64,000 nucleotides of DNA from NCBI GenBank assembly GCA_965223905.1, contig CBDCXV010000001.1:1408001-1472000 (forward strand), in the 5' to 3' direction. Position 1 is the first letter of the stretch. The number at the start of each line of letters is the position of its first letter. The stretch is from Candidatus Latescibacterota bacterium (lineage in GTDB: Bacteria; Latescibacterota; UBA2968; UBA8231). The notes below the pieces were generated by a model. That model ran no database searches, was not told where the DNA came from, and saw only the letters and a list, made by a program, of their open reading frames with translations. Positions 1 to 64,000 of this stretch are shown here, in pieces. The position numbers and the translations under genes were made by a program.

Positions 1-3000
1 GAGAACGAGGTGCGGGTATTCCCTTCGTCCCTACGGGTGGGCTCGGTGGAAGAAGCGCGCACCAGGCTCGAAAGGCAGCCCGTGGCGGACAACTATCGGA
101 GCCAGCTGCTGTCCATCGCCGAGACGCTGATCGACGCCGATCCGGACGAAGGCCTCTCCACCGATGAGCTGATGGGCGTATCGGGCTTGAGCCCCGAAGG
201 CGTGCGCGCGGCTCTCTACGACCTGGAACGAATCGGCATCGCGAGCAACGATACGGCGCTCACCGCCTTCGTCCATACAGGGGTGGAGAGAAGCTCGCGG
301 AAGCGCCTTGAGGAGGCGGAGAGTCTCGAGAAAGCCCTGATCGAGCACCTCCGTCTGGCGGCCCCGGACATGGACAAGGGAGACGCCTCGATCCTGCACT
401 TGCGAGTCGCGTCGCAAGTCCTGCGCGACGCGGGGGTGGTCGATCCCCTTCCCGAGCGGCTATGGCGCATTCTTCGCAGCATCGCCGCCGACGGCCGCGG
501 CGAGGGGGGCGGCTCCGGGAGCCTCGGGATCCGGAAGCGCGATGCGGAGACCGTGCAGGTGACCCTGCAACGCGATTGGCCAGCCCTGGAGGAGACCGCA
601 TCGCGGCGCCGTGAGGGCTCGAGACGCCTGCTCGAGCACCTGCTCGCCAGCCTGCCGCCTGGGAGCCGGGGTACGGATCTCCTGGCCGAGACCACCCTCG
701 GGAAATTGCTCGAGGCACTCACCTCCGATCTGGTGCTGAAGAGCAGGGTCAAGGATCCGCAAAAGCTCCTGGACCGAGCGCTTCTGTGGTTGCACGAGCA
801 GGAGGTCATTCGCCTCCACAAGGGTCTCGCGGTGTTCCGGCCCGCCATGACCATCCGGCTTGCGGACGAGAATCCGAGGAGAGGCTTCGCCGCCGCCGAC
901 TTCGAGCCGCTCAAACTCCACTACGAGGGGCAGGTACGGCAGATCCACGTCATGGTCGAGTTCGCGCGGCGGGGTCTCGAGGCCATGGCCGAGGAACTGC
1001 AGCTCGCAATGGACTACTTCGGCCTGAACGAGCAGGAATTCCTTAACCGCTGGCTGCCGGATCGGAATCAGGAGCTCCGGCGCGAGACCACCCCCGAATC
1101 GTGGAGGGCCATCGTCGAGAGCCTGAAGAACCCCGTCCAACAGCGGATCGTCGCGGATAATCGAGACCAGAACGTAATAGTTCTCGCCGGTCCCGGATCA
1201 GGAAAGACGCGGGTGCTGGTGCACCGGATCGCTTACCTGGTGCGGGTGAAACGCGAGAATCCCCGCGGTATTCTGGCCCTCGCCTACAACCGGCACGCCG
1301 CCGTCGAGATCCGGCGCCGTCTCGGGGAGCTGATTGGAGAGGATGCCCGCTGGGTAACGGTGCTAACCTGCCACGGCCTCGCCATGCGCCTGGCAGGGGC
1401 GAGCTTCAGTGGAAGAGCCGGGCGTCCGGAAAACAAGATGTTTCAGGAAGTTTTGCAGAAGGCGATAGCGCTGCTGCAGGGCGAGGGGCTGCCCCCGGAA
1501 GAAGCCGACGAGCAACGCGACAGGCTTCTCGCCGGTTTTCGCTGGATTCTGGTCGACGAGTACCAGGACATCGACGCCGACCAGTACGAGCTGATATCGG
1601 CCTTGGCCGGACGGACCCAAAAAGATGAGGATCGCAAGCTCACCCTCTTCGCCGTGGGCGACGACGATCAGAATATCTACGCGTTCAACGGAGCTTCGGT
1701 GGAATTCATCCGCCGCTTCGAGAAGGACTATGGGCCGAAGCCCGAATTTCTCATTGACAACTATCGTTCCACCGGCCACATCATCGCCGCCGCCAATGCC
1801 CTGATCGAGTCGGCCCGGGAGCGCATGAAGGACGAACACCCCATCGGCATAGATCGGGCACGTGCGAAGAGTCCGCCTGGAGGTGAGTGGAGTAAGCTGG
1901 ATCCGGTCTCTCAAGGCCGGGTGCAGGTTCTATCGGTGCCAAAGCCGGGGGATCTCGTGGCGCAGGCGCAGGTGGGGATGATGGAGCTTCTGCGACTGGC
2001 CGGCCTTGCCCCGGACTGGGACTGGTCCAAGTGCGCGGTGATCGCACGCGAATGGAAGTACCTGGAACCGGTGCGAGCGTTCTGCGAAGTCCACGGTATC
2101 GAGGTGCAAATGGGGAATGAAGAAATGCCGAGCTTCTGGCACCTTCGGGAGACCAAGGCGCTTGTTGAATGGCTGCGCGGACGGAAAACCCGGCTGGTGG
2201 ACCATATGGAGCTCCGTGATTGGATGAATGCACGACCTTCCGGAGGACCCTGGATCGAATTGTTGCGGGAAGCCCTGGACGAGCACAAGCTGGAAACCGG
2301 CGAGGGCGCAGAGGTGCCGGTGGATCACTTCATCGAGTGGCTGGCCGAATGGGGACGGGAAGTCCGCCGCCGCCCGCGTGGACTGACGCTTCTGAGCGCA
2401 CACCGAGCCAAGGGGTTGGAGTTCGATCACGTGGCCGTGCTCGACGGAGGCTGGGACAAAGTCGACGTCGACAAGGGGGAAGACCCGGACGCGCCGCGCA
2501 GGCTCTACTACGTGGCCATGACCCGTGCCAGGAAGACCCTCGCGCTCGTTCGTTTTCAGGGAGAACAGCCGCAGCAAAGTCCCACCCCGCCGAATTTCGC
2601 AAGGGAGCCTGCCCCTCCCGTGTACTTGGGGGTAACACCACTGCCATTTGCCTTTCCGAACAACGGCTCGATTCTGCACCGCTCCTCCGGCGTTTTGCCG
2701 CCGAGAGTTCCCGAGCTTGCACGTCGATACAGGCGGCCCCGTCCGGACGTGGGATTCGCAGGGCGTCGCCACGCCAACCATCCGGTGCATCGCGCCATCG
2801 CCGTCCTGTCTCCCGGGGACCCTCTGGAAGTACGAGTGGATGAACAAGGACGCTGGAATCTGCTGGACGAATCCGGTACTGCGGTCGGGCGCCTTGCCAG
2901 AGGCTTCGAACCCCCACCCGGGACACGATGCGGCTCCGCCAACGTCCTCGCCGTCGTAGCTCGGAGCCGCGAAGCATCGGAACCGCAGTATCGCGACTAC

Positions 3001-3063
3001 ACGCAATGTGAAACCTGGGAGGTAGTGATACCGGAGTTGGTTTTTGAACCGGTGCGCCAGTAA
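1..3063 (+). CDS. Large ATP-dependent DNA helicase, C-terminal UvrD/SF1 module (probably a RecQ-UvrD fusion; 5' part lies outside the window)
   Basis: Frame is open from base 1. Motifs AGPGSGKT, LVDEYQD, VGDDDQNIY, NYRS, HRAKGLEFD and RRLYYVAMTRAR are present, with a long helical/wHTH region before the SF1 core. Confidence 0.85.
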   Translation, partial: ENEVRVFPSSLRVGSVEEARTRLERQPVADNYRSQLLSIAETLIDADPDEGLSTDELMGVSGLSPEGVRAALYDLERIGIASNDTALTAFVHTGVERSSRKRLEEAESLEKALIEHLRLAAPDMDKGDASILHLRVASQVLRDAGVVDPLPERLWRILRSIAADGRGEGGGSGSLGIRKRDAETVQVTLQRDWPALEETASRRREGSRRLLEHLLASLPPGSRGTDLLAETTLGKLLEALTSDLVLKSRVKDPQKLLDRALLWLHEQEVIRLHKGLAVFRPAMTIRLADENPRRGFAAADFEPLKLHYEGQVRQIHVMVEFARRGLEAMAEELQLAMDYFGLNEQEFLNRWLPDRNQELRRETTPESWRAIVESLKNPVQQRIVADNRDQNVIVLAGPGSGKTRVLVHRIAYLVRVKRENPRGILALAYNRHAAVEIRRRLGELIGEDARWVTVLTCHGLAMRLAGASFSGRAGRPENKMFQEVLQKAIALLQGEGLPPEEADEQRDRLLAGFRWILVDEYQDIDADQYELISALAGRTQKDEDRKLTLFAVGDDDQNIYAFNGASVEFIRRFEKDYGPKPEFLIDNYRSTGHIIAAANALIESARERMKDEHPIGIDRARAKSPPGGEWSKLDPVSQGRVQVLSVPKPGDLVAQAQVGMMELLRLAGLAPDWDWSKCAVIAREWKYLEPVRAFCEVHGIEVQMGNEEMPSFWHLRETKALVEWLRGRKTRLVDHMELRDWMNARPSGGPWIELLREALDEHKLETGEGAEVPVDHFIEWLAEWGREVRRRPRGLTLLSAHRAKGLEFDHVAVLDGGWDKVDVDKGEDPDAPRRLYYVAMTRARKTLALVRFQGEQPQQSPTPPNFAREPAPPVYLGVTPLPFAFPNNGSILHRSSGVLPPRVPELARRYRRPRPDVGFAGRRHANHPVHRAIAVLSPGDPLEVRVDEQGRWNLLDESGTAVGRLARGFEPPPGTRCGSANVLAVVARSREASEPQYRDYTQCETWEVVIPELVFEPVRQ

Positions 3064-3089
3064 CCTGGCACGTCTTCCGGCAGGGCATC

Positions 3090-3887
3090 TCACTCCAGAC
3101 AGTTGAACAACGTCGCGATGCCGCCGAACATCCCGGGAAAGCGGAACAGCTCCGGGTCCTGCGCGCGGATGCGGGCCAGCAGCGGCTCGTCGAGCATCCC
3201 TTCCTGGTAGTCGAAGAAGGCGCCCTCGTCCGCGGCGTCGTAGGAGCCCACACCCCGGGCCTCCTCGCAGACCGCGGCCACCGCGGCGTCCCCCTCGAGC
3301 TTTTCCGCCATCGCACCGAAGAACCGCCGCAGCGCCGCCTCGTACCCCGGCCGGTCCCCGGACCAGAGCCCGGCGGCCTCCGCGAAGGCCGCGTGCCCCT
3401 TGCCCAGGCGCTCGTCCCAGCGGTCGGGAACCTCGCCGTCAAGGGTGAAGGGAGCGGCGTTCCCCAACAGCGGGGTGCGGTCCTGCGTCTGGAACGCGAC
3501 CAGGACCCGTCCCCCCGGATGCGGCCGGGCGCGCAGGCGCACGACGCTCTGCGGTTCGATGGCGACGAGCTCGCCCGGGGCAACGGCCACCTCCTGCGGC
3601 CCATCCCAGGTCAGCAGGTCCAGCCAGGCCTCCCGGGCGGCAAACACCTGGAGGTGCTCGCGCGGCAGGCCGTTCAGGCCGCAGCGTCCGAACGGCATCG
3701 ACAGCGCCCAGGAGTCGTCGCTCCCGGGGGTTCCCGGCGCTCCGCGCAGGCGGGCGAGCGCCTGCGCCAGGTCCGCGGCCTCGGTTTCGGGACCGGTCTC
3801 GAGCCGCTCGACCACCCCTCGCTCGAACCGCGCCCGGTACGGCACCCCGTACCCGAACAGCCGCACCCCGAGTATCTCCCTGATCAT
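3090..3887 (-). CDS. Hypothetical protein (possible cupin-like central region)
   Basis: The ATG at 3887 overlaps the stop of the upstream gene (ATGA). The 265 aa product MIREILG... has plausible composition. Confidence 0.65.
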   Translation of the reverse strand: MIREILGVRLFGYGVPYRARFERGVVERLETGPETEAADLAQALARLRGAPGTPGSDDSWALSMPFGRCGLNGLPREHLQVFAAREAWLDLLTWDGPQEVAVAPGELVAIEPQSVVRLRARPHPGGRVLVAFQTQDRTPLLGNAAPFTLDGEVPDRWDERLGKGHAAFAEAAGLWSGDRPGYEAALRRFFGAMAEKLEGDAAVAAVCEEARGVGSYDAADEGAFFDYQEGMLDEPLLARIRAQDPELFRFPGMFGGIATLFNCLE

Positions 3888-4690
3888 GACGACCCGATCG
3901 TGTCGCGCAGGTGGGCCACGGCGAGGCGGATCACTTCCCGGTCGTCGCAGCTGTTGATGTCCTGGCCCTCGAACACCACCCCGACAGTGCCGTTGAAGCC
4001 GGCCGCCTTCAGGATGCCGACGATGCGCCCGTAGTCGAGCCACTCCTCCCTGCCGCTGTCGATCTTGTAGAACTTGGCGCGCACGTGCGAGGTCAGGGGG
4101 GCCACCTGCTCCATGTAGCGGTAGATGTCGTGAGCCGGGTCGCCGACCCCCTTGTGCCTGCCGGGCGATCCCAGCCACTGCCCGGTGTCCATGATCACAG
4201 TGAAGTTCGGGCGGTCGACCCCCTCGTGGATGCGCAGCACGTCGTCTCCGGTGCAGGGGTGGTTCTGCAGGCCGACGGCGACCCCCACCTCGGCGGCGTG
4301 GTCGCACGACTGCTGGAAACAGCGGATCTCCCGCTGCCGGTCCCCCTCGGTCTGGGGGGCTTCACCGCAGAACACGCGGATCATCGGCGCCCCGAGAAAG
4401 GAGGCGATGCGCGCGTGCTCCCGCGTCACGGCGACCTTGCGCTCGAGCTCCTCGTCGCTGCCGACGAAATGGCCGCCCGAGGCGAGGTAGCCGATCGACA
4501 GCCCGGCGCGCAGGCACTTCATCTTGATCTCCAGCAGGTAGTCCGGCTCGTGGGAGGCCCAGCCGCGCCCCGCCAGGAAGTCGATCGACTCGACCTTCAG
4601 CCCGGCGCAGCAGGCGATGTAGCTCTCGGCCGTCTCCAGCGACGGCGGATCGTCCTTGCCGAACATCGAGGCGTACACTCCGACTTTCAT
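3884..4690 (-). CDS. Sugar phosphate isomerase/epimerase (xylose isomerase-like TIM barrel)
   Basis: LGAPMIRVF, LQNH, MDTGQW, HVRAKFY pattern. Confidence 0.85.
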   Translation of the reverse strand: MKVGVYASMFGKDDPPSLETAESYIACCAGLKVESIDFLAGRGWASHEPDYLLEIKMKCLRAGLSIGYLASGGHFVGSDEELERKVAVTREHARIASFLGAPMIRVFCGEAPQTEGDRQREIRCFQQSCDHAAEVGVAVGLQNHPCTGDDVLRIHEGVDRPNFTVIMDTGQWLGSPGRHKGVGDPAHDIYRYMEQVAPLTSHVRAKFYKIDSGREEWLDYGRIVGILKAAGFNGTVGVVFEGQDINSCDDREVIRLAVAHLRDTIGSS

Positions 4691-4923
4691 CCGCTTTCGT
4701 CCCTTTCATTTGGTCGTTCAGGTTGCCCCCGGGTATCCGCCCGCGGGGTCCGCGGGTTGCCGCCGCGTTCCAGGTGGTTGCCCGGAGGGATTGGCTTAAC
4801 TTTCCCGGCGCGGGGCGATTTCACTCCGTCGCCCGCAAAGCTACCTTTCCCGGCACGCCTTCTCAACCGGCGCCGCTTGCCGGCCCGACTGCATGCGACC
4901 TTCACCACCGATCCTCGGATTCC

Positions 4924-5133
4924 ATGCCGCGAATCGACGTAAAAGCTCTCCAACGCATCATGATGGCGCGGAACTTCCTGTTCAAGTTTCAGCTCGCCAA
5001 CGCCGTCGGCCTGAGCTACGAGCGCCTCACCGCCATCGTCGTCAACGGCGAGAACGAGGTCGAGGAGGAGGAGGTCTCCAGGCTGTGCTCCGGGCTGGGC
5101 TGCGACCGCTCCGATATCGTCGCCGGCGAGTAG
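4924..5133 (+). CDS. Small XRE-like helix-turn-helix protein
   Basis: 69 aa, with FQLANAVGLSYERLTAIV...LCSGLGCDRSDIV. Confidence 0.65.
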   Translation: MPRIDVKALQRIMMARNFLFKFQLANAVGLSYERLTAIVVNGENEVEEEEVSRLCSGLGCDRSDIVAGE

Positions 5134-5268
5134 GCCATCACACTTCGATCCAGGAGAACAGGACATGAGGGAAGTGGTGAACATCCCGGTCGAGCGCTTC
5201 GAGCGCGACCCAGGCGATGCTGCCGGACCTGATGAACTTCAGCGGCTGACGGAAGCGGAGGGAACGGG

Positions 5269-6243
5269 ATGACGCAACCAACCCTGCTTTACCTGTCGCG
5301 GGAGGACGTCGAGGCCGTCGACCTGCCGATGGCCGACATCGTCGCCGCCTTGGAGGAGATGTTCCGGGAAAAGGGGCAGGGCAACGTCGAGATGCCGCCG
5401 AAACCCGGCATCCATACCCGGCCCGACGCCTTCATCCACGCCATGCCGGCGTACATCCCCAGCCTGGAGGCGGCCGGCATGAAGTGGGTCTCCGGGTACC
5501 CCGGGAACCAGGCGCGCGGCCTGCCCTACATCACCGGCCTGCTGGTGCTCAACGATCCCCTGACCGGGATTCCCCTCGCCGTCATGGACGCCACCTGGAT
5601 CACGGCGATGCGCACCGGCGCCGCCACCGCCCTCGCCGCCCGCTACCTGGCGCGCCCGGACAGCTCGACCGTCGCCGTTCTCGGCTGCGGCGTCCAAGGC
5701 CGCAGCAACGCCCACGCCCTCGCCACCCTGTTCGAGCTGAAGAAGGTGCGCGCCTTCGACCCCCACCCGGAGCGGGTGAGGGAGTACGCCCGCGACATTC
5801 AGGACCAGCTTGGCTTGGAGGTCGTGCCGGCTGCGGATCCGCGCGATGCCCTGCAGGGGGCGGACCTCGTCGTCACCGCGGGCCCGATACTCAAGAACCC
5901 CGACCCCGCCATCGCCGCGGACTGGCTCGAGCCGGGGGGCTTCGCCAGCGCCGTCGACTTCGATTCCTATTGGCAAGGAGCGGCCCTGGAGCAGGCGGAC
6001 AAGATCGCCACCGACGACCTCGCCCAGATGGAGTACTACCGGGGAGAAGGGTACTTCGGGCAGACGCCGCCGGCCTACGCCGACATGGGGGAGCTCGCCG
6101 CCGGCCTCAAGCCGGGCCGGGAGAGGGAGGACGAGCGTATCATCGCCATGAACCTCGGCATCGCCCTGGAGGACATGGCTGCCGGCATCCGTGTTTACCG
6201 CGCAGCGGTCGAGGGCGGAATCGGGACCCGGCTGCCGCTGTGA
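5269..6243 (+). CDS. Ornithine cyclodeaminase/mu-crystallin family protein
   Basis: HAMPAY, GMKWVSGYPGN, ITAMRTGAA, GCGVQG, GIALEDMA. Confidence 0.9.
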   Translation: MTQPTLLYLSREDVEAVDLPMADIVAALEEMFREKGQGNVEMPPKPGIHTRPDAFIHAMPAYIPSLEAAGMKWVSGYPGNQARGLPYITGLLVLNDPLTGIPLAVMDATWITAMRTGAATALAARYLARPDSSTVAVLGCGVQGRSNAHALATLFELKKVRAFDPHPERVREYARDIQDQLGLEVVPAADPRDALQGADLVVTAGPILKNPDPAIAADWLEPGGFASAVDFDSYWQGAALEQADKIATDDLAQMEYYRGEGYFGQTPPAYADMGELAAGLKPGREREDERIIAMNLGIALEDMAAGIRVYRAAVEGGIGTRLPL

Positions 6244-6836
6244 CCGATTCCGGGACAGAGCGGGTCTTCTCCAGTCGCCAAGAGTCGCCTCTCGCGGCTC
6301 TGTCTGGGGAAATCATCCGGCAGAGCGGGGACCGGACAAAATCTCGTTGCATGGGTACGAAAGGGTGATTTCCTTGAGTGAAGAAGCAACTTCCATTCCC
6401 CCGAACGCCTTATGACAAAGCCCATCGAGACATTCCAGGCGCTTTTACGCGAGTTGTTCCAATTCGACTGCGCCGACCTGGACTTCGGCATCTACCGCAT
6501 CATGAATCACAAGCGGGATGTAATCGAGCGGTTTATCGTCGAAGATCTGCCCAAGGCCGCTGCCGAGGCACTGGATAGCGGCGCAATGGCCGAGCAGTCC
6601 CGCGTTGCAGAGGAGCTGCTGGAAGTTCGGCAGCAGATTTCAAAGAATCTGGGTACAGACGCCGTTGATGCCGACGGGAAGTTGGCAGAGACGTATCGCA
6701 ACACGCCGCTAGGTGAGAAATACCTCGAGTTGAAGGAGAATTCCGGGGGCAGTCGAGGCCGCGACGCCCTCGAGGCCGAGATTCCAGAGACCTTCAACTA
6801 CCTGATCGGCCTGCGCGTCGAGACGCGGCGCGTATA

Positions 6837-8385
6837 CCCTCTGGTTGCATAAAAACAGGGCTTTTTTCTTCTCCGGAGTGCACCTTGTCACTTGCGGCGC
6901 CCTCTGAAAAAGGGGGTATTTGATACGGTCACCCATGACCTGTATCGACCCCTTCCAGGAGGACACCGCAAGTGAGGTTCAGAAAACAAGACATTTTGGC
7001 CCGTTTTCACAAGCTCCCGCGTCTTCGCTTCGAAGATCAACGGCTTACTTCCTTTGCGGGAGTGATCGTTTTTCAACTGCTCTTTCGGCGCTTGGATCTA
7101 AAGACTCGACTGAAGTCCTGCTTCCCCGCCAAAAGCGCAGCGACCTTTGCTCCCCATGTCATTGTGTTGTTGCTCATCGTGCATCTGTTGCTGGGCTTCC
7201 GGCGGCTGCGGGACGTGGACTATTACCGGGACGATCCGGTGGTCCTGCGTTTGTTGGGCTTACGTCGCCTGCCGGATGTGGCCACCCTCAGTCGCGCGCT
7301 GGCAAAAATGGGCCATTCAAGTATCGCAAAAGTGCGACACCTGTCTTCGACCCTGGTCATGCAAGCGCTCCAGCGTGAGCGCTTCCCCCGTCTGACTCTC
7401 GACTTCGACGGCTCGGTGATCTCCACCTGTGGTCATGCCGAAGGGACCGCCGTTGGCTATAATCCGAAAAAGAAGGGGGCGCGCAGCTACTACAACCTGT
7501 TCTGCACGGTGGCGCAAACCGGACAGTTTCTGGATGTCCTTCACCGGCCCGGCAACGTCCATGACAGCAAGGACGCCCATGCGTTCATGATGGACGCCTT
7601 CGATCGCGTGCGCGACGCCTTGGCGCCCACCGTGCTCGAGTCGCGACTGGACAGCGCCTTCTTCAGCCAAAACACGCTCACTCTCATGGACCTGTATGGC
7701 GTCGGATGCACGATCAGTGTCCCTTTCGAACGCTTTCCCGTACTCAAGGACCAGATCGAAGCGCGCCAGCGCTGGCGCTACCTCGATGAGCACTGCTCCT
7801 ATTTCGAGAGTGACTGGAAACCGGAAAGCTGGCCGGCCTGCTACCGGTTTCTGTTTGTGCGCCGTGCGGTGCCGCGTCAGACCAAGCAAGCGCTGCAACT
7901 GGATCTGTTCGAACCCCGGCACATCGATCACGAGTACCGCGTTGTGGTTACCAACAAGATGAACTCGCCACGCAGCGTGCTCCTCTTCCACTATGGCCGC
8001 GGCGCCCAGGAAGGGATCTTCGCCGAGGCCAAGCAACAGGCCGGGCTGGATCTGATCCCCACCCGACGGTTGCTCGGCAACCAGATGGTTACTTTGTGTG
8101 CGATGATGGCCCACAATCTGGGACGCGAAATGCAGATGCTGGCGCAGCCGCGATCGAACTATTCGCGCGCCAAACGGCCGGCGGCGTGGACCTTCCAAAC
8201 CTTGGACACGCTGCGTCATCGCTTCATTCAACGCGCCGGGCGCCTCACTCAGCCCAAGGGCGAGTTGACCCTGACCCTGAACTCCAATCCAAAAGTCGAG
8301 AAAGATCTGTTGCATTTCCTCGAAATCCTGAAGGAAGCCGCCTGATCACAACCACCGCTTCAAACAGATTTATGCAACGTTAGGG
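6837..8385 (+). mobile_element. IS1380-family insertion sequence
   Basis: Terminal inverted repeats CCCTCTGGTTGCATAAA and CCCTAACGTTGCATAAA (14/17 match). A 4-bp TATA target duplication lies at 6833-6836 and 8386-8389. Confidence 0.9.
6972..8345 (+). CDS. IS1380-family DDE transposase
   Basis: LTLDFDGS, GYNPKKKGARSY, RPGNVHDS, RLDSAF, YGRGAQEGIFAEAK. Confidence 0.9.
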   Translation: MRFRKQDILARFHKLPRLRFEDQRLTSFAGVIVFQLLFRRLDLKTRLKSCFPAKSAATFAPHVIVLLLIVHLLLGFRRLRDVDYYRDDPVVLRLLGLRRLPDVATLSRALAKMGHSSIAKVRHLSSTLVMQALQRERFPRLTLDFDGSVISTCGHAEGTAVGYNPKKKGARSYYNLFCTVAQTGQFLDVLHRPGNVHDSKDAHAFMMDAFDRVRDALAPTVLESRLDSAFFSQNTLTLMDLYGVGCTISVPFERFPVLKDQIEARQRWRYLDEHCSYFESDWKPESWPACYRFLFVRRAVPRQTKQALQLDLFEPRHIDHEYRVVVTNKMNSPRSVLLFHYGRGAQEGIFAEAKQQAGLDLIPTRRLLGNQMVTLCAMMAHNLGREMQMLAQPRSNYSRAKRPAAWTFQTLDTLRHRFIQRAGRLTQPKGELTLTLNSNPKVEKDLLHFLEILKEAA

Positions 8386-8678
8386 TATATAACGACGACG
8401 ACCGGCGCTACCTGGTTTATCGCGGCTGGATTGACCAGCGGCGGGTCGCCGTTATCTGGCGGGAAACCGAAGGTTGGGGCAAGGCCGCTCTCGTGCGCGA
8501 CAAGGAATTCGCGGCAGAGCGGCAATTGACTACTGGCGCGGACGAGGTCTACGTCAATGGAGATTCCTTCATCCGCGAAGCCAAGGCTCTGGAGCCGATG
8601 TTCAAGCGACGAATGTTCGCAGAGACGCAGGCATAAGAAGGACTCACACGACGATACTGAGGATTGCAGGAACATACC

Positions 8679-9059
8679 ATGAACAACACCATTGAAGAAA
8701 CGACTGTTGGACGCTATCGCCGAAGTCCCGGTGGAAGCAAAGATAAAACGGCTTGCTCAGTCATAGATAAATTTGTCGGCAACATTGTAAAAAGTGTAAA
8801 CCCTCTGCAAATAATCCTCTTTGGCTCGGCCGCCAGAGGAGACGCAGGAGAGCATAGCGACATCGATCTCCTTGTAGTCATGCCAGAGGGTGTTCACCGA
8901 CGGCGAACGGCGCAGAAGCTGTATCGGGAAATTACAGGTTTGGGCGTGCCTTTTGATATTGTAGTAGCAACCCCTCAGGATTTGGAAAAGCACAAGGATA
9001 ATAGGGGCTTGATCTATAAAAGTGCTTTAAAGGAAGGTATAGAGATTTATGGGCACTGA
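8679..9059 (+). CDS. Minimal nucleotidyltransferase (MNT antitoxin)
   Basis: ILFGSAARGD...SDIDLLVV. Confidence 0.85.
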   Translation: MNNTIEETTVGRYRRSPGGSKDKTACSVIDKFVGNIVKSVNPLQIILFGSAARGDAGEHSDIDLLVVMPEGVHRRRTAQKLYREITGLGVPFDIVVATPQDLEKHKDNRGLIYKSALKEGIEIYGH

Positions 9060-9447
9060 ACCTCGTGTTCCAGGTAGCGCTGAGGATTGGCTTCGTTACG
9101 CCAAGAGCGACTTGGAGCTTGGCCGCATAGAAAAACCGGAAGGTGTCTTGCTGGAGAATCTATGTTTCCATGCCCAGCAAGCTGCCGAAAAGACACTGAA
9201 AGCAGTTTTGATATTTCTTGAAATTGATTTTCCCAGAACACACAATATCAGAACATTGCTCGATCTCTTGCCCGAAGGTGTCGGTGTTCCTCCGGAGGTA
9301 GAAGAAAGTGCAGCCCTGACAGACTATGCTGTTGAATCTCGATATCCCAGGAGTAATGAACCCGTCGATGACGAAGAATACCGGCAGGTTATTGGTCTCG
9401 CCGGAGTAGTCGTGAGTTGGGCCGAAAGGTTGATTTACGAAAATTGA
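9049..9447 (+). CDS. HEPN domain protein (MNT-HEPN pair)
   Basis: WLRYAKSDL, CFHAQQAAEKTLKA, RTHNI, YAVESRYP; overlaps the MNT gene. Confidence 0.85.
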   Translation: MGTEPRVPGSAEDWLRYAKSDLELGRIEKPEGVLLENLCFHAQQAAEKTLKAVLIFLEIDFPRTHNIRTLLDLLPEGVGVPPEVEESAALTDYAVESRYPRSNEPVDDEEYRQVIGLAGVVVSWAERLIYEN

Positions 9448-9498
9448 CCATGAGCAACGTCATTGAAGGAATGACACATTGCTTGCAGGGGTAGCGCC

Positions 9499-9711
9499 AT
9501 GAGCGCGAGAATCGACATGCCCAAAGAAGAGATCGCCGCCTTCTGCCTGCGCCACCACATCCGCCGCATGGCCCTGTTCGGCTCGGTGCTGCGCGACGAC
9601 TTCACGCCTGAAAGCGACGTGGATGTACTCGTGGACTTCGAGCCGGGTCAGACACCAGGATTGGAGTTCATCACCATGCAAGACGAGCTGTCCGGGATAC
9701 TCGGCCGGCAA
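9499..9711 (+). pseudogene. Second MNT gene, 3'-truncated
   Basis: ALFGSVLRDDFTPESDVDVLVDF...ELSGILGRQ, after which the sequence switches to the antisense of the caspase gene. Confidence 0.7.
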
Positions 9712-10232
9712 ATGGAATCGTCTATCAGGAACGACTCGTAGCGCCGCCCTCCCTTGAGCCGGGTGATGGCGCCCGATGCGCAGGCGTCCAATACCGTGAT
9801 GTGGACGTCGGCGGGGATCGACTCCATTTCGCGGCGCAGCTGCTGGTAGGCGAAGCGCTCGTCTCCCAGCAGCAGCCCCTTCTCGTCGGCGTGGCCGGAG
9901 TAGTACAACACCACCTCCGTCCGTCCCTGTTGAGCGGCGCCGTCCACCCTTTCCCGCACCTCCCTCAGCGCCCGGTTCAACTGGTCGCGGCTGGGCTCCC
10001 GCAGCAGAGTGCGGTCTCCCGCTTCCACTCCTCCCATTTCCTCCAGCACCTTCGCGAAGTTCTCCCCGTCCGTCACCGCGTAGCGCAGGGGCACGCGATC
10101 GCTGCCGCCGTAGTTGGCGCCGGCGATAACGACGAACCGCCGCAAGGTGCCCGCGGACGCCGCCGCGGCCAGGGCTCCATCGGCGGCGCACAGCGCCCCC
10201 GCCAGAAACAGAACGGCAGCTCTCTTATTCAA
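9712..10232 (-). pseudogene. Caspase-family (C14) protease with signal peptide, 3'-truncated
   Basis: Hydrophobic N-terminus, PLRYAVTD, YYSGHAD (His) and VLDACASG (Cys). It ends shortly after the Cys at the junction with the MNT remnant. Confidence 0.8.
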
Positions 10233-11091
10233 TGTCCGGTCCTTTGCTGAGCGTGATCATGAACTGGCTGAGACGCCGGGGGAGGTTCAGGGAATCGAGG
10301 TCCGCCGGCTTCGATTCCGTACCGGTCCGGTCTCTGACCCGAGACGCGCCTTCGACCGCCGAGGCCGCGACCTTCCCCAGCTGAAACGGCGAATCCGCGG
10401 TGATGAAGTAGAAGCGTTCGAACTCGGGAGCCTCATCCAGCTCGTAGGCGAACTCAAGCGGCACTCTGCCCTCCTGCAGCCTCGCCGCCTCGCCGCCGTC
10501 CGGCGGCAAGTGCCAGGTGAGGCTGCCCCGCCCATCGATGGAAAGAATCGCACCGTAACCGCGTCCGCCGGACCAGTACACGATTTGAACGACGTCGCCG
10601 GGCCGGACTTCCTGGCGGTCCTGCAACCTTTCGCTTCCCGAAATCCCTTCACCTTGCATCGAAGTTTTGCGATACAGCATCAGCTGCGGCTCCATGCCCT
10701 TGATCCGCACCTGCGCACCGGAACCCGCAGGCCTGGTTGCCGCATCGTCGATCACCTGGCGCGCCGGCAGAACCATCAACAGGAAAGCCGCGACCAGGGC
10801 CGGCAGCGGCCAGATCCAGCCGGGAATGCGTGCGAACGACCTCCCTCCACGAGTCCCGCTGACCGCTTCCTTCCGTGACCGCTGCTCGATCCGGCGGCTC
10901 ATCCAGGCCGGCGGGTAGCGTTCGAGTATCTCGGCGCCGGATTGCCCGAGGGCTTCGACGCGCCCCTGAAGTTCCGTGTCCTCGAGCGTCAGGCCGCGGA
11001 TTGCCTCTACCTCCCCGGGAGGCAGCTCTCCGAGCAGGTAGCGCTCGAGCTTCCAGTCCGGGACCGGTCCGCCGGTGTTTTTGCGATTCAT
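10225..11091 (-). CDS. Membrane anti-sigma-like protein (ActD-like, DUF4384-like C-domain)
   Basis: PDWKLERYLLGEL N-domain, one TM helix, RIKG, VRPGDVVQI, YELDEAPEFERF; ATGA overlap with the sigma gene. Confidence 0.7.
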   Translation of the reverse strand: MNRKNTGGPVPDWKLERYLLGELPPGEVEAIRGLTLEDTELQGRVEALGQSGAEILERYPPAWMSRRIEQRSRKEAVSGTRGGRSFARIPGWIWPLPALVAAFLLMVLPARQVIDDAATRPAGSGAQVRIKGMEPQLMLYRKTSMQGEGISGSERLQDRQEVRPGDVVQIVYWSGGRGYGAILSIDGRGSLTWHLPPDGGEAARLQEGRVPLEFAYELDEAPEFERFYFITADSPFQLGKVAASAVEGASRVRDRTGTESKPADLDSLNLPRRLSQFMITLSKGPDIE

Positions 11092-11561
11092 CTCTTCTCC
11101 AGTTCTGCCAGGCTCCGGCGCAGGCTGCGAAGCCGCTTGCGCACCCCCGAGACCGACATGCCGACCTCGCCTGCGACCTCTTCCAGGGTCATCCCGTCGA
11201 CGTAGTGCAGCACGGCGATGACGCGGGTGGATTCCTGATGGCCTCCGAACAACCGCTCCAGCACCGAACGGGCCGTCAGTCTCGGTTCCAGTTCCCCTGC
11301 GTCCGCGATGCGGTCGATGAGTCCGCCGTCCGCGGTTTCCCGCCGCCGCTTTCCGTCCCTGATCCGGTTCAGACACAGGTTGGTGGCCATGCGGTAGAGC
11401 AGGCTCGACGGATAGTCCGCCTTCAGCCGCGACCGCCGCTGCATGAGCAGCACAAAGACGTCCTGCGTGGCATCCATGGCCTGCTCGTCATCCCTGAGAA
11501 GCTGCCTGCATCGCCGCATCACCATGGGCCCGTACTGGCGGTAGAGGTCCTCGATATCCAT
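11088..11561 (-). CDS. ECF RNA polymerase sigma factor
   Basis: AMDATQDVF, LYRMATNLCLNRIR, DGMTLEEVAGEVGMSVSGVRKRL. Confidence 0.9.
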   Translation of the reverse strand: MDIEDLYRQYGPMVMRRCRQLLRDDEQAMDATQDVFVLLMQRRSRLKADYPSSLLYRMATNLCLNRIRDGKRRRETADGGLIDRIADAGELEPRLTARSVLERLFGGHQESTRVIAVLHYVDGMTLEEVAGEVGMSVSGVRKRLRSLRRSLAELEKR

Positions 11562-11841
11562 GCCGGTCTTGCCAGGTTGAACACCTGCCGGGAGGAAATC
11601 CGTCACTTCATTTTTTTTGCGGACGCTGCTGCGAAAAGAAGGGTTGGAGCGAAGCCGGCGTACGCCGGCATGGGAAAACCGGGATGGGTGTGGAAGAAGC
11701 GGGCGTCGTCGACGTGCAGGCTCCCGGCCGGGCAGCCGGGCGGAGGATTCGAGCCGCTCTCCGGGGCGTGCGGGAGATCCAGTCTACGGGCGGGGGGATG
11801 TTGCCGCCCTCATTGTATGATCGGAGGTGCCATACAAGATC

Positions 11842-14151
11842 TCAGCCGCTATCCACGTTCGCAAAGAAACCAGCAACGTCACCTGCCGTCCGAAAGAACT
11901 TTCGGAAAGTTCGCGCTTCGTCCAGCAGGACGCGAAGCCTTTGGGCGCATCCCGACACATCGGCCACTACACAGCGCTCGAACCGAACCGTTCCGCCCTC
12001 TTCGCGCTTGGCCCGGACCCCCATCGCCGGCAGCACCCCCAGCCCGCATGCTACCGTGCGCTCACTGTGCGCCATGGCGCCGGCCAGTTCGGCGATCGAG
12101 CTGCAACCGTTGTATTCGGCGATGGCATACTTGACCAGCCCCCCCAGCCGTCGCGTGAAAGTTTCGTAGGTGTCGACTCCGGGATCCTTCGCGAACACGT
12201 AGACCTGCTCGGGCTTCACCCTCGCCAATACGCCGGCCACCTCGGCCTGGCCGGGGGGCGAGCTCCAGACGACGAGGGTCTCACCCGGCTTCAGCTCCGC
12301 GCGCGGCTTCGCCCCCGAATGGGGGATCCCCTCACTCCAGACCTGCGCCCCGGATCGCTCGGCCGCGATCTCGGCGAGCCGGTCCTCCGGCGCCGGCTCC
12401 GCCCGGCAGTCGATGACGGCGACTGCCCGGCCAACACTCTCCCCGGCAGCGGCCAGGCCTGATCGCTGAAAATCCTGAAGAGTGATCGACAGGGTCTGCT
12501 TTTCTCGAAAGAACCCCGGCCTGATACGCACAACCATGTCGATTCTTCCGTTTGGCAACGTTTTATCGGCACTGCTCCACCAAAGGACCTCTGCCTGTTG
12601 CCCCGCGACATCGCTGACCGTCAGTTTCCGGTGCGCCTGGTCCTTGCCGATCGGCCGGTCTTCCTCCACCTGCAGACCGCGGCACAGAATGTTGACGGGG
12701 GGATTCCCGGGGCCGAACGGGGCCAGCGCCTCGAGCTCCAGGGCGCTGTCGAGGGTGAGCTCCCGCAGCGGCAGCTCGAGCTCGATGTCGAGGGTCGGCT
12801 CGGGGGCACGACCCGTGCGCTGGTCGACGAGAGCCTTGGAGACGCCGCGCCTGAACGCCTCGATGTTCGCCGCTTCCATCGACAGCCCCGCCGCCATCGG
12901 ATGTCCCCCGAATCCCAGCAGCATGCCGGACTGCGTCGCGATCGCCCGGGTGATGTGGTACCCCTCGACCGAGCGCGCCGACCCGCGCGCCGGCTTTCCC
13001 TCCGGCGAGGCCAGCATGATGGTCGGCTTGCCGAACTCCTCGACCAGCCGGCTGGCGACGATGCCGATGACGCCTTCGTGCCACAGCGGATTCGATAACA
13101 CCAGCGCCGCATACTGCAGCAGCGAAGGTTCCCGGTGCAGGTGCTCCACCGCCGACTCGTAGACGACGGCGGTCTCGAACTTGCGGTCCTCGTTCAGGCG
13201 CTCCAGCTGTTCGGCGATCCCTTTCGCCTGGTCCTCGTCCGCCGTCGTCAGCAGCGGCACCGAGACGTTGGCGTCGGCAAGCCGCCCCACCGCGTTGAGT
13301 CGCGGAGCGAGCTGGAAACTGATGTCTTCGTCGTGGACCAGAGCCTGTTCGACCCCGGCCATGTGGATGAGCTTCAGCAACCCCGGCCGCTGCGTCCTCC
13401 GCAGCACCTCGAGCCCGCGCTGCAGAAGGTAGCGCGTGTCCGCCCTCTGCTGCGCCAGATCGGCGACGATGCCGACCGCCACCAGGTCCAGGCAGTCGTC
13501 CAGCTCGGCCTCGCGTCCGGCCCGGGTGAAGAGCGCCTCGATGACTTTGTAGGCCACGCCCACCCCGGGAAGGCCGCTCAACGGGTGGTCCCCATCGTGA
13601 AACTTCGGATTGATCAAGGCGAGGGCATCGGGTAGCAGCTCGGGCAGATCGTGGTGGTCGGTAATGACGACGTCGATGCCCGCTTCACGGGCGAGTGCTG
13701 TCCCTTCGACCGCGGCGATCCCGGTGTCGCAGGTCAGCAGCAGTCCTCCAAAGCCCTTTTCGATGCAGCGATTCAGGACCTGCGGCAGGATGCCGTGCGA
13801 CTCGTGCTCGCGGATCGGAATGTGGTAGGAGACCTGCGCCCCGAGCCGTTCCAGCATGGAGACGAACAGGGCCGTCGAGGTCTGCCCGTCGACGTCGAAG
13901 TCACCCCAGACCAGGATGCGCTCCCTGTCGCGAATCGCCCTCTCGATGCGTTCGACCCCGCGCTCGAGGTCGTGCAGGGTCTCCGGCGCGGCCGGGCCAT
14001 AGGCATCCGGGTCGAGGAATCGCCGCGCTTCTTCGGGGTCGTCGATGCCGCGCCCGGCCAGAATCCGGGCTGCCAGGCGTCGTCCCGCGGTCGCGTCGAG
14101 CAGGGCCTGTGAGACATCGACGGCAGTGACTGAATTCCACGTGAGGTTCAT
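11842..14151 (-). CDS. recJ: Single-stranded DNA exonuclease RecJ
   Basis: GDFDVDGQTST, TCDTG, ITDHH, APRLNAVGR, GSARS, GGHPMAAG, PFGPGNP. Confidence 0.93.
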   Translation of the reverse strand: MNLTWNSVTAVDVSQALLDATAGRRLAARILAGRGIDDPEEARRFLDPDAYGPAAPETLHDLERGVERIERAIRDRERILVWGDFDVDGQTSTALFVSMLERLGAQVSYHIPIREHESHGILPQVLNRCIEKGFGGLLLTCDTGIAAVEGTALAREAGIDVVITDHHDLPELLPDALALINPKFHDGDHPLSGLPGVGVAYKVIEALFTRAGREAELDDCLDLVAVGIVADLAQQRADTRYLLQRGLEVLRRTQRPGLLKLIHMAGVEQALVHDEDISFQLAPRLNAVGRLADANVSVPLLTTADEDQAKGIAEQLERLNEDRKFETAVVYESAVEHLHREPSLLQYAALVLSNPLWHEGVIGIVASRLVEEFGKPTIMLASPEGKPARGSARSVEGYHITRAIATQSGMLLGFGGHPMAAGLSMEAANIEAFRRGVSKALVDQRTGRAPEPTLDIELELPLRELTLDSALELEALAPFGPGNPPVNILCRGLQVEEDRPIGKDQAHRKLTVSDVAGQQAEVLWWSSADKTLPNGRIDMVVRIRPGFFREKQTLSITLQDFQRSGLAAAGESVGRAVAVIDCRAEPAPEDRLAEIAAERSGAQVWSEGIPHSGAKPRAELKPGETLVVWSSPPGQAEVAGVLARVKPEQVYVFAKDPGVDTYETFTRRLGGLVKYAIAEYNGCSSIAELAGAMAHSERTVACGLGVLPAMGVRAKREEGGTVRFERCVVADVSGCAQRLRVLLDEARTFRKFFRTAGDVAGFFANVDSG

Positions 14152-14182
14152 GGACGCAAACTTCGGCGGTCAGGTGGTCTGC

Positions 14183-15097
14183 TCAGAACGCGATCGCCTC
14201 GTAGTCGTCGAGATCACCCAACGGAGAAATCGTCTCTTCCTCGCGTTCGAGATTCCCCTCATCCGGCTGACCGGCCACATCGCCGCGGCCGCAGAAGGAC
14301 CGGTAGGCACAGAACGCGCATTTCTTCTCGTCCGCAGTGAGCTCGAACCCGCCACCCCCGGCGCGAGCCTGGATCTCGTCGAGGAGACCGCCCAGGTAGG
14401 TCTCGTCCTCGCTGAACCGGGAGTCGCTGTAGGTGAACACTTCGGGATCGTCCGGGAAATCCGGGTACCAGTAGACCATCTCGATTTCCCCCGGACCCAG
14501 GGACGGGCCCCCGGCGATCCCGGCACCGGCCTGCGCCAGCAGGTACGGATAGACCCGTGTCTGCAGCCGCTCCGCCAGCCACGCCCTCGTATGCCGCCGG
14601 CGCCAGGTCTTCCAGTCGAAGATGCGGGCGCGAGGCGACCCGCCTCCCGTCGCCGGACCGCCAGCCGACTCGCCGTCCCCGATCGCGATCAGATCGCAGG
14701 TCGCCACGAGGGTATGCTCGCCGATCGCTCCGACCAGCCTCTTCTCGGCGAATCGTTTCCCCGGAACGTCCGCCGGCCGCTGCGCCTGGTAGTTCCTCCA
14801 CCAGCGGGCGATGTCCGGGTTGCGTCCGGCATCCGGCTCCGGCACCCGGATTCCCAGCACGTCGCGGTGGATCATCTCGTGGAAACGGCGTCCGTCTGCC
14901 ATGTGGCGCTCGCTCTCCAGCGGCGGCTCGCTCTCCACGGCCGGCCACTTGAGCTGCTCGAGGTAGGTGAGCTCGAAACGCCGCGCGCAATCGACGTAGG
15001 CCTGCAGGCTGTGGGCGCTGAACGACAGCTGGTCCAAGGCGTCAGACCTTCCCCGAAAACCTGGAACGTCAACTGCAGATTTCGTGCCCGACATCAC
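14183..15097 (-). CDS. PD-(D/E)XK (RecB/AddB-like) nuclease with a four-Cys Fe-S motif
   Basis: SAHSLQAYVDCARRF, GRRFHE, CDLI, DWKT, QTRVY, CAFCAYRSFC. Confidence 0.85.
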   Translation of the reverse strand: MMSGTKSAVDVPGFRGRSDALDQLSFSAHSLQAYVDCARRFELTYLEQLKWPAVESEPPLESERHMADGRRFHEMIHRDVLGIRVPEPDAGRNPDIARWWRNYQAQRPADVPGKRFAEKRLVGAIGEHTLVATCDLIAIGDGESAGGPATGGGSPRARIFDWKTWRRRHTRAWLAERLQTRVYPYLLAQAGAGIAGGPSLGPGEIEMVYWYPDFPDDPEVFTYSDSRFSEDETYLGGLLDEIQARAGGGGFELTADEKKCAFCAYRSFCGRGDVAGQPDEGNLEREEETISPLGDLDDYEAIAF

Positions 15098-15109
15098 GGT
15101 GTTCCTCCA

Positions 15110-17359
15110 TCACCCATTGTCTTTCTCCAGGAAGTCCCGCAGCGCCAGGTAGGGGAGGGCCGGCCTGTTGCTTCCCTTCGGACCGCCGTTCCCCGTCACC
15201 AGCAGTTCTCTGCGGGCACGCGTGATGCCGACATACAGCAGTCGCAGGCGTTCGCGCGCATAGTCGTGACGCGCTGCCAGCGTCGCGCCGCCTTCCTCGT
15301 AGTCGGTCCCGTCGATGGCCGCGTCGAGCCGGGCCAGCGTCTCGGCCTCCAGACTGAGGTTGTCGCGCACGAACCAGCGTTCCGCCCGGAAGCGGTCGGT
15401 CGGCTCGCCGGCGGGGAATTCGTAGTCGTTGACACCGAGCAGGTAGACCCGGTCCCACTCCAGGCCCTTGGCCGCGTGCATGGTCGCCACCACCACCTCG
15501 CCCCTGTGCGCCTCGGGGTCGAAGCCGGTCTTGTCGATTTCGATCGAGCGCAGGTTGCGGCGCTGATCCCGGGCGATGACGCCGAGTTCGTTCTCCATCT
15601 CATCCAGCGTCGTCGACCGGCGCTCGGCGCCGAGGTTGTACTGCGAGCGCGCCTGCAGGGCCTCGGCGAACAGCTGCGTCATCGCCAGCTTCTCCGGCTC
15701 TTCGAAAAGATCCTGGGCGATCGCCGTCAGCAGCTCGCCGATCGGCAGCAGCACAAGCGCCTGCCACTGCTGCAGCTGGTCGCGAAAGCGCTCGAAGCAG
15801 GAGATCGTGTCTGCCGGAATCTCGCCGGCGCCCAACCCCGCGTTGCCGGACTCCTCCCCACCGGCCAGCGGCCACACGAAATCCTCGCTGCGCACGCAGC
15901 GCCGCAGCAGCTCCAGATGCATCTCCAGCCGCTTCTGCCCCTCGTCCGATCCGGCCTCCTTCAGGACGCGCGTGAACCAGACCCTGTAAACCTGGACCAG
16001 CGTCCCCTGCACCTCCGGATGCGCCAGATGCCGCAGGATCAGACTGAGGGCGCCGGCCGCCTCCCGCGTTGTCGTCGTCAGGCGCAACAGGGCATCCGTG
16101 CACGGCACCCGCGCCGCCCGCAGCGCCTTGATCGCCTCGGCCCCGCGCGCGTTCGTCGGCACCAGCAGGGCGACGGTCGCATTCCCGTTTTCGGGCAGCC
16201 ATTTCCCGGCCGAGGCCACCACGCGATCGAGCTCGGCATCCGGCTCCTGGAGGAACTGGAACGCCACCCGGCACCTCGCCGGCGGCGGATTCGGCTGCGG
16301 ATCTCCCGGCGGGGCCGGTTCGATGAAGGGCCGATCCAGGGCGTCCCGCATCGCCTCGACCGGATGATCCTCTTGCACCCAGCGGATCAGCTCGTTCGCC
16401 AGGCGGATGATCGGCAGGCCCGAACGCCCCGAATTCGGCAGGTCGCGCCGGACATCGGCCTCGTCCAGAAACGCGCGCAGGTACTTCGGATGCGCCGTTG
16501 TGAAGGTCTCGTAGATCGCCTGGTTGGGATCGCCGACGCGCACCCAGTTGCCTTTCCCGCCCACCAGCTTGCGCAGGATCTGCTCCTGCAGGGTGCTGCT
16601 GTCCTGGGCTTCGTCCTCGAGGATGAACGGCCAGCGCCGGCGCAAGTCCTCGACCAGCGTCTCGTCCGCGTCAAGCGCCCGGATCGCCGCCGCGATCAGG
16701 TCGTCGAAGTCGAGGGCGCCCCGCACCGCCAGACCGCGCTCGTAGCGCTCGTACACGTCGACCGCCAGCTTGATCAGCAGGGAGCTTTCCTTCGTGAGCC
16801 GGCCGCGCACCGCCTGCGGCGGCTGCATGCGGCCCTTGAGATGCCTGATGGCGTTGGCCGTCACCTGCCGCAGCAGCTCCGGCAGGTCATCCGCCGCGAT
16901 CCTGCGCCGGCGGTAGTCGTTCATTTCTTCGATCAGGAACCGCGCCAGCCCCTCGCGATAGCGCGGGTACGAAGCCCGGAACGCCGTGCTCAGAATGGAA
17001 TCGGCGATGCGCTCGTCGACGACGGTGAAACCGGTATCCAACCCGACCAGCGACGGCGACTGCGAAACGATCTCGTGCGCCAGACTGTGCAGGGTGCGCA
17101 CCCGGTAGCCCAGACCGGGCAGCAGCCCCCGCTCCGACAGGAACCCGGCGATGCGCTGGCGGAAGTTGTCGACGGCCGAATTCACCAGCGTCACGATCAG
17201 GACTTCCTGCTTGCCCTGCAGCGCCCCGCCGGCGATCAGGGACACTGCCACCTGCGACAGCGTCCAGGTTTTGCCGCTGCCCGGCACCGCGGCGATCCCC
17301 ATGGTGCCGCCGGCATAGTCGAGAATGGCCTTCTGGGCGGGACGAAGGCGCGTGCTCAT
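15110..17359 (-). CDS. UvrD/Rep SF1 ATP-dependent DNA helicase
   Basis: LRPAQ, AVPGSGKT, LEDEAQD, GDPNQAIY, TMHAAKGLEWD, RLLYVGITRAR. Confidence 0.9.
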   Translation of the reverse strand: MSTRLRPAQKAILDYAGGTMGIAAVPGSGKTWTLSQVAVSLIAGGALQGKQEVLIVTLVNSAVDNFRQRIAGFLSERGLLPGLGYRVRTLHSLAHEIVSQSPSLVGLDTGFTVVDERIADSILSTAFRASYPRYREGLARFLIEEMNDYRRRRIAADDLPELLRQVTANAIRHLKGRMQPPQAVRGRLTKESSLLIKLAVDVYERYERGLAVRGALDFDDLIAAAIRALDADETLVEDLRRRWPFILEDEAQDSSTLQEQILRKLVGGKGNWVRVGDPNQAIYETFTTAHPKYLRAFLDEADVRRDLPNSGRSGLPIIRLANELIRWVQEDHPVEAMRDALDRPFIEPAPPGDPQPNPPPARCRVAFQFLQEPDAELDRVVASAGKWLPENGNATVALLVPTNARGAEAIKALRAARVPCTDALLRLTTTTREAAGALSLILRHLAHPEVQGTLVQVYRVWFTRVLKEAGSDEGQKRLEMHLELLRRCVRSEDFVWPLAGGEESGNAGLGAGEIPADTISCFERFRDQLQQWQALVLLPIGELLTAIAQDLFEEPEKLAMTQLFAEALQARSQYNLGAERRSTTLDEMENELGVIARDQRRNLRSIEIDKTGFDPEAHRGEVVVATMHAAKGLEWDRVYLLGVNDYEFPAGEPTDRFRAERWFVRDNLSLEAETLARLDAAIDGTDYEEGGATLAARHDYARERLRLLYVGITRARRELLVTGNGGPKGSNRPALPYLALRDFLEKDNG

Positions 17360-19479
17360 GGCTCAACCGGCTCCAGCGCCAACCCCCGCATCGCGTGCCC
17401 CAGGGCCACCAGCAGATCCCCCGTCTGTTCCTGTCCGTGGGCGCTGAGCTCACTCGCGAACAGGTACAGCGAATCCGTGCAGCGCCGGGTCAACCCGGCG
17501 ACGATGCAGGTCAGCCGCTCCGTCTCGAACTTCGTCTCCCAGGCCGACGACCATTCCTCCTGCGGATTCCAGTCCCGGCTCAGCACGTAGGGATTCGTCA
17601 GCGGCTGATGTATGCGCCGGTGCCATGACGGACTGCCGACGTCGAGCCACAGCTGATGCGCGCAGGTCTGATTGCGCAGCAGGAAGGTGTGCGCCGGCGC
17701 GATCAGGACCGATGCCGACGGATCGGACCACTCCATTTCGTAGAAGGCGGATACGACGCCTTCCTCCACCATCTCCACGTAGGCCTTGCCGAGGGCATCG
17801 CCCTCTCCCTCGACTGCCTCAGCGACGGCGCGCCGGAACTTCTGCGCCGATTCGACCAGGCTGGCCACGTTCATCCCGGCAGACACGTCCTTGTGGAATC
17901 CGAAGCCCGGTTGGCTCAGCAGCTCGCCGAACAGGCGGCTGAAGAACAGGTCGACCGGCAGGCCATCCTCGTCCTGGTACGCCCGCAGCCATCCCCGCAG
18001 TCTTTCGTACCCCTCGCCCACGCGGTAGGTGATCCGATCCCGCACCCCGGAGGCGACGCTCTCGAACGGCTTGAGCCCGACCCCCTCATGACCCGCCTCA
18101 TGGACGACGGACGCCAGCAGCGCCGCCCGCACCAGGTCCGCCCCATCCAGCAACCGGCCGAACATGTGCGTGACCGCCTCCCGCGACGGCCGCTCCAGCC
18201 GCCAGGACGGGTGGGCGAGCGCGGCCGCAGTCAGCAGCACCTTGGTGACCGGCTCGTCCCGCAAGCTCCGCGATGGACGGTGCATGTAGTAGCCGATCTG
18301 CGCCGCTTCGAGCCGCGTCGACAGCGCGTGGAACAGGCTGTCGCTCAGGAATGGACTGATGACGGCGATCTCCTCCGGGGCGGCGCCGTTCTCGATCAGA
18401 GATTCGATCCGGCCGGCGACTCGCTGCACCATCTCGTGATGCAGGCGATCGGAGAAGATGTGCAGGCGCCGGCGTCCATCGACCCCACCGGGCTCGTCCT
18501 CCGCCGGCCGGTTGGCGATCGCCGCCCGGAGTCTGCGCCCGAACGCCTGCACCGGCGCCGGCACCCGGGGACTCTCTTCAATCAGACGACTCCCCTCGCA
18601 AACCTGTTTGAGTGCGTGGGCACTCTTCGGGTCGGCCGCCAGGAACTTGCGGAAGCCGGCGTCCGAGTCGTAGACGATCAGCACCGACTCCAGGCGCGAG
18701 TCGGCATGGCCGAGCCAGAAGCGCACGAGATCGTGCGCCAACGGGATGTCCTCCTCGCAGTTGTCGTAGACCAGGTGACGGTGCTGTGCAAACAGATGGT
18801 CCCGCGCCGGTTGCGATTGCCGGATCAGGTCCCGGAACAGCTCCAGGCAGAGCGAGAAGTCGAGCAGGTTGCCCTGCGCGCAGAACTCGCGGTAGGCCAG
18901 AACCGAGTTGGAGATCTCCTCGACGTGGCCCGCGGAGAGCTCCCCGCCGATCCGGGCTGCCCGCAGATAGTCAGCCAGCGATTCCATCGGGATGTCGTTG
19001 GCCGCCGCCTTGTTGAGGTTGTCGAGCAGCTGACTGTAGAGCCGGTTCCGCGTCAACTTCAGGTCGGCGAAATACCCCTGCTCGATCAGCGGCGACACCA
19101 GCCGCGCCATGAAATACTGCGCCACCTCGTAGGTCAGAAACGACGGCTCCTGCCCCCGGGCGAACGGGTATTTCGGATGCTCCAGGACCTCCGGCCAGAA
19201 CAGCGAGACGTAGCGCCGCGCCAGGCCGCCGATCGTTCCCTTGCCCAACTCGTACCACGAACGCCGGTCGAAGGCTTTTTCGTAGGCGAGGGTGTAACTG
19301 CGGTGGGGGGTCAGCAGCAGGATGCTGGCTGGGGAAACACCGTTGGAGATGAGTGATTGAATGCGCTCAATGGCCAGCGTCGTCTTGCCGGCGCCGGCAG
19401 GACCTTCGAGGAAGAGGGTCCGGTCTCCTTCCGGTGTCACGGATTCAACCGCATCCTGCCCATGTCCCTGCAGTCGCAC
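17356..19479 (-). CDS. Degenerate SF1 helicase-like partner protein
   Basis: Walker A GPAGAGKT is retained, but the Walker B position reads YDNCEED and the motif VI region reads AGLTRRC. Overlaps the UvrD gene (ATGA). Confidence 0.75.
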   Translation of the reverse strand: MRLQGHGQDAVESVTPEGDRTLFLEGPAGAGKTTLAIERIQSLISNGVSPASILLLTPHRSYTLAYEKAFDRRSWYELGKGTIGGLARRYVSLFWPEVLEHPKYPFARGQEPSFLTYEVAQYFMARLVSPLIEQGYFADLKLTRNRLYSQLLDNLNKAAANDIPMESLADYLRAARIGGELSAGHVEEISNSVLAYREFCAQGNLLDFSLCLELFRDLIRQSQPARDHLFAQHRHLVYDNCEEDIPLAHDLVRFWLGHADSRLESVLIVYDSDAGFRKFLAADPKSAHALKQVCEGSRLIEESPRVPAPVQAFGRRLRAAIANRPAEDEPGGVDGRRRLHIFSDRLHHEMVQRVAGRIESLIENGAAPEEIAVISPFLSDSLFHALSTRLEAAQIGYYMHRPSRSLRDEPVTKVLLTAAALAHPSWRLERPSREAVTHMFGRLLDGADLVRAALLASVVHEAGHEGVGLKPFESVASGVRDRITYRVGEGYERLRGWLRAYQDEDGLPVDLFFSRLFGELLSQPGFGFHKDVSAGMNVASLVESAQKFRRAVAEAVEGEGDALGKAYVEMVEEGVVSAFYEMEWSDPSASVLIAPAHTFLLRNQTCAHQLWLDVGSPSWHRRIHQPLTNPYVLSRDWNPQEEWSSAWETKFETERLTCIVAGLTRRCTDSLYLFASELSAHGQEQTGDLLVALGHAMRGLALEPVEP

Positions 19480-19531
19480 ACTTCCGTTCCCGGGACCCCG
19501 GTCCTTTGCCGGGCGGAGTCCCCCGCCCGAG

Positions 19532-19966
19532 TCACGGCAGGCGCGGACCGAAGATCTTCCCGTCCACGGAGAACCGCCCCGGTCCGGCCGCGAGCAGCAG
19601 GATGGAGACGCAGAAGTAGACCGCGGCCAGCTCGTAGGAGGAGCCGTCTGCGGAGACGAAGGGGTCCCCGCGCATGAAGACGTGCATGCAGACGGCGACC
19701 CCCATGGTGCAGGCGATCCCCAGCGAGGCGAGGGGCATGAGCATGCCGAGTATCCAGGCGATGCCGCCGCCGAACTCGGAGAGGGCGGCCAGGGCCTGAA
19801 GCAGGCCGGGGGCGAAGGCGTCGGGACCCATCCAGCCGAACGGGCTCTGGATCTTCGGCCAGCCGTGAATGACGAAGGCGAGGCCGGCGACCAGCCTCAG
19901 CAGCAGGAGAGCGAAATCGGCGAATGGGGAGTGTTCGGGGACGGTGAGCGATCTCAAGAAATTCAT
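19532..19966 (-). CDS. DoxX family membrane protein
   Basis: LLRLVAGLAFVIHGWPKI, EFGGG, GPGRFSVD. Confidence 0.9.
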   Translation of the reverse strand: MNFLRSLTVPEHSPFADFALLLLRLVAGLAFVIHGWPKIQSPFGWMGPDAFAPGLLQALAALSEFGGGIAWILGMLMPLASLGIACTMGVAVCMHVFMRGDPFVSADGSSYELAAVYFCVSILLLAAGPGRFSVDGKIFGPRLP

Positions 19967-20164
19967 CGGCTCTTCCTTTCCGAGGGTTTTGGATGTGGTG
20001 TTTCAGTACAACCCGGGCCGTGGCCAGCCCGTTCGCGAAAACCAATGAAGCCACGCCGGGAAATGAAATCCAGCGCTTCCGTGTGAATCAGGTGCGGGAA
20101 TCCCCCGCCGGCCCCGTCGGGGGTAACGGAGGCAAGGCTGCGTTTTCCGGTTCGCGGAAACCCT

Positions 20165-21220
20165 TCAGACCGGCCGCCAGCGGATCAGACAGAAGTCCGA
20201 GTTGCCCGTAGCCGTGTCCCAACCGGCATCGACGTCGCCGTAGCAGGAGCCGACGAAGGTCAGGATCTCCTCCGAGTCCAGCGTGAGATGCCGCGGATAG
20301 CCCGCGGCGTTCCCGTGGCAAAGGTAGTAGACCTCGTCTTCCCAGCTCCGGCCGCGGTCGCGGCTTACCATGGCGCGGCAGCTGCCCATGTCGCGCGGAT
20401 AGCGGTGATCGTGCGCCACGACCACGCGGCCGTTCGGCAGACCCGCGGCCATGCCGTGGCATTGCCCGGAGACGTTGGTCAGTTGGCGGCGGTTGCTCCA
20501 GGTCTTTCCGCCGTCGCCGGAATCGGCGAGAAACAGGGTCTTGCTGGTCTCCGGTCTGTCCGGCGGCCCCGGCTGATGGCGAATGGCGGCGATCAGCCGC
20601 CCGGGTGAGAGCTCGGTGAGGTTGACCTCGCAGCCGTAGTCGCTCAGGAAAAAGCGCTCGCCAAAACTCCTGCCGCCGTCGGTGGACCGGAACACCCAGG
20701 CCGGGTTCTTCCCCTCGTCGAAGGGCTCGTCGTTCTGTTTGACGGGCAGCAGCAGCGTCCCGTCGGCGAGGCGGGTGATGTTGTCGCAGATGATGACCTG
20801 GCCGAAAGGGGCGACGTCGATGCGGCCGAACCGGCTCCAGGATTCCCCCTCGTCATCGGATGCCCAGACCTTCCTCGACTCCTGGCGCACCGCGAGCAAT
20901 GTCCCGTCCTGGTTGAACTGCACGCACCAGCCTGCGAAGCCGTGCCGTTCCGGGTCCCGCTGCAGGTGCTCCCAGGTTTCGCCGCGGTCCGTCGACCTGG
21001 AGACGACGGTGCGCTGGAAGGCGTAGATGGCGCCGCCGGGCGCCTCGATCAGGGACAGCCCCTGGTAGTGCGCACCGGGGTCCCTGGGCATGCGCATCTT
21101 GCGCACCGGGACTTCCCGCAGCTCGCCGCGGCGCACGTGCAGGATGCAGTCGCCGGCCTGCATGCGAGCCAGCTCGTCGGGGGTCACGGCGCGGCCGCCC
21201 AGGGTCGCGGTCGATTTCAT
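20165..21220 (-). CDS. BNR/Asp-box sialidase-like glycoside hydrolase
   Basis: Repeated Asp-boxes: STDRGETW, SDDEGESW, STDGGRSF, SGDGGKTW, SRDRGRSW. Confidence 0.85.
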   Translation of the reverse strand: MKSTATLGGRAVTPDELARMQAGDCILHVRRGELREVPVRKMRMPRDPGAHYQGLSLIEAPGGAIYAFQRTVVSRSTDRGETWEHLQRDPERHGFAGWCVQFNQDGTLLAVRQESRKVWASDDEGESWSRFGRIDVAPFGQVIICDNITRLADGTLLLPVKQNDEPFDEGKNPAWVFRSTDGGRSFGERFFLSDYGCEVNLTELSPGRLIAAIRHQPGPPDRPETSKTLFLADSGDGGKTWSNRRQLTNVSGQCHGMAAGLPNGRVVVAHDHRYPRDMGSCRAMVSRDRGRSWEDEVYYLCHGNAAGYPRHLTLDSEEILTFVGSCYGDVDAGWDTATGNSDFCLIRWRPV

Positions 21221-21304
21221 GTCAGCGCAGCAGCCCTGCGACCCGGGTGCCTCGGCGTCCGAATTTTTGCAATCTATTTCCGGCACAGGACCCAAGAAGA
21301 AGAA

Positions 21305-22429
21305 ACGAGGATCACCGCCGTCAAGGAGCACCGCTTCAAGACCATGTCGCGCCGCTACAGGGGAAGTACGGGTACTCCATCTACCCGCTGGAGCTGCTGC
21401 GGACCGAGCCCGAGGAGACGACGACGCTTCTCGAGCTGGAGACAGACACCGGGGTCAGCGGCTACTGGTTCCCCCGCGGGGGCGGCCGCCTCACCCCCTG
21501 GATCGAGGCCCTCGCCATCGGCCGCGACCCGATGGACCGCGAGCAGTTCTGGCAGCTGAGCGGCGGCGACATGCCCCTCGACATGCTGCTTTGGGATTTC
21601 GCCGGCCGCTTCCTCGAGCAGCCGGTGCACAAGCTGCTCGGCGGCTTCCGCGACAAGCTGAAGTGCTACGCCAGCTCCTACCCCAACATGGGACCCCCGG
21701 AGGTTTTCGCCGACCACGCCGAGGAGTGCGTGAAGAAGGGATACACCGCCTACAAGATTCACGCCTACATGTGGTACGACCCGGTGAGGATGGAGCCGGC
21801 GCCGCGCAGCCCGGCCTTTCCCAAGCACGACGTCGAGGTCTGCGAGGCGGTCCGCGAGCGCGTCGGCGGCGACATCGTCCTGATGCTCGACCAGGCCGGC
21901 ATCTACAACTACGAGCAGGGTGCTCTACGTCGGCAGGGAGATCGCCAAACTCGATTTCTTCTGGTTCGAGAGCCCGATGCCGGAGAACAACATCGAGCCC
22001 TACATCCGCCTGACGGAGAACCTCGATGTGCCGGTCTGCGCCCCTGAGCAGCTCGGCAACCTGCCGTACAGCCGCACCGAGTGGATCGTGAGGAAGGCGT
22101 CCGACATGGGGCGCACCGAGGTCAACTTCAACGGCATTACCGGCTGCAGGAAATCGGTGGCGCTGTACGAATTGTTCGGCATGCGGGCGACGATCCACGG
22201 CGGCGGCTGGGGCAACCTGCATATCTACGCGTCGACGAACGCCGACACCATCGAGTACTTCGAGCGCGGGCTGTTCGCCCCGGGCCACGACGAGGCCTAC
22301 GAGGTGCCGCCGCCGTACATGAAGGAGATCTGCGATTCCTTCGACGGCGAGGGGAACGTCATCGTGTCGCAGAAACCGGGGCGCGGCTTCGAGATCGACC
22401 GGGACTACATCGAGGACAACCGCGTCTGA
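21305..22429 (+). pseudogene. Mandelate racemase/enolase superfamily enzyme, frameshifted
   Basis: DMLLWDFAG..PVHKLLGG, YKIH, LMLD, WFESP. The apparent start is ACG, and frameshifts fall in G runs at ~21360 and ~21918. Confidence 0.75.
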
Positions 22430-22441
22430 CCGCGGCCGGCA

Positions 22442-22471
22442 CCCGCGGGCGTCCGCGGGCGCAATTTTTTT
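22442..22471 (+). terminator. Probable intrinsic terminator
   Basis: CCCGCGG-gcgt-CCGCGGG hairpin followed by a T run, just after the stop at 22429. Confidence 0.45.
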
Positions 22472-22486
22472 CCGGAGAACCTCGCC

Positions 22487-22786
22487 ATGGGAAGATTCCC
22501 CCTGCTGATCGCCGCGCTGGCGGCAACCCTGACTGCGCAACGGAGCGACGCCGGCTGCGACTGCAGGATCGCCTTCGCCACCGACCGCGACGACGGCAAT
22601 ATCGAGATCTACGTGATGGATGGCGACGGCTCGAACCCCGTCAACCTGACCCAGACCACATCGGACGCGATCTACCCGGCGTGGATTCCCGCGGAGGCGG
22701 CCAGCGCGATCCGGGCCGCGGCCTGGGGCGCGATCAAGGCGCGGATCGACCGCAGCGGGACATCCGGCGCACCGGCCTCGAGATGA
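22487..22786 (+). CDS. Small secreted protein with a single TolB/PD40-like repeat and WGAIK tail (probably internally deleted)
   Basis: Signal peptide, RIAFATDRDDGNIEIYVMDGDGSNPVNLT...YPAW, AAAWGAIKA. Confidence 0.6.
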   Translation: MGRFPLLIAALAATLTAQRSDAGCDCRIAFATDRDDGNIEIYVMDGDGSNPVNLTQTTSDAIYPAWIPAEAASAIRAAAWGAIKARIDRSGTSGAPASR

Positions 22787-22940
22787 TTGCCTGTCGGGAC
22801 GGCTCCCAGGTCTCAGGGAGTTGAAAGGCTGGCTGGGGTTATCCGGGAGAGTGCTGCAATTGAGAAGTGAAGCCGACCGCGGAAAGGGCAACCAATTGCC
22901 CGTACTTGTATCGCAAGCACATGTTGGTGGGGTGGGAACC

Positions 22941-23336
22941 TCACCCGCTATGCAACTCCGGGAAGTAGGTCGAGTAGAAGCCGCGGTCCCGGGTGAGAAA
23001 AGTTTCGGCTTTTACAACCGCGTGGGCACCGATCAGAAAGTCCGAAATAATCCGATCCCTGGGCCCGCCGGCCTGCCGGTAGCGCGACCAGCGCTGCCCG
23101 GCTTCGTAAGCAATATCGGTATCGATGGGTGAGATCGTCGCGCTGATCTCCCGCAACGCTCCGTCGAGAATGGCCCGGTCATCAAACGCGGGAACGAGTT
23201 CCGCATAGACCACGTCACAGATGAAAATGGCCCCTCTGTCATAGGCGTTCCGCAGTAATCCCTTCGACCGGGGGCCGTGACGCTCGTCGGGGAGAAACAC
23301 GTCCAACAGGACACTCGTGTCGACGGCGGTGATCAT
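22941..23336 (-). CDS. vapC: PIN-domain toxin (VapC-like)
   Basis: AVDTSVLLD, VYAEL, ISDFLIGAHA, LTRD. Confidence 0.88.
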   Translation of the reverse strand: MITAVDTSVLLDVFLPDERHGPRSKGLLRNAYDRGAIFICDVVYAELVPAFDDRAILDGALREISATISPIDTDIAYEAGQRWSRYRQAGGPRDRIISDFLIGAHAVVKAETFLTRDRGFYSTYFPELHSG

Positions 23337-23548
23337 CTCCCACGGATTTCTTCGAGGTAGTCGTCGGTGCTTACGCCGCTGCCCAGGATGGCGTACACGC
23401 GCTCCACTGGGTGCCTCGCTGCGGTCCGTTTTTGAATGAGCAGGCCGTGCTCTGTTGGCGTGATCTCAATTTCGACGTCGGGATTCATTCCGAAGCGATC
23501 TCTCAGTCGCTTGGGGATGGTGATTTGTCCTCGTTCAGATATTCGCAT
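23333..23548 (-). CDS. AbrB/MazE-family antitoxin
   Basis: ISERGQITIPKRLRDRFG; overlaps the toxin gene. Confidence 0.88.
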   Translation of the reverse strand: MRISERGQITIPKRLRDRFGMNPDVEIEITPTEHGLLIQKRTAARHPVERVYAILGSGVSTDDYLEEIRGR

Positions 23549-23887
23549 GTGGCCTCAATATGAATTCCATATTCATAAAATCATACCAATCTAACAGGGG
23601 ACACGCAAGTCCTGGGGCGCGATCAAGGCGCGGATCGACCGCTGCGGGACATCCGGAGTGCCTGCCCCGAGATGACCGCCTGCCAGGGCTGTAGAGCCAG
23701 TCGCCTGGGGCCGGATAAAGGCTTCCCTGGAGTTGGAATGACCTGCGTCCAGCCGGGAAAGCGCATGAAAGCAATACCCGAATACGAGGAAGTTGGCCTT
23801 TGGAAATGGTGCTGTGGGCACTGTGTCCACTGCCCTATATTGCCCCGGAGTCATGAAACCGCACCGTAGGAATCGGGGAGGCAACTC

Positions 23888-24827
23888 ATGAAGAATGGAT
23901 GTTTCGCCGCTCTGGCCCTGCTCATGGGGCAGGTCATCCTGGCCGGCGCCCACAGCGGCGACCGCGTGTTCCCCATTCCCGAGCTTACCGACGAGATGCT
24001 GGAGGAAATCCGGCTCGACGACGGATCAATAGACGAGTGGTATGACCTGGTCGGCGAGCCGACCATGACCCTGCTGGATTTCCACGACCCCGGCTTCAAC
24101 CGTCTCCCGGACCCGGCCGAACTGGATTTCCGCATCTGGCTGGCATGGCACGACGATCCGGATCGGCTGTATGTCGCCTTCGTGTCCAGCGACGACGAGT
24201 ATTTAAACTCCCATGACTTCGATGCCGGTTCCCGACTCCTGGAGCATGACAGCATCGCTCTCGTAGTCGACGGAGATCACCGGGGCGGACACGGAGGTGT
24301 CGACATTACCACATCGGCGGAGGACTGGGGGGGTTTTCACGGGGAAGCCCAACTATACGAAGCGGTTGCCCGTACCGTGACCGGCGTCCCGACCCTGAAT
24401 GCCCCGGATGTTCTGCGCCAGACCGGGGTTTTTTCCTGGACGGTCTTTCCTCCCTACGGGGATGGAGGAGGAGGGGTCGCCGGGGAAAACCCGATCATCA
24501 GCGTGATCGAGCTGTACGTTACGCCTTACGACCACTGGGAGGGATGGGACAGCGGGCCGCAGGAGACCGCGTTGAGCGATTTTGCGGCAGGACAGGCAAT
24601 TGGTTTTGCGATCATGGTGTATGATTGGGACGAGAAACCCGGCTCGTGGGAATACTTATTATACATCGATACAGACTGAAGATTCCTACGTAGACATAAC
24701 GGACCTTCGAGCGGATGTCTTTCTCGATGGGGTGCTGTTGCCGGCCGAGGCCACCGATTCTGAAGAACGAACCGCGGTCGAGTCCGTTTCCTGGGGGCGA
24801 ATCAAGGCCTCCCTGGAGATGAAATAG
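23888..24827 (+). pseudogene. Secreted DOMON/CBM9-like protein with SWGRIK tail, frameshifted at ~24660
   Basis: Signal peptide, LDDGSIDEW, DFRIWLAW..RLYVA. The C-terminus AVESVSWGRIKASLEMK is in a different frame. Confidence 0.65.
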
Positions 24828-25040
24828 CCGCCGCTCCACCACCTCGAGTCGGCCTCTGCCCCGGCAGTATACCTCGAGCGACCGGATCCCGCCGCCTGCC
24901 CTATGCCGAAGATGCCCGCACCTGTCTGCCCGCGGTTCAAATCCCGTAATTTCGTCCGCGGCCGGCTGTGCAGGGACCCGGGCCGCTCGATGCGGCCGCG
25001 AGGCGGCCGTCCAGAAACCGCGACCAAAGGAGCATTCGAT

Positions 25041-25823
25041 ATGGGAATTCTCGACAGGTTTTCACTGCAGGGGCGCGTCGCCCTGGTGTCCGGGGGCTCG
25101 GGCCCCCAGTTCGGCAGCAGCCTCAGCGAGGGACTCGCCGAGGCCGGCGCCACGGTCATCTCGGCGTCGCGCTCGCTGGAGCGCAACCAGGAGTTCGCCG
25201 AGCGCCTGCGCGGCGAGGGGCACGACGCCCACGCCATGCAGCTCGACATCACCGACCCGGCTTCGATCTCCGCCCTCGGCGGCGAGGTGCTCGACCGCTT
25301 CGGGCGCATCGACGTGCTGGTCAACAGCGCCGTCGTGGGTCGCGGCGGCGGCTTCGAGGACCAGACTTACGAGTACTGGCAGTACAGCGCCAGCGGCAAC
25401 ATGTCCGGGCTGTTCGCCATGTGCAAGACCTTCGTCCCGGCCATGGTCGAGCAGGGCCGCGGCTCGATCGTCAACATCTCGAGCATATACGGGGTCGTCG
25501 GCAACGATCCGACCCTGTACGAGGGCACGGAAATGAAGCAGGCGCCGGACTACAACTTCGTCAAAGCCGGCATGATCAACTTCACCCGCTACGTCGCCAA
25601 CTACTACGGCAAGCAGGGGGTGCGGGCCAACTGCATCTGTCCGGGGGGATACTTCAACAATCAGCCGGGGCCGTTCGTCGAGAACTACGAAAAACGCGCC
25701 CCGGTCGGACGCATGCTGCACAACGACGACATCAAGGGCGCGGTGGTGTTCCTCGCCTCGGACGCCTCGGAGTACGTCACCGGCACCTCGCTGATGGTCG
25801 ACGGCGGCTGGACCAGCCTGTAG
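25041..25823 (+). CDS. SDR family oxidoreductase
   Basis: ALVSGGSG, DVLVNSA, NISSIYG, YNFVKAG, VDGGWT. Confidence 0.92.
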   Translation: MGILDRFSLQGRVALVSGGSGPQFGSSLSEGLAEAGATVISASRSLERNQEFAERLRGEGHDAHAMQLDITDPASISALGGEVLDRFGRIDVLVNSAVVGRGGGFEDQTYEYWQYSASGNMSGLFAMCKTFVPAMVEQGRGSIVNISSIYGVVGNDPTLYEGTEMKQAPDYNFVKAGMINFTRYVANYYGKQGVRANCICPGGYFNNQPGPFVENYEKRAPVGRMLHNDDIKGAVVFLASDASEYVTGTSLMVDGGWTSL

Positions 25824-25919
25824 GGGGGCGCGAAAAAATACGGCAGGGCCCCGGCGAGCCGGGATTCCCGAAAGCCTCGTTAGTACCCGGATGAAACCGC
25901 GAAGGACCGGAGACCCGCC

Positions 25920-27050
25920 ATGATCATCGATTCCCACGCCTACTGCTTCGAGCCCGCCGACAGTCCGAAGGGGTACGCCAGCGCCGGCGAGCACCTCGCC
26001 ATCGTGCAGCAGTCCCAGGCGCGCCACCACCAGCCCGCCTTCCGGATTCGCGACGGCGTCGAGGGGCCGTCGCACGTCCTCGACTCCGCCAGCGGCGCGC
26101 TCGACGACCTGCCGGACGTCGGCTTCCGCATCGACAAGGAATTCGGCCGCGTCCTGTGGGACTACGGAGGGGAAACCTGGACCAAGCACTTCTACCCGCC
26201 GAACCTGCGCAATCTCGAGTTCACCCCGGAGAGCCTCGTCGGCGAGATGGATTACGCCGGGGTGCAGCGGGTCCTGCTGCACACCAACCCGATGCTCGGG
26301 CGGGACAACGGCTACCAGGCTCAGTGCGTGCGCAGGTTCCCCGGGCGAATCCTGTCGATGGCCGGCCTCGACGAGCGCCGGATTCACAGCGACCCCGACG
26401 CTGCGACAGCCGGGATCGCCGCGGCGATCCGCGATCTGGGACTGCAGGCGATCAAGTTCGCCAGCTACGGCTACGACGTCAGTCCGGAGCCGTGGGACGG
26501 AGGGGCGTACGAGCCGTTCTGGGATGCGGTGTCGTCTCTAGGGGTGCCGGTCTTCTTCACCTTGGGCACCGGTCCCGGCCGCGGCCTGGAAATCGCCCCG
26601 GACGCGGCGCAGCAGCAGGGCTATCTCGGGGAGCTCCGCATCCTGGGGCGGCTGATGGAGAAGTACCCGTCCATGGCGTGCAGCATCACCCACGGCTTTC
26701 CCTGGCGCGTCTTCCTCGACGGCGGCGGCATCTCGCTGCCGGACGAAATCTGGGAGCCGTTCGCCAACCCGAATCTCAGCCTCGAGGTCTGCTTCCCGGT
26801 CCGCATCGGCGACCTCTTCGACTACCCGTACCGCGAGGTCTGGCCGGCGCTCGAGGCGATGGTCGAACGCATCGGCCCCGGAAGGCTGATGTACGGCACC
26901 GACATGCCGTTCCAGAACCGCTTCTGCACCTACCGCCAGTCCCGCCACTGGATCGAGCGGCACTTCGCCCCGGCCGCGGGGTTGGGCGATGCCGAGAAGG
27001 GGATGATCATGGGGGAGTGCGCGGCGCGGGTGCTGGGGATCGAGGGGTAG
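25920..27050 (+). CDS. Amidohydrolase family 2 protein
   Basis: IIDSHAY, EMDYAGV, RLMYGTDMP. Confidence 0.85.
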   Translation: MIIDSHAYCFEPADSPKGYASAGEHLAIVQQSQARHHQPAFRIRDGVEGPSHVLDSASGALDDLPDVGFRIDKEFGRVLWDYGGETWTKHFYPPNLRNLEFTPESLVGEMDYAGVQRVLLHTNPMLGRDNGYQAQCVRRFPGRILSMAGLDERRIHSDPDAATAGIAAAIRDLGLQAIKFASYGYDVSPEPWDGGAYEPFWDAVSSLGVPVFFTLGTGPGRGLEIAPDAAQQQGYLGELRILGRLMEKYPSMACSITHGFPWRVFLDGGGISLPDEIWEPFANPNLSLEVCFPVRIGDLFDYPYREVWPALEAMVERIGPGRLMYGTDMPFQNRFCTYRQSRHWIERHFAPAAGLGDAEKGMIMGECAARVLGIEG

Positions 27051-27249
27051 GGATCGAGCCGGGCCGCCAACACCAGCGATTGCCGCGGGGCCGGGTTGGC
27101 CGGGGCGCGGGAGGCGATGGAAAGGTTCCGGGCCATAACGGAAGCCGGCCCGGGTATCCCGAGAGGCTGCGGCCCAAGCCCTTGCGAGGGCCAGCCGAGG
27201 CCGTGGTGCGATGGCAACTGTTGACCTGCCAGGAGGAGAGGCTGCCGCA

Positions 27250-27930
27250 ATGAAACTGACCCACCCCGACATGATCGCCGAAGTGACCAGCCGCTGGGAG
27301 GGGGAGCGCGACGCCGCCGGCCGTCCGATGGTCCCCGACGACATTCTCGAGCGCATGAAATCGGTCACCACCGAAGACGCCTGGACGGTGCTGAAGAAGC
27401 ACGGCTGGGAGCACAACTTCGCCGGCGGCTGGACGGTGCTGTTTCCCGGCCAGGTGCTGGTCGGCCGCGCCATCACCTGCCGCTGGGTGCCGATGCGGCC
27501 CGAGCTTCACGATGCCCTGCTGCGCCTGGGGGAAGCCGAGGGCCGCGTCGGTTTCCTCAACTCGTGGGTGATCGACGAGATGGTCAACGGCGACGTCCTC
27601 GTGGCCGACCTGTTCGGAAAGGTGAATCTCGTGGGAGACAACCTGACCACCGCCATCAAGGCGAACGGGGGCCGCGGCATGGTGATCGACGGCGGCCTCC
27701 GCGACCTGCAGCGCATCCTCAAGATCCCCGACTTCTGCACCTTCGTGAAGCGCATTCACCCGGAGGCGATACCCGGCGTCACCATGCCGGACATCAACGG
27801 CATCACCCGCATCGGCGAGGCGACCTGCATCCCCGGAGACGTCGTCCTCGGCACCGTGACCGGGGTGCTCTTCATCCCACCGCACCTGGCCGGGGAGGTC
27901 GTCCTCTCTTCCGAGAGGAGCGGAGGCTGA
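27250..27930 (+). CDS. RraA/HMG aldolase family protein (possibly C-truncated)
   Basis: GRAIT, VGDNLTT, GMVIDGGLRD, PGDVVLG..GVLFIP. Confidence 0.8.
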   Translation: MKLTHPDMIAEVTSRWEGERDAAGRPMVPDDILERMKSVTTEDAWTVLKKHGWEHNFAGGWTVLFPGQVLVGRAITCRWVPMRPELHDALLRLGEAEGRVGFLNSWVIDEMVNGDVLVADLFGKVNLVGDNLTTAIKANGGRGMVIDGGLRDLQRILKIPDFCTFVKRIHPEAIPGVTMPDINGITRIGEATCIPGDVVLGTVTGVLFIPPHLAGEVVLSSERSGG

Positions 27931-28102
27931 GGCCCGCAGTCGTCGCTATGGGCCGGTCCGGATGGTCCCACTTCCAGGGGGGTTGCCGCCGCGGGTCGCC
28001 GGTGCCGTTCAGGAAGGTTCTGCGAGTCGAGGGAAAAGGCTATGTTGCCGATTCGGTACTCCGCCGGAATCGGCAGCGCACCGCAACACCCGGGAGATAT
28101 CG

Positions 28103-28867
28103 GTGACGGACGAATTCACCAGAACCTTCGAAAACCACTGGAACGATTTCCGCGCCCGCTGGTGCGACAGCACCGACCTCGGCGGGGCCCGCGCCTACAG
28201 CCACGAGGAGGTGAAGGCGGTCATGTTCCACCGCGTCGCCCGGGTCGACGTGCCTGCCGAGAGGGTGGACGGGCTGATCGACGACGCCGTCGAGTTTTTC
28301 CGGGAGAAGGAGTACGACTGCCTCTTCACCCTCTCGCCGCTGGACCGGCCGGCCGACATGGCGGAACGGCTGCGGCAAAGGGGGTTCGAGCTGGCGCTGC
28401 TGCCGGTGGCGATGCTCTGCGACCAGCCGGCCGGGCCCGTTTCCGCAGAAGACGTCGAGGTGGAGATCGTCGGCGCCGGCGGTTACGACACCTGGGCGGA
28501 GATCATGTGCACCTGCTTCGGCAATCCCCCGGAAGCCGGGGAGGCAGGCCGTTCGGTGCTCGACGTCCCGGAGGTCCTCCTCTACCTCGCCCTGAGAAAG
28601 GGGGAGCCGGCCGGCACCGCGCTGCTGTATCCGCGCAACGGCATCGGGTACATAGACGCCGTCGGCACCCTGCCGGAGCACCGCGGTTGCGGCGTCGCCT
28701 CCGCAGTGGCCGCGCGCGCCGTCGCCGATTCCAAGGCCCTGGGCAACCGCTGGACGACCCTCGAGGTCGAATGCGAAAGCCCCGCCGAGAGGATCTACCG
28801 GCGCCTCGGCTTCCGCCGCATGCATTTCCGGCCGCGCTACGCCAAGGCTCTGGAGGACCTTCAGTGA
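28103..28867 (+). CDS. GNAT family acetyltransferase
   Basis: VGTLPEHRGCGVAS, RIYRRLGF. Confidence 0.85.
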   Translation: MTDEFTRTFENHWNDFRARWCDSTDLGGARAYSHEEVKAVMFHRVARVDVPAERVDGLIDDAVEFFREKEYDCLFTLSPLDRPADMAERLRQRGFELALLPVAMLCDQPAGPVSAEDVEVEIVGAGGYDTWAEIMCTCFGNPPEAGEAGRSVLDVPEVLLYLALRKGEPAGTALLYPRNGIGYIDAVGTLPEHRGCGVASAVAARAVADSKALGNRWTTLEVECESPAERIYRRLGFRRMHFRPRYAKALEDLQ

Positions 28868-29046
28868 AATGCTGCAGGGGACGGTTGGGTCCGGGGAGAT
28901 GACCTGGCCTCGGTTTCGCTGATCCGGGACATCACCAGGGTCGCGTCCTACGGAACTTGAAAGATCCCGGCCCTGGAATCGGCGCCGGAAATTGCAAGGG
29001 ATCCCTGGGACGCGACACAAATACCAAACGATAGAAGGAGCGGGAC

Positions 29047-29928
29047 ATGGAAGCATGGGCCGGCCGCAACGCCCGGTACATCGCCGGAAATGGATTGGCC
29101 AGCCGCGAACGCCAGGTTCCGGAGCCGGAAGTCGCGGTCGCCATGGAGGCGGGCAAGGTGTACGCCACCGCCGATCTGCCGGGCATCGCCATCGCCGAAG
29201 GGGTGAAGGCATCCGTTTCGTGGGGGCGCGGAACCTTGCTGGAATGGCTCGAGATGGAGCCCGGCTCCGTCTACCCTGAACAGACCCTGCCCGGAGAGCT
29301 CATCACCGCGGTGCAGGGCGGCTCGGCCACCTGTGCGGTCGACGGAAGGGAAGTCGAGCTGAACGGCAGGTCGTTCCTGTACCTGACCGATGGAATGCGC
29401 CGGACCCTGCGCGCCGGCACCGACGGCTTCGTCGCCATGGAGGTGTTTTCCCCCGTGCTCGCCGACCACCTCGCCCTCGCCGGCACCAGATTGCCGGATG
29501 AAGCCGACGTCGGTTCCCCCGACCAGGGAGTGGAGCCATCGCTGCAGGCCGGAGTGGTCTACCGGTTCGAGAATATCCCGCGGCAGCCGGTGATCATGCC
29601 GGGGCGGGAATCGCTGCCCCCCACCGCCCATACCACCCTGATGTGGAGCCGCAACTTCATGCTCAGCTTCATCCGCATGGACGGCGGCTCCTCCTTCCCC
29701 CACCACTTTCACCCGGAGGACCAGCTGATGATGGTCCTGCAGGGGGAGATGGAGGAGGGGATCATCGACGACTGGCTGCCGATGAAGGACCTCGACGTGA
29801 TCCTGCAGCCGGGAGGGATGGTGCACGCCGCCAGCATAAGCCCCGGGGGCGTCGACGTGGTGGACGTGTTCTGGCCGGTGCGGCCCGACTACATGGCGAT
29901 GGCGCAGCAGCACCGGGCGGGCTCCTGA
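29047..29928 (+). CDS. Tandem cupin domain protein
   Basis: Two cupin halves; the second has FPHHFHPEDQ...LQPGGMVH. Confidence 0.75.
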   Translation: MEAWAGRNARYIAGNGLASRERQVPEPEVAVAMEAGKVYATADLPGIAIAEGVKASVSWGRGTLLEWLEMEPGSVYPEQTLPGELITAVQGGSATCAVDGREVELNGRSFLYLTDGMRRTLRAGTDGFVAMEVFSPVLADHLALAGTRLPDEADVGSPDQGVEPSLQAGVVYRFENIPRQPVIMPGRESLPPTAHTTLMWSRNFMLSFIRMDGGSSFPHHFHPEDQLMMVLQGEMEEGIIDDWLPMKDLDVILQPGGMVHAASISPGGVDVVDVFWPVRPDYMAMAQQHRAGS

Positions 29929-30122
29929 GCGGATTCAGCGACCCCGTGCCCTGCGGCTCGTCAGAAGCCGGCGGTCTGCGGTTGGACGGACCCGCTGATC
30001 CAATCGAGGGGAGTACCGAGTAACCGCGAGGTACCCCTTCCAACCAAAGCCCGGCCTCCCACCGGGCTTCGCAGACCATCGCCGAATGGCTTCGGCTCCC
30101 CTGACAGAAACTGGTTGCCCCG

Positions 30123-31097
30123 ATGAGACAGATCGTTAGACAGCTCGACATACTGCGGACCCTGCATGCCCGGCGTTACGGAATGACCGTACGCGAGCTT
30201 GCGGAGGAGTACGATGTAACGGTGCGCACCGTGCAGCGCGACCTGATTGACCTGCGGGAGGCCGGGTTCATACTGGGGGAAAAACGCCGCAACAGTCGCG
30301 TCTACTACCAGCTACAGAAAGAGACCGGGATGCCGATGAACTTCCCGGTCATGGAAGTCGCGGCCATGATCTTTGCCGAGCGCGCCGGCCTGGGCCTGGT
30401 GGGGACCCCGTTCGGAGAGCATCTGCGCTCGGCCGTCCGCAGGCTGACCGAGACGATGCCCCAGGAGGGGCGGCGATTCTTCGAGCGGGCCGCCGAGGCC
30501 TACGTGCCGCTGGCACGCGGGCACAAGCCGTACGAGGAGGCCCGGGAACTGCTCGAGAAACTGCACGATGCCATTCTCGAGCGCCGCGTCTGCCGGGTGA
30601 GCTACCGCTCGCCGGGAGCGGAGGGCGCAAAGCAGTACGAGATCGAACCGCTGCGCCTGATGCATTACCGGGGCGGCCTGTACGTGATCTCCCGGGTGCC
30701 TTACTACGACAGCCTGATCACTCAGGCCGTTGAACGCTTTGAGTCCGTAGAGGCGACGGGGGAGACGTTCGAGCCGCCGGACCACCTGCCGATCGACGAG
30801 CGGGTGAGCGATGCTTTCGGGGTTTCGTACGAGGAGCCGATGGAGGTGGCGGTCCGGTTTACGGGGGAACAGGCCCCATATATAAGGGAAAGGATCTGGC
30901 ACCCCAGCCAGGAGCTGGAGGAGCTGCCGGACGGGCGGGTGGTGCTGCGGCTGCGGGCAGGCGGGTTCTACGAGATCAGGAGCTGGGTGCTGAGCTTCGG
31001 AGCCGCGGCCGAGGTGCTGGAGCCGGCGGAGCTGCGGGAGGCGGTTCGTGAGGAGATGCGGTCGGCGCTGGGGCTGGATACCGGGGGTGCGACATGA
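30123..31097 (+). CDS. WYL-domain transcriptional regulator (wHTH-WYL-WCX; PafB/DriD/BrxR-like)
   Basis: N-terminal HTH ELAEEYDVTVRTVQRDL, SYRS..YEIEPLRL..GLYV, ERIWHPSQ, WVLSFGAAAEVLEPAELR. Confidence 0.92.
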   Translation: MRQIVRQLDILRTLHARRYGMTVRELAEEYDVTVRTVQRDLIDLREAGFILGEKRRNSRVYYQLQKETGMPMNFPVMEVAAMIFAERAGLGLVGTPFGEHLRSAVRRLTETMPQEGRRFFERAAEAYVPLARGHKPYEEARELLEKLHDAILERRVCRVSYRSPGAEGAKQYEIEPLRLMHYRGGLYVISRVPYYDSLITQAVERFESVEATGETFEPPDHLPIDERVSDAFGVSYEEPMEVAVRFTGEQAPYIRERIWHPSQELEELPDGRVVLRLRAGGFYEIRSWVLSFGAAAEVLEPAELREAVREEMRSALGLDTGGAT

Positions 31098-31106
31098 TCT
31101 GTCGCA
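31088..31106 (+). promoter_or_regulatory. Palindromic box 1 (putative WYL site)
   Basis: TGCGAC-ATGATCT-GTCGCA, overlapping the WYL stop codon and upstream of 31143. Confidence 0.75.
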
Positions 31107-31142
31107 GGCTTCATTTTCCTCTTGGAAAGGAGCGGATGACCC

Positions 31143-31724
31143 ATGGACCTCATACAAGACAAGGAGACCAAGATGAGAGACCTGACGCCCGAGGACGAGA
31201 AGTATCTTGTAGAATACTGCATGCAACCGGAGAATACCTGGCTTGCCCTGGCCATCGGACAGATACAACCAGAACTAAAAGGAAAAATTGTCTCCACGTT
31301 TGTGCGGAAACTCGACGAAAGTGTAAAAGAAGCACTAAAGAATATCGAGATGTGCGGCTTTCGCTTGGAGACATGCGTTCCGGAAACGAAGCTGGAAGAG
31401 AAAAAAACATACTCGCTATTCATTTTGAAGGTTCAAAGAATCGAAATACATCTCGGCATTTGGGGTGGCGGATACTTGCTGGTGAAAATGCCTGCAGGAA
31501 CGGAGCTAGACCCCCGATGGGATGAAGTCATTTCGGACATGGGCGTCAAGCTAAAAAGCAGTGCTAGTGGGTGTTGGTTCGATGCGGAAGAAAGGCACCA
31601 TATCCGGAGCGTTGAAGCCCTGATCGCGCTGCAGGATGACGAGATCAGAGGAGAGAAGATCGCGTACTTCACTGACATATTGGTGCGTCTTGTGAGGAAC
31701 ATTCTGAAGGTACTGGAGGCTTGA
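31143..31724 (+). CDS. Hypothetical protein resembling the C-terminal half of PDDEXK_4-type nucleases
   Basis: Lower GC; LVEYCMQPENTWLAL...IVSTFVRKL resembles the post-nuclease region of 37798-38982. Confidence 0.55.
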   Translation: MDLIQDKETKMRDLTPEDEKYLVEYCMQPENTWLALAIGQIQPELKGKIVSTFVRKLDESVKEALKNIEMCGFRLETCVPETKLEEKKTYSLFILKVQRIEIHLGIWGGGYLLVKMPAGTELDPRWDEVISDMGVKLKSSASGCWFDAEERHHIRSVEALIALQDDEIRGEKIAYFTDILVRLVRNILKVLEA

Positions 31725-32616
31725 AGATGCCGGAGGACACGGGGTTTGAGGAGGAGACTCGACGATTCCTCGGGAATGCGAGGAGAGGTCTAGAAGATCG
31801 GAGGAATGATCGCATTAGAAGACTTAAGGAGGAGTCTCCACGCTTTTTCGAGGGCGCCAGGCAAGGTCTTCACGTCCTGCGGCCAGTCGCAATTGAGCTT
31901 GATCGCCACTTGGCCAGAAAGTTCGACTTGATCGCCACTTGGCCAGAAAGTTCGACTGTTTCCGTTTCATCCATCTTGACGAAAACCGCATGTCCGATGT
32001 CTTCGCCTACCTCCTCGATCCTGAGGAAACCCACGGGCAACGAAAGCTGTTCCTGAGAGAATTCCTTTCACATGTGTTTCCGAAGGGGTTAGTCGGATAC
32101 CCAAGGTCTGGTGTTCGAATTGGTCGAGAAATGAGGACCACTCGGATAGAAGACTGGGACCGAAGAATCGATATTGAAATTGCTTTCCGCACCAACGGTG
32201 GCTTGGCGGCTATCGCTATTGAGAATAAGCCTTGGGCGGGCGATCAAGAAAACCAACTCAGCGACTACGCCCGACATCTCGAATTGAAATACAAAGGTCG
32301 CTTCAACTTGATCTACCTCACGCCGAAAGGGGAAGATCCATCGGAGAATAGTATCAAGCCCGAGAAGCGCGAGAAGCTTTCGAAGGAAGGAAAGCTTGCC
32401 AATGCCTCGATCCAGGACTGGGCAAGTGACCATGGTTGGCTGAAGCGAGGAGAAGATGGGGTGAAAGCCGAGCGAGTTCGCTGGTTCGTGTCCGATTTCC
32501 GCAAAGCGCTGATCGAGAGCCTTCCGGAGCTTGGCTGGGCTTACGAAGAACCGCCATTCTCGGATCAGGATACTGATCCTACGGGTCCACCAACCCTCCT
32601 TGCCGAGATAGCATAA
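31721..32616 (+). pseudogene. PD-(D/E)XK (PDDEXK_4-like) nuclease domain gene, frameshifted by a 29-bp duplication
   Basis: ENRMSDVFAYLLDP..HGQ, RIDI, IENKPWAGDQENQLSDY, IYLTPKG. Confidence 0.8.
31898..31955 (+). repeat. Perfect 29-bp tandem duplication
   Basis: CTTGATCGCCACTTGGCCAGAAAGTTCGA x2. Confidence 0.95.
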
Positions 32617-32798
32617 GGACGATGATCAGAACCGCCGGTTTGTAACGAGGTCGATCCTGTAAGGGCCGAACAACACCGGCTGTAGCGAGCAGACAGTGAG
32701 GTAACGGCCGGGCTTGTGCGCTGGTTCATGTCCGATTTCGCAAGACCCTGATCGGGAGCATCCCCGCGAAGGACGGGCTCGCGGAAAAAATCCGATCT

Positions 32799-32832
32799 CG
32801 CGTCATGATCTGTCGCACCCCCGGGGTAGGTT
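32799..32832 (+). promoter_or_regulatory. Box 2 plus -10-like hexamer
   Basis: CGCGTC-ATGATCT-GTCGCA; TGTCGC-N10-TAGGTT. Confidence 0.7.
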
Positions 32833-33029
32833 CAATCCTTACCCACAGTTGAAGCCATTCGCGGATCGATCCCGATACCCGGTCGGCGGGCGCGAGCGAC
32901 CTGCCTTTGGCTCGGAATTTGCATGCTCCCGGGTGGCCGGGCGCTGTGGCAACCAATCCATGGAACCTACCACAGACGTCGACGCGAGGTTTCCAAGTGA
33001 GGCACCCAACACGCGAACCTGATGAAGCC

Positions 33030-35137
33030 ATGCTCACCCCCTACGAACGGAAGCGTCTCTTCTTCTATATGCGCAACCTTGCCTCGCGTATTCACCGGGA
33101 AAGTCTGGAGGCAACGGGGCTTGCCCAGTGGATCGCGGAAAACCGGGACTTGATGGGGCTGGAGTGCGGGAAAAAGGAGACGGAAGAGTTGGAACTGTAC
33201 AAGCTCCGGGCCGGGAAGTCCCTCGACAAGGAACTTTCCAAGAAGGATTGGCAGCGCCTCATGAGGACTCTTGAGACCGGGTACCTGACGGCGCCTTCCT
33301 GTGAGGGTGCTAAGGAAGACCTCACGGCGAGGCGGCTAAGACAGCTCGGAAAGGCTATGGACTTCGCCCCCGAGGATGTCGCGATTCTGGAGATCCTGAT
33401 ATGCAGTCTAACCCAGCCGGAAATCGGTTCGCTGATCGATTCTCTTTGGGAATCCGTACCTCTCCACTTTCGACGCAGGTGTTTCAATGTTTCGAACCCC
33501 TTGCTGCCCCGGGTCCTCGGCATCTCGACCGGTATTTTCCGCGCCCGTTTGGCGACCGATGCGCCTCTCTTAAGGTCAGGGTTGGTGTCCATAGACGACG
33601 ACGGAGACATCGAAACCGTCAAGAGGCTGAACAGGCTGGTCGCCGTCGTGGACGACGGCGACCCGGACGTGCGCCACCTGCTGCTGGTTACGGCGACCCC
33701 GGGGGAACTGGAGTGGGAAGACTTCGACCATGTCGCGGAGCAACGGGACCATATCGAAAAGGTGCTGAAGGGCGCCCTGAGTTCCCGCGCCAAGGGGGTT
33801 AACGTCCTTGTGTATGGACCGCCGGGAACCGGAAAGACCGAGTTCTGCAAGACTCTGGCCATCCGGCTGCAGGCGTACCTCTACAGTGTGGGCGAATCGG
33901 AGGGAGAGGGTGACGAACCATGCCGGCGGAAACGTCTCCAGGAGCTTCAGGTTGCCCAGAACTTGCTGGCTCCCGGCCACGGTGCCATGCTCCTCTTCGA
34001 TGAGATGGAGGACCTGCTTTCCGACCCGAGTTCTGGCTGGATACCCTTTTCCTCGCACGGCTTTTCCCCGCTCCGGTCCGGCGGCTCAAAGGTGTACCTG
34101 AACAGGCTGCTCGAACGCGCCACGGTGCCGACGCTCTGGACCTCGAACTCGGCCAGGGAGACATGTCCCGCGGTTCTGCGGCGCATGACCTTCGCCCTGG
34201 AGCTGCGGCGTCCCACGCGCAGGACCCGGGCGCGAATATGGAACCGGGAGCTGGAACGCCACGGCATCGGAGCGACGGAGGAGGATGGCAAATCTCTTGC
34301 AAAGGAGTTCGACGTTGCACCGGGCGTTGCTTCCGGGGCCATCTCTGCGGCGAGCCTCTGCGGTGGTGACCTCGCTGCAGTGCGCCTTGGGGTGCAAAGC
34401 CTGTCCCGGGTGGTTTCAGGGGAGAAGCCGGATAACCAGGAGGCACCGGAGAGATTCGACCCCGCCCTGATCCGGGCAGACACCGATCCTGTCGGGTTTG
34501 CCGAACGTCTCGAAAAAACCGGGGGGGGAAGCAATTCTCCCTCTGCCTGCAAGGTCCGCCCGGCACCGGAAAGAGCGCCTTCGTCCGCTACCTGGCCGAG
34601 CGCCTCGGCCTCCAGGTCACCCAGAAGCGGGCCTCCGACCTGATGTCGATGTGGGTCGGAGGAACCGAACGGCTTATCGCCGAAGCCTTCGCTGAGGCGC
34701 GCGTCGAAGGCTCTATCCTCGTCTTCGATGAGGCCGACTCGCTGCTCGCCGACAGACGGGGTGCCGTGAGTTCCTGGGAGGTCAGCCAAGTCAACGAAAT
34801 GCTGACCTGGATGGAGAGCCACCCCCTGCCCTTCGCCTGCACGACCAACTTCGGCGAGAACCTCGACCCTGCCACCCTGCGTCGATTCACCTTCAAGATC
34901 AAGCTCGATTACCTCGCCCCAGGACAGTCCAAGAGGGCATTCCGGTCCTATTTTGCGCTCGATGCTCCATCCGAACTGGAGAACCTGACCAACCTGACCC
35001 CGGGGGACTTCGCGGTTGTGCGCCGAAAGGCAGAGATACTCGGCAGCCTCCAGGACCCGAAGGTTCTCGCCGAATTGCTGGGAGCCGAGTGTGAGGCCAA
35101 GCCGGACCATCGGCGCAAAATCGGTTTTCGGACGTAA
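33030..35137 (+). pseudogene. Tandem-AAA ATPase, frameshifted in a G8 tract (34521-34528)
   Basis: First AAA: GPPGTGKT and LLFDEMED. Second AAA, in another frame: QGPPGTGKS, LVFDEADS, LDPATLRRF, C-terminal KIGF. Confidence 0.85.
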
Positions 35138-35584
35138 GTGGTGGACTGATTCCGGGGAAAGAGTAGAAGCACAAAGAAAAAGGGCACCTGACCTCATTTG
35201 GTGGTCCCGGAATTGCTGCCGTAGTTTCTGGCCTGCGAGGGTTTGGAACCAACGCAAAAGTCCAGTTGTTTGACAGAGAGCGTGAGTTATTTGCTAATTA
35301 GGGGCGTTGGATAGCAGCCCCTGACGATCCGACCCCAAGGCCGGCAATTCATTCAGAAACAAGGAGTTATGGCCTTGCCGCGGGGCTGTCATGAGGTGAT
35401 CTTAATACCTCATCTGGTATAAGGCGCCCATCACCCGAGAGTAGGAGAGGACGTAGGAAATCTATCACCTAATGACCTGGAGAAAATCCATGCGTTCAAC
35501 GGTGACCATTTCCAAGCAAGAATTGATCCTAATTCTGATCTGGATATGGCTGATTATTGAGTAAAAGAGAGATGGGAAAGGAAT

Positions 35585-36451
35585 ATGCCTTTCCCATCCA
35601 CAGGAGGATCCCACATGACTACGGCAATCAAGAGGGGTAAAACCCGGGCCCCGAAAGTCGGGAACCTATCCCAAATGACAATCTCCAGATTCTTTTTTCT
35701 CATCGCACTTCCGGCATGCACTGGCTGTGCTACCATGCTTTCAGGAACAAGCCAGAAAATCCCTGTAGCCTCTACTCCAATCGGCGCAGAAGTCATCGTA
35801 AATGGGAAGTCAGTAGGAAAGACACCCCTTGTCATTGAATTAAAGCGAAAGGACCCTGCTACCATCACTCTGCAGGCAGAGGGATACAAGTCGCATACGA
35901 CTATCCTTCAAAGGAAACGTAGTGGTTGGTTCTGGCTTATTCCTACAATCTACGGCATACCTTCCCTTATTGTGGATGTGGTCACCGGAGCAGCTTACGT
36001 ATTGGAGCCTAAGACTGTGAATATTGACTTCAATCCTCCTGAACCTGTAGGTCCCGATCCCGATCCTGTAATTGAGACTCAGACCAAACCAAGCCCAGAT
36101 AACCAGGGATTCCAGTACTCCAATGTGACTATGGCTCAGAGAAGCAACCCACTTCTCGGACAGTCAGGTGTGGGTTACATGGGAGAAATTACGAATAACT
36201 CTGGTAAGGATTATTATTTCGCCACTTTCAAGATCAGCTTATATGGAAAAGACGGAGGGCTCATTGCCATCCAGGAATTCACCGTATTTGAAATAGCAAA
36301 CGGAACCACACAGAGCTTCGACACTGGACCCATTCTGGATTCAGCGTTGAAGGATCAAGTCGAATCGTTCAGAGTACGGTTTGGTGGAGGGATGGAACAA
36401 AAGGAAGCAGAACAGATGGATAAATTATTAGAGAAGCAACTTACAGAGTAA
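35585..36451 (+). CDS. PEGA-domain lipoprotein-like protein with an FxLYD-like C-domain
   Basis: TGCATM, STPIGAEVIVNG..GKTP, GEITNNSG, FKISLYGKDG; lower GC; start position uncertain. Confidence 0.7.
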   Translation: MPFPSTGGSHMTTAIKRGKTRAPKVGNLSQMTISRFFFLIALPACTGCATMLSGTSQKIPVASTPIGAEVIVNGKSVGKTPLVIELKRKDPATITLQAEGYKSHTTILQRKRSGWFWLIPTIYGIPSLIVDVVTGAAYVLEPKTVNIDFNPPEPVGPDPDPVIETQTKPSPDNQGFQYSNVTMAQRSNPLLGQSGVGYMGEITNNSGKDYYFATFKISLYGKDGGLIAIQEFTVFEIANGTTQSFDTGPILDSALKDQVESFRVRFGGGMEQKEAEQMDKLLEKQLTE

Positions 36452-36537
36452 GGGAAAGCGGCAAAATGACTGATCAGACACCTGCACCAGACGACAGCGG
36501 CAAGAAGAAGATGGGGCGCCCTGAGTGGTTCCTGAAG

Positions 36538-37761
36538 GTAACCGTTCAGTTCCCTGGCAGATTGGGGCCGGGGGCGGAATGGTCGCAGGTTGGTATTAGC
36601 GAATGGGGGAGTGGGTTGAAGGCAGCAGCGAGGGCGCCGGCTGCTGACACACGGCGGCGTCACAGGCCATCCTGAGATAGTCGAGGACGTTGCGCTTTTG
36701 CTGGCGCAGGGTATCGCGCACCGTGAGCAGGCGCTCTACGAAACGGCTGCCTTCGGCACTGTGAGTGCCGAAGCTGGTGTGACGCCACAACACGCCATGG
36801 CGAAGGGCTCGTTCGGCTTCCGTTGTTGGTCGGCTCGACGCCGGGCCGGCGTGCGGCGAATGGAGAACACGGTGACGCCGTCCGTCACCGCGGTCCACAA
36901 CCAGGCCTTGGCGCGGCCCTGCCGCCAGCCGGTCTCGTCGACGTTGACTATGCCCTGTCGGCGAACGAAGGCGCGCGCCTCCTCGACCGCACCCGCCAGG
37001 GGGTCGCAGCCACTTCCTGTTCCAGTCGGCTGACGGTGCCCAGCGACACCTTGAAGCCAAAGGCGTCGGACAACAACGCCCGGATGTTGCGCTTGCTCAG
37101 CCGGTAGGCCCCGGCCAGCAGGCCGATCCAGGCCTGCACGCTGGGCCGTAGGTGTGCCGCGATACGCCCTCGGGCCAACCGGCTGCGGTCAGGCGGTCGC
37201 AGTGACCGCAGCGCAAGGTGTGCAGCTGATACTCGATGACCTCGGCCCGCAGCGGCGAGATGACGACTTCCTGGTGGCGCTGCGGATGGGGATCGTCTCC
37301 CGTCAACCGGTGCCCGCATCCGTGGCACGTACTCGGCTTGACCGGGATCCGTTCGTCCACTTGCTCGACCGATACCCACGAGCGCCCGTGCCCTTCGTGC
37401 CCGGGCTGCCCGCCCGGCGAGCGCCCCGAGGACCGGCGTCGGCCGGAGGCATCGGTACGCCGCGTGGAGGAACCCGACGAGGAGGTTTGAGCGCCACGGC
37501 GGGATCGCCCCTTGCGACGGGCCAATTCCTACTCCAACTCGGCGATGCGGGACGTCTGTTGTTCCACGATCCGCTCGAGCTGGACAATGCGCTTCCGCAA
37601 GTCGCCTTCGGACATCGCACTCTCAGGAGGTCTTTTCATGGGGTTGCCCGTGTCCGGAGAATCTGCAACACACAACCAATCCGAAGATACCGACGAACCC
37701 GAAAACCCGCTTAGGTATTTCTTTACATGCGCAAACTACTGCAGGGGGACTGAACGGTTAC
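36538..37761 (-). mobile_element. IS66-family element, internally deleted and degenerate
   Basis: Inverted repeats GTAACCGTTCAGTTCCCTGGCAG and GTAACCGTTCAGTCCCCCTGCAG. Transposase fragments (GGQPGHEG, CHGCG, DETGW, AERALR..V..R) carry stops and frameshifts. No target duplication is visible. Confidence 0.85.
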
Positions 37762-37797
37762 GAACCAACGGCCAGGTTCCGAGGAAGGAGCGGACTC

Positions 37798-38982
37798 ATG
37801 ATCGACGGTAGATTTTTGCAGTTGTTATTGGATGCAGCCAAGCATTTTGGTGAGCATGGGGCCGGACAGCCGGCCTTCAACGTCTTCTCGGTTCTGCACA
37901 AAGAAACCGATGAGGTGAATCTCCACTCCCGGTTTCTCCATGCCCTTCTCGACCACCGACACGGTGGGCACCGAAAAAACCTGGAACATTTTTTGGGGCA
38001 GCTTCCAAGCAAGCCCTCAGTTGATGCACGGGGTATTGATCCAGACCGCGCAGAAGTAAAAAGGGAGAGCGACAATATCGACATCCTGATTCGTGATCCC
38101 GACCCTACTTCCAAGCGTGCCCTGATTGTCGAGAATAAGATCGGGGCCCCGGATCAAAGCCGGCAACTGTGGAGGTACGCCAAACAACAGAAGACGGAAG
38201 GGTACTCACCTCATCTGCTGTACCTTACGCTGGATGGGCACGCTCCTTCTGAAGACAGCAGGCGCTGCCTGGATTACGAATGTATTTCCCTTATCTCCTA
38301 CAAGGAGCACCTTCTCCCTTGGTTGAAACATTGCCAGGAACGGGCATACAACGATCCCACACTGCGGGAGTCGATTGGCCAATACCTGTCCTTGGTCGCG
38401 GCTCTGACAAAAACGGAGGCATATATGAATGACTTGAAGAATCTTTGCATGGAAGACAAACATCTTCATCTTGGCCTCATTCATGACTTGAACAAGGCCA
38501 TGATTGAATCGAGGGTTTCCTTGTTCGAACAGCTTTGGAATGAAATCGAATGTAAGCTGCAGAAAGAGATTGTGGAGCTCCCCCACAAAGTGGAAGATAA
38601 CGTATCCAAAAAAAGAATTGAAAATTTTGTCACACCCAGAAGCGAGTCTCACGACCTATATTCTGGATGGCACGGGAAATACTATAAGCTTAAAGGTTCC
38701 GCCAAGCTCAGCGTTGAAATTGGCGACACTATGCACTTTGGGGTCAAATGTCGCCAGAGTGAAGACGAATACTGCAAGTTCCTCGAAGCACTCAAAGGAG
38801 AAGGTGGCAGTAGTAATAGTGGATGGGGATTTGTCAAAGAAGTAGATCCGCGGATGAGGGAGCCAACCTCAGAGAACTTCGAGCTGCTTACGAATAGACA
38901 AGCTAGGGAGAAGTATGTCGCCGAAATCGTGTCTGGCGTACGTGAGTTGTGGCTGAAAATCAAGAAGGCAAACCTTGCCTGA
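37798..38982 (+). CDS. PD-(D/E)XK (PDDEXK_4-like) nuclease, full length
   Basis: FNVFSVL, EVNLHSRFL, NIDILI, IVENKIGAPDQSRQLWRY, YLTLDG. Confidence 0.85.
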   Translation: MIDGRFLQLLLDAAKHFGEHGAGQPAFNVFSVLHKETDEVNLHSRFLHALLDHRHGGHRKNLEHFLGQLPSKPSVDARGIDPDRAEVKRESDNIDILIRDPDPTSKRALIVENKIGAPDQSRQLWRYAKQQKTEGYSPHLLYLTLDGHAPSEDSRRCLDYECISLISYKEHLLPWLKHCQERAYNDPTLRESIGQYLSLVAALTKTEAYMNDLKNLCMEDKHLHLGLIHDLNKAMIESRVSLFEQLWNEIECKLQKEIVELPHKVEDNVSKKRIENFVTPRSESHDLYSGWHGKYYKLKGSAKLSVEIGDTMHFGVKCRQSEDEYCKFLEALKGEGGSSNSGWGFVKEVDPRMREPTSENFELLTNRQAREKYVAEIVSGVRELWLKIKKANLA

Positions 38983-39041
38983 CCGCCGAACGGATCGAGT
39001 AGATAGATTTTGCCCCTCGGGTTGTCGATGGACCTCTTGTA

Positions 39042-39368
39042 CTATGCCCTCAGCAAGCGCCGCTGCAGCAACGTCTGCATGTCCCGCCTCCCATCTGCGA
39101 TCACGAGCACGTAGACGTTGTTTTCGATCACCCGGTAGATGATGCGGTAGGGCTTTAAGAAAATCTCACGGTAATCCAGAACCCCGATGTCCAGCAGGTT
39201 CTCCGGATAGTTCCCCCGCTCGGGAAAATCCGAAAGGGTGGTGAAGGCTTTTTCCACCTGCTTCAGCACCCGGTTCGCTCGGCCGGGCGCACCATGCCGG
39301 TCGATGTAATCGCATATCTCCTCCAAGTCGCGGGTCGCGTCATCGGTCAACTGGACCTGGTAGGACAT
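39042..39368 (-). CDS. ParE/RelE family toxin
   Basis: ATRDLEEICDYI, FPERG, YRIIYRV. Confidence 0.88.
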   Translation of the reverse strand: MSYQVQLTDDATRDLEEICDYIDRHGAPGRANRVLKQVEKAFTTLSDFPERGNYPENLLDIGVLDYREIFLKPYRIIYRVIENNVYVLVIADGRRDMQTLLQRRLLRA

Positions 39369-39643
39369 CAGCGGGCCTGACCCCGCTCGCGGATCCGTGC
39401 GACGACATCGGAAGCAGGCTGAACCTGACCCGCTTCGATCTGCCGGTTGCCCAGCGCGAGGATCTTGAGCAGCGCAAGGGTTTCCTGCATCTGTTCGTAG
39501 CTGTCGATATCCTGCATGACCGCCTTGGCTTCGCCATTCTGGGTGATGATCAACGGTTCCTGTTGGTCCCCAAGAGTGCGCACAATCTCAGCGGCGTGGG
39601 ACTTGAGGTAACTGATCGGCTTGATTTGGCTGGACAGCTTCAT
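39368..39643 (-). CDS. Phd/YefM family antitoxin
   Basis: IKPISYLKSHAAEI, PLIITQNGEAKAV. Confidence 0.88.
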   Translation of the reverse strand: MKLSSQIKPISYLKSHAAEIVRTLGDQQEPLIITQNGEAKAVMQDIDSYEQMQETLALLKILALGNRQIEAGQVQPASDVVARIRERGQAR

Positions 39644-39795
39644 GGACCACCTCCTTTCGGACTGAATATGGACCATAAACAGGTCAACACAAGGCCCGGA
39701 CTGATCGGAGTTCCTGTCGGGAATTGATAGCCTGCCTGAGAGCCGGAATTGGATCCCCCCGGATAAATCAGGGCAACCTCCCGAAATGTCCCGGC

Positions 39796-39829
39796 CGCGA
39801 CGCGATCTGTCGCACCCGGGGCGGAGATT
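39796..39829 (+). promoter_or_regulatory. Box 3 plus -10-like hexamer
   Basis: CGCGAC-GCGATCT-GTCGCA; TGTCGC-N10-GAGATT. Confidence 0.7.
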
Positions 39830-39869
39830 GAGAAAACTCACGGACGTATCCAAACCAGGGAGACGTGCA

Positions 39870-40412
39870 ATGCGTATGAGTTTTTCTCTTTTCTCTGCCC
39901 TGCTGGCAGCCGCCCTCGCCGCCTGCGAGGGTCCCACGGGACCGATGGGGCCGCAGGGAGAAACCGGTCCGCAAGGGAGACAAGGTGAAATCGGATCACA
40001 GGGAGAACGCGGATCTCAAGGCGAACGGGGGCCGCAAGGGGAAGCCGGACTCCGGGGCGAACCCGGACCGCCCGCGGAAGGGGTCATCATCGATTGGAGA
40101 CTGGCAGGTTCATCCTACGACCTGGACGGCAACATCAACATAGAGGATGACAGGATCACTCCGACCACTTTCCGGGTGCTTTACCTGAAGGCCGAATTCG
40201 GGTCTGACATTGTAGCATACGTTCCCCTTGACTACATGCTGGTGTCCGAGGTTTCGATCGTATCCGAGATGGAAGAGCTGGAGACGCCGGTCCTCTTCAT
40301 CGCCGAGGGCAGGCTCCTGATCGTGGATCCCAACCGGGTCCTTCTTCGCGTCGCGCTGGAATCTTCGCTCGAAGGAGTTGATGTCGACCTGGCGGTTCTG
40401 GTTTCGCATTAG
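39870..40412 (+). CDS. Collagen-like lipoprotein
   Basis: Lipobox LAAC followed by ~16 Gly-X-Y triplets. Confidence 0.8.
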   Translation: MRMSFSLFSALLAAALAACEGPTGPMGPQGETGPQGRQGEIGSQGERGSQGERGPQGEAGLRGEPGPPAEGVIIDWRLAGSSYDLDGNINIEDDRITPTTFRVLYLKAEFGSDIVAYVPLDYMLVSEVSIVSEMEELETPVLFIAEGRLLIVDPNRVLLRVALESSLEGVDVDLAVLVSH

Positions 40413-40704
40413 GGGTGCCGGGTTTATTGGCGGGGCAGTTGCGCTGCTGTCCGCCGGGGATGTGGTCATGAACCGGCAGTACGAACTCGGACCGATAACC
40501 GTGCAGTGCGTCTCGACAGCGTCCGGGGCTGCCGCACCGGCCTGCCCCATTATGAACCGTTGGCATTCCCTGGAACTCCCTGCGGGCGGGGGTGTCCTCT
40601 AAGGTCAGGGTGTTTTGCGGAATAGAGGGTCGGTGTGGTCAAATTGTCGATCCCGTTGAAGCAGGCCCTTCTCCAAGCGATAGTCGCAATTCGGAGGTAA
40701 ACCG

Positions 40705-41502
40705 ATGCGCACAAGAATTTCATTTCTCGCTTTTCTGTGGGCCATTCCCATTGCCTCCTGTGATGGGCCGGCGGGACCGGACGGGGACAAGTACCTCGAG
40801 ACAAGGGAAGTAACGGTCGGCCCGACCCTGGCCAGATGCTACGGCGTCGGTGAACGGTCCTGCATGGTGGTCGACGGCTTCCTCTTCTACGATGCCATTG
40901 AGGGCTTCGAATACGAGGCGGGCTACGACTACCGGCTGCGGATCGGGAAATACGACCCCTGGGGCGGAGAGGAACCGCCGCAGGACGCCGGCCAGTGCAG
41001 CTATCGTCTGCTGAAACAGCTGGAGAAGACCCCCGCTCCCTCCACTCCCGCGAGCCTGTCTCTTGGACCCACCCGGGTGAAATGCGCGCAGATCGACGAC
41101 TTCTGTCTGCTGATCGACGGCGCCCCGTACGATGACATTGTCACCAAATTCGAATACGAGGCCGGCTTTCACTATACCCTTGACGCAAATAGGTACGGGG
41201 ATGGCAGGTACGTATTGAATTCGGTGACCTCGAAAACGGAAGCGACCGGTACGGAAGAGGAGATAACCGTGGAGCCGCACAGGATAGAGTGCGGCAGCAG
41301 CGACCGGGTGTACTGCAACGTGGTCAATGGAGAGGCGTTCCACAGCGAAATCGTCGGTTTCGAGCCGTGGCACGGTTACAGCTACCGCCTGAGGGTCGAA
41401 CGCTTCGACATGTTCGCCGGTGGCGTTACTGCCTCGTCATCCGGCGTTCCAGACTATGGTTATCGATGGCTCGAGACGTTGGAACGAAGTCCCGCCGACT
41501 GA
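40705..41502 (+). CDS. Lipoprotein with three DUF4377-like repeats
   Basis: IASC lipobox; three copies of vtV.P....C......C..v.G......I..Fey..Gy.Y.L. Confidence 0.75.
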   Translation: MRTRISFLAFLWAIPIASCDGPAGPDGDKYLETREVTVGPTLARCYGVGERSCMVVDGFLFYDAIEGFEYEAGYDYRLRIGKYDPWGGEEPPQDAGQCSYRLLKQLEKTPAPSTPASLSLGPTRVKCAQIDDFCLLIDGAPYDDIVTKFEYEAGFHYTLDANRYGDGRYVLNSVTSKTEATGTEEEITVEPHRIECGSSDRVYCNVVNGEAFHSEIVGFEPWHGYSYRLRVERFDMFAGGVTASSSGVPDYGYRWLETLERSPAD

Positions 41503-41627
41503 TACCCACCTGACCGCGGCCAAGGGTGCGGGGCCGGCGGCCTCGAGGTCCCCTGGCCGCAGAAGCGCCTGCTCCTGCGAAATCGATCCGTTTGTCAGCC
41601 ACCCCGTAACCTGAGTCCTCGAGCCGG

Positions 41628-42371
41628 TTATTCCTCTGGACACGGATCGTCCCCGGGGAAGCTGAGTGTGTCCCCGCCGATCCAGGACAGGACCCGCTGG
41701 CGCAGATGCACCTCGACGTCGAGGATCGAGGGCCGCTGCTCGTTGACGCCGCCCATGCGCAGCAGGTAGCAGTCGATCAGGGGGGCGTCGGCCCTGAACC
41801 GGCTTATGGCCTGCATGGTCACCCCGATCCCGCTCGAACAGAGTATCTCCAGCAGATTGCGGATGCGCACTTCCTGCTGGGCCCCGTGGCCCCGGGTTCC
41901 CGGTTCCAGCTCTTCGTAGTGATCCCGGAATTCCGAGGACACTGCCCTGAAGAACAGCAGCAAGAGCACTTGCCGGTCGAAGGGGGTCAGGCGGCAACGC
42001 CTTACGAGGTCGAGGAACGGGACCACCTGCGGATCGCTCGCCTCCAGTCGCGCCTCGGAAACCCCCCCGAAGCGCAGCAACTCATGCTCCGAGGTATCGA
42101 GCCGCTGCCGCAGCTCTTCCGTCGGGATGGCCCCCTCCGGGTCGATGTACAGGCCGGAGCACCAGCGCCGCCGGCTCCGCTGGCGCACGAGGCGCCGCAG
42201 CCCGCCGCATTCCAGCTGCAGAATTGCCTCTTTTAACATCGCGTCGAGAAACTCGGGGTTTGACTTGTAGCCCCGAACCCGGAGAAGGGGTTGCGCCGCC
42301 GCCGTCATCGTCCCGCCCCCAATGAGACCGTGGTCGTCGAGGGTGCGCGGGTCGGGCTTTTTGGTGGGCAT
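41628..42371 (-). CDS. Stand-alone AAA-ATPase N-terminal (winged-helix-like) domain protein without an ATPase domain
   Basis: LTPFDRQVLLL...FRADAPLIDCYLL parallels FAPEDVAILEIL...LATDAPLLRSGLV in the 33030 protein. RBS GGAGGAG precedes the ATG. Confidence 0.6.
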   Translation of the reverse strand: MPTKKPDPRTLDDHGLIGGGTMTAAAQPLLRVRGYKSNPEFLDAMLKEAILQLECGGLRRLVRQRSRRRWCSGLYIDPEGAIPTEELRQRLDTSEHELLRFGGVSEARLEASDPQVVPFLDLVRRCRLTPFDRQVLLLLFFRAVSSEFRDHYEELEPGTRGHGAQQEVRIRNLLEILCSSGIGVTMQAISRFRADAPLIDCYLLRMGGVNEQRPSILDVEVHLRQRVLSWIGGDTLSFPGDDPCPEE

Positions 42372-42435
42372 GTCGCTCCTCCAGGAGAATGGGTTCGCTC
42401 TCGTGCAGCAAAAAGCGAACCTGTTTTCCAGGGGG

Positions 42436-42454
42436 TGCGACGGATCATGTCGCG
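42436..42454 (-). promoter_or_regulatory. Box 4
   Basis: Minus strand CGCGAC-ATGATCC-GTCGCA, ~65 bp upstream of the ATG at 42371. Confidence 0.7.
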
Positions 42455-42609
42455 GGTGGGCGACTTTGGGGGGGGTTCTGCAGGGAGGCATTCGCCCCGA
42501 AGTTCCCGGACTACGGGAGGGTCAGGCCAAGGGGAGGAAGCGAGCTATGTGGGAAAGGTATCCTGAAAGCACCAAGCCAGCGGCTTCGCCGGTGTCGGCC
42601 GGACTGAAG

Positions 42610-43947
42610 TTAAAATTCTTCCTCGGTCTCAGTCCGCCACTCCGGCGCCAAATCCCTGAAAGTCGCGCTCTCGGCGTTCCATTGCAGCTTCACCGAGCCC
42701 AGCGGGCCGTTGCGCTGTTTGGCGATGATGATTTCGGCAGTGCCTTCGAAGCTGTTGTCTTCGTGGTCTTCGATGCCGTGCATATCCGGGTGGTAGATGA
42801 ACATCACCATGTCGGCGTCTCGGTCGCCGCCCGGCTCCCGCAAGTCCGCAAGGCTTGGCCTTTCTTTAGTGCTTTCCAGTTCAGACAGGGCGAGCACTGG
42901 TACGTTCAGCTCCTGGGCAAGGCCCTTGAGGCCCCGGGAGATTTCCTGCTTGCAGGTGTAGGCTTTCGTCTGTCGACCCATCATTTCCAGAGAGTTAACG
43001 ATAGTCAGGCCGATCCCGTGCTCCCGATGCAACCGGCGCGCCTTGGCCCGGATTTCGGTTATTGAAATTCGGGAGGTATCGTCTATATAGACAGGTATTC
43101 CGGCCAGACGTTCTGCGGCGCTCCTCAGGTGAACCAATTGGTCGTCGCGGAGCCGGCCGCTGCAAAGCTTGTGCAGATCCACCTGCGCCTCCGCGCTGAG
43201 CAGTCGCCGGGCAAGCTCCATTCTGGAAGTTCTCGGGCTGAAGATTGCAACCCCGATCCCCGTTTCCACCGCGGCGTTCCGCGCCAGCGCAAGGGCGAGG
43301 GACGTTTTTCCGGCGCCCGAGGCAGCCGCAAGCAGGATAAGGTCTCCTTTTTGTAAGCCGGAGGTTATATGATCGAGCTCGATGAACCCCGTCCCGATCC
43401 CGGAGAGGGAGCCTACCCTGCTGCAGGATTGCTCAATCTGTTTTACGGCGTCGCCGATTTGCGAAGCCAGCGGCTCAAGCCCATCGACGATTTGGTTTTG
43501 GCGGATCCTGTCAAGACCTTGCGCGGCGCTTTCAAGCAGAACATCCAACTCCCTGCTGCCTTCGCGGGCTTGCTCGATGATGTCGCCGGCAGTCTCGATC
43601 ACCTTGCGCCTGAGTGCCTTGTCGAGGATGATCCGCGCGTGGGCGTCAATGTTTGCCGCGGAGGCGAACTCGATAGCCAGCCTGGCCAGGTAGACGGACC
43701 CGCCAGCCTCATGGAACTGATCACGGAGCTTGAGCTCCTCGGACAAGGTGAGCTGATCGATCGCCACCCCGCGCTCGTGTAGTTCTACCAATGCGGCGTA
43801 AATCCATTTGTGCGGGACGTGGAAAAAACAGTCCGGATCGAGGGTTGCGCTGGCGCGGTCGATGGCGCCAGGGTCTAGCATCATTGCCCCCAATACGGCC
43901 TGCTCGATCTCTATCGCCTGGGGCGGAATGTGCTGGTTGTCGGCCAT
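42610..43947 (-). CDS. dnaB: DnaB-like replicative helicase paralogue with degenerate ATPase motifs
   Basis: PPQAIEIEQAVLGAMM N-domain, TGFIELD, LKGLAQELNVPVLALS and IAKQRNGPLG are present. The canonical FSLEM reads FSPRT and IDYLQ reads VNSLE. Confidence 0.85.
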   Translation of the reverse strand: MADNQHIPPQAIEIEQAVLGAMMLDPGAIDRASATLDPDCFFHVPHKWIYAALVELHERGVAIDQLTLSEELKLRDQFHEAGGSVYLARLAIEFASAANIDAHARIILDKALRRKVIETAGDIIEQAREGSRELDVLLESAAQGLDRIRQNQIVDGLEPLASQIGDAVKQIEQSCSRVGSLSGIGTGFIELDHITSGLQKGDLILLAAASGAGKTSLALALARNAAVETGIGVAIFSPRTSRMELARRLLSAEAQVDLHKLCSGRLRDDQLVHLRSAAERLAGIPVYIDDTSRISITEIRAKARRLHREHGIGLTIVNSLEMMGRQTKAYTCKQEISRGLKGLAQELNVPVLALSELESTKERPSLADLREPGGDRDADMVMFIYHPDMHGIEDHEDNSFEGTAEIIIAKQRNGPLGSVKLQWNAESATFRDLAPEWRTETEEEF

Positions 43948-43979
43948 ATGAAATCCCGGGGCATTGGATGTATCCCAGG

Positions 43980-44013
43980 ATTATGGCCCACAGGTGCGAC
44001 AGATTGCGTCGCA
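43980..44013 (-). promoter_or_regulatory. Box 5 plus -10-like hexamer
   Basis: Minus strand TGCGAC-GCAATCT-GTCGCA; TGTCGC-N10-CATAAT, 33 bp before the dnaB-like ATG. Confidence 0.75.
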
Positions 44014-44066
44014 GGCGGAACTTTAACAGATGGGGGGTGCTATTTTTTCAGGAATCCTCATCGGGC

Positions 44067-44101
44067 AAAAAAAGCGGGGAGCGGCCAAAGCCACCCCCCG
44101 C
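44067..44101 (-). terminator. Intrinsic terminator of the TonB receptor gene
   Basis: Minus strand GCGGGGGGTGGC-TTTG-GCCGCTCCCCGC-TTTTTTT. Confidence 0.75.
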
Positions 44102-44123
44102 TCTTCCCGTACCCCCTGCCCCT

Positions 44124-46683
44124 TCAGAACCGGCACCCCAGCTGCGCGAAGACCAGGCGCCCCACCTCCGGGGCGCCGACGAACGCCTGGTAGGCCCCGC
44201 CCAGCACATTGCTGACCTCGACCCGCAGCACCAGGTCCTGCTCCAGGGGCAGCCGCCAGGCCAGGTTGAGACCCAGCACGGTATAAGAATCCACCTCGCC
44301 CACGAACACCCCCGAGCTCATGGAGAAGGCGCCGGTGTAGCGCACCCGGCCGCCAGCCGACAGTCCCCACCTGCCGAAGTCGTAGTTCGCCCCGAGCTTG
44401 GCCTTGTGCCTCGGGGCGTTCAGGGCCACGTCGGCTCCCCCTTCGGAATGCAGGTACTTCAGATTCTCGAAGAAGTTGTTGTCGACGAACGAGTAGTTCC
44501 CCGTGAGCCTCCAGCGATCGTCGGGGTACCAGGCCAGACTCAGGTCCAGCCCGCGGATGGTCACGTCTTCGAAGTTGGGTAGCTCATGGTCATCGCGTAG
44601 GGATCGGAGGCCTGCTCGGGAGAGACGGTGCCGTAGGGGATGGCCGCCGCCCCCGCGGTGAGGATGCCGGCCAGCTCGTCCACCGGGGTGCCGTTGTTGT
44701 TGCCCTGCACCACCCCCGGCACCTGGGCCGCGTCCAGGGCCGCCAGGGCCCCGGCAAGTTGCGCGTTGTCCGGATCGGACAGGGCCTGCCCGATCCCCTC
44801 GCCCAGGGCCGCTCCCAGACTCTGCGGGTCGAGGAAGACATTCGGAGTCTCCACCGAAATCGCCCCGACGAAGTTCTCGATCCTCGACTGGTACAGATCG
44901 GCTGCCACTACCAGCTTGTCGGCCACCACCCCTTTGTAGCCCAGCTCGACAGTCTGAGTTATGGCCGAGTGGATGCGCGGCACGTCGTAGGCGGTTATGG
45001 GGGTAGTGCCGTCCGCCTCCACGAAGAAGAAGGACTGTCGATCCGGATCAGGCTCCTCGCCGAGTGGCTCCGACTCGATGTTCAGCCTGCCCATGACATT
45101 GCGCAGGCCGGGCAGCTGCTCCGGCACGACGCCGGGCAGGGCCTTGGCCAGCTGGGCGGCTGCCCCCTGGGCGTCTTCGGCTCCCATGCCCTGGGCCACC
45201 AGGGCGCCGCCAGCCAGTGCCTGGAAGGCCGGTCCGAGCTGAGCGAGCACCGCCTGCCTGCCGCTCCCCCACATCACGTTGGTGACCAGCGGGTGGTCCA
45301 TGGCCATGTAGCCGTCCGGCCCGATGGGATAACCGGCGTCCCCGGGGGCGAGCCCCAACAGGGAGGCCTGGCCGGCCACCAGTGGGGAGAAGGGAGAGCG
45401 GAAGAGAGGCCGGCCCCCCTCGTCCCGCCGGAAGGTGAAGCCGTAGCCGGTGCTCCTGTAGTTCCCCTGGGTCCAGATATCGATCGGCCTGAACTCTCCC
45501 AGGCCGAGGGCCGAAAAGAGGGGCGTGAAATTCGCGCTCAGCCCGAAGGGATCCCGGGCCGTTTGCAGGTCGAGGTAGAGATTGTTCGAGGTAGGTGTGC
45601 TGAACGCCCGGTTGTAGGTCAGCCGCAGGGTCTGGGTCTCCCTCGGCTTGAACACCAGAGCCGCCCGGGGGGACAGCTCGGGATCCGCGAGGCGGCTGTG
45701 GTAGTCGTAGCGCAGGGCCAGCACCAGGTCGAGCGGATCGCTCAGGGCGGTCTCGCTCTGCACGTAGCCGCCGAACTCGTTGAGGTCGTCCTCCTCCTCG
45801 TTCCCGCCCATGATGGTGCCGTCGGTGTCGGGCCGCGTCATCAGGGCGTCGAAGCCGTAGGTAAAGCGCTGGCGCTGACCCAGGCTGGAGGTGTGCTGCG
45901 CCTGGAACACGTCGAGGGAGGACCTGTCGACGACGGGAATGCCGGTGCGCAGCAGATACGTGCCGCCCGCATCGTTCCAGTTGCGGAAGGCCTGGAAGAA
46001 CCAGTCGCCGTACAGCAGCCGCAGCTGGGTGTAGTTGTACTGTCAGTCTATCGCCTGCGACGCCCCCACCCCGGTCAACCCGACCACGTCCGACTTGCTG
46101 TGCCCCGCCGCCAGTATGGCGGTCAGGTCGTCGGATGCCCGCCAGTCCAGACGCACTTCGGCACTCCGGGTCCTGGAGCCGTAGTCGCGCGGTGCCAGGG
46201 GGGGCAGATCCGCTCCCGCGTCTATCGACGCCTGCCTCAGTTCCCGGGCCTCCTCCTCCTCCGGGTCGGTGTATTCCCACTCCGTCCCCGTGTAGTACTG
46301 GCGGAGACCTTGTAACCCAGCCGGTCCCCCAACGCCCCGGCGTGCCGGAACCCGGTCTGGCGCAGGCTGCGCTCCCCCATCCCGACGTTGACGCTGGTGC
46401 CCTGCGAGGCAAAAGGGGAACGGGTGATGACGTGCATGACCCCGTCGGCGCTGTTGGGTCCGTACAGGGCCGACCCCGGCCCCAGGACCACCTCGATGCG
46501 TTCGACGTCGTCGTTGGTGAGGGGGATGAAATTGAAGGCGTTGACCCGCAGGGAGGGCACCCGTGCTATGCGATTGTCCGTCAGCGTGAGCAGGGTTCCG
46601 GAGAACACGTTGTTGAAACCGCGCACCACCGCGTTGAAACTCTGTTTCAGTTCGGCAGGCGGTGTCGTGATCTTGTCGATCAA
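44124..46683 (-). pseudogene. TonB-dependent receptor, 5'-truncated and disrupted
   Basis: Plug motif VERIEVVLGPGSALYG, barrel strands and terminal F. Frameshifts at ~46305 and ~44578, an in-frame TGA at 46043-46045, and the N-terminus is missing. Confidence 0.85.
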
Positions 46684-46973
46684 ACTGGTTGCGGCTCGTA
46701 GCGCTCGACTTCGATCTCATCCTCTCGCGCCTGGGCCTGCGCGACGTCGTAGGCAGCCTGTAACCTTATCCAGGTCTCAGTGGTAGAGCCGAAAGCCTTC
46801 GCCAACCGGACCGCCATCTCCGCCGACAGGCGAGCGTGACAGTTCACCAGGTTCGAGAGGGCTTGGCGGCTGACTCCGAGGACTTTCGCCCCCTGGGTGA
46901 CGCTGAGACCGAGCGGCTCCAGACAGGACACTCGAACGACCTTCCCGGGATGGGGTGGGTTCTTCATGGGCAT
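46680..46973 (-). CDS. higA: HigA-family antitoxin (HTH)
   Basis: MKNPPHPG, LGVSRQALSNLVN, EMAVRLAKAFG, WIRLQAAYD. Confidence 0.9.
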   Translation of the reverse strand: MPMKNPPHPGKVVRVSCLEPLGLSVTQGAKVLGVSRQALSNLVNCHARLSAEMAVRLAKAFGSTTETWIRLQAAYDVAQAQAREDEIEVERYEPQPV

Positions 46974-46993
46974 GTCGATTACTCCATTTATCC

Positions 46994-47272
46994 TTAGTGG
47001 TAGTCGATCAGTTCGACGTCGTAGACGTTCTCCCCTTCGAACCGGAAAATGATGCGCCAGTTGTTCTTCAAAGTCACCGATCAATAACCCTTCCGGTCTC
47101 CTTTGAGCATGTGCAGCCGATAGTGGGGAAGGCGCATGGCTTCAGGAGAGCTGGCGACATCGAGTTGGGCGAGGATCACTTCCACACGGTCGTGCATATC
47201 CGCACCGATGAGGCTGCGGTCACCACGCTCATACAGGCGCTTGAGCCCACGATGTCGGAAACTCCGAATCAT
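46994..47272 (-). pseudogene. higB: HigB-family toxin with a premature TGA
   Basis: MIRSFRHRGLKRL...LKGDRKGY*SVTLKNNWRIIFRF...DYH; the stop sits at the usual Trp position (47081-47083). Confidence 0.85.
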
Positions 47273-47290
47273 TTATCCGAGGATGTAATG

Positions 47291-47323
47291 TGTCACTTGT
47301 CACTTGTCACTTGTCACTTGTCA
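47291..47323. repeat. 7-bp tandem repeat (TGTCACT)x4.7 in the higBA promoter region
   Basis: TGTCACTTGTCACTTGTCACTTGTCACTTGTCA. Confidence 0.9.
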
Positions 47324-47689
47324 ATAATGGGAACCACACTTTCTTCCAAGCGCAACATGGCCTTGCGCACCTCGCAGGCCTCCCCCGGATTGTTCCTCGG
47401 AGCAGGCGCAATACGGAGACCCTGTCCGCCCGCTTCTGGAACTGACGAATCTCCTGTTTTCGTGCAACCCGAGGTCATCAGCTTCCTTTGCAGGGCATCC
47501 TGCGGTTGCCGTTTTTCACCCCCATCCGAATCGGGTGGAGTACCGGAGGTAGATAGTCATGGCGAACCTCGGAATCGGCTCTCACAGGCTGTCAGGCTGC
47601 TGGCCTGGCTGGATTCCTCGCGGCGGACGCCATCCTTCCTGCGCAGGCGGACAAGTGCCCGCGCCTCCTGCCTGGTTTTCGAGAAGCGT

Positions 47690-48213
47690 CGAGTTGGAAT
47701 TGGGACCGGCGTTTTATTGAGCTGGGAGGCGAGTGAGGACAGCGTCGACTTCTACCGGATTTTCAGGTTGATTGCAATTACGGATCTGGATGGAAAACAA
47801 GAGGAAGCCTGGGTAGGAGGGGGGTTCGTCGATCCCCCGGACTCAACCGGCCAAGGGATCAGGGTCGTAGTCGCCACTCTCGACCACGATTTTCCCATGG
47901 TGTTCGGTGTCGCGGCCGTAATTCGCTCCGAAGACGGCTCGGAAATCCGGTCCGTAATGGTCACCACGGAAGTCCGGCCCAGGGCAACCTTCTTCTACGA
48001 CGCAAACGGCAACGAAGTCTGGGGAGTCATGGTACCCGGGTGGTGGACGACGAGGACGTGGCCGCCTTCCTCGAGCACTTCGGCGCCAGGATCGAGGATT
48101 ACCCGGAGTCGTCCTATGCGCTGGAAGCGGATTTCGACGGCAACGGAATCATCGATCTCCCCGACTTCTTCATCCTCGCCGACAACCATGGACGGAGTTT
48201 TGTCCTGTACTGA
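47690..48213 (+). pseudogene. Remnant of a secreted protein with a dockerin/EF-hand-like tail
   Basis: LSWEASEDSVDFYRIFR; after a frameshift at ~48035, VVDDEDVAAF...ADFDGNGIIDLPDFFILADNHG. The 5' limit is uncertain. Confidence 0.55.
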
Positions 48214-48261
48214 CCGGCCTCTCCCGGCTCGGTCGCAGGTGTTTCCGGGGGACGCAAGAGC

Positions 48262-50490
48262 ATGAAGCTCGTCGGGTACAGCGACCGCTTCAGCGCCGCC
48301 CCGGGGGAGACGGTCCGCTTCATGGTCAGCAGCGAATCCCCCGCCTACCGCGGCGACATCGTCCGCCTGCGCCACCTCGACGAGAACCCCGCGGGCCCGG
48401 GCTTCCGGTTCGATGCCGTCGACTCCGACATCGCCGGCGAGTATCCGGGCCGGCCGCAGCCGATTCGCACCGGCTCGTCGGTGGCAGTGCCCCACGATCC
48501 CTGCCTGAACTGCGAATACGGGTTCACCCTGCACGCCTGGATTTTTCCGACCACTCCGGAAAAGGGGATCCAGGGCCTGCTGACGAAATGGTGCGACCGG
48601 GAGCAGGCCGGCTATGCCCTCGTCATCGACGAGGCCGGCTGCCTGGCACTCTGGCTCGGTTCGGGCAAGGGGGAAGTCGAAAGTATCGGCATCGGCGCCG
48701 GTTTGAGGGCTTCGCGCTGGTACTCGGTGGCCGCTATCTGGGACCCCGCCGCCGGCGAGGCCTGCCTGTACCAGGAGCCGGTCGCCGACTGGCCCCTCGA
48801 CAACCCCTCGGGAGCGGTTGTGGAAACGGTCAGCCCGCGGGCAGTCGGTGCCAACCCCTGCGATTTCCTGATGGCGGCGTACTGGCGGCGGACCTGGGAG
48901 GGCGCCCCTGTCGCCACCGCCCATTTCAACGGCAGGATCGACAGTCCCAGGCTGTTCCGGCGTGCCATGACAGCAGAAGAGATCGATCAGCTCCGGGAAG
49001 GGGTAGAACCTGTCGCCGCAGAGGACCTGGTCGCCAGCTGGGATTTCTCCCTCGACATCTCGTCGTCCCGGGTTACGGACACCTCGCCCCGGGAGCTGCA
49101 CGGGCGCGCCGTCAACCTGCCGATGCGCGCCGCCGCGGGCCGCAACTGGAGCGGCCGCGAGGCGGATTACAGAGCCTTGCCCTCGGAGTACGGGGCCATT
49201 CACTTCCACGACGACGACCTCGAGGATGCCGGGTGGGAGACCGGCTTCGAGTGGCGGATTCCCGAGGGGCTGGCCAGCGGCATCTACGCGGCGCGGCTGA
49301 GGTCCGGCGGGGAGGAGGATTTCGTCCCGTTCGCGGTCAGGCCCGCCCCCGGCAGGCCGCAGTCCCGCATCGCCTTTCTCGCCCCATCGGTCACCTATCT
49401 CGCCTACGCCAACCAGCAGTACAACGACCCGATGCGGGTCGAGCTCGGCCGCCGCGACAGCGGGCAGGCCGGCCCCCGCGACCAGTACATGCGCGACCAC
49501 AACCTGATGAGCCTCTACGACATGCACAGCGACGGCTCCGGGGTCTGCTACTCCTCCCGCCTGCGGCCGATCCTGAACATGAAGCCCGGGTACCGGAACG
49601 CGGCGCTGTCGCTGGCCGCGGGCTGGCCCCACGGGCTGAATGCCGACTTCCACCTGCTCGACTGGATGGACGCCCAGGGGTTCGGGTACGACGTGATCAG
49701 CGACGACGACCTCCACCTCGAAGGAGCGGAGCTGCTGGCGCCGTACCGCGTCGTCGTCACCGGCACCCATCCGGAGTACTGGACCCTGCAGATGCTCGAC
49801 GGCATGCAGTCGTACCAGGCGGATGGGGGACGGCTGATGTACCTCGGCGGCAACGGCCTCTACTGGGTCACCTCTTTCGACCCGGAGCGCCCGCACGTCA
49901 TCGAGGTCAGGCGCTGGGGAGGCACGCGCGCCTGGGAGGCCCTGCCGGGAGAGTACCACCACAGCACCACCGGCGAGCTGGGCGGCCTCTGGCGGCTGCG
50001 CAACCGCGCGCCCCAGAAGACCGTGGGGGTCGGCTTCGTCGCCATGGGCAGCGGCGAGAACCGGCCCTACCGCCGCCGGCCCGGCAGCTTCGACGAGCGC
50101 GCGGCATTCATCTTCGAGGGGGTCGGGGAGGACGAGCTGATCGGAGACTTTCCCTCGCTGGTGTACGGGCACGGCGCCGCCGGCTTCGAGATCGACCGCC
50201 TCGACCACCGCCTCGGGACGCCGAACCACGCCCTACTGCTCGCCTCCTCGTGGGGCCATTCCGACGACTACCAGCTGGCGATCGAAGACCAGAAAGCCTC
50301 CGGGCCGCCTACCGGTGGCAGCGGCAACCCGCTCGTGCGCGCCGACATGGTGTACTACGAGGGTCCCAAGGGCGGGGCGGTCTTCTCCGTCGGCTCGATC
50401 AGCTGGTGCGGCAGCCTTTCCTGGAACGGCTACGACAACAACGTCTCCCGCCTCACCGGCAACGTGCTGCGCAGGTTCGAGGCGGGCTGA
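48262..50490 (+). CDS. N,N-dimethylformamidase large-subunit family protein with a LamG-like domain
   Basis: GYSDRFSAAPGE, AIHFHDDDL, TYLAYAN, SLYDMHSDGSG, HPEYWT, YLGGNG, VRADMVY. Confidence 0.88.
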   Translation: MKLVGYSDRFSAAPGETVRFMVSSESPAYRGDIVRLRHLDENPAGPGFRFDAVDSDIAGEYPGRPQPIRTGSSVAVPHDPCLNCEYGFTLHAWIFPTTPEKGIQGLLTKWCDREQAGYALVIDEAGCLALWLGSGKGEVESIGIGAGLRASRWYSVAAIWDPAAGEACLYQEPVADWPLDNPSGAVVETVSPRAVGANPCDFLMAAYWRRTWEGAPVATAHFNGRIDSPRLFRRAMTAEEIDQLREGVEPVAAEDLVASWDFSLDISSSRVTDTSPRELHGRAVNLPMRAAAGRNWSGREADYRALPSEYGAIHFHDDDLEDAGWETGFEWRIPEGLASGIYAARLRSGGEEDFVPFAVRPAPGRPQSRIAFLAPSVTYLAYANQQYNDPMRVELGRRDSGQAGPRDQYMRDHNLMSLYDMHSDGSGVCYSSRLRPILNMKPGYRNAALSLAAGWPHGLNADFHLLDWMDAQGFGYDVISDDDLHLEGAELLAPYRVVVTGTHPEYWTLQMLDGMQSYQADGGRLMYLGGNGLYWVTSFDPERPHVIEVRRWGGTRAWEALPGEYHHSTTGELGGLWRLRNRAPQKTVGVGFVAMGSGENRPYRRRPGSFDERAAFIFEGVGEDELIGDFPSLVYGHGAAGFEIDRLDHRLGTPNHALLLASSWGHSDDYQLAIEDQKASGPPTGGSGNPLVRADMVYYEGPKGGAVFSVGSISWCGSLSWNGYDNNVSRLTGNVLRRFEAG

Positions 50491-50657
50491 CGGCCGCCCG
50501 GGAGCTGGCAGATAGGGTCGCTTTGCTGGCGTGCCAGTTGCAGCCGGGATATTCCGGCCACGAGATGCCCGGCCGCGTCGGACATGCCCGGGGCGGGCGG
50601 CTCCATCTGCGCCCGGCGGTTATATTTACATGCCGTCACCAAATGGAGAAGCGACTG

Positions 50658-51452
50658 ATGACCGACACGATCACCGAAACATTCACCGCTCACAAACCCG
50701 GCTTCGACCGCGACGGCTACGCGGTGGTGCCTGAGTTTCTCACCGGGGAGGAGTTCGCCGAGCTGCAGGAGAACCTCGACCGCTACATCCGCGACGTAGT
50801 GCCGACCCTGCCCGACTCGGACGCCTTCTACCAGGACCGCAGCCGGCCCGAGACCCTGAAGCAGATGCAGCACATGGGCAACGATCCGTTCTTCGCCGAA
50901 TACGCCAGGCATCCGCGCTGGATGAGGCTGGCCGAGGACCTGCTCGGAGAGCCGGCCGATGCCAAGGAGCCGGAGTGGTTCAACAAGCCGCCGAACACCC
51001 TGCATCCCACGCCTCCGCACCAGGACAACTACTACTTCAACCTGAAACCGGCCAACGCGGCGACCATCTGGCTGGCGCTGGACCCGGTCGACGAGGAGAA
51101 CGGCTGTCTGCGCTACGTCGCCGGGGCGCACAAGCGCGGCCTGCGACCGCACGCGGCGACCAGCGTGCTCGGATTCTCCCAGGGGATCTCCGACTTCGGG
51201 CCGGAGGACGAAGCGCGGGAGGTCGCCATCCGCTTGCGCCCCGGGGATGCCGCGGTGCACCACTGCGAGATCATCCACCGGGCCGACCCGAACAGGTCGG
51301 CGACGCGTTCCCGCCGGGCCTTCGCCATGGTGATGTACGGCGACAGCTGCCGCCTCGACGAGGAGGCCCACCAGCGCTACCTCGATTCGGCGCGCCGGCA
51401 GCACCAGTCGATGGGGCTGGAAGCTGGGAAGGTCCAGGGGGTGGAGGCGTGA
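50658..51452 (+). CDS. Phytanoyl-CoA dioxygenase (PhyH) family protein
   Basis: FDRDGY, PHQDNYY, WLALD..DEENGCL, HRADPNRS..RR. Confidence 0.9.
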   Translation: MTDTITETFTAHKPGFDRDGYAVVPEFLTGEEFAELQENLDRYIRDVVPTLPDSDAFYQDRSRPETLKQMQHMGNDPFFAEYARHPRWMRLAEDLLGEPADAKEPEWFNKPPNTLHPTPPHQDNYYFNLKPANAATIWLALDPVDEENGCLRYVAGAHKRGLRPHAATSVLGFSQGISDFGPEDEAREVAIRLRPGDAAVHHCEIIHRADPNRSATRSRRAFAMVMYGDSCRLDEEAHQRYLDSARRQHQSMGLEAGKVQGVEA

Positions 51453-51710
51453 ATCGCTCCTCCCGGATCGGGAAAATCAGGCCATCCCAGGACCTGCCTG
51501 CCGCCCCTGTCGGACCCGGTGAGAGATGACAGGGAGGTTTCCCTGGGACGGGCAGAGCAGCCCGCGGTTTCGGGGATGCGGACCCGGTGATTTCCAGAAC
51601 GGAAAGACCGGCGTGCGCCGAGCCGGGCAAGGCGCCCCGGTTCCCTTGAGAAAACAATCCCTTGCACCGGGAAGCGCCCGGCGGGACGGGGGTCCTCGCT
51701 TCATTCACGG

Positions 51711-52934
51711 ATGAACTTCCTTCGCGGGTTTTCCCTGAACGGGATTTCTACCGGAATCGTCTTCTCCCTTGGAATGGTCAACCACTGGCTGTTGGCCAAC
51801 CACCTCGGCAAGGCAGGATACGGGCAGCTTGCCCTGTGGACCACCGCCGCGGTGATCGCCGCCACCCTGCTGGGGGAATGGCTGCGCCGCGGGACCACCT
51901 ACGTCGTGGGGCGGGAGGATGCAGGCGCCACGGCGCGCGACAACGCGCTGCTCTGTTTTCTGGCGCTGTTCGCCGCGTGCCTGGGGATTGCCTGGCTGGG
52001 GGCGGGGACCGCCTCCCGGTTTCTGGGGCCGCTGGCGCTCTCGTGGTGGCCGCTTCTGGCGGCGCTGCCGGCGCTCGTCGTCCTGCAGCGCGCCGGGCAG
52101 GCGGTGCTGCTGGGAATGGACCGCATCCGTCCGTACGCGGTGGTTCCGGTTGTCTTCATCGCCGCCTACCTCGGAGGCAACGCGGTGCTCCTGTCGGCGG
52201 GGGAGCTGAGCCTGCGGACCGCGCTCTTCTTTTACGCGGGCGCCGCGGGCCTGGCGGGCATGACCGCCTTTGCCGTGCTGGGAAGCGCCGGCGGCTTCAC
52301 CTGGGGCGACCGGCGGCTCCTGCGGCGGACGCTTGCCGTGGGAGGGCGGGGCGCCGTCTCGGTGGTGCTGGTCCTCCTGCTCCTGCGCGGGGATGTTTTC
52401 CTCATCGAGCACTTTCTCGGCGAGGCCTCGGTCGGCAGCTACCGCGTTGCCCTGAACTTCGCCGAGATGATGCAGCGGGTGCCCGACGTGGCCGGCGCCG
52501 TGCTGCTGGCCAAGGTGGTGCGCGGCGAGGACGGCCAGTTGAGCCTGCGGGTGGCCCGGGGCATATTGCTCTTTTCGCTGGCTGCCGCCCTGGGACTGCT
52601 TGTGGCGGGCAGGCCGCTGATCGGCTGGTTGTTCCCCTCCTATCCCGAAGCCTACCTGCCCCTTGCGTGGATGCTTCCGGGGCTCGTTTTCCTCGGACTC
52701 GGTTCTGTCTGCAACACCAAGCTTGCCGGGCAGGGGTATCCGGCGGTCACCCTGTGGGCGGGGGCCGCTGCCTTTCTCCTCAACATCGGTCTCGGCTTCT
52801 GGCTCATCCCCGGCTGGGGTCTCCTGGGCGCTGCCTGGTCGAAATCGATCGCCTACACGGCGTGGGCCCTCCTGGTCGGGGGGCGCTACCTGCGCGGCGA
52901 GGGAGTGGGCTGGGGTGCCTTCCTGCGCGGCTGA
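51711..52934 (+). CDS. Polysaccharide flippase (Wzx-like)
   Basis: About 12 TM segments, LGKAGYG, DVFLI..FLG...VGSY; located in the EPS cluster. Confidence 0.8.
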   Translation: MNFLRGFSLNGISTGIVFSLGMVNHWLLANHLGKAGYGQLALWTTAAVIAATLLGEWLRRGTTYVVGREDAGATARDNALLCFLALFAACLGIAWLGAGTASRFLGPLALSWWPLLAALPALVVLQRAGQAVLLGMDRIRPYAVVPVVFIAAYLGGNAVLLSAGELSLRTALFFYAGAAGLAGMTAFAVLGSAGGFTWGDRRLLRRTLAVGGRGAVSVVLVLLLLRGDVFLIEHFLGEASVGSYRVALNFAEMMQRVPDVAGAVLLAKVVRGEDGQLSLRVARGILLFSLAAALGLLVAGRPLIGWLFPSYPEAYLPLAWMLPGLVFLGLGSVCNTKLAGQGYPAVTLWAGAAAFLLNIGLGFWLIPGWGLLGAAWSKSIAYTAWALLVGGRYLRGEGVGWGAFLRG

Positions 52935-52984
52935 TATTGCTGATGTATTGGATCACAACCACCCTGCGGGGCTGATTCGGAATC

Positions 52985-54448
52985 ATGAGTATCCTGGCTG
53001 AGAGAAACCTGAGCGACCTCTTCGACCGCCGCTGGTTTGCCGTCTTCCTGGCATTCCAGGCCGTGGTGGCAGCCGGCAGCATCTTCCTGACCGAGCTGCT
53101 GCCCTTCTTCCTGATCGGCTTGCTGGGCACTGTGCTCTACATCGCCGGGGCGCTGCTCAAGCCCTGGATCATCATCCCGCTCATAATCCTGACCTCCGGA
53201 CTGGACAGCACCGGACGGCTGTTGACCGAAGCGGGCAAGGTCAAGGGCGTCTTTCACCTGACTGGATTTCACCTGACTTTCGGGCTGCTGATCTTCGCAC
53301 TTGCAGCCCAGATCTGCCTGCAGAGACGCACCCGTTTTCCCGACTTCGAGATCAAGGCGCCCCTGATCCTGTTCCTGGGCTGTATCGCCGTGTCGCTGAC
53401 CTATTCGCCCAACCAGCCCGAGGCAACGGTCAGTTTCTTCCGGCTTTGCGCCCTGGGGTTTTTCGCCTACATGACCAAGGTCATCATCGACTCCAGGGGG
53501 GCGGTGTCGCTGGTGCTGTGGTCGATGGTCGTCTGCACCGTCGCCGGTGCGGTGATGGGAACCTACCAGGTCGTCACCGGCCAGTTCCACCTGCCGGTCA
53601 AGGTGATCACGGCGTTGGGCGGCAATGTTCCGAGGGCGACGGGAACATTCCACAACCCCAACATCTTCGCCATGTTCCTGATGAGCGGGATGCTGCCACT
53701 GCTGGCGGTTCTGCTCAACTTCCGCCTGCCTGTATGGCAGCGGCTGCTGTTCGCGCTGTCGGTCCTCATCGGCGTCGCCGGGCTGCTGGCCTCGTTCAGC
53801 CGTTCAAGCTGGGTGGCGACGATGCTGGGGGTGATGGTCATCCTCTGGCTGAGCGGCAAGCTGCGCTATCTGTTCATTCTGATGTTCGCGTCCGTTCTGC
53901 TGGTCCTGGGGCTGAAGCAGTTCGTTCCGTTTGCGGAGTACATCTTCGAGCGCTTCATATCCATCTTCACCCTGATCGATCAGTTCGGCTCGATCGGTCG
54001 AACCTCGAGCACGGCGCGCATCTTGCTGATCCTGGCCTCTCTGGACATGTTCTTCGACCATCCGATCATCGGTATCGGTTGGCGGGCTTTCCCCTATGTG
54101 TTTTCCCAGTACGCCCCCCCCGGGTATCCTCACTGGAGCCACGTCAACGAGGCCCACACGGTCGTCACCACGGTCCTGGGAGAGCTGGGCATCGTCGGTT
54201 TCGTTGTCTTTCTGTGGCTGATAGGGCGGACGTTCTTTTTGAGCCTGACACGCTTCCGGCAGATGCAGGACCCCTATTATCGCGCCGTGACGATCGGTCT
54301 GATCGCCACCTTCGTAGGTTTCCAGGTCAACCAGTCCTTCAACGGCGACCTGCCCAACAACATGTTCTGGTTCTGTATCGGAATGATGTTTGCCGTGCAT
54401 CACCTGGATGCCGATTCCCGTACGGAGCCGGATTCCGACCCGGCGTGA
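52985..54448 (+). CDS. O-antigen ligase/Wzy polymerase family protein
   Basis: RATGTFHNPN, SFSRSSW, HPIIGIG, AHT...ELGIVG. Confidence 0.85.
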   Translation: MSILAERNLSDLFDRRWFAVFLAFQAVVAAGSIFLTELLPFFLIGLLGTVLYIAGALLKPWIIIPLIILTSGLDSTGRLLTEAGKVKGVFHLTGFHLTFGLLIFALAAQICLQRRTRFPDFEIKAPLILFLGCIAVSLTYSPNQPEATVSFFRLCALGFFAYMTKVIIDSRGAVSLVLWSMVVCTVAGAVMGTYQVVTGQFHLPVKVITALGGNVPRATGTFHNPNIFAMFLMSGMLPLLAVLLNFRLPVWQRLLFALSVLIGVAGLLASFSRSSWVATMLGVMVILWLSGKLRYLFILMFASVLLVLGLKQFVPFAEYIFERFISIFTLIDQFGSIGRTSSTARILLILASLDMFFDHPIIGIGWRAFPYVFSQYAPPGYPHWSHVNEAHTVVTTVLGELGIVGFVVFLWLIGRTFFLSLTRFRQMQDPYYRAVTIGLIATFVGFQVNQSFNGDLPNNMFWFCIGMMFAVHHLDADSRTEPDSDPA

Positions 54449-54556
54449 GGTCCCCGTCGCTTCGCGTCTTTCCCGGTTCGGCCGGTCCGAGCCGAAAGTC
54501 TTGCTCCCGGTAACAATCTTCGCAGCGCCCGAATTGGAAGAAGGCGAGGAGCAGAC

Positions 54557-55726
54557 GTGAAGGTCCTGGTCCTGTCCCACCTCTATCCCAACAGCTACGC
54601 CCCTGCGAGCGGAACCTTTGTCCACAACCAGTTGCGTTTCCTCAAGGAGCATTGCTCGCTCGAGGTGGCAGCACCCGTTCCCTGGTTTCCATTTCCCGGT
54701 TTCGGGCGCTGGAGCGCCTACCGGCGTGTCCCGCGCGTCGAGGTGGTGGACGGATTGCGGATATGTCATCCCCGGCGACTTGCGCTGCCGCGCCGCATCC
54801 TTTTCACCAGACAATGGCGTTATCATCTCGGCGCCCTGGAACGCTGCGATTTTGCCGTGCCTGATCTCGTGCACGCCCACTGCGCCTATCCGGACGGCCT
54901 CGCTGCCGTCGAATACGGAGCTCGTCACGGCAGGCCGGTAGTCGTCACCGTCCACGGTTTCGACGTCAAGGGACTTCCCAGTCTCGATCCCCGGTGGCGT
55001 CAGTTGACCATCGAAGCCCTGGAAAGAGCAGATGCCGTTATCGCCGTGAGCCGGGATCTCCGCAATGACGTCCTGGAGCTCGGGTTCAGCCCCGGAAAGG
55101 TGCGCTGGATTCCCAATGGCGTTGACTGCAGACTCTTTTCGAGAGCCGTTTCGCGGCGGTCCGGGGAAGGAGGCTGGCGCCTGCTCTACGTGGGGCGGTT
55201 CGTCGAGGAAAAGGGGTTGCGTGTCCTGCTGGAGGCGCTGGCGAAACTTCGCCGCCGGCGTTCCGATATTTCGCTTGCCCTGCTAGGGGGCCACCCGGCC
55301 ACCGGGACGTCCGAGCCGTTCCTGCCCCAGGTCGCGGCCCTGGGACTGTCGGATTGCGTGGAGTTCAGGGATGCGGTGCCCCCGGAGGAGATGCCGCGCC
55401 ACATGGCCGAGTCCGACCTCGTGGTCCTACCCAGTTTCTATGACAGCTTCGGTATCGTGCTGATCGAGGCGATGGCATGCGGCCTGCCGGTGGTGGCCAC
55501 GCGCTGCGGCGGACCGGAGGAGATGGTGGACGATTCGGTAGGGCGTTTGGTCGCAGTTGGAGACGCCGGGGACCTTGCCGAGGGCATTCTCGCGGTTATT
55601 GACGGGTACGAAGCCTACGACCAGGAGGCGATACGCCGGCGGGCAGAGGAGCGCTACGACTACCGGCGAGTGGCGGCACGGATCCACGCGCTCTACGAGA
55701 TGGTGCTGGAAGGAATGGAGAATTGA
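54557..55726 (+). CDS. Glycosyltransferase family 4
   Basis: IPNGVD, YVGRF..KG, SFGIVLIEAMACG. Confidence 0.9.
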   Translation: MKVLVLSHLYPNSYAPASGTFVHNQLRFLKEHCSLEVAAPVPWFPFPGFGRWSAYRRVPRVEVVDGLRICHPRRLALPRRILFTRQWRYHLGALERCDFAVPDLVHAHCAYPDGLAAVEYGARHGRPVVVTVHGFDVKGLPSLDPRWRQLTIEALERADAVIAVSRDLRNDVLELGFSPGKVRWIPNGVDCRLFSRAVSRRSGEGGWRLLYVGRFVEEKGLRVLLEALAKLRRRRSDISLALLGGHPATGTSEPFLPQVAALGLSDCVEFRDAVPPEEMPRHMAESDLVVLPSFYDSFGIVLIEAMACGLPVVATRCGGPEEMVDDSVGRLVAVGDAGDLAEGILAVIDGYEAYDQEAIRRRAEERYDYRRVAARIHALYEMVLEGMEN

Positions 55727-55763
55727 CCGTCGATCTCCATCGATCGACTCCTTAACGCACGAT

Positions 55764-56876
55764 CTACTGTAGGTTCAGGATGGTATCGTAGAGACGCAGC
55801 AGCTTCTCCGCCTGGGTGTCCCAGTTGTAGGTCGTCCGCGCCGCTTTCCGTCCGTTTTCACCCATCCGCCGTGCGGCCTTCGGATGTTCCCACAAATAGC
55901 GAATCGCCTCGGCCGCGGCGGGGCCGTTTTCGGGATCGACGCAGATTCCGCATTCGGCCCCTTCGACGATCCGGCGCAGGTTGGGGAAATCGGCGCAGAG
56001 GACAGGGATGCCGAAAGCCATGTACTCGAAGATTTTGGTCAGCTCCTTGCGCCGGGTGTGCCGGCTGGGGGGAAACAGGGCGAGGCCGGCGGTCCAGCAC
56101 TCGCGGAGATAGTACGAGACGATGCGCTGGTGGGGCACGTAGGCCCCACCCCCTTCGAGGTGGAGACGCTTCCGGTCGGCGCCGGCCTGCAGCTCGGCTG
56201 CCAACTGCGGATCGCAGCGGCCGACCAGGAACAGCTCGGCCTCGGGCAGATGCTGCAGAAGTTCAGCGTGGCGGTGCGCCCCGCGGTAGGGTTTGACGTT
56301 GCCGGTGTAGATAAGCCTTGGGTTCCCGGCTCGGGGACGAGCGAGCAGCCGGTCTTCGTCCAGCGCGGGGAACCGGGCGTAGTTGAGGACCGTCTCGCCT
56401 CGAGGGAAGCGCTCGGCGTAGTAGCGCTCGGCCAGGACGAGGTGGAAGTGGCGGCTGCTGCCTTCTTCCGCCCAGGCGAGGAGCCTGGCGGTCAGGGCCC
56501 GCAGGGAGGAGGGGAGGTATTCCCGTTCCTCGAGCGCGGTGCGGTTGTCCTCGTGGATGTCGTAGATCACGCGCCTGCCCAGAAGTCGCAATAGCAGGCC
56601 GGCTGGGATCAGCTCGGGGTCGTGGAAGTGATAGAGGTCGGCTCGTGTTGCCAGGGCTTTGAGGAGGGTGCGGCCGACTCCCAGGCTCATGCGCAGGATG
56701 CGGCTGTCGTAGCGGGGCAGGCTGCCTACCTGAATGCCGTCGACAGTGGAGTCGTTCCCCCCAGGGGCCAGGAGCGCGACCTCGTAGCCGGCCTCGGTCA
56801 GGGTTTTGCACTCGCGGTGGAAGACGCGGCTGTCGAAAGGGTCGTGGACGGTGGTCAAGTGAACTACGCTGGACAT
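55764..56876 (-). CDS. Glycosyltransferase family 4
   Basis: YHFHDPEL, YDIHED, KIFEYMAFG. Confidence 0.9.
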   Translation of the reverse strand: MSSVVHLTTVHDPFDSRVFHRECKTLTEAGYEVALLAPGGNDSTVDGIQVGSLPRYDSRILRMSLGVGRTLLKALATRADLYHFHDPELIPAGLLLRLLGRRVIYDIHEDNRTALEEREYLPSSLRALTARLLAWAEEGSSRHFHLVLAERYYAERFPRGETVLNYARFPALDEDRLLARPRAGNPRLIYTGNVKPYRGAHRHAELLQHLPEAELFLVGRCDPQLAAELQAGADRKRLHLEGGGAYVPHQRIVSYYLRECWTAGLALFPPSRHTRRKELTKIFEYMAFGIPVLCADFPNLRRIVEGAECGICVDPENGPAAAEAIRYLWEHPKAARRMGENGRKAARTTYNWDTQAEKLLRLYDTILNLQ

Positions 56877-57034
56877 GGGATGTGCAGGAGCTTCCCGTTC
56901 AGTTCCCTGCCCCTGCCCCGAAACTCCCCGGACCATCCGCCGGGAACCCGAACGGTTGCGACTACTGCAACCGGGAAAGATAATAGGATGGATACCCTCC
57001 GACCTTGTTTTTTCCTCTCACTCCTGCAATCCGG

Positions 57035-58183
57035 ATGCTCGTAGTCGCTTTTTGGGCTTCTGTTTTTCTCGTCGCCCACACCTACCTGATCTACCCCATC
57101 TTGCTTTACCTCCTGACAGTGGGGCGCCGAACGCCGAGGTACGCCCCGCCGGAGGAGTTGCCCGGGGTGGCGATCATTATCGCCGCCTACAATGAAGAAG
57201 CCGTGCTGCGAGCCAAGCTGGAAAATACCCTGGCCATCGATTACCCTGCGGAAAAACTGGACGTCGTCGTGGTCTCGGACGCTTCCACCGACGGCACCGA
57301 CCGCATCGCCTCCGACTTCGCAGGACGCGGGGTGCGCCTTCACCGCATGCCTGGGCGCAGCGGCAAAACCGCGGCGCAGAACGCGGGCGTAGAGCTGGCG
57401 CGGGGGGCTTACCTGGTGTTTTCAGACGCCAACAGCATGTACGCTCCCGACGCCCTCAGGCAGCTCCTTGCCCCATTTGCCGACGCCGGGGTCGGGTGCG
57501 TCTGCGGCGAGCTGCAATACGTCAACCCGGGCGAGGGAGGAGCCGGCAAGGGCGAGGGGGTCTACTGGCGCTACGAGCAGTTCCTCAAGCTCAGGGAGAG
57601 CATGCTGAGCTCGGCCCTGGGGGCCAACGGGGCGATTTACGCGCTGAGGCGCGACTGCTTCGAGGTGCTGGGCAGCGAGATCATCAGCGACTTCATCGTG
57701 CCGGTCCGCATCTGGCGCCAGGGCTACCGGGTGGTGTACGCGCCGCTGGCAGTGGCCACTGAAGTCAGCACCGGCACCTTCGCCGACGAGTGCCGCCGCC
57801 GCCGCCGCATCGTCTCCCGCTCGCTGTTCGGTCTCTGGACCCAGCGCGGGGTGCTCAATCCGGCAGCTCATCTCCTTTTCGCCTTTCAGGTAGCGTCGCA
57901 CAAGCTGCTGCGCTGGCTGGTGCCGGTGTTTCTCCTGGCGGCACTCGCCCTGAATCTGCTTCTGGCTTGGGAAGAGGGAATCTATCGCGTCCTGCTGGCC
58001 CTGCAGGGTGGTTTTTACGGACTGGCGCTGCTGGGAATGGCGCTGCCGGAGCGGTTCGGGCGGACCTGGCTGTTCTACATCCCCGCCTATTTCTGCTCAA
58101 CCAACTGGGGGGCTTTGCTGGGGCTGCTGCACTTCCTGAGCGGCCGCCGCCACCGGGTCTGGCAGCCGGTCGGCAGGGGTTAG
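57035..58183 (+). CDS. Glycosyltransferase family 2
   Basis: IAAYNEE, SDASTDGT, GKTAAQN, FSDAN. Confidence 0.9.
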   Translation: MLVVAFWASVFLVAHTYLIYPILLYLLTVGRRTPRYAPPEELPGVAIIIAAYNEEAVLRAKLENTLAIDYPAEKLDVVVVSDASTDGTDRIASDFAGRGVRLHRMPGRSGKTAAQNAGVELARGAYLVFSDANSMYAPDALRQLLAPFADAGVGCVCGELQYVNPGEGGAGKGEGVYWRYEQFLKLRESMLSSALGANGAIYALRRDCFEVLGSEIISDFIVPVRIWRQGYRVVYAPLAVATEVSTGTFADECRRRRRIVSRSLFGLWTQRGVLNPAAHLLFAFQVASHKLLRWLVPVFLLAALALNLLLAWEEGIYRVLLALQGGFYGLALLGMALPERFGRTWLFYIPAYFCSTNWGALLGLLHFLSGRRHRVWQPVGRG

Positions 58184-58241
58184 TCGCGCCCCAGCATGGC
58201 CTTGTCGCGGTCGACAGCGGTCGCAGACCCGGCGATCGGGC

Positions 58242-59438
58242 TCAGGTGATTTCCCGTTGCTCGTCCCGCCAGCGCTGCTGGATGACCCGGACATACACCA
58301 TCCCCAGCGTATAGCTGAGTGAGGCGAAGAGGCTGAGCACGCCGGTGATGAGGACGATGAGCAGCCGCTGCGGCCTGGCCTTGAGCTCCGGCGCGACCGC
58401 CGGATCGAGGACCTGCACCGTCGATGTCGTGTTCTTGGCCTCGATCAGCGCCTCGGCCTCCTGCTGCAGCAGGAGCTGGAGCAGTGCCTTCTGCACCAGG
58501 ACGTCCTTTTCCAAGGTCGCGAACTCCATGGCCACGCCCGGGATCTGCTTCAGCGGCAGAAAGAGGTTTTCGTCCAGCTCCAGCTGCAGCGTCTTGTTGC
58601 GGAGCAGGTTGGTGCCTCCGACATCGATCCCGTCACGTAACATGACCATCATCTCCTCCCGCAGCATGATCTCCTGCTGGAGCTTCTTCACCCTGTCGTG
58701 TCCGGCGTCGAGTCCGGAAAGAATCAGCCCCTTGCGGGCGATCTCCAGCTCCATGGCTTCGGTCTGCATCCTCGCCGCGGCCCGGATAACCGCGCGGGCC
58801 TGCTCCTCGATGGATATGGCGTTGTACTCTGATTGAAATTCCTCCAGCCGCTCCATCTTGTCCTCCAGCTTGCGGTCCTCTTCGTCCAGGAGCTGGCGGA
58901 TGAAGCCGAGGCGCTCGTGAGCGGTCTTCTGCGAGATCTGCTTGTTGGTTACGTCGAGCAGTTCGATGTAATGAGCCGCCATGTCGGCGGCCCTCTGCGG
59001 GTCCTGGTCCAGTACGGCAATCAGAATCGTGCCGTCTTCGGTTTTGTCGACCGTGGTCTTGGCGGCGAGAATCTCGATCGCATCGGTCATGGTTTCGGCT
59101 TCGTAGCGCTGCTGCAGGTCGTACTTCTCGACCATCTGTCGCCGTGTCATCTGGCTTGTCAGCGTGGCGATGAAGATGTCGGCCGGCGTGCCCTTTTCTC
59201 CCAGGCGCAACGTCGGGATCGGGAGCGCCGAAAGCAGGTCGGAAAAGCCGAACCCCTGCTTTTGCTCCTTGGGCGGAAGAATCTGCGCCGTCGCTTCGAA
59301 CTCCTCCGGCACCAGGAAGCTGAGCGCCCCGGCCAGGACGCACATGCCCAGGGTGCCGCCGAGAATCATTCTCCTGCCCGCGTGCAGAGCGGCCAGCAGG
59401 TCGAGGATATCGGCTTCCTTTTTTCCTTCTCTCTCCAT
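58242..59438 (-). CDS. Polysaccharide chain-length determinant (Wzz/GumC-like)
   Basis: Two terminal TM helices, a coiled coil, and VQVLDPAVAPELKARP. Confidence 0.85.
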   Translation of the reverse strand: MEREGKKEADILDLLAALHAGRRMILGGTLGMCVLAGALSFLVPEEFEATAQILPPKEQKQGFGFSDLLSALPIPTLRLGEKGTPADIFIATLTSQMTRRQMVEKYDLQQRYEAETMTDAIEILAAKTTVDKTEDGTILIAVLDQDPQRAADMAAHYIELLDVTNKQISQKTAHERLGFIRQLLDEEDRKLEDKMERLEEFQSEYNAISIEEQARAVIRAAARMQTEAMELEIARKGLILSGLDAGHDRVKKLQQEIMLREEMMVMLRDGIDVGGTNLLRNKTLQLELDENLFLPLKQIPGVAMEFATLEKDVLVQKALLQLLLQQEAEALIEAKNTTSTVQVLDPAVAPELKARPQRLLIVLITGVLSLFASLSYTLGMVYVRVIQQRWRDEQREIT

Positions 59439-59485
59439 TGGGCAGTGTTCCTTCTCCGTTAGGATATCCTGAGGCGCTACTGGGT

Positions 59486-61258
59486 TTATTGGAGAGACCG
59501 CACCACGATCACCAAGGTCAGGGTCTCGGCGAGGGTGCGCATGGTCGACTGGGTGAATTCCCAGTAATCGGTTCGCTCCTTCTGCGGCACCCAGATCTCG
59601 TCGCCGACCTCGACCGGCAGATCGTTTTTCAGCTTCTCGCGGAAATTCGTGCGCGCCCGGATGATCCGGGCCCCTCGCTTGTCGGCGTCGAAGGTGTATC
59701 CGCCGGACTTTGCCATGTAGTAGCCCACATCGTGCCCCGGCTCATAGTCGACCAGGCCTGGTTTCTTCACTTGGCCGCTGATGCTGATGGTGCGCCGTCG
59801 CTTGGGGACGTAGATCACGTCGCCGCTTTCGAGGGGGATGTTCTGCTCCTCGTCATCGTACATGAACAGTCGCTCGAAGTCGATCGCGGCCCGCCCTTTC
59901 TCCTCGCGAGCCTTGGTCTTGAGATAGGCCCGGTCTTCGTCGTCCATGTGAGCCAACCCGGACACTGCCCTCAGGCTCCGCAACCGCTGCAGCTCCGGGT
60001 CGAGCCGGGACCGCAGCTTGGAGCGAATCACCTTGGCGCCGATCAGCGAGGCGTCCTCGCTCAGACCGCCGGCCAGGGCCACCACGTCGCTGACCCGGGT
60101 GACCCCCGGGATGATGCGGTAGCGGCCCACGTACGCGACCTCGCCCAGGATCACCGACGTAGGCATCAGCTGCCATTGCGAACGCGCCCGGATAAAAACC
60201 ATGTCGTTGGGTTGCAGGACGAGGTGGCGAATATCATCATAGACGAATCCCCCCTTTCCGGGCTCGTTGCTGCCCAGCGGGATGACCTCGGTCTCCTCGG
60301 TTCCCTCCTTGAAGCGCCACAGCTCGGCCTTGACCAGGGGGGCGGCGCGCCTCAAGCCCTTGGCCAGCTTCACCAAGTCCTCAATCGTGTCCCCGGGACG
60401 GTACTCCTGCTGCCCTTCCCGGTTGACGGCGCCGAAAATGAACACCGCGGCGTCGCGGAACCCGACGTGGACCACGTCCCCCATACGCACGTAGGGGTTG
60501 TGCGCGATTTCGCCGGTGGAGAGAAACATGTCGAGATCGACGATTTCGACGGTGCCTTCTCGATGGGTCACCTTGATCGAGCGCCGTCCAGTCGCCCGCC
60601 TGACCATCCGGCGCACTCGGGTAACCTCCTTGCCGCCGACCTCGTCTCTGAAGGTGGTGCCGCGCAAATCGTCCAAAAAACCCCCGGCCAGCTCAATCAG
60701 GTCCGACATCCGCGTGGTCGGATGGATGGTTAAGCTGCCTTCCTGCAGCACGGCACCGGTGACATAGGCGGTGAAGAAGCGCATGCTCGCCAGGGTGAGG
60801 GTGATGTCGACGCCAGGGTACTTGCCTTGCGCCGCGGCGAGGATCCTTTTCTTGGCATCGGCCAGAACCTCGCCCGAGACTTCGAACGCGCCGACGGTGG
60901 GGATAAGGACATTGCCCACAGGATCGACTTGCAGCATGTAGGAAAGGTCGAACTCGCCCCAGATATAGAGCTGCAGCACGTCTCCGGGGCCGACGATATA
61001 GGTCGACGGGTCGATTTCCCGGTCCTGGCTGATACGCAGCTTCTCCACCTCCTCGCCGCTGGGCAGGCGGATTTTGCCGGAAACCAGGTCCTCTCCCGGC
61101 CCCGGCAGGTCGGCTCCGGGAATCTGCTGCAGCTCGGCTTCTTCCAGCTCGCCCTCCTCGACCAGCCTCTGCAGTTCCTCTTCGTCCTGAGTAAAACCAG
61201 GCCCTGCCGTGGCGTGGAGAATAAGGGCGAGAGCGAGTGCGAAAATCCGTATTGACAT
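59486..61258 (-). CDS. Polysaccharide export protein with SLBB repeats (Wza/KpsD-like)
   Basis: YIVGPGDVLQLYIWG and repeated GAV..G / GDVIYVP motifs. Confidence 0.88.
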   Translation of the reverse strand: MSIRIFALALALILHATAGPGFTQDEEELQRLVEEGELEEAELQQIPGADLPGPGEDLVSGKIRLPSGEEVEKLRISQDREIDPSTYIVGPGDVLQLYIWGEFDLSYMLQVDPVGNVLIPTVGAFEVSGEVLADAKKRILAAAQGKYPGVDITLTLASMRFFTAYVTGAVLQEGSLTIHPTTRMSDLIELAGGFLDDLRGTTFRDEVGGKEVTRVRRMVRRATGRRSIKVTHREGTVEIVDLDMFLSTGEIAHNPYVRMGDVVHVGFRDAAVFIFGAVNREGQQEYRPGDTIEDLVKLAKGLRRAAPLVKAELWRFKEGTEETEVIPLGSNEPGKGGFVYDDIRHLVLQPNDMVFIRARSQWQLMPTSVILGEVAYVGRYRIIPGVTRVSDVVALAGGLSEDASLIGAKVIRSKLRSRLDPELQRLRSLRAVSGLAHMDDEDRAYLKTKAREEKGRAAIDFERLFMYDDEEQNIPLESGDVIYVPKRRRTISISGQVKKPGLVDYEPGHDVGYYMAKSGGYTFDADKRGARIIRARTNFREKLKNDLPVEVGDEIWVPQKERTDYWEFTQSTMRTLAETLTLVIVVRSLQ

Positions 61259-61825
61259 GATTCCTCCTGTTACCGATTCGGCGCAGTTGTTACGTGAAAT
61301 GCCCGGGTGCAGCCGCTGATCGCGGCCGCCACGGCTACCTGCAACCCGGCGTCGCGCCGCGGGGGTCATACATGGCGCCAGGGATGACTGGTAAGGTCGA
61401 TGGCCTGATGCCGGCAAAAAGTCGCTTGTCAAAACGCCGCTTGTGTGGTGACGTGGCGAGGGCTTGGCGGATGAAGCTGCTCGATGCCTGGCGATGAGTA
61501 CGTGACGAGGCCATTACCCGTGCGTAGCACGCGCGGGAAGATACTCAACTGCGGGGTACGGCATGGACGAACAGTGCAAAGGGGGGTTGACGGTGAAGAA
61601 CGTGGGGGAAGGCAAGTGAACAGAACAGTTAACGCTACCATCCGCACTGGGAAAAGTCAAGCTGCCACGGCCGGAAATCGCGCCCCATGGTCAGCCGACG
61701 ACGGCGCCGTTTTACCAAATGACTCGCCATGACTCGCCGCGGAAACCGGCCATTCGCTCCGGGCCTGCTTGTCCAGTCCCGGCGGCCCGGATACCTTCTG
61801 CCGTTCGCACCGAACGGAGTTGATC

Positions 61826-63010
61826 ATGGCTCGAACCGCAGGCATCGGGGTAATAGGAATGGGGTGGATGGGCCAGGTCCACAGCCGCTCCTACCGCACT
61901 GTCGCCGACCGCTTCTGGGACAGCGAGCTGCAGCCCCGGCTGGTGGTCTGCGCCGACGATGTCGAGAGCCGCGCCCGCGAGGCGCAGCAGCGCTTCGGCT
62001 TCGCCGGCAGCACCACCGACTGGCGGGAGGTGGTCGACGATCCCGCGGTCGCCGTCGTCAACATCGCCACTCCGAACGACCGCCACCTCGAAATCGTCGA
62101 AGCCTGCGCCGCGTCGGGAAAGCATCTCTTCTGCGAGAAACCGGTGGGGGGCGGCCCCCGGGAGACCGCCCGCATCGAGGCGGCCGCCAGGGAGGCGGGA
62201 GTGCTGACCTTCGTCGGCTACAACTACCGCTGGGCGCCGCTGGTGCAGCACTCCCGCCGGCTCATCCGCGACGGCAGGCTCGGCGAACTCACCCACTACC
62301 GCGGCCGTTTCCTCGTGGGCTACGCCAGCAACCCGGACGCCGTCCTCTCCTGGCGTTTCCAGCAGGAGCGTGCCGGCCTCGGGGCCCTCGGGGACCTGAT
62401 GTCGCACGTCATCGACATGGCGCACTCGCTGGCCGGGCCGATCGACCGCGTCGTCGGCAACCGCGCCACCTTCATCGGCGAGCGCCCGTTGGCAGAGGCG
62501 GGGGAAGGCACCCACTTCTCGGTGCGCAGCGGCGGCCCCAGAGGGAAGGTGACCAACGAAGACTACGCCGGGGCCCTGGTGCGTTTCGCCAACGGCGCCC
62601 AGGGCAGCTTCGAGGTCGACCGCATCATCAGCGGTCTCAAGTGCCAGATGGCATTCGAGGTGCACGGGACGAAGGGGGCGATTCGCTGGGACTTCGAGCG
62701 CATGAACGAGCTGCAGGTCTACCTGCCGGAAGAGAACGGCGCCCACGACGGTTTCGTCACCATCGCCAGCGGCCCGGAGCACCCCTCCCACCTGCGCTTC
62801 ACACCGGGACCGGCCCTCGGTCTGGGGTACGACGACCTGAAGGCGATCGAGGCCGCCAGGTTCCTCGACAGCATCGCCGCCGGCAGGCAGGGCGAACCCG
62901 GTTTTGGCGAGGCCCTCGCCGTCGCCGAGGTTCAGGACGCCATCGCCCGTTCCTGGGAGAGCGAAAGCTGGGAACCGGTGCGCGGGATCGGCGGACAAGC
63001 GAGCCAGTGA
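61826..63010 (+). CDS. Gfo/Idh/MocA oxidoreductase (inositol dehydrogenase-like)
   Basis: [30 protein letters not shown]; lies upstream of iolD. Confidence 0.9.
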
Positions 63011-63044
63011 CCCGGCATGAAGCCAGCGACCAGGCCCTCAGCGA

Positions 63045-63230
63045 GCACGGCGAGCCATGGAATTGATTCACCGCGAGCTATGAAATTGACGCACAGCGCG
63101 CCGATGCCCCCGGCTCCACATCCAACCCGGCAGGCTCGCGAGCCCAGGCGAGCACGGCGAGCCATGTAATTGACGCACGGCGAGCCATGTAATTGACGCA
63201 CGGCGAGCCGGGTAATCGACGCACGGGGAG
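63045..63230. repeat. Two clusters of 23-bp tandem repeats
   Basis: GCACGGCGAGCCATGTAATTGAC at 63152-63174 and 63175-63197, with degenerate copies at 63045-63102 and 63198-63230. Confidence 0.85.
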
Positions 63231-63257
63231 CAGATGAATGTCGCACGGAGAAATGCC

Positions 63258-64000
63258 ATGAGCATCCACGATCGCGAGACCACGCGCCTGACCATGGCGC
63301 AGGCCCTCGTCGAATACCTGAAAGTCCAGTACAGCGAGCGGGACGGGGAGCGCCGCCGCCTCATCCCGGCCCTGTTCGGGATCTTCGGGCACGGCAACGT
63401 CGCCGGCATCGGCCAGGCGCTCGAGGAGTGCGGCGGCACCGGGCTTCCCTACTACCAGCCCTGCAACGAGCAGTCGATGGTGCACACGGCGTCGGGGTAC
63501 GCCAAGGCCAACCGGCGCCTGGCGACCCTGGCCTGCACCTCCTCCATCGGCCCGGGGGCCACCAACATGGTATCCGGGGCGGCGACGGCTACCATCAACA
63601 GGCTGCCGGTGCTGCTGCTGCCGTCGGACTACTACGCCACCCGCCACCAGGGGACGGTTCTGCAGGAGCTCGAGAACCCGGCCGCCGCCGACGTCAGCGT
63701 CAACGACTGCTTCCGCCCGGTGAGCCGCTTCTTCGACCGCATCACGCGGCCCGAGCAGCTGCTGACCGCGCTTCCCGAGGCGATGCGCGTCCTCCTCGAC
63801 CCGGCCGAGACCGGCGCCGTCACCCTGTCGCTGCCCCAGGACGTCCAGTCGCACGCCTGGGACTACCCTGTCCGCTTCTTCGAGGAGCGCACCTGGAGCG
63901 TCGACCGCCGGCCCCCGGAGTCGCGGCGGATCGCCGAGGCGGTGGAGATGATCAGGGCGGCCCGACGGCCGGCGATCATCGCAGGGGGCGGGGTACACTA
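63258..64000 (+). CDS. iolD: 3D-(3,5/4)-trihydroxycyclohexane-1,2-dione acylhydrolase (partial, runs off the window)
   Basis: RLTMAQALVEYL, GIFGHGNVAG, NEQSMVH, SSIGPGATNM, NDCFRPVSRFFDRI. Confidence 0.92.
   Translation, partial: MSIHDRETTRLTMAQALVEYLKVQYSERDGERRRLIPALFGIFGHGNVAGIGQALEECGGTGLPYYQPCNEQSMVHTASGYAKANRRLATLACTSSIGPGATNMVSGAATATINRLPVLLLPSDYYATRHQGTVLQELENPAAADVSVNDCFRPVSRFFDRITRPEQLLTALPEAMRVLLDPAETGAVTLSLPQDVQSHAWDYPVRFFEERTWSVDRRPPESRRIAEAVEMIRAARRPAIIAGGGVH

Follow-up and report, generated by a model that had tools for sequence, protein, structure and literature searches.

What is the function of the oriented 19-bp box that recurs in a gene island headed by a WYL regulator gene in a Candidatus Latescibacterota genome? 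The host is an uncultured, soil-type bacterium, and the window is the whole 64,000-nucleotide stretch of its DNA that was analyzed. The initial annotation had placed five boxes in it, and all five were recovered at the same coordinates and on the same strands (Table 1), with the consensus YGCGWC-RYRATCY-GTCGCA. The orientation of the asymmetric core follows that of the downstream gene, as had been claimed. Published systems are compared below on the basis of excerpts from the papers cited.

Table 1. Genes, boxes, and remnants of the island, in window coordinates.
Feature	Position	Strand	Evidence or remark
Regulator gene, 324 aa, wHTH + WYL + WCX	30123..31097	+	Pfam HTH_11, WYL, WCX
Box 1 TGCGAC-ATGATCT-GTCGCA	31088-31106	+	overlaps regulator stop codon TGA 31095-31097
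hyp193, family F13	31143..31724	+	no Pfam or PADLOC match
PD-(D/E)XK nuclease, PDDEXK_4, family F08	31721..32616	+	Pfam PF14281, 2.3e-24
Relic of second F08-type 3' end	32678..32790	+	directly upstream of box 2
Box 2 CGCGTC-ATGATCT-GTCGCA	32799-32817	+	-10 TAGGTT 32827-32832
Tandem AAA+ ATPase, family F02	32907..35137	+	Pfam AAA in both parts
PEGA-domain lipoprotein	35585..36451	+	Pfam PEGA; no box upstream
IS66-like remnant, 23-nt inverted ends (repeat I5)	36538..37761	-	zf-IS66
394-aa PD-(D/E)XK protein, no box	37798..38982	+	Pfam PDDEXK_4; PADLOC PDLC04983
ParE toxin	39042-39368	-	Pfam
Phd/YefM antitoxin	39368-39661	-	Pfam
Box 3 CGCGAC-GCGATCT-GTCGCA	39796-39814	+	-10 GAGATT 39824-39829
Collagen-repeat lipoprotein, family F09	39870..40412	+	Pfam Collagen
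DUF4377 lipoprotein, no box	40705..41502	+	Pfam
Winged-helix (PF22977) fragment	41628..42371	-	Pfam WHD; likely start 42371
Box 4 CGCGAC-ATGATCC-GTCGCA	42436-42454	-	AAACAG at +10
DnaB paralogue	42610..43947	-	Pfam DnaB and DnaB_C
Box 5 TGCGAC-GCAATCT-GTCGCA	44013-43995	-	-10 CATAAT 43985-43980

The box is specific to the island. The strict 19-mer occurs five times in the 7,924,944-base genome, always within the island, in agreement with the earlier remark that none was seen in intergenic DNA outside it; its two closest look-alikes lie on contig C10 within a repeated coding element and have different flanks. In the window, exact GCGAC-N7-GTCGC was found four times against 0.21 expected (0 of 100 shuffles reached four), and a search for the oriented 17-mer GCGWCRYRATCYGTCGC that tolerated two mismatches gave five matches against 0.78 expected, all of them exact; five was reached in one of 100 shuffles. 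When one mismatch is allowed, the palindrome alone is about as frequent in the window as expected (8 against 7.42), and across the genome its exact form comes close to the reversed control (23 against 18). What distinguishes the boxes is therefore the combination of exact arms and common core. These palindrome counts favor dismissing the boxes as a functionless chance or generic genome repeat, but the core-bearing form is confined to the island and tied to a regulator gene and a fixed -10 element. Moreover, five whole genomes hold 4, 6, 6, 1, and 2 exact box sites against none for the reversed control, and a census of 168 genomes of Ca. Latescibacterota yielded 91 sites against 3. The chance-repeat explanation is refuted by these counts together with the geometry described below, and we assign it a negligible probability.

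Regulator and box co-occur across the phylum. Orthologues of the regulator, with 72–94% identity, were found in 23 of the 168 genomes. Of the 23 genomes that encode a close orthologue (E<=1e-120), 22 carry at least one box (79 sites), against 10 of the 145 others (12 sites); in G148, one of those ten, a WYL gene adjoins the boxes. The motif search that the initial annotation had suggested, across the genome and beside orthologous WYL genes, thus found the box island-specific here and orthologue-linked in the phylum, which supports the proposal that the boxes are putative operator-promoters of the adjacent WYL regulator. In G002, two boxes accompany a DnaB-WHD pair that is 2.5 Mb away from the regulator gene, and distal boxes in G154, G143, and G165 sit before the same cassette families; the best reading is that some cassettes may be regulated in trans.

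The box regulon is not a general damage regulon: the genome encodes LexA, and the strict 19-mer is absent, genome-wide, at recA, uvr, and other repair genes. In this respect it differs from the PafBC regulon, the main damage response of mycobacteria. DdaA of the Moraxellaceae, a WYL activator whose motif is found in anti-phage (RM, CRISPR-Cas) and repair promoters (PMC12392091), is, in the excerpted account, a precedent for the control of defence genes in trans by a single WYL activator. Its motif, CGWCA-N5-TGWCG, is different, and DdaA takes the place of LexA and governs core repair genes; in the present genome, LexA is retained and only accessory cassettes are boxed.

Promoter geometry was assessed across 17 loci (about 354 kb) that together contain 49 boxes. 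At 34 of these boxes TAnnnT begins exactly 10 nt after TGTCGC, and at 42 nAnnnT does, against at most six for TAnnnT at any other offset, although these and the genome counts overstate independent support because boxes and genomes are related. The spacing is fixed, and no -35 hexamer was seen among the 49 boxes. An A-tract lies 10–13 nt upstream (A in 45/49), the direction of the box equals that of the regulator gene in 47/49, and the commonest core is GCGATCT. The three -10-like hexamers described earlier for boxes 2, 3, and 5 indeed show this exact 10-nt spacing. No such hexamer is present at +10 of boxes 1 and 4, box 1 having TTCCTC there, and two of the five promoters accordingly look decayed, the -10 of box 4 being decayed or shifted. 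The box 4 counterpart in G012 retains TAGGTT, and one G002 copy is decayed too. The box-over-stop layout of box 1 recurs in related loci (12 of the 16 that could be assessed), where TAATAT or TAGGTT comes next, and the promoter class of box 2, cccccggggTAGGTT, is also present in G002 and G012.

This arrangement matches that of two described activators. The PafBC consensus, tGTCgg(N10)tA(N3)T (PMC8635444, in excerpt), equals TGTCGC(N10)TAnnnT here, both without a -35 element; PafB and PafC, however, read one half-site as a pair, whereas here there is one gene and a full palindrome. DriD binds over the -35 position, at a constant spacing to the -10 element, in several target promoters that lack a -35 (PMC13004042, in excerpt), and in the F-didA-labelled promoter oligo given in the methods of that paper we read CAATCT 10 nt after TGTCGC. 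The boxes therefore have the same spacing to a -10 element as PafBC and DriD sites, as had been proposed.

A BrxR/CapW-type repressor, covering the -35 region and keeping constitutive promoters shut until it is released by a signal, would account for the boxes differently, and we consider it improbable. Excerpted reports describe WYL regulators beside defence islands as ssDNA-sensing repressors (PMC11662680, PMC9122601), and BrxR and CapW (BREX, CBASS) are of the same protein class and head defence-type gene clusters. The neighborhood here is also defence-like (PDC-S26, ParE/Phd, AbiE, and a TIR gene), and the core RYGATC gives a weak -35-like TGA at 16-nt spacing. However, at most three of six -35 positions are matched, and a sigma-70 consensus scan of the island found one promoter against 4.3 expected and none at the boxes. 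The geometry is the one described for PafBC and DriD, which are activators and also, with DriD first, the best solved relatives. BrxR and CapW are described, in the texts at hand, as repressors of their own operon; here there are separate promoters, and no box lies upstream of the regulator's own gene, either in the strict search here or in related loci, which therefore argues against autorepression.

The regulator itself points to DriD, the wHTH-WYL-WCX activator of an SOS-independent damage response in Caulobacter crescentus, with which it shares domain order. In a PDB profile search, DriD (8tp8/9pfq) was the best solved relative (E 1e-13, residues 5–316), although sequence identity is low; the seven chains at E<=0.01 represent DriD/DeoR-family proteins, a WYL domain-containing protein, PafBC (a weak match, E 1.7e-3), and one designed repeat protein. 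Residues that read DNA are conserved: invariant R35 and R39 align with Arg37 and Arg41 of DriD, the pair that recognizes the two guanines of the half-site (PMC10853764, in excerpt), and the boxes have CGAC-N7-GTCG half-sites of the DriD type (as given in an excerpt of PMC12392091). The half-site likeness pointed out in the initial annotation is thereby upheld, and we infer that the regulator binds the box.

The likeness has limits. The spacer is AT-rich in 66 of 68 DriD sites (PMC10853764, in the part available), whereas here it contains GC and a conserved RYGATCY. DriD targets didA, bapE, recJ, and dnaG, in contrast to the variable accessory cassettes here, and the first box lies over the regulator stop codon instead of in a divergent promoter. 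About four of ten ssDNA-contact residues described for DriD in the excerpts are retained: by hand mapping, Arg204, Trp206, and Arg207 are replaced by I, Q, and A, Arg288 by Y, and the Tyr240 position is not conserved. The ligand, which by analogy with DriD may be ssDNA, may therefore differ.

The genes under the boxes are varied. For hyp193, the likely true start is ATG 31173 (MRDLTPE), with AAGGAG upstream; its family alignment has 7 members, and its AF2 model (pLDDT 72) has no PDB fold match at E<=0.001. The F08 nuclease frame is interrupted by a perfect 29-nt tandem duplication (31898–31955). Skipping one copy leaves the frame open for 288 codons, and record 2 of short-read contig X1, spanning 31540–34121 with 0 mismatches and 29 gaps, lacks the duplication. 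The relic before box 2 is marked by the direct repeat D1 (32438–32499 and 32678–32739), whose copies are 77% identical, and in G002 and G012 the box adjoins the F08 end. The F02 ATPase likely starts at 33030 and has both Walker A/B pairs; an apparent -1 frameshift corresponds to a 1-nt loss in a G8 run (34521–34528), across which four related-strain contigs show a net +1 nt, and the gene is intact in relatives (687–706 aa). The tandem AAA described earlier is therefore one gene split by the apparent loss. Both gene breaks, in F08 and F02, are probably assembly errors.

Behind box 3, F09 is 61% identical to its counterparts in G012 and G020, and in relatives it opens an F09-F02-F20 operon. The winged-helix fragment is, as its homologues suggest, a predicted N-terminal piece of a WHD-AAA protein: they reach at least 742 aa in G012, with an AAA domain, and at least 820 aa in G019, in line with its earlier designation as an orphan AAA N-domain. 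In the motif table of 11 island DnaB paralogues, the copy here retains Walker A (alignment to 2vye) and loses the catalytic Glu (SLEM to SPRT), the Walker B Asp (DYLQ to NSLE), and the SQLSR Arg. A housekeeping DnaB is encoded elsewhere in the genome. The term pseudo-DnaB is apt, and the paralogue is predicted to be hydrolysis-dead.

Not every island gene belongs to the regulon. The IS66-like remnant, which has very high summed metagenome depth, is a passenger. The PEGA-domain lipoprotein, with no box upstream, may or may not be a member. The box-less 394-aa nuclease is a full-length match to the PADLOC candidate PDC-S26 (E 3.7e-78, residues 22–390), which contradicts the earlier statement that the outputs match no named defence system. 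The ParE–Phd/YefM pair stands at the far island end in 9 related loci. In G001, which is free of both boxes and WYL gene, DUF4377 is the sole gene between a cupin gene and a TonB receptor gene, with 83% identity to this locus over 40677–41523; the island edge against G001 falls at 44070/44071. As a boxless resident of the site, the DUF4377 lipoprotein is therefore no output and does not belong to the insertion.

The comparison between genomes also bears on whether the boxes are primarily integron-like recombination sites that capture cassettes, the WYL link being mere physical linkage. Of BLASTN HSP ends (HSPs >=200 nt), 11.3% lie no more than 30 nt from a box center, a zone that makes up 0.9% of positions; homology-block ends average 5.0 per box, against 1.0–1.1 at 263 and 141 control gene-upstream sites, and 36 of the 49 boxes show one or more. 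Homology breaks are thus about five times commoner at boxes than at other gene fronts. A roughly 95% identical metagenome contig diverges immediately after base 31106 of box 1, a junction at 44024, 11 nt outside box 5, recurs in contigs of four runs, and cassette order varies among the 17 loci, all of which would suit capture sites. As in integrons, there are a hot spot, interchangeable cassettes, and junctions at a short inverted-repeat site. The initial suggestion is therefore sustained for cassette breaks at the boxes but not for dedicated site-specific recombination: no recombinase domain was found in about 50 representative proteins, a set that covers part of the singleton ORFs, and in none of five genomes is a tyrosine recombinase encoded within 250 kb of the regulator gene. 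Unlike integrons, the island thus showed no integrase in these scans. Breakpoints scatter from about -40 to +50 instead of being confined to the 7-bp core, and one junction, at repeat D1, lies inside a gene 3' end away from any box. Arms of six bp are short by the standards of recombinase sites, which also counts against capture. Each cassette has its own promoter in place of a common Pc, the sites match transcription factor half-sites, and recombination leaves the fixed -10 spacing unexplained. Promoter-first modules with ordinary homologous exchange or selection would yield an equal enrichment of breaks, and we regard primary recombination sites as very unlikely.

We consider it likely that the regulator is a DriD-like activator and that variable cassettes form its private regulon. 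The protein would act as a homodimeric transcription activator whose binding site is the box, at the position of the -35 hexamer and 10 nt before a TAnnnT -10 element. With the box in that position, initiation would need the ligand-bound regulator, so that RNA polymerase would start at these promoters only when it occupies the box; its effect would be activation rather than repression. The regulon here would comprise hyp193 and the PD-(D/E)XK nuclease, the tandem AAA+ ATPase, the collagen-like lipoprotein, the DnaB paralogue, and the truncated WHD gene. Every accessory cassette would bring its own copy of the box-promoter, and thus one sensor could drive a changing gene set, whether beside the regulator gene or at other chromosomal positions, perhaps in an anti-phage or damage response. 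If this is true, a single damage- or phage-sensing switch would be wired to changing accessory genes.

The five oriented boxes claimed in the initial annotation were all recovered (see the table), and read toward the downstream gene they share the consensus YGCGWC-RYRATCY-GTCGCA. The source genome comprises 7.92 Mb in 11 contigs, with the window on contig C1. The exact palindrome GCGAC-N7-GTCGC occurred four times in the window against 0.21 expected, a count reached by 0 of 100 shuffles, and the oriented 17-mer, searched in the window with up to two mismatches allowed, gave five perfect matches against 0.78 expected, which 1 of 100 shuffles reached. The bare palindrome with a mismatch allowed was at background in the window (8 vs. 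7.42 expected) and over the whole genome was unremarkable (23 vs. 18 for the reversed control), although the strict 19-mer was found five times genome-wide and always inside the island, in line with the earlier statement that no intergenic copy was seen outside it. The two closest look-alikes sit within a repeated coding element, and near-matches on contigs C10 and C11 were set aside because they are coding sequence. A terminator reading of the box hairpin was rejected, as a T-rich tail is present at box 1 only, and Dam methylation of the core GATC was dismissed on weak and partial D12-methylase matches (about 22-23 bits). Searches of the window for tRNA genes and Rfam families found none.

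Features of the island, in window coordinates
Feature	Position	Strand	Details
Regulator	30123-31097	+	HTH_11, WYL, WCX
Box 1	31088-31106	+	without -10 at +10
hyp193 (family F13)	next after regulator		no Pfam family
PDDEXK_4 nuclease (F08)			split by perfect 29-nt tandem duplication, 31898-31955
Box 2	32799-32817	+	-10 TAGGTT
Tandem AAA+ ATPase (F02)			frame change in G8 run, 34521-34528
PEGA lipoprotein	after tandem AAA+		Pfam
IS66-like remnant	36538-37761		23-nt inverted ends
Second PDDEXK_4 protein, 394 aa	37798-38982	+	PADLOC PDC-S26
ParE/Phd pair	after 394-aa protein
Box 3	39796-39814	+	-10 GAGATT
Collagen-repeat lipoprotein	stop codon 40410-40412		Pfam
DUF4377 lipoprotein	within 40677-41523		Pfam
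Winged-helix (PF22977) fragment		opposite
Box 4	42436-42454	-	without -10 at +10
DnaB paralogue	42610-43947	opposite
Box 5	43995-44013	-	-10 CATAAT

Promoter anatomy was analyzed across 17 loci (about 354 kb), made up of the window, genome G012 and 15 named records carrying orthologues 72-94% identical to the regulator. A relaxed pattern identified 49 boxes in these loci, 47 of them on the strand of the regulator. A TAnnnT hexamer begins exactly 10 nt past TGTCGC in 34 of the 49, and nAnnnT in 42; the next-best TAnnnT offset after +10 accounts for six boxes. The boxes are preceded at 10-13 nt by an A-tract, with A in 45/49. A sigma-70 consensus scan of the island returned one promoter against 4.3 expected, and none at the boxes. 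The three -10-like hexamers that had been noted 10 bp after TGTCGC are indeed those of boxes 2, 3 and 5. Boxes 1 and 4 of the window break the rule, but their counterparts in relatives keep it: TAATAT or TAGGTT follows past the regulator stop codon for box 1, and TAGGTT precedes the G012 winged-helix (WHD) gene for box 4. A hairpin, GGTTCGCT...AGCGAACC, was also observed in the leader downstream of box 4 (42380-42425, minus strand) and in the version of that promoter carried by genome G002 (locus piece L048).

These features agree with the promoters of known WYL activators. PafBC promoters, in the passages cited from PMC8635444, follow tGTCgg(N10)tA(N3)T with a -26 element in place of the -35. 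The boxes here match the spacing and the -10 of that formula as TGTCGC(N10)TAnnnT; PafBC uses a single specific half-site, whereas the boxes keep both. DriD promoters place ATACGAC(N7)GTCGTAT over the -35 position at one fixed distance from the -10, with no recognisable -35 according to the excerpts of PMC13004042, and the boxes here show the same geometry. In the oligonucleotide F-didA printed in that source (PMC13004042), CAATCT lies 10 nt past TGTCGC by our reading of the printed sequence. A phage origin of the box was considered and rejected: eight viral contigs carry one exact box each, about the number due to chance by a rough estimate, and 0/8 show the -10 or A-tract context.

We then surveyed 168 genomes of the phylum, taking E<=1e-120 as the limit for a close orthologue of the regulator. 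Such an orthologue was present in 23 genomes, and at least one exact box in 32 (91 sites vs. 3 for the reversed control). Boxes occurred in 22 of the 23 orthologue-bearing genomes (79 sites) and in 10 of the 145 others (12 sites), counts that are not independent trials because the genomes are inter-related. The one orthologue-bearing genome without a box is an 83%-complete assembly with the gene at a contig end, and in at least one of the ten exceptions, G148, a WYL gene missed by the E-value cut-off adjoins the boxes. Exact boxes in five whole genomes numbered 4, 6, 6, 1 and 2 (reversed control 0), and apart from three in G002 these all adjoin the regulator gene.

The first box lies over the regulator stop codon in 12 of 16 loci, and the window has no box ahead of the regulator gene; in BrxR/CapW systems, by contrast, an operator in the regulator's own promoter mediates autorepression of the operon. 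Locus piece L036 (OX638377.1) carries two regulator copies 8.8 kb apart, each having a box of its own across the stop codon and different cassettes behind it. A second WYL-domain gene occurs in the source genome (G000:C11:1309228-1309440). Genus g19 (L008-L017) has a WYL gene of 45-52% identity whose stop codon is spanned by a conserved AAAAAATCT-N3-TTTTTA palindrome, and 5/5 genomes searched contain this site exactly once. The palindrome may correspond to box 1 as a lone site, or simply be a conserved gene end. A co-variation test through this clade was abandoned, as one site per genome makes no regulon and provides no co-variation evidence.

The regulator itself resembles DriD in several respects. 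Its Pfam domains, HTH_11 (residues 6-56), WYL (142-210) and WCX (238-316), follow the DriD-type order of wHTH, WYL and WCX in a chain of about 320-330 aa. The best solved relatives were the DriD chains 8tp8 and 9pfq over residues 5-316, with E 1.7e-11 from the single sequence and 1.4e-13 from a five-sequence profile; PafBC matched weakly (1.7e-3). DriD Arg37 and Arg41 make bidentate contacts to both half-site guanines, and their loss abolishes binding, as stated in the cited part of PMC10853764; R35 and R39 of the regulator align with these residues and are invariant in five orthologues, while DriD Glu40 corresponds to Gln38. The DriD-type site CGAC-N7-GTCG is likewise recognizable in the predicted operators, every box reading GCG(A/T)C-N7-GTCGC.

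Other DriD features are missing. An AT-rich site centre, reported for 66 of 68 DriD motifs in the cited part of PMC10853764, is absent here, where the cores of the 49 boxes read most commonly GCGATCT (24), followed by GTGATCT (11), ATGATCT (7), ATGATCC (3) and others (4). Nor is the damage-gene regulon of DriD matched, since the boxes are confined to accessory cassettes in five genomes; the genome has LexA. Together, the missing AT-rich spacer and damage regulon indicate that the regulator is not simply a DriD orthologue. It also differs from PafBC, a heterodimer encoded by a tandem paralogous pair or fusion, in being a single 324-aa gene flanked by a cupin gene and hyp193. By hand mapping, the DriD contacts to ssDNA kept in the regulator are Tyr168 (Y161), Arg176 (K here, R in orthologues), Arg189 (R183) and Tyr192 (Y187), and those replaced are Ser172, Arg178, Arg204, Trp206, Arg207 and Tyr240, with Arg288 aligned to a Tyr. 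Because the guanine-reading arginines are kept and part of the ssDNA contacts replaced, there is good support for the predicted DriD-like recognition of DNA, though not for the ligand.

Its architecture, the residues that read DNA, the type of site and the geometry of the promoters place the predicted protein with the DriD-type wHTH-WYL-WCX activators, and a mode of action like that of DriD and PafBC is well supported at the level of sequence. The reading of the boxes as putative sites of the WYL regulator, offered by the initial annotation, is well supported by sequence and comparative evidence, namely the co-occurrence in the phylum survey and the retained DriD arginines. Statements on its trigger, on activation as opposed to repression and on a role in defence are inferences. 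The wiring of a WYL activator to defence genes has a precedent in DdaA, as described in the cited part of PMC12392091.

In most genomes the regulator comes after the same core genes (AcrB, PMT, ClpP, Fpg, DUF5069 and GATase), and these constant neighbours point to a hot spot on the chromosome and not to an evident mobile element. Genome G001, of the same genus, lacks both regulator and box; between its cupin gene (window to 29932) and TonB receptor (window from 44071) it holds a DUF4377 gene alone, 83% identical to window 40677-41523. This arrangement indicates that the island consists of two box-bearing insertions, 29933-40676 and 41524-44070, flanking a resident gene. The DUF4377 lipoprotein, previously counted among the outputs, is therefore not part of the regulon. 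Boxes also occur away from the regulator. In G002, 2.5 Mb separate the regulator from a DnaB-WHD pair whose two boxes have the same 1.56-kb spacing as those of the window, and a further distal box precedes another WHD fragment; distal boxes in G154, G143 and G165 precede families F40, F23, F09-F02-F20-F05, F20 and F02. The distal G002 DnaB-WHD block (L049, G002:C1:4735800-4747500) has a tyrosine recombinase gene (G002:C1:4754705-4755172) some 12 kb away and may ride on a mobile element.

Clustering of the ORFs from the 17 loci, with representatives scanned, yielded a set of recurrent box-headed modules: hyp193 with the PDDEXK_4 nuclease F08; lipoprotein F09 with tandem AAA+ F02 and ADP-ribosylglycohydrolase F20, sometimes with the PDDEXK_4 protein F39; F15, weakly OMP-barrel-like and under the Pfam cut-off, with DnaB paralogue F05; a WHD-AAA protein; and the small proteins F23, F24, F45 and F46 without a named family, F46 together with an HTH_3 protein. 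Around them lie box-less genes, including ParE/Phd, AbiEi/AbiEii, a CAP12/Pycsar-type TIR gene and a DUF4143 ATPase; by these sequence assignments, the hot spot gathers defence-type genes without boxes. In several relatives the CAP12/Pycsar-type TIR gene and AbiEi/AbiEii pairs are directly upstream of the regulator (L037:1756-2565; L034:8958-9910; L037:3244-4146). The view that the island matches no named defence system requires revision, as the box-less 394-aa putative nuclease matches the PADLOC candidate profile PDC-S26 (PDLC04983) over its full length, with E 3.7e-78 and residues 22-390 on profile positions 30-408 of 413. In each of the four metagenome runs the summed depth over the IS66-like remnant was very high, indicating a multi-copy element in these communities.

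For hyp193, searches of Pfam, PADLOC and NCBIfam returned no name, and its Atlas neighbours were unnamed clusters, with recognition under the usual level. Its AF2 model (pLDDT 72.2, pTM 0.71) had no Foldseek match in the PDB at E<=0.001; a T4 MotA C-terminal domain fold was rejected, being the best match at only E 0.02 and TM 0.29/0.45, as was a split-off C-terminal half of PDC-S26 (hhalign probability 0.4%). The WHD fragment has no similarity to the N-terminus of the tandem AAA protein, and the latter scored far under the cut-offs for IteA, CDC48 and other NCBIfam families, so that it was assigned to none of them.

The island DnaB paralogues align full-length with the solved DnaB 2vye (E 1e-89), and the genome has a separate housekeeping DnaB, which scored 357.9 bits against 238.5 for the island paralogue. 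Walker A is kept in 11/11 island paralogues, but the catalytic Glu of SLEM is replaced in 10/11, the Arg of SQLSR is lost in 10/11, and the arginine finger (DLRESG) is lost in 9/11, being kept only in the window and G012 copies. The window copy reads SPRT for SLEM, NSLE for DYLQ and SELES for SQLSR, with DLREPG kept, and the Walker B Asp is changed to Asn in the window and G002 copies. The G012 paralogue keeps all motifs, like the housekeeping DnaB. With these substitutions the island proteins, a conserved group of helicase relatives, are probably hydrolysis-dead, and such a paralogue behind a predicted inducible promoter is the most unusual putative output of the regulon. Literature searches on inactive DnaB paralogues and on Latescibacter with WYL returned nothing relevant, and our claims reach no further than these searches.

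Two genes of the island appear broken in the window. The AAA gene is in a single frame of 687-706 aa in all four relatives examined, and four related-strain metagenome contigs cross the G8 run with a net +1 nt. A contig of metagenome run X1 spans 31540-34121, differing by 29 gaps and 0 mismatches, and thus lacks the duplication 31898-31955; skipping one of the duplicated copies opens the nuclease frame for 288 codons. Other window genes are likewise fragmented relative to G002. Given the intact relatives, the metagenome contigs and this wider fragmentation, we treated both breaks as assembly errors, which they probably are, rather than as pseudogenes. Stretches without cover in runs X3, X4 and X7 were left out of the interpretation. 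The TonB-dependent receptor (44124-46720, minus strand) is split into at least three ORFs, and F34 (25920-27050, plus strand) is 972 aa long in G002 but 376 aa in the window. Indel errors seem to be present in the assembly, and window frameshifts are therefore not to be taken for pseudogenes without raw reads.

Breakpoints between loci, defined as the ends of BLASTN blocks (minimum length 200 nt), concentrated at the boxes: 247 of 2177 (11.3%) fell within 30 nt of a box centre, a zone holding 0.9% of positions, in comparisons whose pairs are not independent. The mean was 5.0 ends per box, with at least one at 36 of the 49, against 1.0-1.1 at control sites 50 nt upstream of box-less genes (263 overall; 141 downstream of the regulator). 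The ends scatter from about -40 to +50 around the box. Metagenome contigs also break there. A 5464-nt contig about 95% like the window tracks 29503-31106 and diverges precisely where box 1 ends. A junction at position 44024, which is 11 nt beyond box 5, is common to contigs of four runs, and in one case the joint leads on the opposite strand to 40413, directly after the stop codon of the collagen-like gene. The suggested breaking of cassette gains and losses at the boxes is borne out by these counts and contigs, and this enrichment is what the alternative of a dedicated recombination system for cassettes would lead one to expect. The remainder of that proposal is argued against by the lack of a recombinase domain among the proteins scanned and by one scar inside a gene 3' end, away from any box. 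Moreover, an integron has an adjacent tyrosine-recombinase integrase, whereas the nearest tyrosine recombinase (PF00589) here is >250 kb from the regulator in 5/5 genomes. The simplest reading is that each cassette travels with its own promoter, the shared 19-40 nt favouring ordinary homologous exchange.

These results might be combined into a single picture, which we consider speculative and, taken as a whole, unlikely. The box-promoter would act as a portable plug, wiring whichever gene follows to one nucleic-acid-sensing WYL activator, and at the same time as a shared patch for cassette swaps. As a cassette array gated by an activator and working without an integrase, the locus would then be the regulatory equivalent of an integron. 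Its most conserved output, a DnaB paralogue that has kept ATP binding and lost the hydrolysis residues, would poison replication on induction or divert phage helicase loaders as a decoy.

The known WYL activators, DriD, PafBC and DdaA, come from a few lineages in culture, and the present analysis extends the class to an uncultured phylum. What is new here is the phylum, a predicted regulon composed solely of interchangeable promoter-tagged cassettes, and the putatively dead DnaB output. The whole predicted regulon can be read from sequence as accessory cassettes, each with its own operator-promoter, and with a defined protein, 19-bp site and promoter formula, the system is readily testable. 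If the model is true, it would provide a rule for finding new inducible effectors, namely the gene after a box, a natural case of modular promoter tagging within a variable island, and, controlled by an inducible promoter, a conserved DnaB paralogue family that is hydrolysis-dead.
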